Source of the DNA: an uncultured Candidatus Saccharibacteria bacterium | GTDB taxonomy: Bacteria; Patescibacteriota; Minisyncoccia; Phycocordibacterales; 01-FULL-45-15b | Direction of reading: 5' to 3' | DNA: 47,935 nucleotides | Assembly (NCBI GenBank): GCA_964373765.1 | Contig: CAYJVZ010000001.1 | Coordinates: 1-47,935, forward strand | Part shown: piece after piece, positions 1-47,935 of the stretch | Position numbering within the stretch: the stretch's first letter is position 1 | Layout: the number at the start of each line of letters is the position of its first letter | Made by a program: the position numbers and the translations under genes | The notes under the pieces: generated by a model | The model's database searches: none | Seen by the model: the letters and a program-made list of their open reading frames with translations, nothing else | Told to the model about the DNA's origin: nothing

Positions 1-4
1 AGAC

Positions 5-145
5 AAACTTTTGCGACGGCAAAAGTTTAGTCGAGGGCGAATCCTCGCGGGCGGACCCGTTTAGCACACCCAAGCCCCAGCCTAAGAGCCTTGGGGCTTT
101 TTGGGTTGCTTGGGTCCGACTAAGCAAGCAAACTGCTTTGCTTGC
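5..145. other. Cluster of GC-rich hairpins at the window edge. Possibly the 3' end of a structured RNA cut by the window, or stacked terminators.
   Basis: Four stems with no ORF across them: a perfect 10-bp stem aaacttttgc/gcaaaagttt (5-28); cgagg/cctcg (32-47); aagcccca/tggggctt followed by a T-run (72-102); and a perfect 9-bp stem gcaagcaaa/tttgcttgc (124-145). Confidence 0.35.
72..102 (+). terminator. Rho-independent terminator-like hairpin
   Basis: 8-bp stem aagcccca/tggggctt with a 12-nt loop, followed by ttttt. Confidence 0.4.
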
Positions 146-226
146 GAGATGAGAGAGGACTTGAAAACCTTCGATAGTTTTTTTAGCGCTTTGAAAAAAT
201 ACACTCGATTTTAACTTCAGTAGAAA

Positions 227-260
227 ATATTATTTAGTTACGATCGTAACTAAATAATAT
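227..260. repeat. 34-bp perfect palindrome
   Basis: atattatttagttacga|tcgtaactaaataatat has 17-bp arms that are exact reverse complements, centred on cgatcg. Confidence 0.9.
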
Positions 261-271
261 ATCGCGCTATG

Positions 272-320
272 AGGTCGCACTGTCACTATGAGGCGTCGCC
301 TCATAGTGACAGTGCGACCT
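272..320. repeat. 49-bp palindrome with 24-bp perfect arms, carrying the ATAGTGACAG motif
   Basis: aggtcgcactgtcactatgaggcg-t-cgcctcatagtgacagtgcgacct. The 10-mer atagtgacag recurs at 304-313 and 334-343, and as its reverse complement at 280-289. Confidence 0.9.
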
Positions 321-415
321 AGTGACACGCCTTATAGTGACAGATTGTTGCTTTTAAAATTTCATATTGATAGTATCGAGTCAGACTTGAACATTCACAC
401 AAACAAAGGAATAGT

Positions 416-1411
416 ATGATTCTGCGCGGAATTGATTTCGGTCATGTCTGGCAAGCGTCGGGCGCCACAAATTTTTACGGGCAAGGCTGGTGGTACCATC
501 ATTGGCTTAAAATGTTTGGCCTGGACTTTAGTGGATCGACATTCGTTGCTAAAACAACCACATTAGATGTTCGCCTTGGGAATATGCCCATGAAACAAGA
601 TGGCGTTACGCCAAAAGAACTTCTGCCAAAATGTATTCATGTAAACAGAAAAACGCGCGCGGCCGTCAATGCTGTTGGCCTCTCTGGTCCAGGATTAACT
701 TCTCTCATCTCGTCGAATAAATGGCAAGAGAGACGAGAGCCGTTTTTCATCTCACTTATGTCGCTTGCAAAAACAGCGGCAGAAAGACGCAGAGAATTAA
801 GCACTTGCGCAGTTCATCTCGGCATAGAAAAACCTAGCTTCAAAGCTCCGTTTGGAATTCAGGTTAATTTCTCATGTCCTAACGGAGGAATCAATCCGGC
901 GGACTTAATCAAGGAGGTTAAACCCTGCCTCGATATTTTCGCGCCACTTGAAGTCCCGATCGTCGCCAAGTTCGGACCCGATCTTTCGATTGAGGCCGCA
1001 CTTGAGATTGAGAAACATCCGGCGCTGGACGGGTTTTCGGTCTTTAATACGCTTCCGTGGAATAAACTTCCCGATAGCGAGAAGATTTATTACTTCGGCT
1101 CGACCATCTCTCCATTGATACGACACCTCGGAGAAAAATTTCCGGGTGGCGTTTCTGGCGCCCCGCTTCTTGAGCGTCTTCAAAAATGGATCGCTACGGC
1201 GCGAAACGCCGGACTCAAAAAACCTATTAATGCCGGCGGCGGAATCCTAAACAGCATTGATGCATTTCGTTTGATTGGATCGGGAGCTGATTCAATATCG
1301 CTTGGCTCAATAGCCTTCCTCGCACCGACACAGGTTCAAAAAACTATTAGCGAAGTTACTCGCTACTGCGAAAACTCGAACAAACTCCTCAAATCGCGCC
1401 AATCTTCTTAG
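416..1411 (+). CDS. Dihydroorotate dehydrogenase-family TIM-barrel flavoenzyme (class 1-like)
   Basis: Motifs in DHOD order: QASGATN, NAVGLSGPG (compare NSMGLPNLG), VNFSCPN (the NLSCPN catalytic Cys loop), GGVSGAP, and INAGGGI..SIDAFRLIGSGADSISLGS (FMN phosphate loop). The region is GC-rich relative to the rest of the window. Confidence 0.6.
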   Translation: MILRGIDFGHVWQASGATNFYGQGWWYHHWLKMFGLDFSGSTFVAKTTTLDVRLGNMPMKQDGVTPKELLPKCIHVNRKTRAAVNAVGLSGPGLTSLISSNKWQERREPFFISLMSLAKTAAERRRELSTCAVHLGIEKPSFKAPFGIQVNFSCPNGGINPADLIKEVKPCLDIFAPLEVPIVAKFGPDLSIEAALEIEKHPALDGFSVFNTLPWNKLPDSEKIYYFGSTISPLIRHLGEKFPGGVSGAPLLERLQKWIATARNAGLKKPINAGGGILNSIDAFRLIGSGADSISLGSIAFLAPTQVQKTISEVTRYCENSNKLLKSRQSS

Positions 1412-1434
1412 CGATCTTTGTTGATTAACAATTC

Positions 1435-1464
1435 TGCGCTCCTTTATCATGGGGGCGCATTTTT
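1435..1464 (+). terminator. Rho-independent terminator after the DHOD-like gene
   Basis: Stem tgcgctcc/ggggcgca (one G-U pair) followed by ttttt. Confidence 0.5.
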
Positions 1465-1543
1465 CTTACTTTTATGACTTTTCTTGCTTTCCATATTTTT
1501 TGATGTACTATGGCCGACAGACACTTAAACAAAAAAGGACCTT

Positions 1544-2623
1544 GTGAAAATAAAACATGAGCGAAATCGTCCCATTAAAAGAGTTGCCGTCCAAGCGCTT
1601 GCCAACATTCACTGGCACGGTCGCGAATGTGGCGAAATAATGAACGCCCTTATCACGCATTCAATTAGCGGTGGCGCGGACATTCTTGCTCCAATGCCAA
1701 ACACTATTAAGCCTCTTATCAGCGCCGAATTGGTTACTGATTATATTAATAAGGCCAGAGATTTTTGCGAACTCTGGAAACTTAGGTTGTGTTTGATGCC
1801 TATAGTTATGCTTACTGAAAACACGACAAGAGATATGCTTGTTTCGTGTATTAAAGCGGAAATTGTTGATGGGAAAATATATCCCTACATGCGAACGACG
1901 CAGTCAGACCATGGAATAAGGCGCTATGGAAAAATACTTGAGGTGGTGAAGTGGTGCGGAGAACTAGGTGTTAAAGTGCATGGCCACTTTGAGCATCCGA
2001 ATGCCATATACATTGACCGCGACTGCGAGTACTTGTGCCTTCCTCTTGTGGAGATGTTCCTTCAAGAAACAAGCGCCACGATAATTTGGGAACACGGGTC
2101 AGATGCGCGATGTATTCCGGCTTGGAAACAATTCGCCAAGACAGGTAAGTTCTTTGTAACACTGACCGCTCATCATCTTGCGTCAAATGAGGACATTGCC
2201 TCGGGAGATGTTCGAAAACGCTGTCGGCCTCTGATCAAAACAGAACGAGATCGCGGAGATCTTGTGCAACTAGTAGCTGAGGATCACTCGTGGGTTATGG
2301 CGGGACCGGATGATGCAGCTCATGATCGAAATCGAAAGCATGTCTTAAAAGGACAATGTTCTTGCGGAGCTTTTACCTCTCCGTTTTTACATTCCTTATA
2401 TGCGCATGCTTTAGACGAGCTATTCGAGACAGAAAAGAGGACGCAGACATACATTAACTTCACAAGCCGCAATGCACGGGAATTGCATAATTTGCCGCAA
2501 TCTTCACGCTTCGTTACTCTTGTCAGAACTCCTTTTATTATTCCTGATTCATACAATGTTGGATCATGGATAGTAGAACCTTATGGAGCTGGAGAAACAA
2601 TCGCTTGGAGCATGGAAAAATAG
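1544..2623 (+). CDS. pyrC: Dihydroorotase-like amidohydrolase (class II PyrC type), GTG start
   Basis: Collinear with E. coli PyrC landmarks: NIHWHGRE (DWHLHLRD), PMPNT (VMPNL), DGKIYP (AAKLYP, carboxylated Lys), VHGH (VHGE), WEHGS (FEHIT), TAHHL (TPQHL), GPDDAAHDRNRKH..CSCGAF (GTDSAPHARHRKE..CGCAG.F), and PYGAGETIAWSM (PFLAGETVRWSV). Confidence 0.7.
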   Translation: MKIKHERNRPIKRVAVQALANIHWHGRECGEIMNALITHSISGGADILAPMPNTIKPLISAELVTDYINKARDFCELWKLRLCLMPIVMLTENTTRDMLVSCIKAEIVDGKIYPYMRTTQSDHGIRRYGKILEVVKWCGELGVKVHGHFEHPNAIYIDRDCEYLCLPLVEMFLQETSATIIWEHGSDARCIPAWKQFAKTGKFFVTLTAHHLASNEDIASGDVRKRCRPLIKTERDRGDLVQLVAEDHSWVMAGPDDAAHDRNRKHVLKGQCSCGAFTSPFLHSLYAHALDELFETEKRTQTYINFTSRNARELHNLPQSSRFVTLVRTPFIIPDSYNVGSWIVEPYGAGETIAWSMEK

Positions 2624-2634
2624 TTATGGAATGC

Positions 2635-2668
2635 AATGCCGCAAAAAAACAACTTTTGCGGCATTTTT
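2635..2668 (+). terminator. Terminator hairpin between the convergent pyrC-like and holA genes
   Basis: 12-bp stem aatgccgcaaaa/ttttgcggcatt with a 7-nt loop, then a T-run on the plus strand. Confidence 0.55.
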
Positions 2669-3377
2669 ATATACTCAACACAAATTTTTCCAAAGCAATA
2701 TCCAACTCAATCTTGCCAACTCTCGCGTCATGGTATATGTCAACCAATTTAGAGGCAAAATTATTTAATTCATCGCCTGAATAATTCAAGGCGTATTTTT
2801 TCGCTTTGCTGTAGACAAAACCATTTAATCCGCTGTTTTCTTTGGACGATTCTCTGGCTAAAATCATGTTTTTAACAGTCCAAAAAAGTATTCCGTGGAT
2901 CTGCTCCGCCTCGGCGCCTTGCAATTTGGCTTTGTTGTAATTTATCCATGAATTTTTTTTGTTCCTTGCTCCAAATGAATCACTGAAGGCAAAAATATTA
3001 AATTCTTCTTTTGGCAACTTTTTTGCGAGAATAAATTCCTGTATTTTCGCCAGTTTGTTGAAGGCCTTCAGTATCGGTTTAGCCAGCACTCCGTCAAGAA
3101 AAATAAAAATGTTGTCTGAATTTGAAACTTTTTCAAGATTGCTCAAGATATCCTCTTTGGAGTCTTCTCGCGCCAGTAAATTATCCAAAAAAACAATAAA
3201 TTTATTTTCAAACAAACCTTGACTTACAATATATTCTTGAAAAAGAGTTTTTTGCCAATTCTCACTGTGAAGACGGAAAAATGAGGCATTTGGTTTTTTT
3301 TCCTTCAGAGAATTAATCAATTGGCGCGCTTTGTTTCTAGCTCCTTTGGCGTCCGATCCATAAAGTAAATAAATCAT
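2667..3377 (-). CDS. holA: DNA polymerase III delta subunit (short form)
   Basis: The N-terminus MIYLLYGSD...ARNKA...L is typical of HolA. The protein is 236 aa, with a helical C-terminal half. The call rests on overall resemblance only. Confidence 0.5.
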   Translation of the reverse strand: MIYLLYGSDAKGARNKARQLINSLKEKKPNASFFRLHSENWQKTLFQEYIVSQGLFENKFIVFLDNLLAREDSKEDILSNLEKVSNSDNIFIFLDGVLAKPILKAFNKLAKIQEFILAKKLPKEEFNIFAFSDSFGARNKKNSWINYNKAKLQGAEAEQIHGILFWTVKNMILARESSKENSGLNGFVYSKAKKYALNYSGDELNNFASKLVDIYHDARVGKIELDIALEKFVLSI

Positions 3378-3410
3378 GATATTAACGTCATTAAGTATAA
3401 CTAAATACTA

Positions 3411-3445
3411 GAAAATAAAAATCCTCCAGAAACGGTCTGGAGGAT
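3411..3445 (-). terminator. Rho-independent terminator or attenuator hairpin upstream of holA
   Basis: 10-bp perfect stem atcctccaga/tctggaggat with a 5-nt loop. On the minus strand it is followed by ttttattttc. Confidence 0.5.
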
Positions 3446-3552
3446 TACGCGCTCATCGCATGTGTATACCATTTCAGAAGCATAAGAACTACTGTGACAC
3501 TAATCTTAAGACATGCTTACTCCTTGAATTGGCGCGTTTAAGGAGGAATTTC

Positions 3553-3581
3553 ATAATATAAAATATCAGCGCCAAAATCAA
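3553..3581 (-). promoter_or_regulatory. Sigma70-like promoter on the minus strand (TTGATT-17-TATTAT)
   Basis: Reverse complement of 3576-3581 is TTGATT and of 3553-3558 is TATTAT, with an exact 17-nt spacer. Confidence 0.35.
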
Positions 3582-3593
3582 TAATCATAAGAA

Positions 3594-3619
3594 ATCCCCC
3601 AAGAACAGCTTGGGGGGAT
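3594..3619 (-). terminator. Terminator-like hairpin downstream of polA
   Basis: Stem atcccccaag/cttgggg(g)gat with one bulged G. Its architecture is similar to the 3421-3445 hairpin. On the minus strand it is followed by a T-rich stretch, ttcttatgatt. Confidence 0.4.
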
Positions 3620-3744
3620 ACATTTTTAACCGCTAAATTACAAAGGACGAACTTCTTTAGGCTTTTTTACATGCTAGCGGAAAATCTCCTTGGATTTATG
3701 TATCTAATGTGGTCTGTCTTTTATTATAATATGAAAAAACTTTA

Positions 3745-6126
3745 TCAGTCAACATAATTAAGTTCCCCCCAATTATCCCCCGCTTTGGCATTCACAATAA
3801 TCGGCACGTCTTTCGCTTGGCTCTGGTCTAAAATGTTCTCCATGATTTTTTTAATATCATTAACAACAGAACTGACCAGATCGTCTTTTATTTCGTAAAC
3901 CAACTCGTCGTGAACCTGAAGCAATAGAAAAACATTTTTTTTCAAATTATCTTTCTCTATATAGTCATTGACTTTCCTCATGGCGATTTTAATAATGTCC
4001 GATTGCGTGCCTTGAATAGGCGCGTTGATAGCCATTCTCTCGGCAGAAGCTCTAATGTAAGGAATTTTTGACTTTATGCCCTCAAAATGCCTTTTTCTGC
4101 CAAATAGAGTTTCGGTGTATCCTTTTTCCGAGGCGCTTTTTTTTATTTCCTCAAGATAGTCGGCCAATTTAGAGAATTTAGTAAAATAGCTATCGTAGAA
4201 TTTTTGAGCTTCTTTTCTTGTGCCGCCTAAATTCTGCCGAAGAGCGTTGATGCCCATTCCATAAATAATGCCGAAATTTATTATTTTAGCCTTGCGGCGC
4301 ATTTCTTGATCTACTTCATCAAGGGCGATATCAAAAACCTTGGATGCCACCGCCGAATGCACATCTTCGCCCTTTTTAAAAATGTCTATGAGATTTTGAT
4401 CGTTGGAGAGAATTGCCGCTATCCTAAGTTCTACTTGCGAATAATCAAAAGAGACTAGCTTGAATCCATCTTCCGCAATAAAAGCTTTTCGCACGGAACC
4501 CTCGTGAGAAACGCCTTTTGGGATATTTTGCAAATTTGGATTTTGAGAGGACATTCGACCAGTGGTCGTGCCCGATAATATAAAATCGCCATGAAGCCTT
4601 GAAGCTTTATCCAGATATTCAGGAATAACGTCAACATATGTTGATAGAAGTTTCTGCAATTCCCTGTATTCCAGTATTAGATTAATTATTCTATGCTCGT
4701 CTTTCAATTTGAGCAGTTCAGATTCCCTTGTTGAGCGGGCCCCACCTTCCGTTTTTTTAATATAAGCTGTTTTTAGTTTTAATTTGTCAAATAAAATGAC
4801 CCCTAGTTGCTTCGGAGAATTTATATTAAACTCTTGGTCCGCGCTTTTGTATATTTTTTCTTCAAGTTTTGAAAGTTTTTGATGGTAACTTTTGGACAAC
4901 TCTTTTAGATACTGTTTATCTATTTTAACTCCGCGATTTTTCATTTCATCAACCGCGCTTAAAAGAGGCAGTTCTATCTCTTGGTAAACAGTTTTTAATG
5001 TTCTTTTATCCAATTCTCCAAAAATAATTTTTTTGGCTTTCTCAAAATCGTCAGTTTTGGCGAAATTTAAAATGTCCTCTATATCGGGATTCGTAATATT
5101 TGAATCCACAACCCAAAGAGCCAGAGCGGTCTTTTTTAATTCTTCCTGATTGATTTCTCTTTTTTCTTCAAGAGAACTTTTTTGCGAATCAGCCTTGCCA
5201 TTTTTTAAAAGAAGATCTTTCAACCTCTGGCTTAGAGTCCTGAATTCCAATTCTTTAAAAAGATTTACAACTTCGTTTGCTTGAACTGATTCGGCCCACC
5301 TTTTTTCCGGCAGTTTAAAGTTTATAGGCGCGTCTTTCCTGATTTCGGCCAAAGTCTTGGAAAATCGCGCCTCCTCTTCATTTTCACGCAAAAGATCTAT
5401 GATTCTTTGCTTAAAACCCGCGTCCAAAAAAGCCTTATCTCCCTTTTTTAATTTCTGATATATTTGTTCTATAGCGCCGAATTTCTGGATAAGAAGTGAA
5501 GCGGTCTTTTCACCAATGCCCCGCACTCCTATAATATTATCCGAAGGATCGCCTCTAAGACCTTTGTAATCCGGCAATAGCTTTGGCTTGAATCCAAACC
5601 TGTCAATCACCGCTTTTTCGTCGTAGATAATAGTGTCGTTTATGCCTTTCTTTAAAGTGAAAACGCGGACTTTTTTCCCTTGGACAAGTTGGAGAGTGTC
5701 CATGTCTCCGGAAGCGATTATTATTTCAAGATCTTCAAGCGAAGATGTTAATTCAACTATAGTGCCTAAAATGTCATCGGCCTCAAATTTAGGCTTATCG
5801 TAAATAGGAATTCCAAAAGCCCTAACCACATGGCGCGATCTTTCAAGTTGAGAAATAAGATCGTCTTCGGCTTTTTTTCTTCCCGCTTTATAATTTTCAT
5901 AGGCTTCGTGCCTGAATGTTTTCTCCGGCAAGTCATAACAGGCAATCAGATAATCAGGCTTAAATTCATTGATAATCTTTATTAAAATGGCCGATAGTCC
6001 ATAAAGTGCGCCCGTGGGTTCGCCCTTGCTTGAAGAAAAGTCTGGCAAAGCATGATACGCCCTGTGCAAAATAGCGTGGGAGTCGAGGAGCACCAGTCGC
6101 CTGCTTTTTTCCTTAGAAACAATCAT
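3745..6126 (-). CDS. polA: DNA polymerase I
   Basis: N-terminal 5' nuclease region (LLDSHAILHRAYHAL). Family A polymerase motifs are present: DYSQVELRIAA (motif A), RRKAKIINFGIIYGMG (motif B) and QVHDELVYE (motif C). Confidence 0.95.
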   Translation of the reverse strand: MIVSKEKSRRLVLLDSHAILHRAYHALPDFSSSKGEPTGALYGLSAILIKIINEFKPDYLIACYDLPEKTFRHEAYENYKAGRKKAEDDLISQLERSRHVVRAFGIPIYDKPKFEADDILGTIVELTSSLEDLEIIIASGDMDTLQLVQGKKVRVFTLKKGINDTIIYDEKAVIDRFGFKPKLLPDYKGLRGDPSDNIIGVRGIGEKTASLLIQKFGAIEQIYQKLKKGDKAFLDAGFKQRIIDLLRENEEEARFSKTLAEIRKDAPINFKLPEKRWAESVQANEVVNLFKELEFRTLSQRLKDLLLKNGKADSQKSSLEEKREINQEELKKTALALWVVDSNITNPDIEDILNFAKTDDFEKAKKIIFGELDKRTLKTVYQEIELPLLSAVDEMKNRGVKIDKQYLKELSKSYHQKLSKLEEKIYKSADQEFNINSPKQLGVILFDKLKLKTAYIKKTEGGARSTRESELLKLKDEHRIINLILEYRELQKLLSTYVDVIPEYLDKASRLHGDFILSGTTTGRMSSQNPNLQNIPKGVSHEGSVRKAFIAEDGFKLVSFDYSQVELRIAAILSNDQNLIDIFKKGEDVHSAVASKVFDIALDEVDQEMRRKAKIINFGIIYGMGINALRQNLGGTRKEAQKFYDSYFTKFSKLADYLEEIKKSASEKGYTETLFGRKRHFEGIKSKIPYIRASAERMAINAPIQGTQSDIIKIAMRKVNDYIEKDNLKKNVFLLLQVHDELVYEIKDDLVSSVVNDIKKIMENILDQSQAKDVPIIVNAKAGDNWGELNYVD

Positions 6127-6127
6127 C

Positions 6128-6571
6128 CTAATCTTGTTCTATCTCTCTCGTCATTTCATTGACGCTTCTAAAGCGGATGGTTTTGGAATTTTGCGGGAAA
6201 ATATCCATGATTTTGTCGGGCCATTCAACAAAAATGACATTGCTCGGCTCGGAGGCGATATGGTCCCATCCAAGATATTTAAGCTCGTGGCCCGAATGCA
6301 GTCTGTATGCGTCAATGTGAATTAAATTGCGAAATAATTTATTTTCAATTCTGTAAATCTTTTGCAATACAAAAGTGGGGCTGGTGATTTTTTCATCAAT
6401 TTTGAAATGCTTGGCCACTCCCTGCATAAAAACCGTTTTGCCCGAACCCAAATCACCCTTTAATCCAATGACTGTGGCGTTTATGGAATGGGGCGATAAT
6501 TTCCTGACATATTCAAAACCGATATTAGCGGTATCTTCTGGACTTTTTGAGATGATTTTCATAATGCACAA
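6128..6571 (-). CDS. tsaE: tRNA t6A37 biosynthesis ATPase TsaE
   Basis: P-loop GDLGSGKT in a roughly 145-aa protein, with the HIDAYR motif. The stop is 1 nt from the polA start. The true start may be the Met at 6562. Confidence 0.8.
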   Translation of the reverse strand: MCIMKIISKSPEDTANIGFEYVRKLSPHSINATVIGLKGDLGSGKTVFMQGVAKHFKIDEKITSPTFVLQKIYRIENKLFRNLIHIDAYRLHSGHELKYLGWDHIASEPSNVIFVEWPDKIMDIFPQNSKTIRFRSVNEMTREIEQD

Positions 6572-6587
6572 ATTCTATCACTAGTCA

Positions 6588-6623
6588 GAAAAAACAAAAA
6601 CGCAGTCCCTCTCGAGACTGCGT
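6588..6623 (-). terminator. Rho-independent terminator of the Gly/Tyr-rich gene
   Basis: Stem acgcagtc/gactgcgt. On the minus strand it is followed by tttttgtttttt. Confidence 0.6.
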
Positions 6624-6644
6624 TGTGCGAGGCGAATCAGCCAG

Positions 6645-7274
6645 TTAATGGCGATGCCTGCGCAGGTTTCTTTGGTAGGTGTGGTAAGCGCCGCCCCTCC
6701 ACCCGATACCGGCTCCAAAACTGCCGCCCACTGATTTGTATGTATCAATAACTATGGGCTGCTGGTAGCCATGACTGCTATAGCCGTATCCATAACTTGG
6801 GCGGTATATTCCGAGGGAACCGTAACCGCCGATGTTATGGAAACTGCCGTAGATGCCTTGCTGCGGATATTGGCCGCAATAATTGCCGTAGCCACCTCCG
6901 TAACCACTGCCGCTTGCTCCGTAGCTACTGCCATAACCGCCGTATCCACCTCCGTAGCTTCCGTAGCGCGTTACTCTTTGCGCTTGGCGGTATTGCTCGC
7001 GAAGCAGAGCTTTTTGCCGCCGCTCTTCGTCGTAGGTCTCTTTGTTGTAAGCGCGGTCTTGTTCCGGCGGAACATACCATTTGGCATCCGTTTCGTGCTG
7101 ACCCGACCACCGGCCAAGATCAGTCTTCATTTCCGGCGCCCATTGCCCCTGATTGTACTCGTGGACTTTGTCATTCTTTTGAACGACAAGCCCAGAAAAA
7201 ATCGGGACGTTTCCGGCCAGAAGAGAGAAGCAGGCAGACAGAAACAAAACTAACAATGAACTGAATTTACGCAT
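6645..7274 (-). CDS. Secreted Gly/Tyr-rich low-complexity protein
   Basis: Signal-peptide-like N-terminus MRKFSSLLVLFLSACFSLLAG. A charged middle section is followed by about 90 aa of YG/GGY/SYG repeats and a basic tail RNLRRHRH. It has its own terminator. Confidence 0.6.
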   Translation of the reverse strand: MRKFSSLLVLFLSACFSLLAGNVPIFSGLVVQKNDKVHEYNQGQWAPEMKTDLGRWSGQHETDAKWYVPPEQDRAYNKETYDEERRQKALLREQYRQAQRVTRYGSYGGGYGGYGSSYGASGSGYGGGYGNYCGQYPQQGIYGSFHNIGGYGSLGIYRPSYGYGYSSHGYQQPIVIDTYKSVGGSFGAGIGWRGGAYHTYQRNLRRHRH

Positions 7275-7837
7275 TTTGAACCTTTTGATTGCTGTTTATC
7301 GCTGAATTTCCAAATCCAGCTTTATGTTCTTGTGCTATTCTATCATATATAGTTTTATCTGTCAAATCGTCCGCCCCTGAATTATCATTCTAAATGCAAC
7401 CCAGTTTGCAGGCTAATTGCAACCCCTCTTTACCCGAGTTCAACAATCAATTGCAACTCATATGGCTCATGTGCGTGGCGGGCACAAATAACCCTAATAT
7501 GCCGAGGATGGAGAGGGGTGGAGTGAATCTCGTCAAATATCGAGGTTGGTCGTGGATCTGGGACACTCCGTGTTCAAGTCCACATCGCCGTCTCCTAGGT
7601 CCACGTATTTTTAAGCATTTTCCAAACACATCGAAACTATCCGACCGTGACTGTTCGATGTGCGTGTCATTTTTGCCGATATTTGTCATTTGTACTTGTA
7701 AGCGCCTTACTTGGGCAGGCCGTGTCCAAGTGTAGTTGGAGCGTTCTTGTAAAAAGCTTTTCTGATTATTTCGCGGAATTTTAGAATGTTTATGAATGAT
7801 TCTTTGATTTGCGCATTTTGAGACGCTAGGAATCTGT

Positions 7838-7868
7838 TAAAGAAAAACCAGCCTCTTAAAAGAAGCTG
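7838..7868 (-). terminator. Terminator-like hairpin after the receiver-domain gene
   Basis: Stem ccagcctc/gaagctgg with one mismatch. A T-run follows on the minus strand. Confidence 0.4.
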
Positions 7869-7889
7869 GCTATCGCCCTTTCACCTAGT

Positions 7890-8219
7890 TTATTCAACCA
7901 GAGCTTGGACCTCCGATACAAATTTATCCTGTTGAATCGGCTTTAGAATAACCGCGTCAACTTTAACTTTCGGAGGATGAACTCGGCCGCTGAAACTGAC
8001 AATTTTCGCGCGGGGAGAAATTTCTCTGGCAAGTTTGACTAATCCTTCAGTCAAACTGTCAGAATCCCCTATCAGCACTCCGAAATCCGGATTGGCGCTG
8101 ATGGCTGCCGCACCTTGATATTGCCCATTGGCCTCTATGACCTCAAAACCGCTATGCCTTAGCGAATCGGAGCAAAGTTTTCTGACTTCAGGTTCATCGT
8201 CAATAAGTACTATTTTCAT
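7890..8219 (-). CDS. Stand-alone response-regulator receiver (CheY-like) domain
   Basis: MKIVLIDDEP acidic pair, a candidate acceptor Asp in VLIGDSD, a Ser in VSFSG, and the ILKP Lys-Pro. At 109 aa there is no output domain. Confidence 0.65.
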   Translation of the reverse strand: MKIVLIDDEPEVRKLCSDSLRHSGFEVIEANGQYQGAAAISANPDFGVLIGDSDSLTEGLVKLAREISPRAKIVSFSGRVHPPKVKVDAVILKPIQQDKFVSEVQALVE

Positions 8220-8327
8220 TTCTGCCTTTCTTTTTTGGTTTGTTTTAATTTAGAAGGCAGTCCATTGCCATTTTTTATATTATCATGTTTTCATAAAATG
8301 TCAATCGTGAGAGGCGCATGAATTTTC

Positions 8328-8356
8328 TTGTTATGCGGGAGGAAAAAAGCTAGAAT
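8328..8356 (+). promoter_or_regulatory. Sigma70-like promoter (TTGTTA-17-TAGAAT) upstream of the secretion ATPase
   Basis: Hexamers at 8328-8333 and 8351-8356 with a 17-nt spacer, 19 nt upstream of the ATG. Confidence 0.4.
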
Positions 8357-8374
8357 TTCAAGTAATAGCAAGTT

Positions 8375-10042
8375 ATGCTCGAATTTGACGATACAAAACA
8401 AAAAGGAAGATTGAGAACTTTTCAAAAACAAGAAAAGGAGAATCTGGCAAAGACATTGGCTGAACATTATAAATTGGAATATACGAATTTAGCCACCGCC
8501 CAATTGAACATTGACGCTTTGAGGCTTCTTTCCGAAGAAAAAGCAAGGGAGGCCAAAGCGGCCGTCTTTGACATGATTGATAAAAAAATCAAAGTGGCCA
8601 TACTTTCTCCGAGAAATGAGATTACTCTAAAAGAAATAGAAAATCTAAAATCAAGAGGTTACTTGCCTGAAATCTCGGTGGCCTCGATAGATAGTTTGGA
8701 GCTGGCTTGGGCTAAGTATAAGGATCTCTCTTACGCTTTTGAAACTAAAGCCGGATCGCTTGAAATATCCAATACTGAAATCAGCGAAAAGATAAAAAAG
8801 ATAAAAAATAAAAATGACGTAAAGGAAGAAATGGACTTAATTTTAAGTTCAGGCAAAGGATTTAAAATTTCAAAAATTTTAGAAATTGTTTTAGCCGGCG
8901 CTATCGCCCTTAAAGCCTCCGACATTCATGTTGAACCCGAAGAAAAAGACATTAGAGTTCGTTACAGGCTAGATGGCGTCTTGAATAATCTGATTAACAT
9001 TAATTACGACACTTACAGACTTTTTCTCTCTAGAATAAAGCTTCTCTCTGGCTTGAAATTAAACATCAAAGACGACGCCCAGGACGGACGTTTTAGCGTG
9101 AACTTAAATGAAAACAACATTGAGATTAGAACTTCTGTTTTACCCGGCGCTTACAGTGAATCCATAGTTCTTAGGGTTTTAAACCCTGAAAAAATAGCCG
9201 TGCCGCTTGAGGAACTTGGCATTGATTTGAAACTGCTTAAGATTCTCGAGGAGGAAGTAACTAGACCAAATGGAATGATATTGACCACGGGACCAACTGG
9301 TTCTGGCAAAACCACGACTTTATACGCTTTTTTGAAAAAAATTCACACTCCGGGCATAAAAATAATTACTATAGAAGACCCTATAGAGTATCATCTTCCC
9401 GGCATTGTCCAAACCCAAACCGATGATGAGAAAGGTTATAGTTTTCTCCATGGATTAAGAAGCGCTCTTAGACAAGACCCCGATGTTATCATGGTTGGCG
9501 AAATAAGAGATCGTGACACGGCTGAAATTGCCATCAATGCCGCGTTAACGGGACACTTGGTTTTTTCAACTCTCCATACCAACAACGCCGCCGGCTCATT
9601 CCCAAGACTTATTGATCTTGGAGTAAACTCAAAAATAATTAGTTCGGCCTTGAATATCGCCATTGCCCAAAGATTGCTTAGAAGACTTTGCGAGCATTGT
9701 AAAAAAGAGATCGCTGTTGAAGGAAAAACTCGTGAAATAATGGAGCAAATCTTAAATTCTATAGTTGATAAATCGTACATGACCGAGATAAAGAATATCT
9801 GGGTGGCCGGTTCTTGCGAGAAATGCAACAATACCGGCTATCGGGGAAGAATAGGCATATACGAAGGCGTAAAAATGGATGATAAAATAGAAAGTGTTGT
9901 AATATCCAATCCAAGCGAAACAGAAATAATGGAAGCCGCCAAACTTCAGGCGATTTTAACCATGAAACAAGACGGGGTGTTGAAAATCTTGAAAGGCGTT
10001 ACCTCTTTTGATGAATTAAAGAGAGTTATAGATCTAAACTAA
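8375..10042 (+). CDS. pilB: GspE/PilB-family type II/IV secretion (type IV pilus assembly) ATPase
   Basis: Walker A GPTGSGKTTT, Asp box and Walker B DPDVIMVGEIRD, His box GHLVFSTLHTN, and the tetra-Cys motif CEHC...CEKC. Confidence 0.9.
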   Translation: MLEFDDTKQKGRLRTFQKQEKENLAKTLAEHYKLEYTNLATAQLNIDALRLLSEEKAREAKAAVFDMIDKKIKVAILSPRNEITLKEIENLKSRGYLPEISVASIDSLELAWAKYKDLSYAFETKAGSLEISNTEISEKIKKIKNKNDVKEEMDLILSSGKGFKISKILEIVLAGAIALKASDIHVEPEEKDIRVRYRLDGVLNNLININYDTYRLFLSRIKLLSGLKLNIKDDAQDGRFSVNLNENNIEIRTSVLPGAYSESIVLRVLNPEKIAVPLEELGIDLKLLKILEEEVTRPNGMILTTGPTGSGKTTTLYAFLKKIHTPGIKIITIEDPIEYHLPGIVQTQTDDEKGYSFLHGLRSALRQDPDVIMVGEIRDRDTAEIAINAALTGHLVFSTLHTNNAAGSFPRLIDLGVNSKIISSALNIAIAQRLLRRLCEHCKKEIAVEGKTREIMEQILNSIVDKSYMTEIKNIWVAGSCEKCNNTGYRGRIGIYEGVKMDDKIESVVISNPSETEIMEAAKLQAILTMKQDGVLKILKGVTSFDELKRVIDLN

Positions 10043-10432
10043 ATAGTTTAATCAACGAAAATTCGAAATTTACAATCACGGCCCTGTTTCATAAAAACCA
10101 TAAGCCAAACACGTCTTTAGCTTATATGGAAGTCCTTATTGCTCTTTCAAAAATTTTGTTGAGTAAATAGTTTTCCTTTGCCTTTCAAAAAACGGAGGGT
10201 AAGATAATGAATGAATCAGAGAAAATATTTCCAGAATATAAATCTCTAAGCAATACCTTTAATTTTCACACCAAAAGTCTAGCTTAACCCTAAGGAGAAT
10301 TTCAGCTAACTACAAGAGCGCCAAAAAATCCTCGTGGATAAGTTAATAAGCTCGTTAGAGCTCAATTGCTTAGAGATTCATGCTCTGGAAAATATTAAAA
10401 TCCAAGCAAAAGTCTAGCATGAATTAGTTTAT

Positions 10433-11491
10433 ATGTCAATAGATAAGTCAAAACAAAAGTCTTCAAATAAAGCGATTGACGGTAATCAAAATGAACAAAT
10501 TGAAGATGATATACATTTAGATCAAACCCTTCGTCCAAGCAAATGGGATGATTATATCGGTCAACATTCGATAAAAGATAACTTGCACATTCTACTTAGA
10601 GCGGCCAGGGAACGCAACCACTCTCCGGAACACATACTCTTTTATGGGCCGCCTGGATTAGGCAAGACCACTCTAGCCCATTTGATAGCAAAAGAGACCG
10701 GTTCTCAAATGAAAATGACTTCTGGCCCAGCTGTGGAGAAAATTGGCGATATTGCTTCTCTTCTTACTAATCTTTCAGCTGGCGATATTCTTTTCATTGA
10801 TGAAATTCATCGTCTAAACAAAACCGTGGAGGAAATTCTCTACCCGGCCATGGAGTCTGGCGTTCTTGATATTATTATAGGCAAAGGCCCTTCCGCAAGA
10901 TCAATCCAACTTGAACTTCCGCCTTTTACTTTAGTAGCCGCAACCACAAGATTGGCTTTGATATCATCGCCTTTGCGTTCAAGATTCTCGGGCGGCGTCT
11001 TTAGGCTTGAATTCTATAGCGATGATGATATTGAAAAAATAATAGAGAGGTCGGCAAAAATCCTTGATGTTAAAATAATAGGCAAGGCGGCTTACGAGAT
11101 CGCTAAAAGAAGCCGCTATACGCCGCGAACTGCCAATTTTCTGCTTAAAAGATGCCGTGATTATTCGCAAGTAATCAGTAAAAGTCAGTTGACCGAGGAT
11201 GTGGTGGCAAAAGCTCTAAAAAAGCTTGAAATAGACGATAAAGGGCTAAATAATTCTGATAGAAAAATTATGGACGCTATAGTTGGAAAATTTGGCGGCG
11301 GTCCGGTCGGTTTAAATACCCTAGCCGCCGCTCTTCAGGAAGAGCAGTCAACTATTGAAGAATTCAATGAACCTTACTTGCTGCAGATCGGCTTTATAGA
11401 AAGAACTCCGCGCGGCAGAATTCTTACCGAGCACGGCTATCGGCATTTGAATCTATCTGTTCCAGAAAATATACAAAAGAAACTTATTTAG
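10433..11491 (+). CDS. ruvB: Holliday junction branch-migration helicase RuvB
   Basis: LRP..WDDYIGQ, GPPGLGKTTLA, ILFIDEIHRL, and the C-terminal winged helix EPYLLQIGFIERTPRGR. Confidence 0.95.
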   Translation: MSIDKSKQKSSNKAIDGNQNEQIEDDIHLDQTLRPSKWDDYIGQHSIKDNLHILLRAARERNHSPEHILFYGPPGLGKTTLAHLIAKETGSQMKMTSGPAVEKIGDIASLLTNLSAGDILFIDEIHRLNKTVEEILYPAMESGVLDIIIGKGPSARSIQLELPPFTLVAATTRLALISSPLRSRFSGGVFRLEFYSDDDIEKIIERSAKILDVKIIGKAAYEIAKRSRYTPRTANFLLKRCRDYSQVISKSQLTEDVVAKALKKLEIDDKGLNNSDRKIMDAIVGKFGGGPVGLNTLAAALQEEQSTIEEFNEPYLLQIGFIERTPRGRILTEHGYRHLNLSVPENIQKKLI

Positions 11492-11522
11492 AATAAATCG
11501 TCATCCTTTTATTTTTTAAAAA

Positions 11523-12053
11523 ATGGCAGGACATAATCGTTGGACACAAATAAAAAGGCAAAAGGGCAAAACCGACGCGGCCAAAAGTAAACTTTTCGGC
11601 AAATTCGCAAAGCTAATTGCGGCGGAGGTTAAAAAGTCCGGTGGCAACAGGCAATCCCCATCTCTAAAAGCAGTCGTAGCTCGAGCCAAAGAAATTAATA
11701 TGCCAAACGACAATATTGAAAGAGCCATAAAAAGCGGCATATCTGATAAATCCGCCGCCATGGAAAAAATAACGTATGAAGCATACGGGCCGGGTGGCGC
11801 GGCTTTGGTTATTGAAGCTTTGACCCAAAACCGAAACAAGGCCGGTCAGGAAATAAAATTCATTCTTTCCAAACATGGCTGTTTTATAGCGGAAGTAGGA
11901 TCAGCTAAATGGGCATTTGTTAAATCAACCGACGGTTGGACCGCTAAAACGACGGTAGAATTATCAAAGGAGGATCTTCAGAAATTAGAATCTCTTATTG
12001 ATGAACTGGAATCTAATGACGAAGTACAGGAGGTTTTTACGAACGTGGAATAA
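11523..12053 (+). CDS. yebC: YebC/PmpR-family protein, shortened form (176 aa)
   Basis: MAGHNRWTQIKRQKG, NMPNDNIERAIK, YEAYGPGGAALVIEALTQNRNK, and the C-terminus DEVQEVFTNVE. Roughly 60-70 aa of the usual middle domain are missing. Confidence 0.8.
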   Translation: MAGHNRWTQIKRQKGKTDAAKSKLFGKFAKLIAAEVKKSGGNRQSPSLKAVVARAKEINMPNDNIERAIKSGISDKSAAMEKITYEAYGPGGAALVIEALTQNRNKAGQEIKFILSKHGCFIAEVGSAKWAFVKSTDGWTAKTTVELSKEDLQKLESLIDELESNDEVQEVFTNVE

Positions 12054-12054
12054 C

Positions 12055-12540
12055 ATGCCAACAAAAATATTAGCTATCGATCCGGGTTATGAGCGTCTGG
12101 GAATCGCCGTTTTAGAAAAAATTAACGATAAAGAAAATTTAATATTTTCTGAATGCTATCGTACAGACTCAAAAAAAGATTTTGTTGACAGGCTAGAATC
12201 AATTGGTTTAAGGGTAAAAGAAATAATCCGCCTTTACAAGCCAGAAACACTGGCTATTGAAACACTGATTTTTAATACCAATCAAAAAACCGCCATGAGA
12301 GTTTCAGAAGTGCGCGGCGCCATTATTTTTTTGGCTAAAGAAGCCGGTCTTCTAATTAGAGAGCTGACGCCGTTACAAATAAAGATGGCTATAACCGGCT
12401 ATGGCAGAAGCGGCAAGAAACAAATGCTCGCTATGCTGGTTAAGTTGATAAAAATTGAAAAAAATAGGAAAACTAAGGATGACGAGTATGACGCTATCGC
12501 CACTGGTTTAGCCTGTATCGCCCATTTTAAAATCACTTAA
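12055..12540 (+). CDS. ruvC: Holliday junction resolvase RuvC
   Basis: MPTKILAIDPGYERLGIAV matches the RuvC N-terminus, and DEYDAIA carries the C-terminal acidic catalytic residue. The start was moved to the in-frame ATG at 12055, just after the yebC stop. Confidence 0.85.
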   Translation: MPTKILAIDPGYERLGIAVLEKINDKENLIFSECYRTDSKKDFVDRLESIGLRVKEIIRLYKPETLAIETLIFNTNQKTAMRVSEVRGAIIFLAKEAGLLIRELTPLQIKMAITGYGRSGKKQMLAMLVKLIKIEKNRKTKDDEYDAIATGLACIAHFKIT

Positions 12541-12688
12541 AAAAGCTCGGGGTAGATTTTTCCACAGTTAGCCTTATTGGCGCTTGCAAAAAATATTCGG
12601 TATTGATACAACTATGCCAGTCGGAGGTCGACCACTTCCGGATAGCGCTAAGAGGCGCTGGAATTACAAATAAGTTATTTTATAGAAT

Positions 12689-12835
12689 ATGTCACACTGG
12701 GACTTTGATTCCAATCTTGATGACAAAATCGAGGATCGGAAAAATAAAAAGGACGAGGAGGTGTTGGAAGACGCAGACGATACCGCCGAGGAAGATTCTG
12801 ATATTGACGATCTTGAAAGCAAGTGGGAGGAATAA
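12689..12835 (+). CDS. Possible 48-aa highly acidic small protein (not in the supplied ORF track)
   Basis: The ATG at 12689 opens MSHWDFDSNLDDKIEDRKNKKDEEVLEDADDTAEEDSDIDDLESKWEE, ending at a TAA stop and followed by a hairpin terminator. No clear RBS is visible. Confidence 0.25.
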   Translation: MSHWDFDSNLDDKIEDRKNKKDEEVLEDADDTAEEDSDIDDLESKWEE

Positions 12836-12849
12836 ATGACGTTTAACAA

Positions 12850-12885
12850 AAAACTCTGATTTTATAATCGGGGTTTTTTGTTTTC
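12850..12885. terminator. Bidirectional terminator hairpin between the small ORF and tyrS
   Basis: 12-bp stem aaaactctgatt/aatcggggtttt (two G-U pairs) flanked by an A-run and a T-run. Confidence 0.5.
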
Positions 12886-12925
12886 AATATTTGCCAAAAC
12901 AGCTAGGCGAAGCCGCGAGCGGCAG

Positions 12926-14332
12926 TTATTTAACGGAAATTTTTATGAACCTTTTGGCGCCAATTCTTATTACAGTATCTTTGGTAATTTTAAACTCCGG
13001 ATCTAAAATCTTTTCTTTGCTTTCAAGATCGCTAACGGCCCCATCTTTAATCAACCTGCGAAATTCCGTTTTTGAACTTACCATTCGGTGGGAAATCAGC
13101 AAATCCATTAATTTATTATTCTGGTTTTGTCTTAATTCAACTTCTTCGAGGTTCTTGGGAATTTCACCCTTGGAAAAAGTGCCGATAAATGAATCTTCGG
13201 CTTCTTTAGCCCGCTTGGCCCCGTGATAAATTTCTACTATCTCTCTCGCTAGTCTCATTTTTAAATCCTTTGGATTAGTTTTGCCGCTTGTTGAAGCGCT
13301 GACCATATCTTTAATTTCATCAATCGGAGTATAGCTGCAGAGAATAAAATAGTCTTCTATAAGCGAGTCTGGTATGGACATAATTTTGCCGTACATATCG
13401 TGGGGTTGGTCTGTTATGGCAATATAGTTATCCAGACTTTTTGACATTTTTTCTTTGCCATCGGTGCCGATTAAAAGCTTTATAGACATGACTGACTGTG
13501 ATGGAACATTGTTGATTTTCATAACATCGCGCCCCATCAACATATTAAATGTCTGGTCAGAGCCTCCGATTTCAAGATCGCATGATCCGTAAATTTGCGA
13601 AATAACATATGAATCCACGCCTTGTAAGACGGGATAGAGCATCTCATGCATGTAAAGTTCTTCATTTTTCTTCAGCCTTTTTTGAAACAAATCTCTGTCA
13701 ATAAGCCTTGAGTGGGTTATATGTTTTAGGGTCCATAGCAAACTTTTTAGAGTGATTGTAAAAGTGGCGGTGTTGCCCAGGTCAGTTTTCTGCATTCTGG
13801 AATTTTCATAAAGAGCCGTCTTGCCCAAAAAAGAATTCGGATCGAGCGGAATGGATGTCGTGTTTCCTTTATCGTCCTTAAAATTCATGGCCGCTTTCGC
13901 TCCTTGTCCAAAAGATAAATCAGTCGGATTGTAAAACCAATCGGAATTTCTAATCCATGAAAAGACTTGTTTATCGGTGCTTAATATTTTGCCGACTTGA
14001 TCAACATAGCTCTTCATGTTTTTTTCAACTTCCGCCTGTTCTACTTCCGCCCTGACTTTGCTTTTGCCTGTCGGGTCGCCGATTTGAGCCGTGTAATCTC
14101 CAACTAGGAAAATAACCTTAGAGCCGAGGTCCTGAAATTGTCTTAATTTCCTTAAAATGGCGGCGTGGCCAAGATGAATGTCCGGCCTCGTTGGGTCAAT
14201 GCCGATTTTTATGACTATTTGATTCGGACTTTTTTCCAGCTTTTCTCTAAATTTGTTATCTGGATCTATAAAGGTTTCAACCCCGCGCCATAAAATTTCA
14301 TCAATCTTCGGTTTTGGAATAGGTGTGGCCAT
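12926..14332 (-). CDS. tyrS: Tyrosine--tRNA ligase
   Basis: HIGH motif (DIHLGH), the TyrRS-specific GDYTAQIGDPTGK, KMSKS, and a C-terminal S4-like domain (SKTEFRRLIKDGAV). Confidence 0.9.
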   Translation of the reverse strand: MATPIPKPKIDEILWRGVETFIDPDNKFREKLEKSPNQIVIKIGIDPTRPDIHLGHAAILRKLRQFQDLGSKVIFLVGDYTAQIGDPTGKSKVRAEVEQAEVEKNMKSYVDQVGKILSTDKQVFSWIRNSDWFYNPTDLSFGQGAKAAMNFKDDKGNTTSIPLDPNSFLGKTALYENSRMQKTDLGNTATFTITLKSLLWTLKHITHSRLIDRDLFQKRLKKNEELYMHEMLYPVLQGVDSYVISQIYGSCDLEIGGSDQTFNMLMGRDVMKINNVPSQSVMSIKLLIGTDGKEKMSKSLDNYIAITDQPHDMYGKIMSIPDSLIEDYFILCSYTPIDEIKDMVSASTSGKTNPKDLKMRLAREIVEIYHGAKRAKEAEDSFIGTFSKGEIPKNLEEVELRQNQNNKLMDLLISHRMVSSKTEFRRLIKDGAVSDLESKEKILDPEFKITKDTVIRIGAKRFIKISVK

Positions 14333-14451
14333 TTGAACAATTTACCATATTGGCAAAATTTTGTCTTCAATCATATTTTTTAATCCTTTGAGGCGCCAGA
14401 AGTTTGAAACAGCGTATAAACAAAAAGATGGCAATATGCTAACATCTTGAA

Positions 14452-16971
14452 ATGGCTAGAAAAAAAAGAAGGTTGCTGCGCGATCTGGTTATATTTTTCA
14501 TATCATTGGGTATTTTAATAGCCGGCTTTCTGGTAATATTAGCCGGCACCCTTAAATTGCCTGATTTAGACTCCTTTGATAACCGAAAAATTAGCCAGTC
14601 CACAAAAATATACGACAGGACCGGTGAGATATTGCTTTTTGACGTGCATCAGAATGTAAAGAGAACAGTTGTTCCTTATCAAGATATATCCCTTTACCTC
14701 AAAAACGCCACCGTGGCTATTGAGGACGCCGAATTTTACATTCATAAGGGAATAAAAATTTCTTCTATTTTGAGAGCTATTGTGGTAAATTTGACGGATT
14801 TTGGATTCAGCCAAGGCGGTTCGACTATAACTCAACAAGTCATAAAAAATTCATTTTTAACTTCCGAAAAGAAAATTTCGCGCAAATTAAAAGAGTGGAT
14901 ATTGGCGCCAAGGTTGGAAAAGGTTTTAACAAAAGATGAAATTTTGGGAATTTATCTAAACGAAGCGCCTTACGGCGGCAACATTTACGGTGTCGAGGAA
15001 GCCAGCCGAGCTTTTTTTTCAAAAACATCAAGCGAGATTAGCTTGGCCGAAGCCGCTTACATCGCCGCTCTTCCACAAGCGCCGACTTATTATTCTCCCT
15101 ACGGCAACAATAAAGAAAAACTGGATGAAAGAAAAAATCTGGTCTTAAAGAGAATGCTGGAAGAAACCTTTATAAGCCAACAAGATTATGAAAAAGCCTT
15201 GAAGGAAAAAGTGGAATTTAACAAGGCTGAAGAAAGAGGCATCAAGGCTCCTCATTTCGTAATATACGTCCGCGAATATCTGGCCAGTAAATACGGCGAA
15301 AAAACAATTGAGGAGAAAGGCTTAAAGGTCATTACCACTCTTGATTATGATCTCCAAAAAAAAGCAGAAGAAATTACAGAAGAGTACGCCCTTCAGAACG
15401 TCAAAAAATTTAACGCCACTAATGCGAGCTTGGTTGCCGTTGATCCAAAAAGCGGTCAGATTTTGGTCATGGTTGGATCAAGAAATTATTTTGACAAAGA
15501 AATTGACGGAAATTTTAATGTTACTTTGGCTCATAGACAGCCGGGATCAGCTTTCAAGCCTTTTGTTTACGCCGCCGCATTTAAAAAAGGTTATACTCCG
15601 GAAACCGTTATTTTTGATTTAGAAACAAATTTTTCTTCAGAATGCACGGAGGAAGGAAAACCGAAGGCTGGTTTCGAAGTTGAATGTTATGTGCCTGTAA
15701 ATTATGATGATTCTTACCGAGGCCCGATAACTTTTAGAAACGCCCTCGCCCAATCCGTAAACATACCGGCCATTAAAGTTTTGTATCTTGCGGGAATTAG
15801 TGATTCGCTTCGTTTGGCTGAAGACATGGGAATAAGCTCTCTTAGCAATGCGAACCAATACGGCTTAACCCTTGTTTTGGGAGGCGGCGAGGTTTCGCTC
15901 TTGGATATTACAAGCGCCTACTCCGTATTTGCCAACAATGGAGTCAGAAATCCTTACAAAGCTATATTGAGGATTGAGGACAAAGACGGCAATATTTTAG
16001 AGACATATCAAGATAATTCTAGAAGAGTTTTAGATGAGAAAATCGCCTTAACTATAAATAATATTTTATCTGATAACGTCGCTAGAACACCCTTGATGGG
16101 GCCTAATTCTACTCTTTACTTTGCCAACAGGGACGTCGCCGCCAAAACAGGCACCACCAATGATTACAGAGATGTTTGGGTTATCGGTTACAGCCCGAAT
16201 CTCTCCGTTGGAGCGTGGGCCGGTAACAACGATAATACATCTATCGACAAAAAAACCGCTGGTTTGGTCATCACGCCAATGTGGAATGCTTTCATGCAGT
16301 ACGCTTTAACAAAAATAGATGATGAGAAATTTAAAAAATTACCAGACGAAAATTCTGATTCTGATAAAATATCTTTAAAACCGGCGCTAAAAGGCGTATG
16401 GACGGGCGGGCAAACATATTTAATTGATAAAATTAGCGGCAAGTTGGCAACCGAGTTCACCCCGAACGAGCTCAGGGAAGAACGTGTTATTCAATCAGTG
16501 CATTCTATATTGCATTGGTTAGACAAAAATGATCCAACGGGAGAAATGCCAAAAAACCCAAAAAAGGATCCCCAATATGAATTTTGGGAATATTCAGTCA
16601 GAAAATGGGCAGAAAAAATGGGTTACGCTGATCAAGAAGAAAGTGTCATACCAACCGATTTTGATGATGTTCATAAACCCGAATACTATCCTAAAATAAT
16701 TTTTAATAGTCCTAAAGATAAAGAGACTTTGTTAAAAAATGAAAAAGTTCTGATAAATTTAAACATTTCCTCATCTAAATTCAAAACCGTAAGAGCCGAT
16801 TATTTTGTAAATGGAAAGTATTTAGGCTTCTCGGACGTCCATCCATACAGTTTTTCCTTTATGCCAAGTAATTTCGATAATCTATCGGAAATAAATGAAT
16901 TAAAGGCCGTTGTTTATGATGAGGTTTTAAATAAAGGCGAGGCTATTATAAATTTTAGTTTGAGCGATTAG
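14452..16971 (+). CDS. Class A penicillin-binding protein (glycosyltransferase plus transpeptidase)
   Basis: N-terminal TM segment. GT51 motifs EDAEFYIHKGI and GGSTITQQ. Transpeptidase motifs SAFKP (SxxK), SVN and KTGTT. Confidence 0.9.
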   Translation: MARKKRRLLRDLVIFFISLGILIAGFLVILAGTLKLPDLDSFDNRKISQSTKIYDRTGEILLFDVHQNVKRTVVPYQDISLYLKNATVAIEDAEFYIHKGIKISSILRAIVVNLTDFGFSQGGSTITQQVIKNSFLTSEKKISRKLKEWILAPRLEKVLTKDEILGIYLNEAPYGGNIYGVEEASRAFFSKTSSEISLAEAAYIAALPQAPTYYSPYGNNKEKLDERKNLVLKRMLEETFISQQDYEKALKEKVEFNKAEERGIKAPHFVIYVREYLASKYGEKTIEEKGLKVITTLDYDLQKKAEEITEEYALQNVKKFNATNASLVAVDPKSGQILVMVGSRNYFDKEIDGNFNVTLAHRQPGSAFKPFVYAAAFKKGYTPETVIFDLETNFSSECTEEGKPKAGFEVECYVPVNYDDSYRGPITFRNALAQSVNIPAIKVLYLAGISDSLRLAEDMGISSLSNANQYGLTLVLGGGEVSLLDITSAYSVFANNGVRNPYKAILRIEDKDGNILETYQDNSRRVLDEKIALTINNILSDNVARTPLMGPNSTLYFANRDVAAKTGTTNDYRDVWVIGYSPNLSVGAWAGNNDNTSIDKKTAGLVITPMWNAFMQYALTKIDDEKFKKLPDENSDSDKISLKPALKGVWTGGQTYLIDKISGKLATEFTPNELREERVIQSVHSILHWLDKNDPTGEMPKNPKKDPQYEFWEYSVRKWAEKMGYADQEESVIPTDFDDVHKPEYYPKIIFNSPKDKETLLKNEKVLINLNISSSKFKTVRADYFVNGKYLGFSDVHPYSFSFMPSNFDNLSEINELKAVVYDEVLNKGEAIINFSLSD

Positions 16972-17241
16972 TCAGCGAATGTCTGTTATTTTATAACTTA
17001 TCTTAGCCGATTCAATTTTTTTATTTATAGCGTCTATGACATCTAATTTTTTCATCAAGATATCGTTTTTTATCAACGGTTCTGATTGGACATAAATAAC
17101 GCCATTTTTTATTTTTAAGGCATAATCGTTCTCGCTAATATCAAAAAAGGTTCGCAGTTCAACGTTGATTATATTTTTTATATTACTAATTCTATCAATA
17201 TTTGTTTCATATTTTTTTAGAAATGATTTTATGTTAAACAT
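16972..17241 (-). CDS. Small DUF721/DciA-like protein downstream of dnaN
   Basis: An 89-aa protein in the position usually occupied by DUF721/DciA genes next to dnaA-dnaN. The pattern NGVIYVQSEP...L resembles the DUF721 core. This is a weak call. Confidence 0.35.
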   Translation of the reverse strand: MFNIKSFLKKYETNIDRISNIKNIINVELRTFFDISENDYALKIKNGVIYVQSEPLIKNDILMKKLDVIDAINKKIESAKISYKITDIR

Positions 17242-17251
17242 TTTACGGTAT

Positions 17252-18346
17252 TCATTTCATCGGCATAACGACATATAAAAATGATTTGTCCCCGACCGGG
17301 CTTATTACAAGAGGCCTTCCCACCCCGCAAAACCTAAGCGAAACCGAGTCTCTGGAAACAGATTGGAAGCAATCAGATATATATCTGTAATTAAAATTAA
17401 TATCAGCTTCCTCGCCAGAAAGGGCGGCGTCGGTCCGATTGGTATTCTCCCCGACGTCGCTATTTTTAACAAGGACTTCAAAACTTCTTTTTGCCGGTTT
17501 TGTTTTAATATTTATTTGATTAAATTTGTCGGTAAAAATATTAGCAATCTTCAGAGTATCTATTAAATCTTGTTTTAGGACAATCGCTTCTGTTTTGTAA
17601 TCTTTCGGAATTATCTGGCGATAATCAGGAAATGAACCTTCTATCACTCTTGAGGTAAGAAAAATGTTGTTAATAGAAAAGGAAATTTGATTTTGATTGT
17701 AATTAACTTCCACGTCAAAATTGACTGGTTCTAAAATTCTTATTATTTCATGAACGTTCTTGTAAGGTATTAAGATATTGTTTAATTCATTTATATTTTT
17801 AGCTTTTATTTTCTTTTCCGCCAATCTAAAAGAGTCTGTGGCCACAAAGACTAAATATTCCCCGTCGTAATATATCATGACGCTGGCCAGCTCTGGTTTT
17901 ATATTTGAATTTGAGGCGCTGTAAAAAACAGATTTCAAGCCTTGAGTAAGATCGCGGCTTGAAATTGAAAAAGTTTTTTTGTTTAAGACTTCTGGGATTG
18001 TCGGAAAATCTTCATTTGGAAATATTTTGATGGAAGTATAATTTTTGCTCGTTGAAACGATTAGATTATTGCCTTTTTGCTCCACTTTGATATTTTTATC
18101 ATTTATATTTTGAAGAAAATTATTTAGGACTGTTCCTGGTACGGCAACTATTCCCTCTCTTTCGCATTTTACTGGTAAATTTATCTCTATGCCTAAATCA
18201 AGGTTGGTGGCTTTTATTTTTAAATTATTTTCCTTGGCTTCAAGAAGGACGCATTTCAAAACAGGCAATGAAATGTTTTTGGAAGTTATTTTTTCCGCCA
18301 TTTTGATTACTTCTTCAAGTTTTTCTTTTAAGCACTCTATTTTCAT
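17252..18346 (-). CDS. dnaN: DNA polymerase III beta sliding clamp
   Basis: 364 aa, immediately downstream of dnaA. The N-terminus ...ISLPVLKCVLLEAKENNLKIKATNLDLGIE is typical of DnaN. Confidence 0.9.
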   Translation of the reverse strand: MKIECLKEKLEEVIKMAEKITSKNISLPVLKCVLLEAKENNLKIKATNLDLGIEINLPVKCEREGIVAVPGTVLNNFLQNINDKNIKVEQKGNNLIVSTSKNYTSIKIFPNEDFPTIPEVLNKKTFSISSRDLTQGLKSVFYSASNSNIKPELASVMIYYDGEYLVFVATDSFRLAEKKIKAKNINELNNILIPYKNVHEIIRILEPVNFDVEVNYNQNQISFSINNIFLTSRVIEGSFPDYRQIIPKDYKTEAIVLKQDLIDTLKIANIFTDKFNQINIKTKPAKRSFEVLVKNSDVGENTNRTDAALSGEEADINFNYRYISDCFQSVSRDSVSLRFCGVGRPLVISPVGDKSFLYVVMPMK

Positions 18347-18576
18347 AATTTATATATAAATATTATTACTATTATTATTACTGTGGATTTGTGTAAAACT
18401 ACAAATTAGTCATATTTGAAGGTTTAGAAAACAATAAACTTTTTTACATTCTGTTGATATTGCTGCGGTCAAATTTGATAACTTTTCTATATTTTCACAA
18501 TAAGCTTATTTTTCCATATCTTACGCACAGTTTATCTTGATCTTATTATTGCTATTCAAACAAGATTTCCCCAGTT
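18347..18576. other. Candidate oriC segment (dnaA-dnaN intergenic)
   Basis: A 230-bp non-coding region with a very AT-rich run (18347-18380), a DnaA-box-like tgtggattt (18382-18390) and degenerate ttttccata / ttttcaca variants. Another box-like site, tgtggaaat, lies at 20008-20016 upstream of dnaA. Confidence 0.4.
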
Positions 18577-19938
18577 TTACAATAATGCTCTTATTTGCCC
18601 CAACTGCTGTTCTAATAAATGATCCACCTTCAGCTCTCTTTTTATTTTCTCGCATGAATGAATGACGGTGGTATGATCTCTGCCTCCTAATTTTTGTCCT
18701 ATGGAAGGATAGGAAACATTGCAGTCTTCCCTTAATATATACATGGCCAATTGCCGCGGCCTGACAACCTCTTTTTTCCTTGTTTTATCATATATACTGG
18801 CCTCTTCTATATTATAAAAATCCGAAATAGTTTTTATGATGTCTTTAACGGAAATAATTTTTTTAGGTTTGGAACTGTTTTTTATCAGATTTTTTACCTC
18901 AAGAATAGATAAATCTTTGTTTTTTAATTGGGTTTGACAGACAATTAAGTTCAAGACTCCCTCTAACTCCCTTATGTTGCCTTCGATTTCTTGGGCAAGA
19001 TAATCCGCGATTTCATCCTTAAGGCTAAAATTATTTTGTTTGGCCTTGGATTTTATTATAGCCGCCCTCGATTCCTTGTCTGGAGCTGGAATATCCACAA
19101 TCATTCCAGAGGCGAATCTGGATTTCAGCCTTTCTTCAAGATTTGGTATGAAGTTTGGATGTTTGTCGGAAGAAAAAACTATCTGCTTGTTATTTTCGTG
19201 TAAATAATTAAAAAGGTGGAACAATTCTTCCTGACTTTTTTCTTTATTTGAAAAAAACTGAATATCATCCATAATCAAAACATCGTACTTCCTATACTTT
19301 TCCTTGAAATAGTTTATTTTGTTTGATTGCAAAGAATTAATATAATCAAGAGCGAATTTTTCCGAAGTAACATAATATATCTTCATCGGCTCTATATTTT
19401 TTTTAATGTAATTTCCGATGGCTTGGATTAAATGAGTTTTGCCGTGCCCGGTGTTGCCGTATATAAAGAGAGGATTATAAACAGAGCCGGGTTTTTTTAT
19501 GACCGCTTGAGAAGCGGCGTGAGAAAGTTCGTTAAAAGGACCGATTACAAAATTATCAAACGTGTAGCGAGGGTTTAGATTGTCATCTTTGTTTATATAA
19601 TAGTCTTGAAGAGGCAATTCAGGCATAAAACTGATAGTTTTGCTGTTTTCCAACTCTTTCTTTCTAGCTATATCGCTTGATACCACATATTCAACAGATC
19701 TGATGCTCTCACCAAAGGTCCTCAATAGCCTCAATATAGATTTATGATATTTATTGATAAGCCAATTTCTGACAAAAGTATTCGGCACGCTAACGCAGAC
19801 CGCGCCCTCCTCCTGCTTAATTATGTAAGTGTCTCCAAACCAAGTATTAAAATTGGCTTTAGAAACATCCAGCTCCATTTCTGTCAAAACACTGTCCCAA
19901 AGTTTTTTATTGTCGATCATAAAATGGTTTTGTATCAA
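18577..19938 (-). CDS. dnaA: Chromosomal replication initiator DnaA
   Basis: Walker A GNTGHGKTHL, Walker B LIMDDIQFF, and the domain IV signature GGRDHTTVIHSCEKI. The start may be the Met at 19920. Confidence 0.95.
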   Translation of the reverse strand: MIQNHFMIDNKKLWDSVLTEMELDVSKANFNTWFGDTYIIKQEEGAVCVSVPNTFVRNWLINKYHKSILRLLRTFGESIRSVEYVVSSDIARKKELENSKTISFMPELPLQDYYINKDDNLNPRYTFDNFVIGPFNELSHAASQAVIKKPGSVYNPLFIYGNTGHGKTHLIQAIGNYIKKNIEPMKIYYVTSEKFALDYINSLQSNKINYFKEKYRKYDVLIMDDIQFFSNKEKSQEELFHLFNYLHENNKQIVFSSDKHPNFIPNLEERLKSRFASGMIVDIPAPDKESRAAIIKSKAKQNNFSLKDEIADYLAQEIEGNIRELEGVLNLIVCQTQLKNKDLSILEVKNLIKNSSKPKKIISVKDIIKTISDFYNIEEASIYDKTRKKEVVRPRQLAMYILREDCNVSYPSIGQKLGGRDHTTVIHSCEKIKRELKVDHLLEQQLGQIRALL

Positions 19939-20073
19939 AACATTTACATTATATACCCCGAAACTTCTATTTAAACTTGTCTTTAACTTATAACTATGTT
20001 GATAAGGTGTGGAAATCTCTTCAATTGGTCGGAGCTATTGTATTTTTTATTTTTTTTCATATAATAACAGTTC

Positions 20074-20208
20074 ATGTCAAGAACATATAAACCAAAGAGG
20101 AAAAAAAGAGCCAGAACTCACGGTTTTTTAGTCAGATCGAGAAGCCGGAGCGGCGCTAATGTCATAAAGAGAAGAAGAAGAAAGGGAAGAAAAATTATAG
20201 CCTTATAA
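20074..20208 (+). CDS. rpmH: Ribosomal protein L34 (not in the supplied ORF track)
   Basis: Hand translation gives [44 protein letters not shown] (44 aa), which matches the canonical L34 pattern. It lies upstream of rnpA. Confidence 0.9.
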
Positions 20209-20220
20209 TTTATTATAGGC

Positions 20221-20562
20221 ATGCTGGCGCGAAAATATAAACTGGATGCCAAAACTTTTAAAAGCATCTCAAATAAAACAAGCAGAAATCTGCGGTTTAA
20301 AGATTTTAACCTAAAAGGCGGCAAATTAATCGGCGGGCCGAAGTTCGCGGTAGTCATTTCCTCAAAACAGCTGAAAAAAGCCACAGACCGAAACAGGATT
20401 AAAAGAAAATATTATAGTTTAATTGAAAAAAAACTAACCGCTCTGAAATTTGAAAATTTTTATCTCATAATCTATCCCAATAAAGAATCTTTATATAAGA
20501 AATCTTCGCTCATAGACATAGATCTTGAAAAAGCCTTTTTGGAATTCGGCTTTTATGGATAA
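20221..20562 (+). CDS. rnpA: RNase P protein component
   Basis: 113 aa and basic, with the KKATDRNRIKRK motif (the RnpA RNR motif). It follows rpmH. Confidence 0.85.
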   Translation: MLARKYKLDAKTFKSISNKTSRNLRFKDFNLKGGKLIGGPKFAVVISSKQLKKATDRNRIKRKYYSLIEKKLTALKFENFYLIIYPNKESLYKKSSLIDIDLEKAFLEFGFYG

Positions 20563-20616
20563 AATGTAATTTTTGCAAATGTTGAACTAATGCCCTTTCT
20601 GGAATAGAATGAAGTC

Positions 20617-21369
20617 ATGATTAAAGCCATCTACCACAGCGCCATTTACGAGCCTCTTTATAACGGGCTTGTTTTTTTGTTATCCCTCTTTCCGATGTGG
20701 ATGAACGTCGGTATCGCCATTATCATCTTTACCATAATTATTAAATTGATACTTTTCCCATTTTCCAAAATGGCAATAGTAACCCAGATAAGAATGAAAT
20801 TGCTCGAGCCGAAAATAAATGGCATAAAGGAAAAATATAAAAAAGACAAGCAAGAACAATCTATTCAAATGATGAAACTTTATAAAGAGCACAAACTAAA
20901 TCCTTTCTCCAGCATTCTGCTCATCTTAATTCAAATACCAATTATAATCGCCCTCTATAGGATTTTTCTTTTTGGCGGATTGCCAGACATAAATCTAGAA
21001 ATATTGTACAACTTTGTTTCCGCGCCAAAAGCGGTCAGCATGTCATTTTTTGGCGCCGATATGTCGGAAAAAAGTTATGTATTCGCTTTTCTTGCCGGCT
21101 TATCGCAATTTTTTCAAGCGAAATTCGCCATACCGGCAATGCCCAAAACAGACGGCAGCAAATCTATCAAAAATGATCTGGCTAAAACCATGCATTTGCA
21201 AATGCGCTACGTATTGCCAGTCATTATTTTTTTCGTTTCTTACCATGTCACGGCGGCGGTTGCCCTTTACTGGGTAACCAGTAATATTTTTGCCATAGGA
21301 CAGGAATTGGTCGTCAGAAGAAAACTGGAAAAAGATATAAATTTAGAACACCAAAACAATGCCAAATAA
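20617..21369 (+). CDS. yidC: Membrane protein insertase YidC (short form)
   Basis: Polytopic 250-aa protein with LYKEHKLNPFSS (compare LYKE..VNP), in the conserved rnpA-yidC-jag order. Confidence 0.85.
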   Translation: MIKAIYHSAIYEPLYNGLVFLLSLFPMWMNVGIAIIIFTIIIKLILFPFSKMAIVTQIRMKLLEPKINGIKEKYKKDKQEQSIQMMKLYKEHKLNPFSSILLILIQIPIIIALYRIFLFGGLPDINLEILYNFVSAPKAVSMSFFGADMSEKSYVFAFLAGLSQFFQAKFAIPAMPKTDGSKSIKNDLAKTMHLQMRYVLPVIIFFVSYHVTAAVALYWVTSNIFAIGQELVVRRKLEKDINLEHQNNAK

Positions 21370-21835
21370 TATGAATCGGGAAATCATAAGAAACAGCATA
21401 AACGGATTTATTGAGAAAATGGGTTTAAGCGCCGATTCTATTGATATTTCAGAAAAAGAAGACAACGCCGATTTTTCCTGTCTGATAAGAACAAAAGATT
21501 CAAGCTTGCTTATCGGCAAGGAGGGCAGAAATTTTTCGGCCATCCATCATTTGCTTAAACGGGTTATCTCTAAACAGTTGGCCAATCAAGATCTTAAGAT
21601 TTCTATAGATATAAACGATTACAAAAAAGAGCAGATAGAAAAAATTAAAATGAAAACTAAGATATTAGCCGAAAGAGCAAAATCAATGAATACCGAAGTG
21701 GAGATGGAGCCCATGGATTCCTATCAAAGAATGATAGTTCATTCTTTTTTTTCCGACAGCCTTGAGTTTGAAACATTTTCAAAAGGCGTAGGCGTGGAAA
21801 GAAGAGTGGTAATAAAGTATCTAAAACCGATTTAG
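21359..21835 (+). CDS. jag: Jag/KhpB-like KH plus R3H RNA-binding protein
   Basis: R3H-type motif MEPMDSYQRMIVHSFFSD at the C-terminus. It overlaps the yidC stop. Confidence 0.75.
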   Translation: MPNNMNREIIRNSINGFIEKMGLSADSIDISEKEDNADFSCLIRTKDSSLLIGKEGRNFSAIHHLLKRVISKQLANQDLKISIDINDYKKEQIEKIKMKTKILAERAKSMNTEVEMEPMDSYQRMIVHSFFSDSLEFETFSKGVGVERRVVIKYLKPI

Positions 21836-23112
21836 TCCGCTCTGATATCAACTAGCCATAATTTGCCGTCTTTTTTATCAACGAAAGACAAAAATTCTTC
21901 TTGGCTGTCGAAACTAAGCTTCGTAATATCAACGGCTCTTTCAATTTCATCCACAGTTGAGAGCAGAAGTTTTGTTTTTTTGTCATTTATGTCAATCATC
22001 CAAAGATCATCGCTGAAAGATATAAAGCCTTGGTACCATAAATCCGGATACAAAGCCTTGGGGATGACCCTTGGCACTCCGCAGTAAAAAACGCCATCAT
22101 TTTTTTTACTCCAAACGCATTTTTCCGGCAATGTGCCGAAATTAAGATCCCTAGCGCCATCGTTATTTCTGACTTTTAAAATTAGGCTATTATTATTACT
22201 TTCGGAATACAAAATATTTTTTAAATCCGGATCAGCCAAAACAGTAAGACCCAAAATGTCGCCCATAATTTTTGACCGCTTGCCGTTCGTGGCGTTTAGA
22301 TAATAGGAAAAACCCGCCTCAAGTCCGGATGGTTTGGTCGTAAGAACTAAAATGTTTTTAGACGGCCAAGAAACCAGCCAATCTTTTAGAGGAGATGAGT
22401 AAATTTTTGTTTTCTTTGCTCCGCTGACCGAAGAAACCGACCCCATGACCGAATCTGCGTCGAGAGTAAAGTAAAATACTTTATCCATGTCCGGCGGGGC
22501 GCTGATTCCATAAATAGAATCAACTGAAAAATTTACCGAAAGCTGAAACGGACTTTGTTCAAGTTCGCTTCTTGATTCTAATTTGGCCTCATTCTCTTTG
22601 CTAACTTCCCTTTTAACCAAAGTGGCGCTTAAAAGCTGGGGCTGACCGGTTTCCTCCTTTAGATATTGGGCCATTAAAGAATCGCCGTTATTAAGCCAAA
22701 GAACTTCATAAACTTTCGGTATAGTATCGTTGGAAAGAAGGACAGTCTCGTTCGTTTCTATGTCAACTTCTTTAATGTTACCGGATTTTTTCTCAAAGTA
22801 TCTTATGTAATTTCTGTTGTCTCTTTCAACAAAAATTGATCCAGACACGGCATTCTCGCTTATTATTCTAAACTTAGCGAGACTGGCTTCTTCATTCAAA
22901 GAGCCGGACTGATTAGAATTATCCACTTCATTTTTGATATTGCCATTGTCACTCGCGTCTTTGGCTTTACCAAAGTCTAAATTAATCAAATCGCCGATAT
23001 CCAGACTCAATTTGCCGCTTTTGCCGAAATTAGAATAATAAAAAACACCAAGGACGCTAAAAACGATGAGTATAAAAATTACAATTATTAAAATGGCTTT
23101 ATTTTTTTGCAT
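21832..23112 (-). CDS. Membrane-anchored extracytoplasmic protein; last gene of the T4SS-like operon
   Basis: N-terminal TM segment ILIIVIFILIVFSVLGVFYY, followed by about 390 aa of beta-rich sequence. It starts 3 nt after the pilin-like gene. Confidence 0.6.
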   Translation of the reverse strand: MQKNKAILIIVIFILIVFSVLGVFYYSNFGKSGKLSLDIGDLINLDFGKAKDASDNGNIKNEVDNSNQSGSLNEEASLAKFRIISENAVSGSIFVERDNRNYIRYFEKKSGNIKEVDIETNETVLLSNDTIPKVYEVLWLNNGDSLMAQYLKEETGQPQLLSATLVKREVSKENEAKLESRSELEQSPFQLSVNFSVDSIYGISAPPDMDKVFYFTLDADSVMGSVSSVSGAKKTKIYSSPLKDWLVSWPSKNILVLTTKPSGLEAGFSYYLNATNGKRSKIMGDILGLTVLADPDLKNILYSESNNNSLILKVRNNDGARDLNFGTLPEKCVWSKKNDGVFYCGVPRVIPKALYPDLWYQGFISFSDDLWMIDINDKKTKLLLSTVDEIERAVDITKLSFDSQEEFLSFVDKKDGKLWLVDIRAD

Positions 23113-23115
23113 AAA

Positions 23116-23694
23116 TTAAGGCTGAACTTGGGGATTAGAACTTTGCGGTCTGTTTGTAACACCCAAATTATCAGTGGGAACAGGTAATTGCGGGGCGCTC
23201 GGGTCAAAAGTTATTGGAGTTGTTAAGGATAATGGCCTAGTATTAGCGCCACTGGTATTAGCGGCGCTTGGTTCGTTGAGGGGAAGATCTAATTGCTTGA
23301 AACTAAGAATATCTGGATTAATAGTATTTAAAATCAGCCATGAAATCAAAGCCAGCATTAATCCAAGCAAAGCGTTTTTTATTATCTCCTTACCCTCGCT
23401 TTTGCCCGTGAAAGAATCAGTGCTCATATAAATGATTCCTCCGTACATAATCATGATAACCGCCAAAAGTCCGGCTATGCCGATTCCTATTTTAAAAATA
23501 TTAGTCAGATACTTTATCAGTCCGGTTTCACTGCTTACACCGCTTGTAAAAAATTTATCTGGCTGAAGCGGCAATTCCACCAGCGGCTCGTATGTTATAT
23601 TTTTAAGCGCTCCAACTTGAGCATAGGCAAAGTGGGCGCCTCCAAAAAGACTTATTAAAACAAAACTGATAAAAAACAGTTTCCTTTTTTGCAT
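23116..23694 (-). CDS. T4SS pilin-like (TrbC/VirB2-like) protein with a long Pro/Ser/Thr/Asn tail
   Basis: Start moved to MQKRKLFF at 23694, 1 nt after the upstream stop. The protein has a signal peptide ending AYAQ, then two hydrophobic helices (IGIGIAGLLAVIMIMYGGIIY and ALLGLMLALISWLILNTI) separated by a short charged loop. Confidence 0.5.
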   Translation of the reverse strand: MQKRKLFFISFVLISLFGGAHFAYAQVGALKNITYEPLVELPLQPDKFFTSGVSSETGLIKYLTNIFKIGIGIAGLLAVIMIMYGGIIYMSTDSFTGKSEGKEIIKNALLGLMLALISWLILNTINPDILSFKQLDLPLNEPSAANTSGANTRPLSLTTPITFDPSAPQLPVPTDNLGVTNRPQSSNPQVQP

Positions 23695-23695
23695 A

Positions 23696-24847
23696 TTAGA
23701 AATTGAAGAATGAGTCATTATTGTTTTCATAAAATATCCTAAAAGACGATCCCGCTTTCTGGAAAATGCTTTTTTTATGCGAGACATTGACAGCAACCGC
23801 GCTTTGGCCGCTACCGACATTCTCGTTTCTCAATATTATTTTGGAAGTCAGGTTTCCGGCGACGGTTTTGCCGTCAATTATCCAGAGGTATTCAAGGTCT
23901 TTGTCTTTATCCGCGATTTCGCCAAAAAAGAAAGGATAAGCGTTTAATGCCACTTCTTTACCTAAAAGATCTAATGATGAAAATACAGCCTTGTTGAATA
24001 AAACGCCTTCAAGCGGATCATCTTCATATATTATTACCGCAGGTGAAGATACCGGAATTGTTCTTCTTTTTAAAGCTGAAATACTGCCGGAGACATCGCT
24101 CACTTCCACCTCAACATTTATTGATTCGGCTAATATTGTCCCTTTGATAAAAACGACATTTTTTCCGTAACCAGACAAATCATTTCTGATTTTGCCGTTT
24201 ATCTTCCATTTATATAAAACATTTGAATTGCTCAAAATCTGACCGCCGGGGCCTGGCAATATGGCATCAGCCACGACCTTAACCACCGCTTCTCGCGAAA
24301 AAAGAGCTTTTCCTTTGTAAAACCAAGGAGTATATGTCTCGGCTTCCCAAAGTAAATCAATTTCCGATGGCACGATTCTTATTGATTCGTTGTGGGTTTT
24401 GCCGTCAATCGTTTCAATAGTTAAGTATATGTTTGATACGTTGCCCAGGCTTCCGGTCGTAAAACTGACGCTCTTTTCCCCATTGCCGCTTTTTATAATC
24501 CTGCCATTTAGCGTCCAAGTTATAAAACTTCTGTCCAAATTAGCGTAATAACTGTCAATTGATATATTTACATTTTCATTTGGGTTAGGATTTTTGGGAC
24601 TGATATTTATGACAAGAGGAAGTTTTTTTGTGGCTTCATCCAAAAGTTCCTGATCACTCGGGATATTATACAAAGCTCTGATTTCCTCTTCGCTAAGCGG
24701 GACTTGGGCAGTTGCCACAAAGACCGGTCCAGAATGGAAAAAAAATATCGTTAGCCAAATTGAAATTGCCAGTTTGGGAATTAATTTATTCGCTAATCTT
24801 TTCATATTGTCCAATTCATCGGCTAATTTTAGCACAATACCGGTCAA
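23696..24847 (-). CDS. Secreted protein with three Ig-like tandem repeats
   Basis: Signal or TM segment LAISIWLTIFFFHSGPVFVATAQ. A motif recurs three times, about 100 aa apart: ITWTLNGRIIKSG, YKWKINGKIRNDL and YLWIIDGKTVAGN. The start may be the Met at 24805. Confidence 0.6.
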   Translation of the reverse strand: MTGIVLKLADELDNMKRLANKLIPKLAISIWLTIFFFHSGPVFVATAQVPLSEEEIRALYNIPSDQELLDEATKKLPLVINISPKNPNPNENVNISIDSYYANLDRSFITWTLNGRIIKSGNGEKSVSFTTGSLGNVSNIYLTIETIDGKTHNESIRIVPSEIDLLWEAETYTPWFYKGKALFSREAVVKVVADAILPGPGGQILSNSNVLYKWKINGKIRNDLSGYGKNVVFIKGTILAESINVEVEVSDVSGSISALKRRTIPVSSPAVIIYEDDPLEGVLFNKAVFSSLDLLGKEVALNAYPFFFGEIADKDKDLEYLWIIDGKTVAGNLTSKIILRNENVGSGQSAVAVNVSHKKSIFQKAGSSFRIFYENNNDSFFNF

Positions 24848-24873
24848 ATCGTAAAAACCGCGCGATCTTAAAA

Positions 24874-25245
24874 TTACTTGATTATCGGCGGTTTTCCCGA
24901 GCCTTTGCCAATCGGCTTTTTTGAAAGCGGAATCTCAATTCCAGTTTTGTCTTCCACTATTACGGTCAGAATAATTATTATGACGCCAATCGTAATTGCC
25001 GGCAGGGCGCTTATGGCCGGAACAGCTTCAATGATGAGTGCGATAAGGGCGGTAGCCAATCTGCGCGGATTTATCAAAGGAACGTTTTTTAAAATGAACC
25101 ACAAGCCGAATGTTAAAGCGGCGATAACGTCAACAAAAATATTTACGATAGGGATTAAGCTTAAAAGATCAAAAAAAACAGCAGTGGTAATCATTAAAAA
25201 ACCCGTTATCCAGTCTATTCTCATCTCCTTCTTACCAGCTTCCAT
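24874..25245 (-). CDS. Small polytopic membrane protein
   Basis: 123 aa with 3-4 hydrophobic helices. It starts 3 nt after the VirB4-like stop. It was preferred over the antisense ORF 24878-25321 because of this operon fit. Confidence 0.5.
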   Translation of the reverse strand: MEAGKKEMRIDWITGFLMITTAVFFDLLSLIPIVNIFVDVIAALTFGLWFILKNVPLINPRRLATALIALIIEAVPAISALPAITIGVIIIILTVIVEDKTGIEIPLSKKPIGKGSGKPPIIK

Positions 25246-25248
25246 TTT

Positions 25249-27069
25249 CTATTTATTAGTAAGTTCTTTTTTAGCTTGCTTAATGGCTAGAATTTGCGAT
25301 GGGTCGGAAGTAATAATCTGATCCTCGGTGTAGGAAGCGATTACTTTTATAGCCACATGCTTAAGACCGACGAAAAATAATCCCTCGCCCACTTCTGATT
25401 CCAAAAGCAAATATTTTTCCTCGTCAGTTAGATTAAAAGTCTGCTGAACTCGGTCAATGGAGGTTGGGGATTGTTTCAAAAGTATTTGAATGGATGAGTT
25501 GGTGATGATTGGCAGGCCGTAAGGAGATTTTAGAAAATCGTCCACGTCTTGAGTTATGGTGGCAAGCCCCAAATAATATTTCCTTCCTCGTTTGGCCATG
25601 CTAAGCAAGAATGAAGCGGTGTCTTCAGACCTCATCATCCACCAGGCTTCGTCAATAACCAGAAGCCTTTTCTTTAGATTTTTTCTAACGGCATTCCAAA
25701 TGTAATGAGTGACAATATACATGGCGACAGGCTTCAATTCATCTTCCATGTCGCGTAGGGAAAAAACAATAAATTTATTATTTATATCTACATTGGTCGG
25801 CTTGTTTAAAAATCCCGCCCAAGTGCCCCTTGTGTATTTGCTAAGCCTCTGGACAAGGGACTCGCCTCCCTGCATTCCGGCTAAGACAAGCTCAAAATCC
25901 GACATTAAAGGCGGCTCTATTTTTGAAAAATCTGAATCAGCCGTAATGTCTTTTAAGGCGTATGTTTCAGTGATGGCCCGATCAACAATAGCGTCTTCTT
26001 CCGGTGTCAGGCCGTTCATCATAATTCTGAAAATACCGACAAGATTTATGATATTTGAACGCAGGACGTCGGCGCTGGATTCATCCTCTCTTGGCGTTGG
26101 CAGATCAAATGGATTAATGTGGCTTGAGGAGTTAAGCGAAATATTAAAATATTTTCCTCCCGTTGCCTGCGCCATGTATTCATACTCTCTCTCGGGATCA
26201 AGAACAATCACTTCTGTTTCAAACATCAGTGTCCTCAATATCTCAAGCTTGGTGGCGTATGATTTTCCGGAGCCGGATTTAGCGAAAGTGATTGAATTGT
26301 AATTTTCAAGCGAAAATCTATCAAACAGCACCATACTCGAATTGTGCCTGTTTATGCCGTACAAAATTCCCTTATCTGAAGTCAGGTCAAAGGAAATGAA
26401 CGGGAAAAGACTAGAAAGCGGAGAAGAATTTAACCTTGAGTGAACCATCAATTCATCAGTGGCGATAGGCAGCGTGCTTTTATAGCCCTGCTCCTGCTGA
26501 AAAAGAGCCGGTCTTATGTTTACTAATTTGGATTCCAGTATAGATCTTGCTTCCGATTCCAATTTGTCCAATTCAGCAATATTGTCGGCGTAAATAGTGA
26601 TATAGAGTCCCACCTCAAACAATTTTTCTTGGGCTTGCTGGAGATCGTCTCTAAGTTGCTCCAAATCCCGATAAGCCGTGTCTAATTTAGGATCTCTGAC
26701 CAAACCCTTCTCTTCCCTTCCATGAATTTGACTTTGAACCTCGGCCACTTTCTTTTGAAATTGCCTTAAAACTTTTGCCGTTTCAATCGGATGAATAAAT
26801 ATAGTGATATCAAAAACTTTGTCCAAATTGATTATCGGCGAGAACCATCCTTCAGAGAGAAAGCGCGGATAGGAAATAACAAAAAATGTTCTAGCCACCT
26901 TTCCTCCAAGATTCAATTCGCGCGGACCGACCTTAAGGGCCGATGGAGCGATGACATCTCTTAATTCTAAAACAGCCGATTCATATATTTCATTCGGCAA
27001 TATGGCGGTAATAGACTCATTGGAGTCTTTGTTTTTTTTGCTTTTGAATATAGAATCAAGAATTCCCAT
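25249..27069 (-). CDS. virB4: VirB4/TrbE/CagE-family type IV secretion ATPase
   Basis: Walker A FAKSGSGKSY, Walker B LLVIDEAWWMM, then RKYYLGLATITQDVDDF. The N-terminal pattern IAPSAL...ARTFFVISYPRFLSEGW is typical of Gram-positive-type VirB4 proteins. Confidence 0.8.
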   Translation of the reverse strand: MGILDSIFKSKKNKDSNESITAILPNEIYESAVLELRDVIAPSALKVGPRELNLGGKVARTFFVISYPRFLSEGWFSPIINLDKVFDITIFIHPIETAKVLRQFQKKVAEVQSQIHGREEKGLVRDPKLDTAYRDLEQLRDDLQQAQEKLFEVGLYITIYADNIAELDKLESEARSILESKLVNIRPALFQQEQGYKSTLPIATDELMVHSRLNSSPLSSLFPFISFDLTSDKGILYGINRHNSSMVLFDRFSLENYNSITFAKSGSGKSYATKLEILRTLMFETEVIVLDPEREYEYMAQATGGKYFNISLNSSSHINPFDLPTPREDESSADVLRSNIINLVGIFRIMMNGLTPEEDAIVDRAITETYALKDITADSDFSKIEPPLMSDFELVLAGMQGGESLVQRLSKYTRGTWAGFLNKPTNVDINNKFIVFSLRDMEDELKPVAMYIVTHYIWNAVRKNLKKRLLVIDEAWWMMRSEDTASFLLSMAKRGRKYYLGLATITQDVDDFLKSPYGLPIITNSSIQILLKQSPTSIDRVQQTFNLTDEEKYLLLESEVGEGLFFVGLKHVAIKVIASYTEDQIITSDPSQILAIKQAKKELTNK

Positions 27070-27090
27070 TTTAAGATATTTAAATTATTT

Positions 27091-27741
27091 TTAAACTTGA
27101 AGAGGTTTTTCAGAATCGCCGGGATTAAAAATTCTGTAAAACAATTCTACGATTTCTTCCGTTCCAAGCCTAACCACTCTAATTCCGCTTCTAGTTAATC
27201 CCTGTTCAACGACGCTCATCCTTTGGGAAAGCTGTGATTTAGCCTCGTCAAATTTATCCACATTGGCTTGAGTGTTTAAAAGGGCGCTTTCCTCATTATT
27301 CTTTTTTCTAAAAAGAGAACTGGCAAAATTTATTTTTTTCTTGTTGACCACGCTTGTGGCGTAGGGCACTATGACAAAAAAGCTTTTTGTCATGATGTTG
27401 GCGTTTTCAGTAAAATTTTTTATGAAATCAATATATTCGCTGGTTTGAAGCTTAAAGAGCTCGCCTTTTTGTTCTTTGTATCGTTGTTCAAGAAGAGCGA
27501 TGTAGGGTCTTATGTCTAATTTGCGCGACTGGATGAATATCTGAATGCTGAAATCAAGGGAGTTCATGAAATTTTGAAATTGGAAAATAATTGATCTTTG
27601 GTTTTCTTCCGACTTTAAGGCGAAATTGAGAGAGGACGTCATTAAAACTCCCCGAATTGAGCCATCTTTCAAAATGATGACCCCGTCGCGGATTTCTTCT
27701 ATCGGTACGAATTCTTGAGATGATTTCGCTTGAGTTGGCAT
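27091..27741 (-). CDS. Hypothetical cytoplasmic protein, T4SS-associated
   Basis: 216 aa, with the start pattern FVPIEEIRDGVIILKDGSIRGVLMTSSLNFALKSEEN. This resembles the N-termini of conjugative ATPases, but there is no P-loop. Confidence 0.55.
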   Translation of the reverse strand: MPTQAKSSQEFVPIEEIRDGVIILKDGSIRGVLMTSSLNFALKSEENQRSIIFQFQNFMNSLDFSIQIFIQSRKLDIRPYIALLEQRYKEQKGELFKLQTSEYIDFIKNFTENANIMTKSFFVIVPYATSVVNKKKINFASSLFRKKNNEESALLNTQANVDKFDEAKSQLSQRMSVVEQGLTRSGIRVVRLGTEEIVELFYRIFNPGDSEKPLQV

Positions 27742-27744
27742 ATT

Positions 27745-28224
27745 TTATGATAAATCCTTCATTAAGGCTTTTTCGTAATCTTCTTTCATTCTTGTTTTTT
27801 TGGACTGGTCTTTGGTTACTGGATTTAAGGCTTCTTTATTAACGTCCAGATTCCAAGTCAAATCTTTTAGCTTGCTGTCGCCTAGTTTAGGGACGCTAAG
27901 AAGAGCTTTGGCCTTGGGCGCCGCGCCTCTTTTTTGGGCTTTTATCTCGTTTTTCTTCCATAAATATAACTTTGCATTTATGAAATATTTTAAAGCGCTT
28001 TCAAGAATTAAAATAAAAGGGCGGTCATTGATTCTGCTAAAAGCCAAAGCGATGGAAAAAACGACAACGGGCAGGATTATAAAGATTGACAGGAAAATAG
28101 GCAATGAGCGATATGCGATAAAACTGATTGCCCCTCCGCCAACTAAATAGACGAATTGTTTTATGGTGAACGGCCCGATTATTTTATCTTCAACATCGGT
28201 AAATTGAGGCACTTGAAAACGCAT
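27745..28224 (-). CDS. PrgI-family (VirB3-like) membrane protein
   Basis: MRFQVPQFTDVEDKIIGPFTIKQFVYLVGG followed by two TM helices. This is the PrgI family pattern, and the gene lies upstream of VirB4. Confidence 0.5.
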   Translation of the reverse strand: MRFQVPQFTDVEDKIIGPFTIKQFVYLVGGGAISFIAYRSLPIFLSIFIILPVVVFSIALAFSRINDRPFILILESALKYFINAKLYLWKKNEIKAQKRGAAPKAKALLSVPKLGDSKLKDLTWNLDVNKEALNPVTKDQSKKTRMKEDYEKALMKDLS

Positions 28225-28346
28225 ATTATAATTATAACGCAGGATAAGCGCGTTACCAACGACTTTTTCAACGCAATTTAGTTTAAAGCGGAAACTCCTC
28301 TAGAATAGGGCTAGTTTAGAGAAGGCGTATTTCGGCCGCAAGCCAA

Positions 28347-29033
28347 TTAAACAGTCGGCTCCCTGTAAGGATCAACGGAGTATCCTCTGTTTTGGTTTTT
28401 GATCAGCGGTTTTTCAATGGGCGGTATTTCTTTTTTTATTTCCTCTTTAGGAATGGATACAACGGCATTTAGCTTTTGTTCAACGATGCTTAATTTGGAT
28501 TCTGCCGGCAGATTATCAGCTTTCAGCGAAAGAGCGCCAAAGCTCTTGCCCTGATTAGCCGCTACAGAAATGTTTGAAGTGGGCGAATCTTTTTCGGCTC
28601 TCGAAACCTGCGCGTTTATCTGATTTCCGCTTTTTATATTATTGCCGTATGGGCCTGTAAAACCTTCTGGTTTAAGCGGAGCTCGGCTTTCAGTTTTCTC
28701 TTCTTTACTTTCTTGAGCGATAGTTAAGCCTATCAATGAATTTCTTATAGGCTGAAAAATTTGCTCATTTATCTCAAGCGCCACCGCTTCTGTCATTTCT
28801 TTTGAAAGTCCCGCATTGGAGCTTAAATTTCTCATAAAATCCTTAGAATCCTGAAGGCCGAGCATAATAAGCATCACTTCCGTTTCTATATCTGCGATGC
28901 TGTCTAAATGAATGTTGTGTTTTCTGGCAATCTCGGCAATTTTTCTCGGCACTTCAGGCGAAGCCACCGAACGCCTTATATCTTCAGGCAGGGCCTTCAG
29001 TTTTTGTTCTATTAAATTTGCTATATTTGGCAT
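28347..29033 (-). CDS. Hypothetical protein
   Basis: 228 aa with no TM segment. It lies 20 nt downstream of the VirB6-like gene. Confidence 0.5.
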   Translation of the reverse strand: MPNIANLIEQKLKALPEDIRRSVASPEVPRKIAEIARKHNIHLDSIADIETEVMLIMLGLQDSKDFMRNLSSNAGLSKEMTEAVALEINEQIFQPIRNSLIGLTIAQESKEEKTESRAPLKPEGFTGPYGNNIKSGNQINAQVSRAEKDSPTSNISVAANQGKSFGALSLKADNLPAESKLSIVEQKLNAVVSIPKEEIKKEIPPIEKPLIKNQNRGYSVDPYREPTV

Positions 29034-29053
29034 TGAATTTAAATTTCTTTACA

Positions 29054-31369
29054 TTAACTTGTTTCACTTGCGGGTGGTTCTTCAGCCGTTCCTTCATCTT
29101 CGGCAATGTCTCTTGCCAATTTCTTTATCCTGTCTTCAACGCTTTCATCGCCACTCGCCTTTTTTTTGCCTTTTACTTTTTTATTCATTCTCCTTATCTC
29201 CTCGGCTATTTGTTGGTTTTCACTTTTTGACCACGCTCCGGCAATGCCCCTTTGGGCAATATTTCTTCCCTCCAAATTAGAAGCGTAATCAGTCTTGTCT
29301 TTCTCCGATTTTGAAAGGGCTTCGTCTGCCCTCTGAAGCTCGTCTTGGGCATTTGATATATCTCCCACAATGTTTCCCATTGTTGTTCCAACAGCATTTG
29401 CCAATCTGTTTCTCTCGTCAGTAATTAAAGTATTTCGTCTATTTTCAAAGTTTGCCAGCTTTTCTTCCAAATCCATTACTTCAGAATCAATTTCAGCCGA
29501 TTCCGTATCAGTTGGCGCTCTAGCTCTTCTTAGTTTTGCTTCATCAATTAATTTTTGGGTGTCATCAATATTTACCTTTAGATAGTCATAGTCTCTGTTT
29601 CTGTCAACATTTTCTTCCGCCTGATCATTTATCGCTTTCTCTCTTTCTTTAGCATTGACCAAAGCTGTATTGGCGTCGGCCTTTCTTCTTTTGCCCTGTT
29701 CTATGTCATCCATATATGTATCAGACACATATTCCTTTTCCGCTTTTAATCTTGCTTCAGCGTCAGCGCTATAGCCGCCTTTTCCTGTTGGTTTGCCCAA
29801 GTTTAGATTTTTGGAGAGATCTTTATTTATTCCCCTTGCGTCAAAACTGGATCCGGCAACTTTGCCCAAACCTTTTGTGGCTAATTTGCCAAGCATAGGA
29901 TTATCTCTCCTTAAATTTTTCATCATCTCGCTGTCTTTTATGGCCGCCGCTCCTCTGCCTATAGTCTGTCTGCCAGCATAACCGGCCGCGCCAAAAGTTA
30001 ATTTGCCTCCCCAATTGACGGCGGCGTCGGCTCCCCAAGCTCCCAATTTCTTTGCGATTACAATAGCGCCAAGAAGAAAAACCATGACGATGACATAATT
30101 AACTACTATTGTCATACTGGTTTGTCCCGTGTTTAGCAAGGACTGAACCAATGTTAAAGGCTGGCCATCCTGCGACGTTTTAGGCACAATAGATCTAAAT
30201 CCATCGCTTTGAAGAATGCGAAAAGCAATCAAAGTAAGGAGCATATAGGCGGGAGCGAATAAAATTTGCTCATTAAATGCTTGCCACCATTTTTTCGTAA
30301 GGCCGCTAAACTGCGGCAAAATAGCCGAGGCGAACATTAATGGAGAAAGGATCATTAAAAATATCAATATGACGAAACGGATAATAAATAATATGGCGGC
30401 CACCAAAAAGACAAATGCGGCCACTTGAATCAGTACAGCTCCCATAATAACAGCTGTAAACATACGTATCGGAACTGAAAGATTATCAGCTGCAACTTGA
30501 GCGGGGTTAAGGTTACGAAGAGGATTTGTCGCATTTGCCTCAATTAAATCTCCATATAGACTAGAAAGACTCAATGCATTCATTATTGTGTTTGAACCGC
30601 CTGTTTTTGAATAATCTTTTTTTTCTATTCGTCCCAAATCCTGTATACCAAGATCCGGCCATTGCTTATAAAAACCAAGGGCGATTATATTGGAGGCGTC
30701 AATTATCGCTTTAGTGAAAAACAAGCTGAAATTTATAAAAATTGCGGCAAGAATCAGATTCATTAATAATTTTTTGGTGTTGACGCTTGTCAGGCCCAAA
30801 ATTGTGCTAATGGCGATATAAAGAAGAATGAATATAAATAGCATATTGGCGAAATCTCTGATAACACCCCAAGCTGAATCAATTACCTTTAACTTATCAA
30901 TAGTATTAGCCATACTGGCGACGGTTATATCCAGCACAATGTTTAAAAGAAACCCAGTAAGCGCCAAAAAGAGAGAGACAAAAGCTAATATAATGTTTCC
31001 AATATACTGAAGAGCAATAGGAATCCAATTTGCCGGATTTAAATACTGCCACCACGATAATGATTTTTCTAGATTCTCATTCAATTTCTTTTCCCTTTCT
31101 TTTTTTTCCCTTTCTTCTCTGGCCACACTAGCCGCCGCTTGCTGTTCGGCGCGCCCGGCTAAGGGCCTTTCGTATAAAGAACTTGATTCATCAATTTTGT
31201 TAAGATTGCCTTTTTCATAAAGAATTTCGTAATTCGGGTTAATTATAGCGTTTGAAGTGTCGCTAGAAGCGAATATGGTATTGGCGTTTAGAGAAAATAA
31301 AATAGAAAATATGAAAATAAAAATAAGTGGTCCGGAGAAATTATTAAAATATTTTTTAAAACTACTCAT
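29054..31369 (-). CDS. Polytopic VirB6/TrbL-like membrane protein with a long charged coiled-coil C-terminal tail
   Basis: Signal peptide, then at least 6 hydrophobic helices between about aa 110 and 470. The final roughly 300 aa are rich in K/E/R/D heptad-like sequence. Confidence 0.5.
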   Translation of the reverse strand: MSSFKKYFNNFSGPLIFIFIFSILFSLNANTIFASSDTSNAIINPNYEILYEKGNLNKIDESSSLYERPLAGRAEQQAAASVAREEREKKEREKKLNENLEKSLSWWQYLNPANWIPIALQYIGNIILAFVSLFLALTGFLLNIVLDITVASMANTIDKLKVIDSAWGVIRDFANMLFIFILLYIAISTILGLTSVNTKKLLMNLILAAIFINFSLFFTKAIIDASNIIALGFYKQWPDLGIQDLGRIEKKDYSKTGGSNTIMNALSLSSLYGDLIEANATNPLRNLNPAQVAADNLSVPIRMFTAVIMGAVLIQVAAFVFLVAAILFIIRFVILIFLMILSPLMFASAILPQFSGLTKKWWQAFNEQILFAPAYMLLTLIAFRILQSDGFRSIVPKTSQDGQPLTLVQSLLNTGQTSMTIVVNYVIVMVFLLGAIVIAKKLGAWGADAAVNWGGKLTFGAAGYAGRQTIGRGAAAIKDSEMMKNLRRDNPMLGKLATKGLGKVAGSSFDARGINKDLSKNLNLGKPTGKGGYSADAEARLKAEKEYVSDTYMDDIEQGKRRKADANTALVNAKEREKAINDQAEENVDRNRDYDYLKVNIDDTQKLIDEAKLRRARAPTDTESAEIDSEVMDLEEKLANFENRRNTLITDERNRLANAVGTTMGNIVGDISNAQDELQRADEALSKSEKDKTDYASNLEGRNIAQRGIAGAWSKSENQQIAEEIRRMNKKVKGKKKASGDESVEDRIKKLARDIAEDEGTAEEPPASETS

Positions 31370-31370
31370 T

Positions 31371-32240
31371 TTATTGTCCCAATCCGCCAGTCATAACTTT
31401 AGTTACCAATAAATTAGCAAGGGCTAAAATAATATCGTCAAATTCACGAGAAAGATTCAGATAATCTAAATCGTTTCCGACCGCTTTGCTTAATTGATCG
31501 TTAATTAAAGTTCCCGGCGTCTTTATTTCCCCTGTTTCAGGGTCGGTAAGGGATCTAAAACCATTTCCCCAGCCAAGTATTTTGTCTTCTAGAGTCGTTC
31601 TTGAGGCTATACGATTATTAAGCGAATTTTGGACTACCATATATGAGCCGAAAAGATTATTCTCGGGATTTTGAGTCATGATAATCCACTCATCCCAGCC
31701 GCCCTGGCTAAAGTCGCCATTTCTAAAATCGTCAAAGCCTGCGATGATGCCGGTAATAGTGCAACGAGCGGGCTGGCTGAAGCGGGCGTGCTGGGAAAGA
31801 AAGCCAAATTGGATTTGAGCCTTAAATGGATCGCATAAAAAACCAAGGGCGCTTCCGTCAATTATTCTTCCAAACTCTTCATCGACTATGTCTGCAAAAA
31901 AACCAGCCGGATCTGTAACAAAGGTCGGTCCGCCTTCAAATCCGCGATTTATCCAATCAACAATAGAGGTAGTCAGCTGATGGACCAGCGTTCTCATCAA
32001 AGTCTTCACTATTTTGTCCAAAATACACTCCTTGATTGAATTGTTGTTTGTGGCTAAAGCCGTTTGGGTGTTAACTGCCGCGTTTTCCGTGTCATAAACC
32101 GGCACAAAAACGCTTTTTGGCACTGGTGGAGCCGCAAAAAATGGGCAAGCCAGAGCGTATGACTTTTCTGGGCGCAAAAACATTATCGGTCCGCCTAGTA
32201 TCAATAATATTAAAAACGCTATTGTTATTTTTTTTAGCAT
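31371..32240 (-). CDS. Secreted hypothetical protein
   Basis: N-terminal TM or signal segment IAFLILLILGGPIMFL, with several Cys residues. It ends 1 nt before the VirB6-like start. Confidence 0.55.
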   Translation of the reverse strand: MLKKITIAFLILLILGGPIMFLRPEKSYALACPFFAAPPVPKSVFVPVYDTENAAVNTQTALATNNNSIKECILDKIVKTLMRTLVHQLTTSIVDWINRGFEGGPTFVTDPAGFFADIVDEEFGRIIDGSALGFLCDPFKAQIQFGFLSQHARFSQPARCTITGIIAGFDDFRNGDFSQGGWDEWIIMTQNPENNLFGSYMVVQNSLNNRIASRTTLEDKILGWGNGFRSLTDPETGEIKTPGTLINDQLSKAVGNDLDYLNLSREFDDIILALANLLVTKVMTGGLGQ

Positions 32241-32281
32241 TATTTTCTCCTTGCGCCTAAGCGCTTTGCCATAATTTTATA

Positions 32282-33268
32282 CTATTGATAAATGTGAAGA
32301 AAGGCATAGCCGAGCGAATTTTGGTCCGGAGCCACCGCCGAATCTTCAAAAAAAATGGAAATGTCGCGCAATGCCAAATTGAACTCCTCCGCGCTGCGAT
32401 TATAGTCGCTTAAGTTGGTAATGGCCGAGTAAGGGTCGCTGTAAATCTCCTTCATATTGTTTATAGTTTGAGCCACTTTCTCCATACTATTAACCAAGTT
32501 TAAGTGCTTGTTTGAGAGGCTTTTGGGCACGGAAACAATAAGCGATCTCTCTATAATTTTTTTATAAACTCTGACAATGGCGTCAATTTTCTTTAATTCG
32601 TCGGGATCATTGTTTAAAATTGATCGCTCAATGATAACTAATTCCTGTTCCGTTTTTTCATAGGAAGGATCAAATAGGATATTGCCCATATTATTGGCGT
32701 AATCTCTAAGGGCTTTTTCGTCGTCTTCAAATATTATTTTTAAATTAGCCAAAGTGTAAGACTTTATGGTCTTTGAAGACGCCAAATTCGCGCTTATCAC
32801 GCTTCTGATTAAAGCCTGCTCCTCTTCTTTGGTAAGCTCTGCCCCGCCTTGCTTTAAGGCTAAATATTTTTCAAAAAGATTTTTGGCGATTTTATCCGTT
32901 GGATTTAGATTTTCCGTTGAATAAGAAGCCAGACTTTCTGATATGGAATTTTGATCGCGGTCAAATTTATCATTCGGGCCCTTTTTGGTTGGATTGCGCC
33001 CGAGCCTAACTTCTTCTCCATCGCTTGTGCCGTCGCCATCGCTATCCGCTTCGTTTGGCTTCGTTCCCCACAAGACTTCCTCCCAATCTTTAAGTCCATC
33101 GTTGTCCAAATCCAATTCAACGATCAAAGAGTCGCCGCTTTCTCTTGACGCTATAAGAGAACTTTGATCATTACCCGCCTCATTTTTATTTATAAAGTTG
33201 TATACGGCGAAAATGAGAAATAAAGCGGCGGCCACTGATAAAATTATAAAGGTTTTTTTTGAAGCCAT
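32282..33268 (-). CDS. Membrane-anchored protein with thrombospondin type-3-like Ca-binding repeats; first gene of the operon
   Basis: TM segment FIILSVAAALFLIFAVYNFI, then DLDNDGLKDWEE and DSDGDGTSDGEE (DxDxDG motifs). Confidence 0.6.
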   Translation of the reverse strand: MASKKTFIILSVAAALFLIFAVYNFINKNEAGNDQSSLIASRESGDSLIVELDLDNDGLKDWEEVLWGTKPNEADSDGDGTSDGEEVRLGRNPTKKGPNDKFDRDQNSISESLASYSTENLNPTDKIAKNLFEKYLALKQGGAELTKEEEQALIRSVISANLASSKTIKSYTLANLKIIFEDDEKALRDYANNMGNILFDPSYEKTEQELVIIERSILNNDPDELKKIDAIVRVYKKIIERSLIVSVPKSLSNKHLNLVNSMEKVAQTINNMKEIYSDPYSAITNLSDYNRSAEEFNLALRDISIFFEDSAVAPDQNSLGYAFLHIYQ

Positions 33269-33354
33269 TTTTATAGTGAAAATTATATCATAGTAATTCT
33301 ATACTTCCTTTAGCTCTACTGCTTGGACACGCCAAAAAAGCCATTTGGACGCGG

Positions 33355-33399
33355 AAAAGAGCCACTTGGACAGGGGCGCGGCGTCCAAGCGGCTCTTTT
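33355..33399. promoter_or_regulatory. GC-rich 17-bp-stem hairpin inside a divergent promoter region
   Basis: aaaagagccacttggac-(11 nt)-gtccaagcggctctttt, with one mismatch. It is flanked by an A-run and a T-run, and further TTGGAC copies lie upstream. Confidence 0.5.
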
Positions 33400-33470
33400 A
33401 AGAGTTGCCATTGAGTTACCGGCTGGGACTTGAATGACTTTAGAATGCGTCATATGTTACAATATCAGCA

Positions 33471-34601
33471 ATGAAAAATCTTACTCTATATTTATTTGGT
33501 TTTTTGGTAATTGTTTTTTTTAGTTTTCAAATATTTCCCCTTATAGTTCTTGCCCGCTATGTCGAGCCACTCGGCTTTAGCGGTTTTAATCAAAATCTTA
33601 AGCAGGGCGACAGGAATTCGAACGTTCTGGTCTTACAAAGATTTCTAAACACTGATCCAGACACGATTGTTTCCAACTCTGGATTTGGATCAGAGGGAAA
33701 CGAAACAGATTATTTCGGGCCATTGACCAAAGATGCCGTTATCCGATTTCAAAATAAATACGCTGATGAAATTTTAAGGCCGATTGACCTTGATTACGGA
33801 ACCGGATTTGTCGGCTTAAAAACAAGAGCTTGGTTGAATTCTTTGCGGCCGACCCAACTTTCTTTATCGGAAAGCGCTAATTCAAGCAGTGGCAATATTG
33901 TAAAAACCAGCGCCGAAACAAGCCAAACTCAAATGAGAACTGAAGAGCAGAGAAAACTGCAGGATCGATTAATACCTCAAGTAGCCGATGTAAGTGAATT
34001 GCTTATAAAAAATGTGTACCAAGAAAATGACCCTGCGGTTAGACTGATATTTCTATCCAGCCATTCGGGCAGCTTCGATGAAACAATATCTTTTTACGGC
34101 ACAGGCTTTTTGCCTTCCGGAAACACAATTCATTTTGGCGAAGCCTATATGATCCAAGATATTCAAAGTTCTTCGCCTAACAAAATAATTGTCAATTTGG
34201 ATAAAAGTATACCGCCCGCAAATTACAGCGTTTGGATTTCAAACAAAAACGGACAAAGCGACAAAAATCAATTTTTCGTCATAACCGACGGCTTTTCTTC
34301 TCCACCGGTGATTAAAAATATTCTTCCAGCCGAAGCTACATATAAAACCGAAATGACCATTATCGGAAGCGGCTTTAGCAAAGAAGGCAATGAGGTAAGA
34401 ACCAGTTTTGGCATTATTCCCTCGGTTTCTTCTTTTGACGGACAGACTTTGCGCTTTACTATAGATACGCCGGAGCTGCTGACTTTAAGCCAATTAAAAA
34501 ATAAAGGCAAAAATGTTACTTTTGAAATGCCCGCTTGGGTTTACGTGGTCAATAAAAACGGTATTTCAAAGGAACAGCTTCAATTTAAAATAAAAATATG
34601 A
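33471..34601 (+). CDS. Secreted peptidoglycan-binding-domain protein with IPT/TIG-like repeats
   Basis: N-terminal TM segment. PG_binding_1-like segment LKQGDRNSNVLVLQRFLN...YFGPLTKDAVIRFQNKY. Two beta-sandwich-like repeats (ISFYGTGF.., MTIIGSGF..). Confidence 0.6.
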   Translation: MKNLTLYLFGFLVIVFFSFQIFPLIVLARYVEPLGFSGFNQNLKQGDRNSNVLVLQRFLNTDPDTIVSNSGFGSEGNETDYFGPLTKDAVIRFQNKYADEILRPIDLDYGTGFVGLKTRAWLNSLRPTQLSLSESANSSSGNIVKTSAETSQTQMRTEEQRKLQDRLIPQVADVSELLIKNVYQENDPAVRLIFLSSHSGSFDETISFYGTGFLPSGNTIHFGEAYMIQDIQSSSPNKIIVNLDKSIPPANYSVWISNKNGQSDKNQFFVITDGFSSPPVIKNILPAEATYKTEMTIIGSGFSKEGNEVRTSFGIIPSVSSFDGQTLRFTIDTPELLTLSQLKNKGKNVTFEMPAWVYVVNKNGISKEQLQFKIKI

Positions 34602-34969
34602 TATCTATATTGGATAAAAAAAGAACATGGTTTTATTCTCTAGCGGCCTTGATTATCGCTTTTATACTGATTTTTTCTGCAATGGCCTATAAAAAAATTC
34701 AAGCTCAAACAGGCATTCCTTTCGGGGGCTTTGTAACACATGTTGAGTATTGCTGCAACGGGATATTGCTTCAAGTTGGTCCGCCGGTCGGCGGACTCTA
34801 TTTAGTCGGACCCGGTTCAATCATCTTCCCTTTCTATCAATTTTTCAGAAGCGGTGTTTATGTTTTAGGAAATGCCAGCCCGGGCGGAGCCTGCTCGCTC
34901 ATTTCATCTGAATGCGAAGTTACAATTCCGGCCATTGGCACAGTTTCTATCATGGGCACTTCTCTCTAG
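34598..34969 (+). CDS. Small Cys-containing membrane or secreted protein
   Basis: ATGA overlap with the upstream gene. One TM segment, then a Gly/Pro/Cys-containing 80-aa domain. Confidence 0.5.
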   Translation: MISILDKKRTWFYSLAALIIAFILIFSAMAYKKIQAQTGIPFGGFVTHVEYCCNGILLQVGPPVGGLYLVGPGSIIFPFYQFFRSGVYVLGNASPGGACSLISSECEVTIPAIGTVSIMGTSL

Positions 34970-35754
34970 TTATTTTCTAAAAATAGATATATTTTTCTCC
35001 AGTCAGCAAGAGCCAAATCTTCCGGTCTTGCCTTTTCGTTTATGCCGACTTTATTAAAAAAAATACTTCTATTCTCGCCGACAAGACCGAGATTAGACGC
35101 CAATAATTTTCGCTTGTGGGCGAAGCCTTTTTTTAGTATTGCGAAAAATTTTTTCTCATCAATATTTATGAAGAAATCTTTTGAGATATTTTCCATCAAT
35201 AATATTGCCGAATCCACTTTTGGTTTTGGGATGAAAAAATTTTTGCTGACTTTCTTAACGAATTTAGGAACCGAATAGGCTTTAACCGAAAGTGACAAAA
35301 GGCTTTCTTTTCCGGAATGATTAGCCGTAATTCTCTTAGCTACCTCTTTTTGGAGCATTAATACTGCCACCACGGGTTGAATATCACTCTCTAAGATTTT
35401 TCTTATAAATTTTCCAGTGATATAATAAGGGATATTAGCGATAATCTTGAAAGAGTGATTGGACAATCCTATTTCTCTAAAATCAAGACCCAATACATCA
35501 GCATCGATTATTTCTAATCTTTTTTCAGCGATATATCGGCCAAATTTTTCCCTTAAATTCTCCGCTAGCCTTTTGTCTTTTTCAACCGCCGTAACTACAG
35601 CTCCTTGTTCCAAAAGAACTTTAGTTAAAGACCCTTTTCCCGGCCCAACTTCTAAAACTTTTTGACCATTTTCCAAACTGGCAGCTTTTACTAATTCATT
35701 TAGTATAATTCTGGAATTGAGAAAATTTTGCCCCGAGGTCTTATTTGCTTTCAT
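34966..35754 (-). CDS. rsmA: 16S rRNA (adenine1518/1519-N6)-dimethyltransferase
   Basis: GQNFL, the SAM-binding motif VLEVGPGKGSLT, and NIPYYIT. Confidence 0.9.
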   Translation of the reverse strand: MKANKTSGQNFLNSRIILNELVKAASLENGQKVLEVGPGKGSLTKVLLEQGAVVTAVEKDKRLAENLREKFGRYIAEKRLEIIDADVLGLDFREIGLSNHSFKIIANIPYYITGKFIRKILESDIQPVVAVLMLQKEVAKRITANHSGKESLLSLSVKAYSVPKFVKKVSKNFFIPKPKVDSAILLMENISKDFFINIDEKKFFAILKKGFAHKRKLLASNLGLVGENRSIFFNKVGINEKARPEDLALADWRKIYLFLENN

Positions 35755-35789
35755 AAATACATAAATACCACTACATCCAAATCCCCCCT

Positions 35790-35817
35790 CCCTGCGTCAA
35801 CGTGGCAGGTTGACGCA
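35790..35817. repeat. REP-like hairpin, left copy
   Basis: Stem tgcgtcaac/gttgacgca with a 7-nt loop gtggcag, preceded by ccc. Confidence 0.85.
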
Positions 35818-35843
35818 ATAATAGCCTTATATTAAGCCACCAT

Positions 35844-36503
35844 TCAATATTCAAGTTCTGCCCACTTGTTGGTTAATAACATCTCGGAACTTATCATACG
35901 TTTTACTTCTTTTCTGTATTTGAGCTGATCACTATCGAAGAGCTTGAAAAATAAATCTATATTGATAACTGCTGTAAAATTTTTTTTCCCAGCATAATTT
36001 CGATAACTGCTCCATTCGTATCTTTCTAAAAAGTCTATAGCTCGATTAGCATTTTTGATTTCGCCATTTCTCCATGATTGATCATATAAATCGAGCGGAT
36101 TTATTTCTACATAGTATGGTAAATATTGAAGATATGAATCTTCATGCCCAATTATGATATTGGCCTTCTTTTCAAATAAGTAGCCTATTCTTTTGTTTTT
36201 TATATTGAAATATTTTGTGTAACTGTTGCCTAGTCGTTTTGCAAATTCAACAATACCCCCATCAATTGCTTCAACTAGGAGCAGATGATAATGATTGGGT
36301 AGCAATGACCACTTTAATATTTCAACAAGTTTTTCGCGGGCGGTGTCATTCTGCGCAAGATCGAAATGTCTATTTTGAAGTGCCCCTTTTCTGTTGTTTA
36401 ATTTATAGAGACACTCGATAAATCTTAGATAGTCATAACCATTATTGAAAATTTTTTGTTTATTTACTCCTCTATTGCATAAATGTGCTATATCCCCCTT
36501 CAT
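35844..36503 (-). CDS. REP-associated tyrosine transposase (IS200/IS605 Y1 HUH family)
   Basis: HUH motif in LLPNHYHLLL, and a downstream YVEINPL motif (compare YIHxNP of RAYTs). The length, 219 aa, also fits. Confidence 0.75.
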   Translation of the reverse strand: MKGDIAHLCNRGVNKQKIFNNGYDYLRFIECLYKLNNRKGALQNRHFDLAQNDTAREKLVEILKWSLLPNHYHLLLVEAIDGGIVEFAKRLGNSYTKYFNIKNKRIGYLFEKKANIIIGHEDSYLQYLPYYVEINPLDLYDQSWRNGEIKNANRAIDFLERYEWSSYRNYAGKKNFTAVINIDLFFKLFDSDQLKYRKEVKRMISSEMLLTNKWAELEY

Positions 36504-36522
36504 ATTGCTCTATTCAATACTA

Positions 36523-36550
36523 ATACTTCTACTGTGTCAACCTGCCACGT
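36523..36550. repeat. REP-like hairpin, right copy (inverted)
   Basis: tgtgtcaacctgccacgttgacgcaggg, with a 9-bp stem that includes one G-U pair. Confidence 0.85.
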
Positions 36551-36640
36551 TGACGCAGGGTGCGCTAACGCAAAGAATATTGAAACATCTCGTCGAACTA
36601 TAAAATTATAGATAAGCTGAATCTATTTAAAATGTTTTGA

Positions 36641-38599
36641 TTAATCCAAATAAATGGTTTTAATCTTTTCTTTTATTATTGGCGGTTCTTCTGTTGTTTC
36701 AACCAAATCATCGTCTAAATCTGAAAAGAATTCTGAAGGAACGTTCATTTTTTTATTTCCGAAAATGGTGCGGCTGCCGGCAAAGGTCAAAAAAACTTTT
36801 TTCTTGGCGCGGGTAAGGGCCACATAAAACAACCGCCTCTCTTCTTCCGATTCTTCTTCCGATATATCGTCGCTGGTAATTTTTTGATGCGGAAACAAAT
36901 CTTGTTCAAGGCCCGTAATAAAAACATTTTTAAATTCAAGCCCCTTTGAGGCGTGGACGGTCATTAATTTTACGGCCAGCTTATCATCTTTTATTTCATC
37001 CTGATCGGTGGCTAAAGCCGCTTCTTCTAAAAGTTTCTCAACCGATTCAAGTGGCGTCATATGATTGTAGCGAGACGAAAGAGTCACCAATTCGTATAAA
37101 TTTTCCAATCTTTCAGCGTCATCTTCAAGGCCGGTTTTTAAAGCTCTTTCCATTCCTGATTCTTTAATGATTAACCGCAATGTTTCAGAAATTTTACGAC
37201 TTTCTCCGTATTTTTTTATTTTGTCCAGTAAATTATAAAAATCATTTAGATTATTTTTAATATTTTTGCTTAATTCGTTTTCTCGGCCGGCAAAAATTTT
37301 TAGTATTGATGTTTTGCCTATGCCGCGCGGCGGAACATTGATAATTCGCTTAATATCAGAGAGCGAATCTCTGTTAATGCTAGCCTTTAGATAGGAAAGG
37401 GCGTCTTTTATTTCCTTTCTTTCAAAAAATTTAACTCCCAAAACTTGATAAGGAACTCCATGAGAGAGAAAAGCCTCTTCCATCACTCTTGACTGGAAAT
37501 TTGCTCTAAATAAAACAGCTATTTCGTTTGGATTGGTTCCCGATTGCCACAACTCTTTTGATTTAGCGGCTGTAAAATGAGCTTCTTCAACTTCGTCATA
37601 AGCCCCGAAGATGGATATTTTTTCTCCAGCCGGATTTTTGGTAAATAAATTTTTTTCTTTCCTCCTTTTATTTTTTTTGATGACCGTATTGGCCATCGAA
37701 AGAATATTTTTAGTGGAGCGATAATTTTGCTCAAGAACAACCGTTCTTGCGTCGGGATAGTCTTTCTCAAAGTCCATAATATTTTTTATATTGGCTCCTC
37801 GCCAAGCGTAAATATTCTGATCCATATCGCCGACAACGCAAATATTTCTTGTTTTTTTTGACAGCAGGTGAGAAATTTCATACTGAACTTTGTTTGTGTC
37901 TTGATACTCGTCTATGTGGATATATTTCCATTTTTTTTGGTATTTACTCAAAATTTCCTGATGATCGCGAAGAAGTATGGCGGTTTTAAGCAAAAGATCA
38001 TCAAAGTCCAAAGCTCTTTCTTTCCTTAAAATAAGTTCGTATTGTTCCCAGACTTCAGAGACAACGTTTAAAAAGAAATCATTAACGGCTTCCACCCCAA
38101 ACTCTTCTGATGTAACCATATCGCCCTTTTTTCTAGATATAACTTTTAGAATTTTTAAAGGTTCAAAACTTTTCGGATCATAACCGGCTTTTTTTATTGA
38201 CTCTTTTATGGCCTGAATAGAATCATTTTTATCATATATCGTAAAATGTCTGTTTAAACTAAGATGATGAGCGTTTTCTCTGATGATTTTTACGCCAAGA
38301 GCATGAAAAGTTGAAATAAAGGGGCGAATTTCGGAAAGATCCGAAAAAACCGTCAGGTTTTCTGTAATTTCGCTACTGATTAAATTATTAACTCTATCTC
38401 TCATCTCCTTAGCCGCTTTATTGGTAAAAGTTATTGCCAAGATATTTTCTTTGGCTTCCCCGCTCTTTATAATATGGATAATCCTGTGCGTTAGGACCTT
38501 AGTTTTGCCAGCGCCGGCGCCGGCTAAAATCAACAGAGGCCCTTTGGTATGAAGCACAGCCTCTTTTTGTTCGAAATTTAGTCCGTCTAAATAACTCAT
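36641..38599 (-). CDS. pcrA: ATP-dependent DNA helicase PcrA/UvrD
   Basis: AGAGAGKT (motif I), HIDEYQDTN (motif II), TVHASKGLEF, and LFYVALTRAKKKV (motif VI). Confidence 0.9.
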   Translation of the reverse strand: MSYLDGLNFEQKEAVLHTKGPLLILAGAGAGKTKVLTHRIIHIIKSGEAKENILAITFTNKAAKEMRDRVNNLISSEITENLTVFSDLSEIRPFISTFHALGVKIIRENAHHLSLNRHFTIYDKNDSIQAIKESIKKAGYDPKSFEPLKILKVISRKKGDMVTSEEFGVEAVNDFFLNVVSEVWEQYELILRKERALDFDDLLLKTAILLRDHQEILSKYQKKWKYIHIDEYQDTNKVQYEISHLLSKKTRNICVVGDMDQNIYAWRGANIKNIMDFEKDYPDARTVVLEQNYRSTKNILSMANTVIKKNKRRKEKNLFTKNPAGEKISIFGAYDEVEEAHFTAAKSKELWQSGTNPNEIAVLFRANFQSRVMEEAFLSHGVPYQVLGVKFFERKEIKDALSYLKASINRDSLSDIKRIINVPPRGIGKTSILKIFAGRENELSKNIKNNLNDFYNLLDKIKKYGESRKISETLRLIIKESGMERALKTGLEDDAERLENLYELVTLSSRYNHMTPLESVEKLLEEAALATDQDEIKDDKLAVKLMTVHASKGLEFKNVFITGLEQDLFPHQKITSDDISEEESEEERRLFYVALTRAKKKVFLTFAGSRTIFGNKKMNVPSEFFSDLDDDLVETTEEPPIIKEKIKTIYLD

Positions 38600-38805
38600 G
38601 GCACATCTATATTACACTAAAAATTCAGTTTCTTTGTTTTAAAGGAAACTTATAATCAAATTCTTTTTTTAAATATTGAAGGGTTTTTAAGGAAGGTATT
38701 GAAGGCATAATTAACGCAACTTATTTAATAAACCGTCAATTAAAATGACATTTTAGCTTTACAAGATGGATATTATGTTGCTATCCACAGGTCTGCTTTT
38801 TTGCG

Positions 38806-38834
38806 TTGACTTGGCGTGCCAAGACCGATATACT
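38806..38834 (+). promoter_or_regulatory. Strong sigma70-like promoter (TTGACT-17-TATACT)
   Basis: Hexamers at 38806-38811 and 38829-38834 with an exact 17-nt spacer. It lies about 200 nt upstream of the annotated start of the LysM/M23 gene. Confidence 0.5.
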
Positions 38835-39041
38835 CTCCAAGTTGCCCGCAATAGGGATTGCCAGATAGATTCTAATATGGCTCTATATAGCCATTAAACA
38901 GTAAATCAGATAACTACCACTAAATATCGGCTTATTTTAAAAACCCCACATAACCCTGATTCTTTTCGTACTAATTCTACCAAGAGAAACAAGGCTACAT
39001 ACGAGCGACAATATTTAAAGGCGATTGTTATCGCTTGTATT

Positions 39042-40031
39042 TTGTTATCATCAACACTAATTTTTCCAATAAAAGCAGAAGCCAATATTATTTCGCTGAT
39101 ATCAAGTTTTTTTGCGGATAAAATAAACGTGGCGGAAAATATTCAAAAAAACTTTGTTTCTGAAACAAATTCTCAAAATATGCAGCTTTTGAAGGCTATT
39201 ACAAGCATAGATTTATTAGAAGCAAGAGGCGGTGGGGAAATAGTCATAGTTGATAATAGCGCTATTTCGCCTGAAATCGGTCCGGCCGGCACTATTGGCG
39301 CAGTTATCGAAAGACCTATAAACCAGCAAATTAGCGTCTATGTGGTGCGACAGGATGACACTCTTTCATCAATAGCAAAAATGTTTGGAGTTTCGGTCAA
39401 CACTATATTGTGGGCCAATGATTTAAAATCGAGCGTTATCCATGAAGGTGACACTTTAATAATTTTACCAATTTCCGGAGTGCTCCATAAAGTTCTAAAA
39501 GGAGAAACTTTAGCTTCTATAGCTAAAAAATATAAGGCTGATATTGGAGATATAGTTAGTTTCAACGATTTAGATGAAGACACTGTTCTTGCCGCCGGCA
39601 CGGAAATAACCATCCCAGATGGCGAAATTGACGCGCCTAAAGCCTATCTATCAACATCACCGCTTCGAGGCTCAACTGGTCCAGCTTACGAAGGTTACTA
39701 CATTAGACCAATTGCCGGCGGGAAAACTCAGAGCTTGCACGGGTATAACGGAATTGATCTATCTGGTTTGTATGGAACGCCTATCGTAGCCTCTGCGAGC
39801 GGTGTTGTAATAATTTCCAAAATTGGCGGATGGAACGGAGGTTACGGAACTTATATTGTAATCAACCATGACAATGGCACTCAAACGCTCTATGCTCACA
39901 ACAGCGCGAACATAGTTTTTGGCGGCGAAAGAGTTGTCCGAGGCCAAGTCATAGGTTATGTCGGAAGCACAGGCAAATCCACGGGACCACATGTCCATTT
40001 TGAAGTTCGAGGAGCTAAAAATCCTTTCTAG
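39042..40031 (+). CDS. LysM-domain M23 metallopeptidase (peptidoglycan hydrolase)
   Basis: Two LysM repeats (DDTLSSIAKMFGVSVNTILWANDL and GETLASIAKKYKADIGDIVSFNDL). M23 motifs HNSANIV...GYVGSTGKSTGPHVHFEV. The 5' end is uncertain: the start is a TTG and the frame stays open back to 38898. Confidence 0.85.
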   Translation: MLSSTLIFPIKAEANIISLISSFFADKINVAENIQKNFVSETNSQNMQLLKAITSIDLLEARGGGEIVIVDNSAISPEIGPAGTIGAVIERPINQQISVYVVRQDDTLSSIAKMFGVSVNTILWANDLKSSVIHEGDTLIILPISGVLHKVLKGETLASIAKKYKADIGDIVSFNDLDEDTVLAAGTEITIPDGEIDAPKAYLSTSPLRGSTGPAYEGYYIRPIAGGKTQSLHGYNGIDLSGLYGTPIVASASGVVIISKIGGWNGGYGTYIVINHDNGTQTLYAHNSANIVFGGERVVRGQVIGYVGSTGKSTGPHVHFEVRGAKNPF

Positions 40032-40336
40032 ACATTTTACCCGAACATTAAAACAATATTGAAAGCCTAATATTGATGACCTTGAAAACAATTTTGGGGG
40101 CATCGTCTTTGACGTAGGTCTCCAACATTGGTATGCCTAGTACAATAGCTAATGCAAATCAGAATAGACTTTACGATCGTGAGGCTCATTCTGACTTGGT
40201 TATTTAAATAGTAAATACGGGGTTAATCTCACCTAGTAAGTTGCAAAATATTCTTAATTCATTAGACTGACATTTGGACAGAGAGGTATTCTTACCTCTT
40301 TTGAAATATAGAACAATAAACCACGGAGTATACTGA

Positions 40337-41302
40337 ATGAAACCGATCCCCAAACAAGTAGAACCAAGTTTAGTGCCGGGTCTTACGCTCTCGCGTCGCG
40401 GCAAAGTTTGCGAAATCTACCATCTTCCAGACAGCCCCCATCTACTTAAGGTCGTCTCGGATAGAGTGAGTGTCCACGATATCATTTTACCCTTTCACAT
40501 TCCCCATAAAGGTGAAATTCTCAACTTCATTGATCATTTATGGCGGCAACTGTTTCCTAATATTAGACATGATATGGTCGCCATCGGTCCCGCGATAGAT
40601 CCTTATTTACCTAAGTCTCTGCGAGGCAATGCTGATTTGCAGTGTCGCGCGCGCGTCATTAAAAGCTGCGAAACGCTATCCGCGGAGCTTATCTATCGGT
40701 GGCTTTTAACGGGTACTGGGCTCAAAAGATACCAAAAGGATAATGGGTGTGTGTGCGGACAGAAGTTTCCCGATGGTCTCAAGGAATGGGATGAACTCAA
40801 TCCTCCGGCTTTTACGCCAACCACAAAAGATCCGGATGGACACGATGAACACATGAGTCTTCAAGATTTCATCATGCGGTTTGGGCAGGGGCCGATAGAT
40901 CTGACCCGTCCGCTCTTTGAGCGGGGCATGAATATCGCTAAGGACCAGAAAGTTATCATAGCCGATACAAAGTTTGAAGTTGGAAAAGACCAAGATGGGC
41001 GACTAACGGTTATTGATGAAATTCTTACGCCTGACTCAAGCCGGTTTATTGATCCTGATGATCTGGAGAGGGCGCGGCAAACAGGCAAGAAACCGCCATC
41101 GTTTGATAAACAACCAATACGGGACTACGTAGAGGAGCATCTTGGCGTTGGGGCGGCCACTCCACTTACAAGTGAAGTGATTGCGAAAGTTCATAATCAT
41201 CATTACCCCGATTGGCTAATCGAAAAGACAGCCACTCGTTACGAACAACTGTTCAAGCTGCTTACCGGTATGTGGCTTGTAGAGCATAGGTTAATGCTCT
41301 AA
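40337..41302 (+). CDS. purC: SAICAR synthetase-like protein
   Basis: RGKVCEIYHL...LLKVVSDRVSVHD (compare GKVRDIY...LLLVATDRISAFD) and IIADTKFEVG (compare DTKFEFG). The segment is GC-rich; 40381-40440 counts 33/60 G+C. Confidence 0.7.
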   Translation: MKPIPKQVEPSLVPGLTLSRRGKVCEIYHLPDSPHLLKVVSDRVSVHDIILPFHIPHKGEILNFIDHLWRQLFPNIRHDMVAIGPAIDPYLPKSLRGNADLQCRARVIKSCETLSAELIYRWLLTGTGLKRYQKDNGCVCGQKFPDGLKEWDELNPPAFTPTTKDPDGHDEHMSLQDFIMRFGQGPIDLTRPLFERGMNIAKDQKVIIADTKFEVGKDQDGRLTVIDEILTPDSSRFIDPDDLERARQTGKKPPSFDKQPIRDYVEEHLGVGAATPLTSEVIAKVHNHHYPDWLIEKTATRYEQLFKLLTGMWLVEHRLML

Positions 41303-41338
41303 TCCTTTTTTGCCAGAAAAATTTTTCTCCAATTTTCA

Positions 41339-41371
41339 ACCGCCAAGTGTCTGTAATGCTCGGCGGTTTTT
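41339..41371 (+). terminator. Terminator-like hairpin after purC
   Basis: accgcc...ggcggt stem with an extended imperfect lower stem, followed by ttttt. Confidence 0.45.
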
Positions 41372-41398
41372 CATTTCCGCCTTTTCCCTTAGAGTAGT

Positions 41399-42961
41399 TT
41401 AAGACAATAAAGATTTTGGCCGGTACTGTAGAGCTTCAAGGATATGGCGATCTTTGACTTCATCGCCCCCTTCCAAATCCGCAATGGTTCGGGCGAGCTT
41501 AATGATTTTATGATAACCGCGAGCTGAAAGATCCAACTTCCGAGCCGCTTCATTTAGGATATTTTTCACTTCTTCTTTTAGAGGGACAAATGAGAGAATG
41601 TCTTTGGCGCCCATTTCGCTGTTGGTTTTAATTTTTCTGTCCGACTTCCGGAATCTTTTTTCTTGCAGTTTACGCGCCTTTTCCACCCTTTTTTTGATTG
41701 AAAAAGTCGGCTCTGTTCTATCTTCACTATTGCTTAATCTTTTGTGCTCCACTTGAGGAACTTCAATCCACAGATCGATCCTGTCTATTATCGGACCGGA
41801 TAACTTTCTCTGATAGCGCATGATATTTGACGGCGAGCAAACACACTCTTTATTTTTTATGCCCATATTGCCGCAAGGACAGGGATTCATGGCGGCAATT
41901 AAAATAAAGTGAGCCGGGAAATGAGCCGAACCTTTTGCTCTTGAGATGCTGATAATTCTGTCTTCAAGAGGCTGTCTCAATGTTTCTAGCACTCGTTTTT
42001 CAAACTCTGGAAATTCATCAAGAAACAAAACTCCTCTGTGAGCTAAGGTAATTTCGCCCGGTTTTGGAACAGCTCCTCCTCCAACCAAAGATACGTAAGA
42101 AGATGTATGGTGAGGCGAACGCACCGGTCTTTTGGTTATTAGATCTTGAGTTAAAAGGCCGGCTACGGAATGAATGGAAGTAACTTCCAATATCTCATCA
42201 AAACTAAGACTCGGCAAAATTCCGGAGAAAGCTTTGGCAAGCATTGTTTTGCCAGTGCCGGGAGGGCCGTAAAGGGCGATATTATGATTTCCGGCGGCCG
42301 CTATTTCTAAGCCCCTCTTTGCCGCCTCTTGCCCCTTAATATCAGCAAAATCATTTATCGTTTGATGATCGGAAGATTTGATTTTGGTTCTGGGCTGAAC
42401 TTCTATTTTTTTTACTTCAGACCTAGGAGCGTCTTCGTCGCGCTTTATGTTTAGATGCTCTATTACCTCAATTAAATTTTTGACTGGGAAAATATCAATT
42501 TTGCCAATTAAAGCCGCTTCGTTGGCGTTTTCCGCAGGCAGAAATATTTCGTCAAAACCAGCTCTTTTCGCCATCTCCACTAAAGGCAAAACACCATTTA
42601 TTTTTCTAAGTTCTCCGTCTAGCGAGAGTTCGCCTAAGAAAATTTTTTTATGAGCGTCAAATTTTATATCATTGCTGGCCAATAAATATGCCAAAGCGAT
42701 AGCAAGATCGAAAATGGGGCCCTCTTTTTTTAAGTCTGCAGGAGCCAAAGAAACGACCACTTTCTGATTTTTATTCTTGGGAGATTTAAAACCGGAATTT
42801 TTTATGGCGGCCGAAACTCTGTCTCGAGATTCCTCAACGGCTTTATCAGGAAGGCCGACTAAAGCAAAATTATGAAGTCCTTTTGAGAGATCAACCTCAA
42901 CGTCAATTATGTGAGCTTTGAGAAGCGAAGTTTGAGCGCTGTATACCTTCGCGAAACTCAT
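41399..42961 (-). CDS. comM: Mg-chelatase-like / ComM (YifB) family AAA+ protein
   Basis: Lon-like N-terminal domain, Walker A GPPGTGKTMLA, Walker B GVLFLDEFPEF, a Cys cluster NPCPCGN...CVC, and the C-terminal domain RGYHKIIKLARTIADLEG. Confidence 0.9.
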   Translation of the reverse strand: MSFAKVYSAQTSLLKAHIIDVEVDLSKGLHNFALVGLPDKAVEESRDRVSAAIKNSGFKSPKNKNQKVVVSLAPADLKKEGPIFDLAIALAYLLASNDIKFDAHKKIFLGELSLDGELRKINGVLPLVEMAKRAGFDEIFLPAENANEAALIGKIDIFPVKNLIEVIEHLNIKRDEDAPRSEVKKIEVQPRTKIKSSDHQTINDFADIKGQEAAKRGLEIAAAGNHNIALYGPPGTGKTMLAKAFSGILPSLSFDEILEVTSIHSVAGLLTQDLITKRPVRSPHHTSSYVSLVGGGAVPKPGEITLAHRGVLFLDEFPEFEKRVLETLRQPLEDRIISISRAKGSAHFPAHFILIAAMNPCPCGNMGIKNKECVCSPSNIMRYQRKLSGPIIDRIDLWIEVPQVEHKRLSNSEDRTEPTFSIKKRVEKARKLQEKRFRKSDRKIKTNSEMGAKDILSFVPLKEEVKNILNEAARKLDLSARGYHKIIKLARTIADLEGGDEVKDRHILEALQYRPKSLLS

Positions 42962-42991
42962 TAGATTTATTTTTTTATAATCGGATAAAAA

Positions 42992-43372
42992 TTACAGCAG
43001 ATCCTTTTCTCTATTTCTGTTTTTAATATTTGTTCTGGCAGCCGGATTCGCCTCCAGTCTCTCTTTTTCTATCGGCCCTCCGTCAATTTCATCGATTCCA
43101 TATTTACCTTGTTCCATTCTAGAAAGAGCCGCTTTAACCTGATTTAATCTAATTTCTAGTTCTCTTAAAATAGCCGAATTTTCTTCATATTCTTCTATAG
43201 TGTCGGCAACTTCGTTTCTGTCTGACTTCTCCACTTCAAACTTAGCCGGCGTTGCCTGCCAATCTTTTTTATTTGAAGGATTTATTCTTCCAATAGTTTT
43301 CAACTCGGACTCAAGCTTGGCCAACTCGTCCTCCAGCAATTTTTTGTAATGATTAAAGTCTAACTTTTCCAT
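42992..43372 (-). CDS. DksA/TraR-like coiled-coil protein lacking the Cys4 zinc finger
   Basis: The coiled-coil N-terminus and GKYGIDEIDGGPIEKERLEANPAARTNI align to the DksA motif G.YG.C..CG..I...RL.A.P.A..C. There are no Cys residues. Confidence 0.5.
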   Translation of the reverse strand: MEKLDFNHYKKLLEDELAKLESELKTIGRINPSNKKDWQATPAKFEVEKSDRNEVADTIEEYEENSAILRELEIRLNQVKAALSRMEQGKYGIDEIDGGPIEKERLEANPAARTNIKNRNREKDLL

Positions 43373-43425
43373 ATTTTTATAATCAAAGCATACCAGAAAA
43401 TGGGTTTTTGTAAAATTAAATCTTT

Positions 43426-44748
43426 TCAGCGAATTAGTTTGTTTGATTTATATCTTTTCACTATTTCTATCAAAGCCAGATCATTGGTGGTTATGACCAG
43501 GGTATTTTTATCTATAAAAGCATATAGCAATATCAGAATTTCTTCTTGGCTGGTTACAAATCTCACATTTATATTCTGAACAATGCCGTCTTTGAAAACA
43601 CGGTCGCTTCTTGTTTCAAAATTTAAGCTATTTGAAAAATCTTTGCTGATTCTCTCAAGGGCGAACATGTCTATGAAAACTGGCATCATGGCTCTTTCCC
43701 ACTTGAGCATGCCGGCTAGTCCATTGCTGTAAGAATTGACTGGGATTATTAAAAACGGCTGATTGCCATTTATGGAATAAATTCCAAGTAAATAATTGTC
43801 GCTTAAGGCTCGCGATAATTCCGGTGGAATATTTTCGCCCCCAAAAACTTCTAAAAGTTCTTTTGTATCTATCCTCTCTTTGTTGGGAGTTTCTCCACTC
43901 GTAAATATCAACCGATTTATTTTTCCGCCAATTATATTTGATTCAATTTCAATGGCCAAATCTTTAGCTAAGTCTAAACGACTTTTACCGCTTGTAGAGA
44001 TTTCTTCAGAATTATCAGTGCTGATAATCGGAATAACCTCTTGTTTTATGACCACTTCCGGGTTTTTACTGTTTTTTGATAGGAAGAAAATTAAACCAAT
44101 TGTCAAAAGACCGAAAAATACGAGTAATATACTGATTATAATAATAAATGAATTAAATTTTAAGCGGCTCTCGTTCACTCTTTTGAAGGAAGGCTTATTT
44201 TTCTGTTCCGCCATGACGATTTTTGAAAGTGTTAAATTGTCAGAACTAACAGTTTTTGAAACATCTTCTTTGAATGTATGAATCGGACTTATTTGACCTA
44301 GACGACGGTTCTTTTCTTCTAGGCTTATTTCTTTATTTAAAACATTCGGCGTTGAACTTTCTATTTTCGTTGATTGTCTTTCATTTGGAATGGGTTTTTG
44401 CGATTTTGCCTCAACACTTTGCCTAATTTCTTCAGCGCTCGGAGGATTTATATAATTTTGGTTAGAAATAATTTTTTCTTTCCCAATCTCGTCTGGCTTT
44501 TGAGGTTTCGGTATAATATTTACGAATTCTGGAGTTTGATTTTTTTCCGAAGAAGGTTTTTCCATTTTAGGAGATTCTGTTTTAACAGCATTATCTTTAG
44601 AAATAATTTTTCGAACTTCAGACTGAAGATCGTTTATTGAATTGATGGTTGGCGGCGGATTAATAGGTGGCTGGTCAATAGACGGCTGATCAAGGCGTGG
44701 CGGATCAACAGGATTTTCAATTTTTTCATTTTCTTTGTTATTTTCCAT
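43426..44748 (-). CDS. Hypothetical bitopic membrane protein with a Pro-rich N-terminus
   Basis: Repeat-like PPRLDQPSIDQPPINPPP, one TM segment (FIIIISILLVFFGLLTIGLIFFL), and a roughly 220-aa C-terminal domain. Its start overlaps the pnp stop (TAATG). Confidence 0.6.
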   Translation of the reverse strand: MENNKENEKIENPVDPPRLDQPSIDQPPINPPPTINSINDLQSEVRKIISKDNAVKTESPKMEKPSSEKNQTPEFVNIIPKPQKPDEIGKEKIISNQNYINPPSAEEIRQSVEAKSQKPIPNERQSTKIESSTPNVLNKEISLEEKNRRLGQISPIHTFKEDVSKTVSSDNLTLSKIVMAEQKNKPSFKRVNESRLKFNSFIIIISILLVFFGLLTIGLIFFLSKNSKNPEVVIKQEVIPIISTDNSEEISTSGKSRLDLAKDLAIEIESNIIGGKINRLIFTSGETPNKERIDTKELLEVFGGENIPPELSRALSDNYLLGIYSINGNQPFLIIPVNSYSNGLAGMLKWERAMMPVFIDMFALERISKDFSNSLNFETRSDRVFKDGIVQNINVRFVTSQEEILILLYAFIDKNTLVITTNDLALIEIVKRYKSNKLIR

Positions 44749-46862
44749 TATTTTTGCTTTATAAAATTAGGATCTGCCATTTTAATTGACAAATTAACTC
44801 TTTTTTTATCATCAATTTCTTTTATTACAACCGGAACTTTCTGGCCGATTGCCAAATATTTATCTACCTTGTCAACTCTAAAAGAGGCTATTTCTGAAAT
44901 ATGCACCAATCCTTCCTGGTTTGGTCCAATCTTTACGAATGCTCCAAAATCCATAATTCTTGCGACTTCGCCCTCAAATCTCTCGCCCGCTAGGTATTCT
45001 TTTGTAAGAGCAAGAATTATCTCCCTAGCCTTTTTTGCGCTATCTTTTTGCCCTGTTATAAAGACAGCGCCGTCATCCTCAATATCTATTTCTGTCCCCG
45101 TTTTATCCTTAATGCCGTTAATTGTTTTCCCGCCAGGCCCGATGACAAGGCCGATCTGATCAATTTTGATGTTTAATGTCAGTATCTTTGGCGCGTTATC
45201 TGAAATATTTTCTCTGGGCGACGAAATGGCTTCATTCATTTTATCAATAATTTGAGAAATTGCCGCTTGGGCTTTGTCCAAAGCCTCATCTAAAATATTT
45301 ATCGGAATGCCACTTACTTTTACATCCATTTGAATCGCAGTAATACCCTCTTTTGTGCCGGCCACTTTAAAATCCATATCGCCATGTTCGTCTTCCGGTC
45401 CCTGAATATCGGTTAAAACTTTATATTTATAATTTTTACCTTCTTTAATCAGCGTTAGGCCAGAAGCAATGCCCGCCACAGGCCGCTTGATAGGCACTCC
45501 TCCGTCCATAAGAGCCAAAGAAGCCGCGCAAACTGAACCCATAGATGTAGATCCGTTAGAAGAAAGAGCCTCGGAAACTACTCTAATTGTATAGGGAAAA
45601 GTTTCTTTAGGCGGAATCAAAGGCAAAAGGGCTTTTTCAGCTAGAGCCCCGTGACCAATCATTCTTCTGTTAAAACCGCCTAATTTTCCTGTCTCACCCG
45701 AAGAAAAAGGCGGAAAATTGTAATGATGAATGAACCGCTTATCGCCTTTTTCTTCTATGCCGTCTATTATCAAAGAATCGCCCGGTCCGCCAAGGGTAAG
45801 AACGGAAAGGATGTGAGTTCCCCCTCGATAAAATATTCCTGTTCCGTGAAGAATGGATGACATTTCACCAGCTTTGGCGAATATTGGCCGAACCTCATCC
45901 ATTTTTCTGCCGTCCGCTCTTAAATCATTATTGATGGCTTCTTGGTGGAGCAATCTATTTAGTTCCTCTTCAAATATATGCGCCGCCGAACCTATATTTC
46001 CTTCCGGATATTTTTTCATGAAAATTTCCAGCCACTCCTCTCTCAACTGGTGAATATGGCTCTTGCCCGGGCGATTGCAAAAAATCGTCCCCTTCATTTT
46101 TTTTGAAATAGTTTTGATAAATAAATCTTCAGTGCCCGCGGTGGTCTCCGGTTCTTCTATGATTCTTTTTTTCTTGCCGATTTCTTTAATAATTTTTTGC
46201 TGGAAGTCTTGCAGACCTTCAATTTCTTGACTTGCTTTTTTAAAGCTTTCCATTACGGTTTTTTTTGAGACCTCTTTTCCAGCAAGTTCAATCATATTTA
46301 TATGGCCGTCTTTGCCGCAGCAAATTGTCTCAAATTCTGTTTCCGGATTTTCTCTTATTTCGTAATCTGGATTTATAATCAGTTCACCTTTTTTGTTTTG
46401 GGCTATACGAATTGCGCTGACCGGTCCTTGCCACGGGATGTCTGAAACACCAAGAGCAAGGGACGCGCCAATGACGGCGAGAGTGTCAGGATCGTCCTTG
46501 CCAAGAGACAAGACTGTAATAATTATTTGGATTTCGTGCCTTATGTATTGGGCGAAAAGGGGTCTAATGGTTCTGTCCACTATTCTGCCTGAAAGGATTG
46601 CTTCCTCCGAAGGTCTTCCTTCTCGTCTTACATAGCGACTGCCCAAGATTTTCCCCGAGGCGTAAAACCTTTCTTCATAATCAATAGTCAGAGGAAAAAA
46701 ACTAACGCTCTCTTTAGCTTCTGATGACATTACGGCCGTTACCAGAATAATAGTTTGCCCATATCGAACTAGAACCGAACCATTGGCGTTTTCTGCCAAA
46801 TCATTGAATTCAACAGTCAACTTTTTACCAGCCACTTCTATCGAATATTCCCTTTTGACCAT
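44748..46862 (-). CDS. pnp: Polynucleotide phosphorylase
   Basis: 704 aa with two RNase PH-like domains, a KH domain (IGLVIGPGGKTING) and an S1 domain (GEVARIMDFGAFVKI...GLVHISE). Confidence 0.95.
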   Translation of the reverse strand: MVKREYSIEVAGKKLTVEFNDLAENANGSVLVRYGQTIILVTAVMSSEAKESVSFFPLTIDYEERFYASGKILGSRYVRREGRPSEEAILSGRIVDRTIRPLFAQYIRHEIQIIITVLSLGKDDPDTLAVIGASLALGVSDIPWQGPVSAIRIAQNKKGELIINPDYEIRENPETEFETICCGKDGHINMIELAGKEVSKKTVMESFKKASQEIEGLQDFQQKIIKEIGKKKRIIEEPETTAGTEDLFIKTISKKMKGTIFCNRPGKSHIHQLREEWLEIFMKKYPEGNIGSAAHIFEEELNRLLHQEAINNDLRADGRKMDEVRPIFAKAGEMSSILHGTGIFYRGGTHILSVLTLGGPGDSLIIDGIEEKGDKRFIHHYNFPPFSSGETGKLGGFNRRMIGHGALAEKALLPLIPPKETFPYTIRVVSEALSSNGSTSMGSVCAASLALMDGGVPIKRPVAGIASGLTLIKEGKNYKYKVLTDIQGPEDEHGDMDFKVAGTKEGITAIQMDVKVSGIPINILDEALDKAQAAISQIIDKMNEAISSPRENISDNAPKILTLNIKIDQIGLVIGPGGKTINGIKDKTGTEIDIEDDGAVFITGQKDSAKKAREIILALTKEYLAGERFEGEVARIMDFGAFVKIGPNQEGLVHISEIASFRVDKVDKYLAIGQKVPVVIKEIDDKKRVNLSIKMADPNFIKQK

Positions 46863-46985
46863 AAGTTTTAGGTCAGTTTCTCATTTTAGAAAAGAAACGA
46901 AAAAAGTTTCTGATCTACCTATGAAAAACTGACGATTAATCGCTAATCGCCTCATACTATCAGATTATGAGAGCTAAAAAAAGTA

Positions 46986-47504
46986 CTATCTTCTTCTTTG
47001 ACCTATGAGATATTTCTTTGGATTTTCGTCCAAATCGATAAATTGATCCGCCACCTCTTTGAGTTTTTGCGATGACGATCGTCCGAAGGAAACAACTTCG
47101 ACTTGACAGCCTTCATTTTCCTTTAAATATTCAACCAGAGGCACAAAATCGCCGTCGCCTGAAATCAAAACTATAGTGTCTAATTTAGGAGCCATCTTGA
47201 TTGCGTCCACCGCAAGGCCGACATCCCAATCGGCCTTTTTTGAACCGCCCGCGAAAATTTGCAGATTTTTTGTTTTTGTTTCTATGCCGACTTTCTCCAA
47301 AGCTTCAAAAAAACCTTTCTCTTCGCCCGATTCTGTTGTTATGACATAGGCCACCGCTCTGATTAAAGCTCTGCCGGCAAGCGTATCTTTGACGATTTGG
47401 CCAAAGTCAACCTTTGAACGATAAAGATTTTTAGCGCTATGGTAAAGATTTTGAGTGTCAATAAAAACACCTACTCTCTGCTCTTTGTGTCTAATTACAG
47501 GCAT
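46986..47504 (-). CDS. NYN-domain (LabA/DUF88-like) putative ribonuclease
   Basis: RVGVFIDTQNLYHSAK and VLISGDGDFVPLVEYLKENE are the conserved acidic motifs of the NYN/LabA fold. Confidence 0.7.
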   Translation of the reverse strand: MPVIRHKEQRVGVFIDTQNLYHSAKNLYRSKVDFGQIVKDTLAGRALIRAVAYVITTESGEEKGFFEALEKVGIETKTKNLQIFAGGSKKADWDVGLAVDAIKMAPKLDTIVLISGDGDFVPLVEYLKENEGCQVEVVSFGRSSSQKLKEVADQFIDLDENPKKYLIGQRRR

Positions 47505-47570
47505 TATTTTATTTTAATTTTATCAAATTTTTCTCTAGCCGAAAGCGATTTATCAGTGGCTTGAACTTTC

Positions 47571-47843
47571 TTACACGCTCTTTTTAATTTCAAGCTTTTT
47601 AATTATAGCATTATATCTTCTGGTGCTTTTTTTCTTCAGATAATTCAAATGATTTTGCCTATTGGCCACAATCTGTAACAGCCCCCGCCTTGAATGTTTA
47701 TCCTTAATGTTTTTCTTCAAATGTTTCGCCAATTCATTGATTCTTTTTGTTAAAATAGCCACTTGAACTTCAGGAGAACCAGTGTCAGTGTCGTGGATTC
47801 TTGTTTCCTTGATAATTTTTGTTTTTTTAGATTTCGTTAACAT
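47571..47843 (-). CDS. rpsO: Ribosomal protein S15
   Basis: GSPEVQVAILTKRINELAKHLK..KDKHSRRGLL..V..R...L.YL is the canonical S15 pattern. Confidence 0.95.
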   Translation of the reverse strand: MLTKSKKTKIIKETRIHDTDTGSPEVQVAILTKRINELAKHLKKNIKDKHSRRGLLQIVANRQNHLNYLKKKSTRRYNAIIKKLEIKKSV

Positions 47844-47935
47844 TGCGTTATGATACTAGCATAAATAAATCTCTTTCGCAAGGGCCAGTCTATTCCAATA
47901 CAAAACGATACCGAAACGACTGCCGCATTCCAATG

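Follow-up and report, generated by a model that had tools for sequence, protein, structure and literature searches.

The block of genes at positions 21832-33268 of the window, which is one entire contig of 47.9 kb, is an origin-proximal, relaxase-less type IV secretion (T4SS) operon published previously for Patescibacteria (CPR). The ORF listing gave eleven ORFs, all on the minus strand, intact and closely spaced (g11 being the first gene and g1 the last), with intergenic gaps of 3, 1, 26, 3, 21, 3, 122, 20, 1 and 41 nt, which reproduces the layout of the initial annotation. The gene jag (21359-21835, plus strand; R3H and KH domains) converges on g1, and the reported overlap of 4 nt was also recovered. 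The GC content of the block (0.38-0.41) is inside the range of the remaining window. We consider it very probable that the block is the Patescibacteria-typical chromosomal T4SS in its Paceibacteria arrangement, a vertical core operon fixed near the origin, which originated from monoderm conjugation of the MPF-FATA type and whose relaxase and coupling protein were lost or never adjacent. The function assigned to it below is a prediction.

The position of the operon was compared in 80 related loci. The order uvrD-ksgA-[g11..g1]-yidC-dnaA was the same in all 38 large loci, those of at least 20 kb, from contigs of up to 700 kb. The distances between VirB4 proteins followed those between DnaA proteins (Spearman 0.52, permutation p≤0.0005), a value close to that obtained for YidC against DnaA (0.56). 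The mean pairwise distance was 0.18 for VirB4, 0.38 for DnaA and 0.52 for YidC, VirB4 evolving at about half the rate of DnaA; between species-level related genomes, VirB4 retains around 80% identity versus around 63% for DnaA. The shared position and the co-divergence with DnaA thus indicate that the block is a vertically inherited core machine and not an integrative conjugative element (ICE). They also bear out the earlier view that the locus was not recently acquired and lies within the origin gene cluster of a Patescibacteria-type genome.

In agreement with the initial annotation, a Pfam scan of the presumed-gene ORFs of the window of at least 90 aa revealed no relaxase, T4CP (VirD4-type coupling protein), VirB11, VirB8/9/10 or integrase. 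Neither tRNAs nor Rfam RNAs were found in the window, and no flanking-repeat signature was found at the block. Searches by tblastn with two VirD4 probes (PcfC and clostridial VirD4) and a single relaxase probe (PcfG) had no match with E≤0.01 in either the window or the 80 related loci (1.34 Mb, covering ±10 kb of virB4 in the relatives), while the PrgJ/VirB4 control was positive in 81/81. VirB8-like and VirB1-like components were looked for inside the block and not found, so that its envelope-spanning architecture is guesswork.

The motor is encoded by g5 (25249..27069, 606 aa), a VirB4-family ATPase domain of the monoderm CD1110/MPF-FATA type. It passed the NCBIfam model conju_CD1110 (369.9 bits for a cut-off of 325; model positions 183-733 of 752) and the Pfam thresholds of P-loop_TraG (96.3 bits) and AAA_10 (39.5 versus 27.5 bits), and fell slightly below that of CagE_TrbE_VirB (19.5 versus 21 bits). 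Both Walker motifs, GSGKS for A and VIDEAW for B, are intact. Its nearest plasmid homologues, at 27-37% identity, belong to Bacillota and Actinomycetota. The neighbouring TrsD-like g6 (27091..27741, 216 aa) matched the NCBIfam models VirB4_plasma (positions 101-255), conju_CD1110 (positions 2-121) and TrsD/TraD (32.3 bits), each under the curated cut-off. It also carries a precomputed TraC-like match (PF26593), and aligned collinearly by BLASTP (E 2e-5) with a clostridial VirB4 of 797 aa, over residues 25-197 of the latter. A search for hydrophobic segments in g6 found none, and the gene was present in 79/80 loci with a median identity of 59%. These matches indicate that g6 is the N-terminal domain of VirB4, encoded apart.

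Three further conserved parts were recognized. The PrgI/VirB3-type membrane protein g7 (27745..28224, 159 aa) scored 39.2 bits with PrgI (PF12666; gathering score 27), as anticipated, and was found in 75/80 loci with a median identity of 50%. The product of g9 (29054..31369, 771 aa), present in 38/38 loci, has the layout of an 'extended' VirB6/TrbL-like polytopic membrane protein: a signal-like N-terminus, six to seven hydrophobic segments within residues 126-439 and a C-terminal region, hydrophilic and charged, that spans about 330 aa. Pfam and NCBIfam scans, TrbL (PF04610) included, gave no direct match to it, and among 12 VirB/D4 proteins Agrobacterium VirB6 ranked top at an insignificant level. 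The initial assignment to VirB6/TrbL therefore failed on the protein itself and stands by transitivity only, PF04610 matching 6/35 of its orthologues (best E 1.9e-7). The VirB2-like pilin g2 (23116..23694, 192 aa), also in 38/38 loci, consists of a signal peptide, a two-helix core and a 67-aa C-terminal tail rich in Pro, Ser, Thr, Asn and Gln. The proposed T4SS_pilin match (PF18895) was obtained at residues 63-125 with 30.2-30.7 bits (gathering score 26.6); the NCBIfam Mbov_0395 pilin-like model reached 26.6 bits, under its cut-off of 40. PF18895 was detected in 33/35 orthologues and TrbC/VirB2 in 3/35, and the C-terminal tails of these pilins are swappable, a few of them being hydrolase-like.

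The remaining products form the accessory set. The product of g1 (21832..23112, 426 aa; 38/38 loci) is, according to an AF2 model built from 66 sequences (pLDDT 87.7, pTM 0.80), a TM-anchored beta-propeller, in which a helix (residues 2-28) serving as N-terminal membrane anchor is followed by a low-confidence stretch (31-74), a disordered linker of about 45 aa, and an all-beta domain (81-422). Foldseek against the PDB retrieved WD40 and TolB propellers (E about 1e-9), and one homologue carries PF07676. The exported product of g3 (23696..24847, 383 aa from a TTG start; 38/38 loci) possibly contains three Ig-like domains. A W-x-(I/L)-(N/D)-G motif was noted by eye three times, PKD_3 gave 23.7 bits, under the gathering score of 26.3, and orthologues showed weak matches to BiPBP_C (7/35) and Ig_3 (3/35). 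A GTG at 24835 (379 aa, the Logan gene call) or an ATG at 24805, from which a classical signal-peptide-like N-terminus would be translated, is an equally likely or likelier start; the 26-nt gap may thus really be 38 or 68 nt. Directly downstream of virB4, g4 (24874..25245, 123 aa; 18/38 large loci) encodes a small polytopic membrane protein with three hydrophobic segments and one invariant Asp. It gave no notable match in Pfam, no pilin likeness by hhalign, and no match to PrgF, PrgG or VirB3.

The product of g8 (28347..29033, 228 aa; 24/38 loci by tblastn) has no hydrophobic segment and is predicted to be cytoplasmic. Its N-terminal domain of about 100 aa is conserved and is followed by a variable linker and a C-terminal D-P-Y-R-E motif, in which D221, Y223 and E225 are invariant and P222 and R224 occur in at least 90% of 35 aligned orthologues; Pfam and PDB searches gave no match. 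The exported g10 product (31371..32240, 289 aa; hydrophobic N-terminus 4-22), found in 38/38 loci, comprises only a conserved unannotated core domain, in which two Cys are invariant and the motif W-I-N-x-G-F-x-G-x-P occurs. No match to this core was found in Pfam, NCBIfam or the PDB. Its orthologues are mostly 500-820 aa long, with variable C-terminal binding domains added (F5/8-type-C in 5/30, and Ig-like or PKD domains), and the family numbers 6030 cluster representatives at 50% identity (E≤1e-3). The AF2 model of g10 was poor (pLDDT 61, nearly all helix by DSSP) and retrieved nothing with Foldseek. The first gene, g11 (32282..33268, 328 aa), found in 30/38 large loci and always at the identical position, encodes an N-terminal membrane anchor (TM 8-26), TSP3-type calcium-binding repeats and a further domain of about 200 aa. 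TSP3_bac (PF18884) scored 37.6 bits (gathering score 25) and matched 18/35 orthologues; a PDB profile match to Bap (E 6.8e-5) is confined to the TSP3 stretch. The initial count of only four recognizable components was therefore too low, since g6, g1 and g11 are recognizable as well. Its description of the seven others as secreted or membrane-anchored was wrong for two of them, the 216-aa and 228-aa proteins being predicted cytoplasmic.

The best sigma-70-like match on the operon strand (28231..28259, minus strand; TTGGTA-17-TATAAT, 10/12, a consensus match only) sits in the 122-nt gap before prgI and may be an internal promoter dividing the block into g11-g8 and g7-g1; the overall number of such sites, 40, is not far above that in shuffled sequences (30±5). 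Two plus-strand genes outside the block are of uncertain membership. The divergent neighbour (33471..34601, 376 aa) is possibly a cell-wall protein associated with the block: it carries IPT/TIG (34.9 bits) and PG_binding_1 (22.3 bits, just under the gathering score of 23), and it was found beside the operon in 19/38 large loci. A LysM-LysM-Peptidase_M23 protein encoded some 6 kb away (39042..40031; Peptidase_M23 94.5 bits, LysM 79.4 bits) may functionally replace the absent VirB1 hydrolase, M23/LysM-containing 'VirB1' homologues being counted as virB4-associated in Paceibacteria (PMC12102498).

Both the Patescibacteria T4SS and its dnaA/rnpA/ksgA location have been published (Wang 2023, Cell; Quinonero-Coronel 2025, Microb Genom). 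PMC12102498 describes an identical component set (VirB4, TrsD, PrgI, VirB6 and a VirB2-like protein), likewise devoid of a relaxase and located beside dnaA/rnpA/ksgA/rpmH, and the system is reviewed in PMC12857230. The statement that the accessory set is essentially uncharacterised thus does not extend to the system (PMC12102498, PMC10633639, PMC12857230). It holds for the Paceibacteria-specific accessory proteins, of which we found no description in the part of the published T4SS work that was searched. The T4SS genes are reported to be essential to epibiotic growth of Southlakia, a Saccharibacterium (PMC10633639); the accessory genes of this system, the only one with known essentiality, are unlike those of the Paceibacteria block.

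The VirB4, PrgI and VirB6 proteins are homologous and collinear with Bacillota plasmid conjugation modules. Their core arrangement, VirB6 - PrgI - (one gene) - VirB4 - small protein, recurs in clostridial pCDC3875 and in pCF10. One might therefore suspect a conventional conjugative element, an ICE or an integrated plasmid, with its relaxase, coupling protein and integrase beyond the contig, where nothing is readable; many Patescibacteria genomes do carry VirD4-like genes at other sites (PMC12102498). The constant position between ksgA/uvrD and yidC/dnaA, a VirB4 that co-diverges with DnaA and exceeds it in conservation, the negative VirD4 and relaxase searches within 10 kb in 80 relatives, the lack of integrase, tRNA and flanking repeats, and the unremarkable GC content make this very unlikely. 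A decaying, functionless remnant of an ancient conjugative element could explain the absence of the DNA-processing half, VirB1 and VirB8 and the division of VirB4 between two genes. That reading is hardly credible given eleven intact, tightly packed ORFs, intact Walker motifs, the high identity of VirB4 relative to DnaA, and the two-gene VirB4 in 79/80 relatives, as in pGO1-type systems (PMC12102498).

Export of effectors, injected into or released to the host bacterium, was suggested by Wang et al. for the Southlakia system as an alternative to DNA transfer (PMC10633639), and the exported accessory proteins with binding domains could give target contact. We consider it rather unlikely for the present block. 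The coupling protein, the usual receptor of cytoplasmic substrates, was found neither in the window nor, with two VirD4 probes, within 10 kb of virB4 in the relatives, and no candidate effector gene is kept beside the block in the relatives. Ptl exports a toxin that is assembled in the periplasm, and monoderms have no periplasm. The exporters named as T4CP-less, Bordetella Ptl and Brucella VirB, are both of diderm bacteria (PMC12102498). An adhesion or contact pilus through which nothing passes, with VirB4, VirB3 and VirB6 building a VirB2-type fibre that keeps the episymbiont attached to its host, would fit a set of pilin, ATPase and membrane parts without substrate receptor, and the variable C-terminal binding or hydrolase-like modules on pilin and g10 orthologues are adhesin-like. 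We give this reading a similarly low probability: type IV pili already serve Patescibacteria adhesion (PMC10633639, PMC12857230) and a PilB-type ATPase is encoded in the window (8375-10042), while the extreme conservation of the motor, and essentiality in Southlakia on top of type IV pili (PMC10633639), suggest more than redundant attachment. In Southlakia, deletion of comEC abolished competence and kept viability (PMC12857230), so simple ComEC-coupled DNA uptake cannot account for the essentiality of the T4SS.

Returning to the core machine, the VirB4 motor (g5) and its separate N-terminal domain (g6) would dock on the membrane via g7 (PrgI/VirB3) and g9 (the extended VirB6). The sequences show the homology of these four proteins to T4SS parts; their assembly is proposed by analogy with solved Gram-negative T4SS structures and Gram-positive genetics. 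VirB4 would pull g2, the VirB2-like pilin, out of the membrane and polymerise it, with VirB6 as the platform, into a pilus or conduit that crosses the wall. The products of g1, g3, g10 and g11 may make up the portion that crosses the wall and contacts the host. The fold of g1 is shown by its model and that of g3 only hinted at. In this scheme g4 may serve the membrane face and g8 the cytoplasmic face. The machine would support a host-dependent, episymbiotic life style and not conjugation. For the substrate, our committed guess is that this contact pilus or conduit takes up host-derived macromolecules, the direction of uptake being only inferred. We regard the locus as genuine and of biological importance, yet not new, since the operon has already been described for Patescibacteria, and its lineage-specific accessory proteins alone are left to explain. 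New relative to the publications are a membrane-anchored beta-propeller among these proteins, the membership of g10 in a family without annotation that numbers over 6000 clusters, and the swappable C-terminal tails on orthologous pilins.

The ORF listing of the window, which is a complete public contig of 47,935 bp, gave eleven closely spaced ORFs on the minus strand, running from 33268 down to 21832, with the same coordinates and spacings as those read in the initial annotation. We refer to these genes as g1 to g11 by ascending coordinate, g11 being the first of the block and g1 the last. The g1 gene (21832-23112) is convergent with jag and has 4 nt in common with it, as had been claimed. The start of g3 (a 383-aa ORF, 23696-24847) was ambiguous between TTG 24847, GTG 24835 and ATG 24805; an independent public gene call uses GTG 24835 (379 aa), and a classical signal peptide ending in A-T-A-Q was obtained from ATG 24805 only. 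On the operon strand, the top promoter-like match (28259-28231, a consensus match only) fell within the 122-nt gap ahead of prgI, so that the block may comprise two transcription units. A TATAAT box, again a consensus match only, was found 14-19 nt upstream of the start of g11 (32282-33268).

The g5 protein (25249-27069) is a VirB4-family ATPase with intact Walker A and Walker B motifs. It matched P-loop_TraG (96.3 bits) and AAA_10 (39.5 bits) in Pfam and scored 369.9 bits against the NCBIfam equivalog conju_CD1110 (cut-off 325). These three models sustain the VirB4 call, although CagE_TrbE_VirB, at 19.5 bits, remained slightly below threshold. The assignment of g7 (27745-28224) to PrgI/VirB3 and that of g2 (23116-23694) to the pilins both held, with 39.2 bits for PF12666 (gathering score 27) and 30.2-30.7 bits for PF18895 (gathering score 26.6). 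PF18895 was found in 33 of 35 g2 orthologues, three of which also matched TrbC/VirB2. The VirB6/TrbL call for g9 (29054-31369) is a putative one that comes through the orthologues: PF04610 missed the protein of the window but matched 6 of 35 relatives (best E 1.9e-7). The g9 protein begins with a signal-like N-terminus, contains six to seven hydrophobic segments and ends in a hydrophilic region of some 330 aa. This topology is compatible with VirB6, and the layout of g9 appears to be the 'extended VirB6' pattern of a 2025 FEMS review (PMC12857230). The window protein had no match in NCBIfam, and hhalign comparisons of g9 with the clostridial CD1112 VirB6 and the Agrobacterium VirB6 were not significant.

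The g6 gene (27091-27741) had been counted among the unknowns; it encodes instead a TrsD-like protein corresponding to the N-terminal domain of VirB4. It matched the first 120-255 positions of VirB4 models as well as the TrsD/TraD model, and it is collinear with residues 25-197 of a 797-aa clostridial VirB4. Since the NCBIfam TrsD score (32.3 bits) lies under the curated cut-off of 200, the TrsD-like assignment is based on this collinear alignment to a full-length VirB4 and on a precomputed PF26593 TraC-like match. A TrsD-like gene adjoins virB4 in 79 of 80 related loci, that is, the regions around virB4 homologues in relatives. Because g6 covers the early positions of the VirB4 models and g5 positions 183-733 of the 752-position conju_CD1110 model, VirB4 is split over two genes, as in pGO1-type systems.

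The six accessory proteins are those of g1, g3, g4, g8, g10 and g11. Direct Pfam and NCBIfam scans of the eleven proteins returned nothing for g1, g4, g8, g9 and g10, and profiles of the six accessory families searched against PDB sequences gave nothing significant apart from the TSP3 stretch of g11. Structure prediction followed by Foldseek, the route suggested for the unknowns, was informative for g1 but not for g10. The confident AlphaFold2 model of g1 (426 aa; pLDDT 87.7, pTM 0.80) starts with a helix at the N-terminus, continues through a disordered linker and ends in an all-beta domain that Foldseek placed among WD40/TolB-type propellers (E ~1e-9). On this model g1 is a membrane-anchored beta-propeller, and it is kept in relatives. 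In the PDB search, the g1 sequence profile matched TolB at a non-significant E of 0.07. The g11 protein carries TSP3 calcium-binding repeats (37.6 bits), detected in 18 of 35 orthologues. In g3, all Ig-like matches (PKD_3, BiPBP_C, Ig_3) were sub-threshold, and a W-x-(I/L)-(N/D)-G motif spotted by eye occurs three times. The g4 gene (24874-25245) encodes a small membrane protein with three hydrophobic segments. We considered g4 as a second pilin, which was ruled out (hhalign probability 0.5%), and as PrgF, PrgG or VirB3, to none of which it was related by HMM.

The initial annotation had described all of its unassigned proteins as secreted or membrane-anchored; this does not apply to g6 and g8, which are both predicted to be cytoplasmic. 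The g8 protein (28347-29033) has no hydrophobic segment. It consists of a conserved N-terminal domain and a variable linker, followed at the C-terminus (28347-28364) by D-P-Y-R-E, in which D, Y and E are invariant and P and R conserved in at least 90% of 35 orthologues. This terminal motif resembles a docking peptide. Only nine proteins were returned when homologues of g8 were searched for, and neither Pfam nor a PDB profile search gave a family match.

The g10 protein (31371-32240) is restricted to a conserved exported core, marked by W-I-N-x-G-F-x-G-x-P, two invariant cysteines and T-P-G. This core had no relative in the Pfam copy searched, in NCBIfam or in the PDB, and the sole PDB match of a deeper profile (110 sequences) was a stretch of low complexity in Ski7. 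When 1.84 billion cluster representatives were searched with a profile, a very large family emerged (members P0001-P0306), with 6030 representatives of 50%-identity clusters at E ≤ 1e-3, of which 3156 reached E ≤ 1e-30. The orthologues are mostly 500-820 aa long, with added F5/8-type-C, Ig-like or PKD domains. The AlphaFold2 model of g10, built from 33 sequences, was poor (pLDDT 61), nearly all helix, and matched nothing in Foldseek. This near-all-helical low-confidence model, together with export, a place just ahead of VirB6 and variable C-termini, offers a lead that g10 might be a VirB5-like tip adhesin; comparison with the Agrobacterium VirB5 by HMM and hhalign was null.

HMMs of the six accessory families, g9 and g2 were further compared with pCF10 (PrgC-PcfG), pCDC3875 and Agrobacterium VirB1-11/D4, and none exceeded about 10 bits. 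The candidates VirB8 and PrgL were thereby rejected for g3, g8 and g11, at the level of HMM relationship. These null results suggest that the accessory proteins are either new or diverged past detection by sequence.

The orthologous pilins vary at their C-termini. In nearly all of them, a signal peptide precedes a two-helix VirB2-like core, which is followed by a tail of 9-446 aa, as at the related loci L025:13784-14839, L029:15314-16363, L023:13008-13979 and L038:13293-14252. These tails belong to several families that are unrelated to one another. A CHAP/NlpC-P60-like family (Pfam CHAP in two members, NLPC_P60 in one) gave weak PDB matches to 7cfl and 6bim, a Cys-rich family shows invariant H, D and E together with a final H-W, another contains a 'TEAxPPT..H..CH' motif, and others are coiled-coil-like or, in one case, a He_PIG Ig domain. 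The window pilin has a tail of 67 aa of low complexity (23116-23316). The conserved H...D...E...HW motif, spotted by eye, provides a lead that two tail families might be LAS/M15-type zinc peptidases, a reading unconfirmed by PDB profile searches. For comparison, a Hedgehog/DD-peptidase domain protein is present in the Southlakia cluster.

No relaxase, coupling protein, VirB11 or integrase was found by Pfam among the window ORFs scanned (at least 90 aa and taken as genes), in agreement with the initial annotation, and the window contained neither a tRNA nor an Rfam RNA. Searches by tblastn with pCF10 PcfC, clostridial VirD4, relaxase PcfG, PrgK, SLT hydrolase and PrgL gave no match at E ≤ 0.01 in the window and the 80 related loci (1.34 Mb), where the VirB4 control was recovered in 81 of 81. 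Within the block itself, neither a VirB1-type hydrolase nor a VirB8-like (NTF2) protein was recognizable by sequence. The other window genes include polA, tsaE, ruvB, yebC, ruvC, tyrS, a class A PBP, dnaN, dnaA, rpmH (20074-20208), rnpA, yidC, jag, ksgA, uvrD/pcrA, a LysM-M23 peptidase, purC, PNPase, an NYN protein and S15; the remaining ORFs are housekeeping or without Pfam match. A PilB/T2SSE-type ATPase (8375-10042, 384.9 bits) and a ComM-like Mg-chelatase-family protein (41399-42961, 305.8 bits) on the contig indicate that the genome also has type IV pilus and competence-associated genes. A region where GC is locally raised (0.46) holds a 209-aa ORF (6645-7274) that matched nothing in Pfam; its N-terminus is signal-like, and it contains a long region of low complexity rich in Gly, Tyr and Ser (GYGGGYGGYGSSYG...).

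As regards an oriT, a single notable inverted repeat was present, at the g11 promoter region, and it is not kept in relatives. The arms of this GC-rich hairpin (33334-33399) are 17 nt long with 94% complementarity and are bordered by an A run and a T run. The hairpin is located in the promoter region that separates g11 from the divergently transcribed TIG/PG-binding gene. A second copy of its left arm, 21 nt upstream, allows for two alternative stems. The predicted energy of 33325-33410 was -30.8 kcal/mol for the plus strand and -37.4 kcal/mol for the minus strand. The hairpin had no Rfam match, and its 15-nt arm motif (up to two mismatches) had no equivalent site in the 80 related loci.

Relatives of g5 were collected by a scan of one genome per GTDB species, which gave more than 576; the best 80 of these, at 78-84% identity, are MAGs labelled Paceibacteria, Parcubacteria, Taylorbacteria, Zambryskibacteria or generic Patescibacteria. 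Each of the 38 loci with a length of 20 kb or more showed the gene order uvrD - ksgA - (TIG/PG-binding gene) - g11...g1 - (jag) - yidC - (rnpA) - dnaA, and g1, g2, g3, g5, g6, g7, g9 and g10 were detected in every one. This bears out the earlier view that the block, which abuts the core origin gene cluster, is not a recently acquired element. Pairwise distances of VirB4 correlated with those of DnaA (Spearman 0.52, permutation p ≤ 0.0005), and YidC behaved similarly (0.56). VirB4 was the slowest of the proteins compared, with a mean distance of 0.18, against 0.38 for DnaA, 0.52 for YidC and 0.67-0.70 for the fast-evolving exported partners. Median identity among related species was 80% for VirB4, 63.5% for DnaA (18577-19938), 47% for YidC, 46% for KsgA and 54% for UvrD. 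The synteny, the co-divergence of VirB4 with DnaA, the slow VirB4 and the fast exported partners are the signature of a core machine under vertical inheritance and strong constraint, the surface parts of which change rapidly. An ICE was rejected in view of the absence of integrase and tRNA from the window, the fixed position in 38 of 38 loci and the VirB4-DnaA co-divergence, and the evolutionary-rate signature is contrary to that of a remnant. [quoted passage not shown]

The T4SS to which this locus belongs has been described (PMC12102498; Quinonero-Coronel et al. 2025). That study defined a Patescibacteria-specific VirB4 clade related to MPF-FATA, with TrsD, PrgI/VirB3, VirB6 and VirB2-like pilins close to virB4, a relaxase almost never, and, in Paceibacteria, a virB4 neighbourhood rich in dnaA, dnaN, rnpA, ksgA and rpmH. 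The window shares with this Paceibacteria arrangement VirB4, TrsD, PrgI/VirB3 and the VirB2-like pilin, and a putative VirB6 is assigned via the orthologues. The window likewise lacks a relaxase and T4CP nearby, has dnaA, dnaN, rpmH, rnpA and ksgA as neighbours, and carries an M23/LysM 'VirB1' at most 20 CDS away. The locus is therefore a member of that system, without essential difference. In Southlakia epibionticum, the T4SS genes were found by Tn-seq to be essential for epibiotic growth, and pilins were noted, likewise with no coupling protein or relaxase (PMC10633639; Wang et al. 2023); both studies are summarized in PMC12857230. The Southlakia ML1 cluster (SEML1_0004-0019) is also located beside dnaA-dnaN, with VirB4 after a 293-aa protein and PrgI, VirB6-like giants, PF18895 pilins and no relaxase or T4CP in the cluster. 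It differs in having six tandem pilins where the window has one, and in encoding lysozyme/Cys-protease, Hedgehog/DD-peptidase and NTF2-like (VirB8-like) proteins, whereas the window block contains no hydrolase. Conversely, beta-propeller, TSP3 and g10-type annotations are absent from the published Southlakia table (PMC10633639).

The likeness extends to monoderm MPF-FATA systems, whose CD1110 equivalog model is matched by the window VirB4. The closest plasmid VirB4s, from Bacillota and Actinomycetota, are 27-37% identical to g5. Clostridial pCDC3875, pCF10 and, with its putative VirB6, the window have in common the order VirB6 - PrgI - (one gene) - VirB4 - small protein, and a separate TrsD protein also occurs in pGO1 (PMC12102498). 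However, the pCF10 Prg/Pcf, pCDC3875 and pGO1/pSK41 Trs systems are mobile and carry VirD4 (PcfC/CD1115), a relaxase, a PrgK/SLT hydrolase and the VirB8-like PrgL; in pCDC3875 and pCF10, VirB4 and the small protein are followed by VirD4, a large hydrolase, PrgL and the relaxase. None of VirD4, relaxase, VirB1-type hydrolase or PrgL was detectable at the window locus. Gram-positive T4SS classes are also described as being without major pilin (virB2) genes (PMC12102498), unlike the window with its PF18895 pilin.

By analogy with the T4SS structures and genetics reviewed in PMC12857230, VirB4 would dock onto VirB3 and VirB6, pull the pilin from the membrane and power the assembly of a pilus or channel. 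The single membrane and the lack of any coupling protein detected in or near the locus lead us to think it most likely that the machine produces a contact pilus or conduit, by which host material would be gained. Effector export and pure adhesion both stay in contention as live alternatives to such a contact pilus or conduit. A further comparison is with T4CP-less DNA-uptake systems. The Helicobacter ComB system combines a VirB4-type ATPase, a VirB6-like protein and pilin-like small proteins without relaxase or coupling protein, and it has VirB7-10 envelope parts, which the window lacks. Crenarchaeal Ced, a T4CP-less DNA-uptake system cited in PMC12102498, shares with ComB and the window a VirB4-type ATPase, a VirB6-like protein, a pilin-like protein and the absence of both relaxase and coupling protein. 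NCBIfam models for Ced gave only 32.5 bits for CedB (cut-off 700) and 16.3 bits for CedD (cut-off 600), and the likeness to Ced and ComB amounts to generic VirB4 P-loop similarity, with no specific homology. DNA import by the Patescibacteria T4SS has been put forward as a hypothesis (PMC12102498). The Southlakia comEC result (PMC12857230) speaks against the idea that the essential role is a simple uptake of DNA coupled to ComEC.

The VirB2-like pilin and g10 each combine a conserved core with a swappable C-terminal module, those of the orthologues including lectin-like F5/8-type-C, Ig-like, CHAP/NlpC-P60-like, Cys-rich H...D...E...HW and coiled-coil-like ones. This architecture leads us to a tentative and rather doubtful proposal, namely that the Paceibacteria T4SS is a modular device for host contact or host penetration, in which the pilin, g10 with its swappable modules and the conserved membrane-anchored propeller would set host range and breach the host wall. 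We know of no T4SS for which pilus subunits displaying cell-wall hydrolases or lectins have been described. With its low-complexity pilin tail and core-only g10, the window is a minimal version.

The central claim of the initial annotation was thus largely right, but it had already been published (PMC12102498, PMC10633639) and was incomplete in detail: the locus represents a known system in a typical and compact Paceibacteria form, and is no new kind. The description of the accessory set as essentially uncharacterised remains apt for the Paceibacteria accessory genes, which are not discussed in PMC12102498; genes without database match, the kind the accessory six are, are coloured grey in its Fig. 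6 legend. What is added here is that one accessory protein is a beta-propeller by its modelled fold and that another is, from its profile matches, part of a very large family that lacks annotation. Patescibacteria, which depend on host cells, account for much of the uncultivated diversity of bacteria, and in the one species tested, Southlakia, the T4SS is essential for growth on the host (PMC10633639). Among Paceibacteria, the present locus serves as a clean, minimal case: it has a single pilin, its g10 is core-only, and no hydrolase is embedded in it. The six conserved, unassigned partner proteins listed here could inform structural and genetic studies of the way in which an episymbiont taps its host.

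Follow-up and report, generated by a model that had tools for sequence, protein, structure and literature searches.

REP elements and their RAYT partners have been characterised almost wholly in Proteobacteria with large genomes; how REPs spread, and whether they behave as parasites or as partners of the host, are still-open questions of the field. TnpA proteins of IS200/IS605 are dimers (~130-150 aa), and the elements that encode them are multi-copy and have, in addition to a guide tetranucleotide, a left and a right hairpin that differ from each other and lie on the same strand. In a REPtron, a RAYT (TnpA-REP) gene carries cognate REPs at its flanks, as described for E. coli YafM (PDB 4ER8; PMC2817692, PMC3479197), and the RAYT signatures given by Nunvar et al. 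are an invariant N-terminal Thr and the motif NP(L/V)(R/K)xG near the nucleophilic Tyr (PMC2817692). Two inverted REPs with a short spacer form a REPIN, which is a replicating unit (Bertels & Rainey 2011, PMC3116915). Tyrosine transposase genes found outside the hosts of GTAG REPs, flanked by inverted repeats from families of moderate abundance, have been termed TIRYTs and TIRtrons (Di Nocera 2013, PMC3733652), and CGTC-tagged REPs have an unpaired terminal CGTC, an 8-9-bp stem that begins with A-T pairs, a 4-5-nt loop and a CCA tail (PMC3733652). A literature search for RAYTs together with Patescibacteria/CPR returned nothing relevant, and no paper describing such a module in the phylum was found.

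The locus analysed here lies in the window, that is, the whole 47,935-nt stretch of DNA under study. A first-pass annotation had read it as a single-gene REPtron between rsmA and pcrA; this reading is supported by the fold of the protein, its invariant catalytic residues, the inverted flanks, the dispersal of a cognate hairpin in its own genome only, the family-wide layout, and the co-variation of hairpin with protein clade. The module is a real but divergent case of the known REP/RAYT pairing of repeat and enzyme, and the region is very likely the REPtron of a divergent, Patescibacteria-wide RAYT-like family, in which the gene lies between inverted copies of its cognate dispersed hairpin. The neighbouring genes are also those that had been named, and the features are as follows:

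34966..35754, minus strand: rsmA (RrnaAD family), directly downstream of the RAYT-like gene
35781..35792, minus strand: G-rich tract GGGAGGGGGGAT on the gene strand, touching the downstream hairpin
35790..35817, plus strand: REP copy 3' of the gene stop (spacing 26 nt), a CCC tail and the perfect hairpin TGCGTCAAC-GTGGCAG-GTTGACGCA
35793-35801/35809-35817: 9-bp stem of the downstream REP copy, with its loop at 35802-35808
35844..36503, minus strand: intact RAYT-like HUH/Y1 gene, 219 aa
36533..36560, plus strand: REP copy 5' of the start codon (spacing 29 nt), TGTGTCAAC-CTGCCAC-GTTGACGCA and a GGG tail
36641..38599, minus strand: pcrA/UvrD-type helicase gene, directly upstream of the RAYT-like gene

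Both motifs previously reported for the 219-aa ORF are present, namely NHYHLL (the HUH motif, H71-Y-H73) and YVEINP (Y131...N135-P136), and the protein has a C-terminal helical extension of ~80 aa. In an alignment of 48 homologs, H7, N10, R11, G12, H71, H73, Y127, Y131, and N135 were invariant. Y131 is the putative nucleophile (Y-x3-N135-P), and it precedes N135 with the same Y-x3-N spacing as Y115/N119 of TnpA-REP. When the family profile was aligned with ISDra2 TnpA, HUH was matched to HUH, and a conserved Y-I-D, which includes Y131 in the window protein, was matched to Y-I-E at the C-terminus of that TnpA chain. The search with Y1_Tnp/RAYT profiles that the first-pass annotation had proposed gave a divided result: the single protein scored under both curated cut-offs, with 18.9 bits against a gathering threshold of 23 for Pfam PF01797 (Y1_Tnp; E 0.0017) and 15.5 bits against 80 for the NCBIfam equivalog model NF047646 (REP_Tyr_transpos), but the family was matched by both models, Y1_Tnp matching 36/48 members at E<=0.01 (best 1.4e-6) and REP_Tyr_transpos weakly matching all 48 (best E 4e-7). 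The NCBIfam model transpos_IS200 matched a single member of the 48 (E 0.07). An AF2 model of the protein (pLDDT 87.5) had as its best Foldseek match in the PDB 4er8_A (E 3e-5 over 190 columns), the E. coli RAYT in complex with REP; TnpA of ISDra2, IS608, and IS200 came next, and the top 15 PDB matches were all RAYT or IS200/IS605 TnpA at probability 1.00. By this prediction, the protein has the HUH/Y1 transposase fold.

The gene is present once in its own genome, where neither second copies nor pseudogene fragments of it were found, and the internal in-frame hairpins known from other family members are absent from the 219-aa ORF. Besides this gene, a PF01797 search of the genome returned only an unrelated IS200-like gene and one fragment. 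The separate IS200-like element, at G000:C2:36158-36514, is broken by a stop codon, and its hairpins are direct.

At <=2 mismatches, the window contains two occurrences of the hairpin pattern and no more, whereas 100 shuffles gave an expectation of 0.00. Inverted 28-nt flanks had been claimed, and the right copy does match the reverse complement of the left at 27/28 positions; this copy (36533..36560) is inverted relative to the left one, carries one stem substitution, and has GTAG after it on the gene strand. A 9-bp stem with a 7-nt loop had been assigned to each copy. The left copy is perfect in this respect, and as ssDNA its 9-bp stem has a folding energy of -9.7 kcal/mol on one strand (z -4.4) and -9.3 kcal/mol on the other (z -3.8); the right copy, however, is mispaired at stem position 3 (G.T on the plus strand or A.C on the minus strand) and folds more weakly (-7.8 kcal/mol, z -1.5), and its minimum-energy fold on the minus strand is not the hairpin. 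The CCC/GGG tail had been counted as part of the repeat, and this had to be abandoned, because the flanks differ among copies and the tail is unconserved in 147 clade hairpins. The same 147 hairpins have no conserved unpaired tag, such as GTAG, beside the stem, and the cleavage-site logic of E. coli TnpA-REP is therefore not simply transferable to this module. Four of the genome's 12 copies have GTA(G/A/T) after them, always on the 3' side; since GTAG is unconserved in the clade, it was set aside as a tag. The CGTC-REP superfamily was also a poor fit, because CGTC is here a paired part of the stem (TGCGTCAAC) and a CCA tail is absent. G-rich tails similar to the tract at 35781..35792 also occur after the copy at G000:C4:13113 and after the hairpin that belongs to the closest homolog (L151), and such a tract beside the hairpin is not a family-wide feature.

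It had been stated that the window holds no further REP copies, which is correct, and the genome-wide count suggested at that time placed ten more in the remaining genome. The 25-nt hairpin is present in the 729-kb genome in 12 copies, a low number, and all are intergenic; a reversed control pattern gave 0. Ten of the 12 copies, the left copy and nine others, are identical over 25 nt and have unrelated flanks, and the orientation of the loop relative to the flanks varies inconsistently. Eight copies are singlets (two of these being the flanks of the gene), and there are two inverted doublets with a 16-nt spacer, at G000:C2:19442/19483 and 21642/21683, which represent a single sequence carried by both units of a 280-bp direct repeat. 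The ten solo 25-nt hairpins have no trace of gene sequence beside them. The 25-nt hairpin had 0 copies in 60 genomes of relatives, among them members of the same genus, and the exact 25-mer had 0 matches in JGI metagenome contigs, where a near-identical strain was not found by exact match. Two commoner hairpin families, of 23 and 16 copies, exist in the same genome with no enzyme assigned to either, and hairpins can therefore spread or persist without a dedicated flanked gene. These two families form mosaics with the 25-nt hairpin, and in the present assembly all three coincide with contig ends.

The copies sit in spacers between tandem genes, mostly just past a stop codon, and REPs elsewhere have been reported as RNA-level elements (PMC3733652); both facts would suit host regulatory or terminator elements whose adjacency to the gene is incidental. 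No T-run and 0 terminator-like sites were found, however, identical 25-mers stand at 10 sites and in 0/60 relatives, and lineage-specific hairpin flanks recur across the family and co-vary with the protein clade, so that this account is contradicted as a sole explanation and is highly improbable. With 12 copies in the genome and 0 in 60 relatives, the hairpin is therefore not a local terminator pair; a unique pair of that kind is ruled out by the 12 genomic copies, the 0 T-runs, and a gene-hairpin link that is conserved across the protein family.

Of 25 related genomes examined, 17 have a gap of 0-78 nt between pcrA and rsmA, compared to 886 nt here. The comparison of this junction among relatives, which had been proposed earlier, showed abutting genes in most of them and a RAYT in the same gap in at least three clade members: P0003 and P0005 share the LysM/M23-pcrA-RAYT-rsmA synteny, and P0002 has its RAYT directly upstream of rsmA. 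The clade members in the gap have diverged as much as the flanking genes, pairwise identities being 50-58% for RAYT, 54-56% for pcrA, and 48-52% for rsmA. From these sequence comparisons, the module in this sub-lineage seems to have occupied the pcrA-rsmA gap for a long time and not to have arrived there recently. The same gap in G021 and G024 holds RAYTs that were placed in other clades (FastTree only, with weak deep support); at that support, vertical inheritance as the sole history of the position is contradicted, and the presence of unrelated RAYT lineages in one gap implies cassette movement.

Three RAYT lineages in the same gap would also be consistent with an ordinary autonomous, single-copy insertion sequence of the IS200/IS605 type, for which the flanking hairpins would be the ends and the other hairpins the relics of lost copies. 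The protein shares the HUH/Y1 superfamily with this type, IS200/IS605 TnpA structures are its close second matches, and some relatives are multi-copy, with up to 13 matches in G042. However, the ends here are the same hairpin inverted and not distinct subterminal hairpins on one strand, whereas the true IS200-like element of this genome has direct hairpins; the ten solo 25-nt hairpins lack traces of the flanking gene; the IS200 model matched 1/48 members against 48/48 for the RAYT model; and divergence at the fixed site is like that of housekeeping genes. An insertion sequence of this type is thus an improbable explanation of the locus.

The evidence for a REPtron extends to the protein family. 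Relatives of the 219-aa protein were found in 39/61 genomes of the order and in 48/201 genomes of the phylum; the system had been taken for an oddity in this lineage, which it is not, being common in Patescibacteria. The accompanying statement that RAYT/REP systems are best known from Proteobacteria needs qualification, as RAYTs are already known far beyond them (PMC5581495, PMC3733652). Elsewhere the family numbers 1-13 copies per genome in varied contexts, with up to 13 matches in G042, and most relatives are flanked by genome-specific hairpins that are likewise dispersed; homologs in G024, G018, and G060, for example, have their own hairpins at their flanks, present 15, 11, and 3 times in the respective genomes. 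At 52/78 GTDB homolog loci, the gene lies between the arms of an exact inverted repeat that is 10 nt or longer, and in 33 of those 52 it was at least 17 nt long; most of these repeats are self-complementary hairpins.

In the closest clade, the core GTCAAC-sTGGCAs-GTTGAC is kept and the outer stem co-varies. Sixteen hairpins from 9 clade members were 90% paired, with compensatory change in 8/12 pairs and a covariation score of 0.53 compared to 0.18 when shuffled (0/500). Metagenomes were also sampled by the hairpin core alone, and 150 hairpins were recovered. Forty of these adjoin homologs of 45-60% identity, that is, of the same protein clade, and 57/150 are solo hairpins on contigs that extend for over 800 nt to each side of them; only two homologs below 40% identity (33% and 37.5%) were present on the contigs, and neither adjoins a hairpin. 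Taken together, the lineage-specific hairpins, the compensatory stem changes, and the reciprocal hairpin scan indicate that RAYT and REP co-evolve here.

A gene that is single-copy and that fills the same gap in at least three further genomes, at a divergence equal to that of the flanking housekeeping genes, could also encode a domesticated hairpin-binding nuclease with a host function (replication or recombination control, or intergenic marking), which moves no DNA now and whose hairpin copies are old sites kept by selection or gene conversion. RAYTs have been described as vertically inherited, housekeeping-like genes (PMC5581495), and the identity of 10/12 copies could mean selection on a binding site. 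Set against this are the absence of the hairpin from each of the 60 relatives' genomes searched, congeners among them, the unrelated flanks around the copies, catalytic residues that are still invariant, the 1-13 copies per genome and varied contexts of the family elsewhere, and the unrelated RAYT lineages in the G021/G024 gap, which point to cassette movement. Domestication is accordingly regarded as rather unlikely, and a REPtron is preferred. Points against the REPtron reading are the profile scores under both cut-offs, the two RAYT signatures that are missing, the lack of a conserved tag beside the stem, the inconsistent loop orientation, the low copy number, and the two commoner hairpin families.

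Under the REPtron reading, the RAYT-like protein would be catalytically active and would mobilise DNA, and we infer that it binds and cleaves the hairpin at a site beside the stem-loop and is what spreads the hairpins. The protein would bind the hairpin in single-stranded DNA, for example on the lagging-strand template, with a metal held by His71/His73 (with Asn135); Tyr131 would cut beside the hairpin to give a 5'-phosphotyrosyl intermediate, and strand transfer would copy hairpins to, or move them into, further intergenic sites, one at a time or as inverted doublets. A wider proposal, possible but put forward tentatively, is that Patescibacteria own a large RAYT-like family whose enzyme lineages have each co-diversified with a private hairpin over the whole time in which the adjacent housekeeping genes diverged, at ~50% protein identity, and are ancient and vertically kept as stable residents of fixed gaps, pcrA-rsmA being one. 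If such an ancient vertical partnership in extremely streamlined genomes is true, a host-level role for the hairpins and not mere parasitism would be implied, and the enzyme might also serve the two other hairpin families in the genome.

The pairing has survived in a genome of 0.73 Mb, where intergenic space is very scarce. The curated RAYT and Y1 models fail to capture its protein family; in candidate-phyla genomes, hundreds of genes of this sort carry the label 'hypothetical' or a generic 'transposase', and assemblies break at their hairpins. The recognition element appears to be simple, a perfect hairpin in which a 6-bp inner stem and a TGGCA loop are conserved, and many natural enzyme-hairpin pairs are on hand for specificity studies.

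Compared to the REPtrons of Nunvar 2010 (PMC2817692), the locus has in common the HUH and Tyr-x3-Asn pattern, with 4ER8 as the best structural match, the position of the gene (here in single copy) between inverted short hairpins that are dispersed intergenically, and the co-variation of enzyme and hairpin between lineages. It differs in that structural alignment with the 4ER8 chain gives ~13% identity and the window protein falls below the NCBIfam RAYT cut-off; the invariant Asn10, in H7-x-x-N10-R11-G12, stands where RAYTs have Thr; and NP(L/V)(R/K)xG is replaced by N135-P-L-D-L-Y (consensus NPLDL), in which NPL is kept and the basic residue and Gly are missing. The protein is also longer, at 219 aa compared to the 165 residues of the 4ER8 chain, with a longer C-terminal helical part. 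Unlike GTAG REPs of the E. coli type (group 2), the hairpins are perfect palindromes without a conserved 5' GTAG tag, and there are only 12 copies, in a Patescibacteria host of 0.73 Mb. REPINs (PMC3116915; RAYT groups, PMC5581495) are resembled in the inverted doublets at G000:C2:19442/19483 and 21642/21683 and in a single-copy RAYT-like gene that is apparently vertically kept; however, eight of the 12 copies here are singlets, and one doublet type occurs twice, inside the 280-bp duplication. With TIRYTs and TIRtrons the locus shares inverted-repeat flanks outside the hosts of GTAG REPs and REPs between unidirectional genes, but their long TIR has as its counterpart here a short, self-complementary hairpin, which does not match the GGGGWSAS motif (Di Nocera 2013, PMC3733652). 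In CGTC-tagged REPs, CGTC is an unpaired tag, whereas here it is inside the stem, and the CCA tail is absent. Finally, the predicted HUH/Y1 fold and probable recognition of DNA hairpins are shared with IS200/IS605 TnpA (ISDra2, IS608, and IS200); in contrast to the autonomous IS200/IS605 elements, the gene here is single-copy, and its ends are identical and inverted.

The source genome is 729,455 bp long in 69 contigs, with a completeness of 98.9% and a G+C content of 40%; the window is its contig C1, and the protein's homologs and the neighbouring genes assign it to Patescibacteria (Parcubacteria/Paceibacteria-type). In the window, a 219-aa ORF resembling REP-associated tyrosine transposases (RAYTs) lies between pcrA and rsmA and is bracketed by two inverted hairpin repeats.

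Features of the RAYT-like module and its surroundings
34966-35754, minus strand, rsmA, downstream neighbour of the 219-aa ORF
35790-35817, left repeat, CCC-TGCGTCAAC-GTGGCAG-GTTGACGCA
35844-36503, minus strand, 219-aa RAYT-like ORF with NHYHLL (H71-Y-H73) and YVEINP (Y131, N135, P136)
36533-36560, right repeat, TGTGTCAAC-CTGCCAC-GTTGACGCA-GGG
36641-38599, minus strand, pcrA, upstream neighbour of the 219-aa ORF

The left and right repeats share 27/28 positions as an inverted repeat; the window has two occurrences of their pattern, where 0.00 would be expected. When folded, the left copy formed a 9-bp stem on both strands (z about -4), and the right copy, with one mispair in its stem, folded more weakly. 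Neither a T-run nor a terminator-like site was found, and the ORF has no hairpin inside it. The first-pass annotation, which had described an HUH-type ORF bracketed by inverted hairpin repeats, was borne out in every detail (27/28 identity, 9-bp stem and motifs).

The same annotation had assigned the protein to the RAYTs. The window protein itself scored below the cut-offs of both Pfam Y1_Tnp (18.9 bits; gathering threshold 23) and NCBIfam REP_Tyr_transpos (15.5 bits; cut-off 80); however, the signal was consistent at the level of the family, as the RAYT model matched weakly in 48/48 aligned homologs (best 4e-7), Y1_Tnp matched 36 of the 48, and the IS200 model matched only one. Residues H71, H73, Y127, Y131 and N135 are invariant in these 48 sequences. 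A search of the PDB with the family profile retrieved ISDra2 TnpA, in an alignment that matched the two HUH motifs to each other and Y-I-E, at the C-terminal end of the chain, to the family's conserved Y-I-D (Y131 in the window protein). The best structural match of an AlphaFold model built from the family alignment (mean pLDDT 87.5) was 4ER8, the E. coli REP-associated tyrosine transposase with bound REP hairpin, followed by the ISDra2, IS608 and IS200 transposases, and the Y-x3-N spacing is identical to that of Y115/N119 in TnpA-REP (PMC3479197). The protein departs at two points from the RAYT signature of Nunvar et al. (PMC2817692), with Asn10 for the invariant N-terminal Thr and NPLDLY for NP(L/V)(R/K)xG, and it carries approximately 80 residues of helices after the catalytic helix. 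The weak family-wide profile matches, the fold and the two divergent signature elements therefore identify it as a member of the HUH/Y1 superfamily that is closest to the RAYTs, on a separate branch outside the curated RAYT family.

Across the source genome, TGCGTCAAC-N7-GTTGACGCA was found in 10 perfect copies and two with one substitution, and the backwards-read control pattern in none.

Copies of the RAYT hairpin in the source genome (contig:position)
Window, two copies flanking the gene
C2:11999
C2:19442/19483, inverted doublet
C2:21642/21683, exact duplicate of the C2:19442/19483 doublet
C4:13113
C5:1086
C6:349
C17:4722
C42:4859

All 12 copies are intergenic, mostly in spacers separating same-strand genes, and the sequences around them are unrelated to one another beyond 25 nt. 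Contig C5 begins with a partial hairpin and several copies are near contig ends; the count is therefore a lower bound (at least 12). The hairpin was absent from 60 related genomes, a same-genus genome included, and the RAYT-like protein has a single coding copy in the source genome. The RAYT hairpin is thus a dispersed repeat specific to the source genome, and the possibility raised in the first-pass annotation, that the repeats are a unique local terminator pair, is contradicted by the 12 copies genome-wide.

Some copies are part of larger arrangements. A composite of approximately 100 nt with common extended flanks is present at C2:11960-12060 and C42:4800-4920, in the order second-family hairpin (described below), CTAC, RAYT hairpin and GTA..TTGGCGCTACTAAATAGTCA; ahead of the full hairpin at C2:11999 stands a partial duplicate (CTAC-TGCGTCAACGTG) that looks like a rearrangement footprint. 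Between rpmF and rnhB (C2:19351-21830; positions 2352-4831 of the extracted locus L141), a 1.9-kb island with a G+C content of 47-54%, against 40% for the genome, holds three ORFs without a Pfam match; on either side is an exact 280-bp direct repeat that contains an inverted RAYT-hairpin doublet. The island could reflect a repeat-mediated insertion or recombination event, or an assembly artefact.

The RAYT hairpin is not the most abundant in the source genome, being exceeded by a second family (23 copies) and a third (16 copies). The second, TTTTGGAGGCTTTTCCTCCAAAA (TTTTGGAGG-CTTTT-CCTCCAAAA), has a constant loop orientation, is the source of the genome's most frequent 16-mers and occurs, for example, at C2:12050, C6:10207/10243, C7:23123/23172, C17:2496/4833/13462 and C42:4822, with no copy in the window. 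The third, a 38-nt long-loop hairpin (CACACATCGAACnGTCACGGTCGGATAGTTTCGATGTGT), is found at 7629-7660 of the window (minus strand) and at 15 other sites in C6, C7, C17, C20, C21, C29, C43 and C44, frequently embedded in a longer common unit with the second family. The two families frequently neighbour each other and the RAYT hairpin, and are often found at contig ends. Rfam scans at the gathering threshold of regions including two third-family copies gave no match, and no enzyme or transposase gene was associated with either family, which cautions against assuming a flanked gene of its own for every hairpin family. A canonical IS200-type tnpA at C2:36158-36514 (minus strand; locus L025; Pfam Y1_Tnp, 94 bits) is broken by a single in-frame TAA and has, on its flanks, direct copies of a hairpin of its own, CGCAGCAGAGCTGCG; neither is related to the RAYT-like gene or its hairpin.

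Relatives of the protein are numerous. A word-indexed protein search returned 241, nearly all from Patescibacteria sources, and a family-profile search returned 16,108 clusters (50% identity) at E<=1e-3 and 485 at E<=1e-30. They were present in 39/61 genomes of the order (1-13 matches apiece), in 48 of 201 genomes sampled phylum-wide (E<=1e-15) and at 512 confirmed loci in species-representative genomes, the best 80 of these 512 being almost all labelled Patescibacteria; some database records already bear the name 'transposase' or 'REP-associated tyrosine transposase'. Homologs in related genomes have a palindromic hairpin on both sides, with a sequence that differs per genome.

Flanking hairpins of homologs in three related genomes
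G024, GACGGACGT-N4-ACGTCCGTC, 15 copies in the genome, controls 0
G018, TTCGGCTAT-N3-ATAGCCGAA, 11 copies in the genome, controls 0
G060, TTAAGCAGGTT-N-AACCTGCTTAA, 3 copies in the genome, controls 0

At 52 of the 78 GTDB loci whose flanks were long enough, the 200 nt upstream and the 200 nt downstream shared an exact inverted repeat of 10 nt or more across the gene, against our chance expectation of about 0.04 per locus for one 10-mer; 33 of the 52 repeats were at least 17 nt, and most of the long ones were self-complementary hairpins. The hairpin-gene-hairpin layout characterises the family as a whole.

In the closest clade (50-57% identity to the window protein; loci P0002, P0003, P0005, P0006, P0008, P0010, P0011 and P0023), hairpins of the same design were present on both sides of the gene at every locus examined, although at P0005 (L148) the upstream copy was degenerate and the downstream hairpin alone passed the filter; the downstream hairpin frequently overlaps the last codons. 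The inner stem and loop are kept as GTCAAC-s-TGGCA-s-GTTGAC, the outer stem is variable, and neither GTAG nor any other conserved unpaired tag was found beside the clade's stems. Among 16 clade hairpins, 90% of cells were paired, compensatory changes occurred in 8/12 pairs, and the covariation score was 0.53, against 0.18 when shuffled (reached in 0/500 shuffles); pairing collapsed once the 3' partners were slid. Reciprocally, metagenome contigs scanned with the hairpin core alone yielded at least 150 hairpins on at least 120 contigs, where we estimate roughly ten chance matches for a collection of such size. Among the 150 matches listed, 40 had a homolog of 45-60% identity, and so of the closest clade, no more than 150 nt away, frequently in pairs that enclose the gene at a spacing of 680-800 nt. 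Another 57 were solo, the sequence continuing for over 800 nt to both sides, and 53 were too near a contig edge for classification. On the contigs listed, just two homologs fell below 40% identity (33% and 37.5%), and neither adjoined a hairpin. These sequence comparisons argue that enzyme and hairpin change together across lineages.

In most genomes of the order pcrA is directly ahead of rsmA, with a gap of 0-78 nt in 17/25. Five genomes (the source genome, G021, G024, G010 and G022) have an insert of approximately 650-890 nt, with RAYT homologs in the first three. The inserts of G010 (L047) and G022 (L052) hold unrelated small genes, respectively a 146-aa ORF beside a GC-rich hairpin and a 179-aa ORF whose N-terminus resembles that of a lipoprotein (a hydrophobic stretch, then Cys). 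Three further loci (L035, L042 and L046) have gaps of 170-250 nt, and inspection by eye shows a pair of similar hairpin-like units in that of L046. The pcrA-rsmA interval seems to have served repeatedly as a landing place. Outside the 25-genome sample, P0003 and P0005 share the window's full LysM/M23-pcrA-RAYT-rsmA synteny, P0002 is directly upstream of rsmA, and other close relatives are beside fusA. Among the window, P0003 and P0005, RAYT identities (50-58%) are like those of pcrA (54-56%) and rsmA (48-52%); the divergence of the RAYT gene thus keeps pace with that of its neighbours, as would be expected of long vertical residence. In a FastTree phylogeny with weakly supported deep nodes, the gap-resident genes of G021 and G024 are in distant clades, with different hairpins, and thus at least three family lineages appear to have occupied the gap. 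Besides the flanking copies, the ORFs of both genes (L036 and L048) include the cognate hairpin as in-frame sequence, twice in G021 (encoding NLRGPTSQ) and once in G024 (encoding DRGSTSII). The history of the gap, as read from synteny and phylogeny, points to residence, with the cassette occasionally moving or being replaced.

On the model of TnpA-REP and IS200/IS605 TnpA, the protein would most likely recognise the folded hairpin on single-stranded DNA and cleave near it through Y131, with a metal held by H71/H73; strand transfer would follow and would spread the hairpins. We infer binding, the place of cleavage, the strand preferred and mobilisation from these enzymes. Even for classical RAYTs, the published account is based on cleavage and strand transfer in vitro and describes the route of REP propagation as unsettled (PMC3479197). 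Cleavage-site recognition here probably differs from the E. coli GTAG/CT logic, because the family is without a conserved tag beside the stem. No near-identical strain of the source organism was found in metagenome contigs.

RAYTs with flanking inverted REPs were defined in 2010 (PMC2817692), RAYTs have been reported from 24% of the species that have complete genomes, across many classes (PMC5581495), and REP-type repeats from eight phyla (PMC3733652). Systems of this kind are therefore already known, and an occurrence outside Proteobacteria is unsurprising in itself, which tempers the first-pass view of the system as noteworthy in a streamlined low-GC genome. A literature search found no description of RAYT/REP systems in Patescibacteria. 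The window's module shares the architecture and the likely chemistry of known REPtrons, but differs from them in its distinct protein branch, two missing signature motifs, lack of a tag, perfect-palindrome hairpins and tiny host genome.
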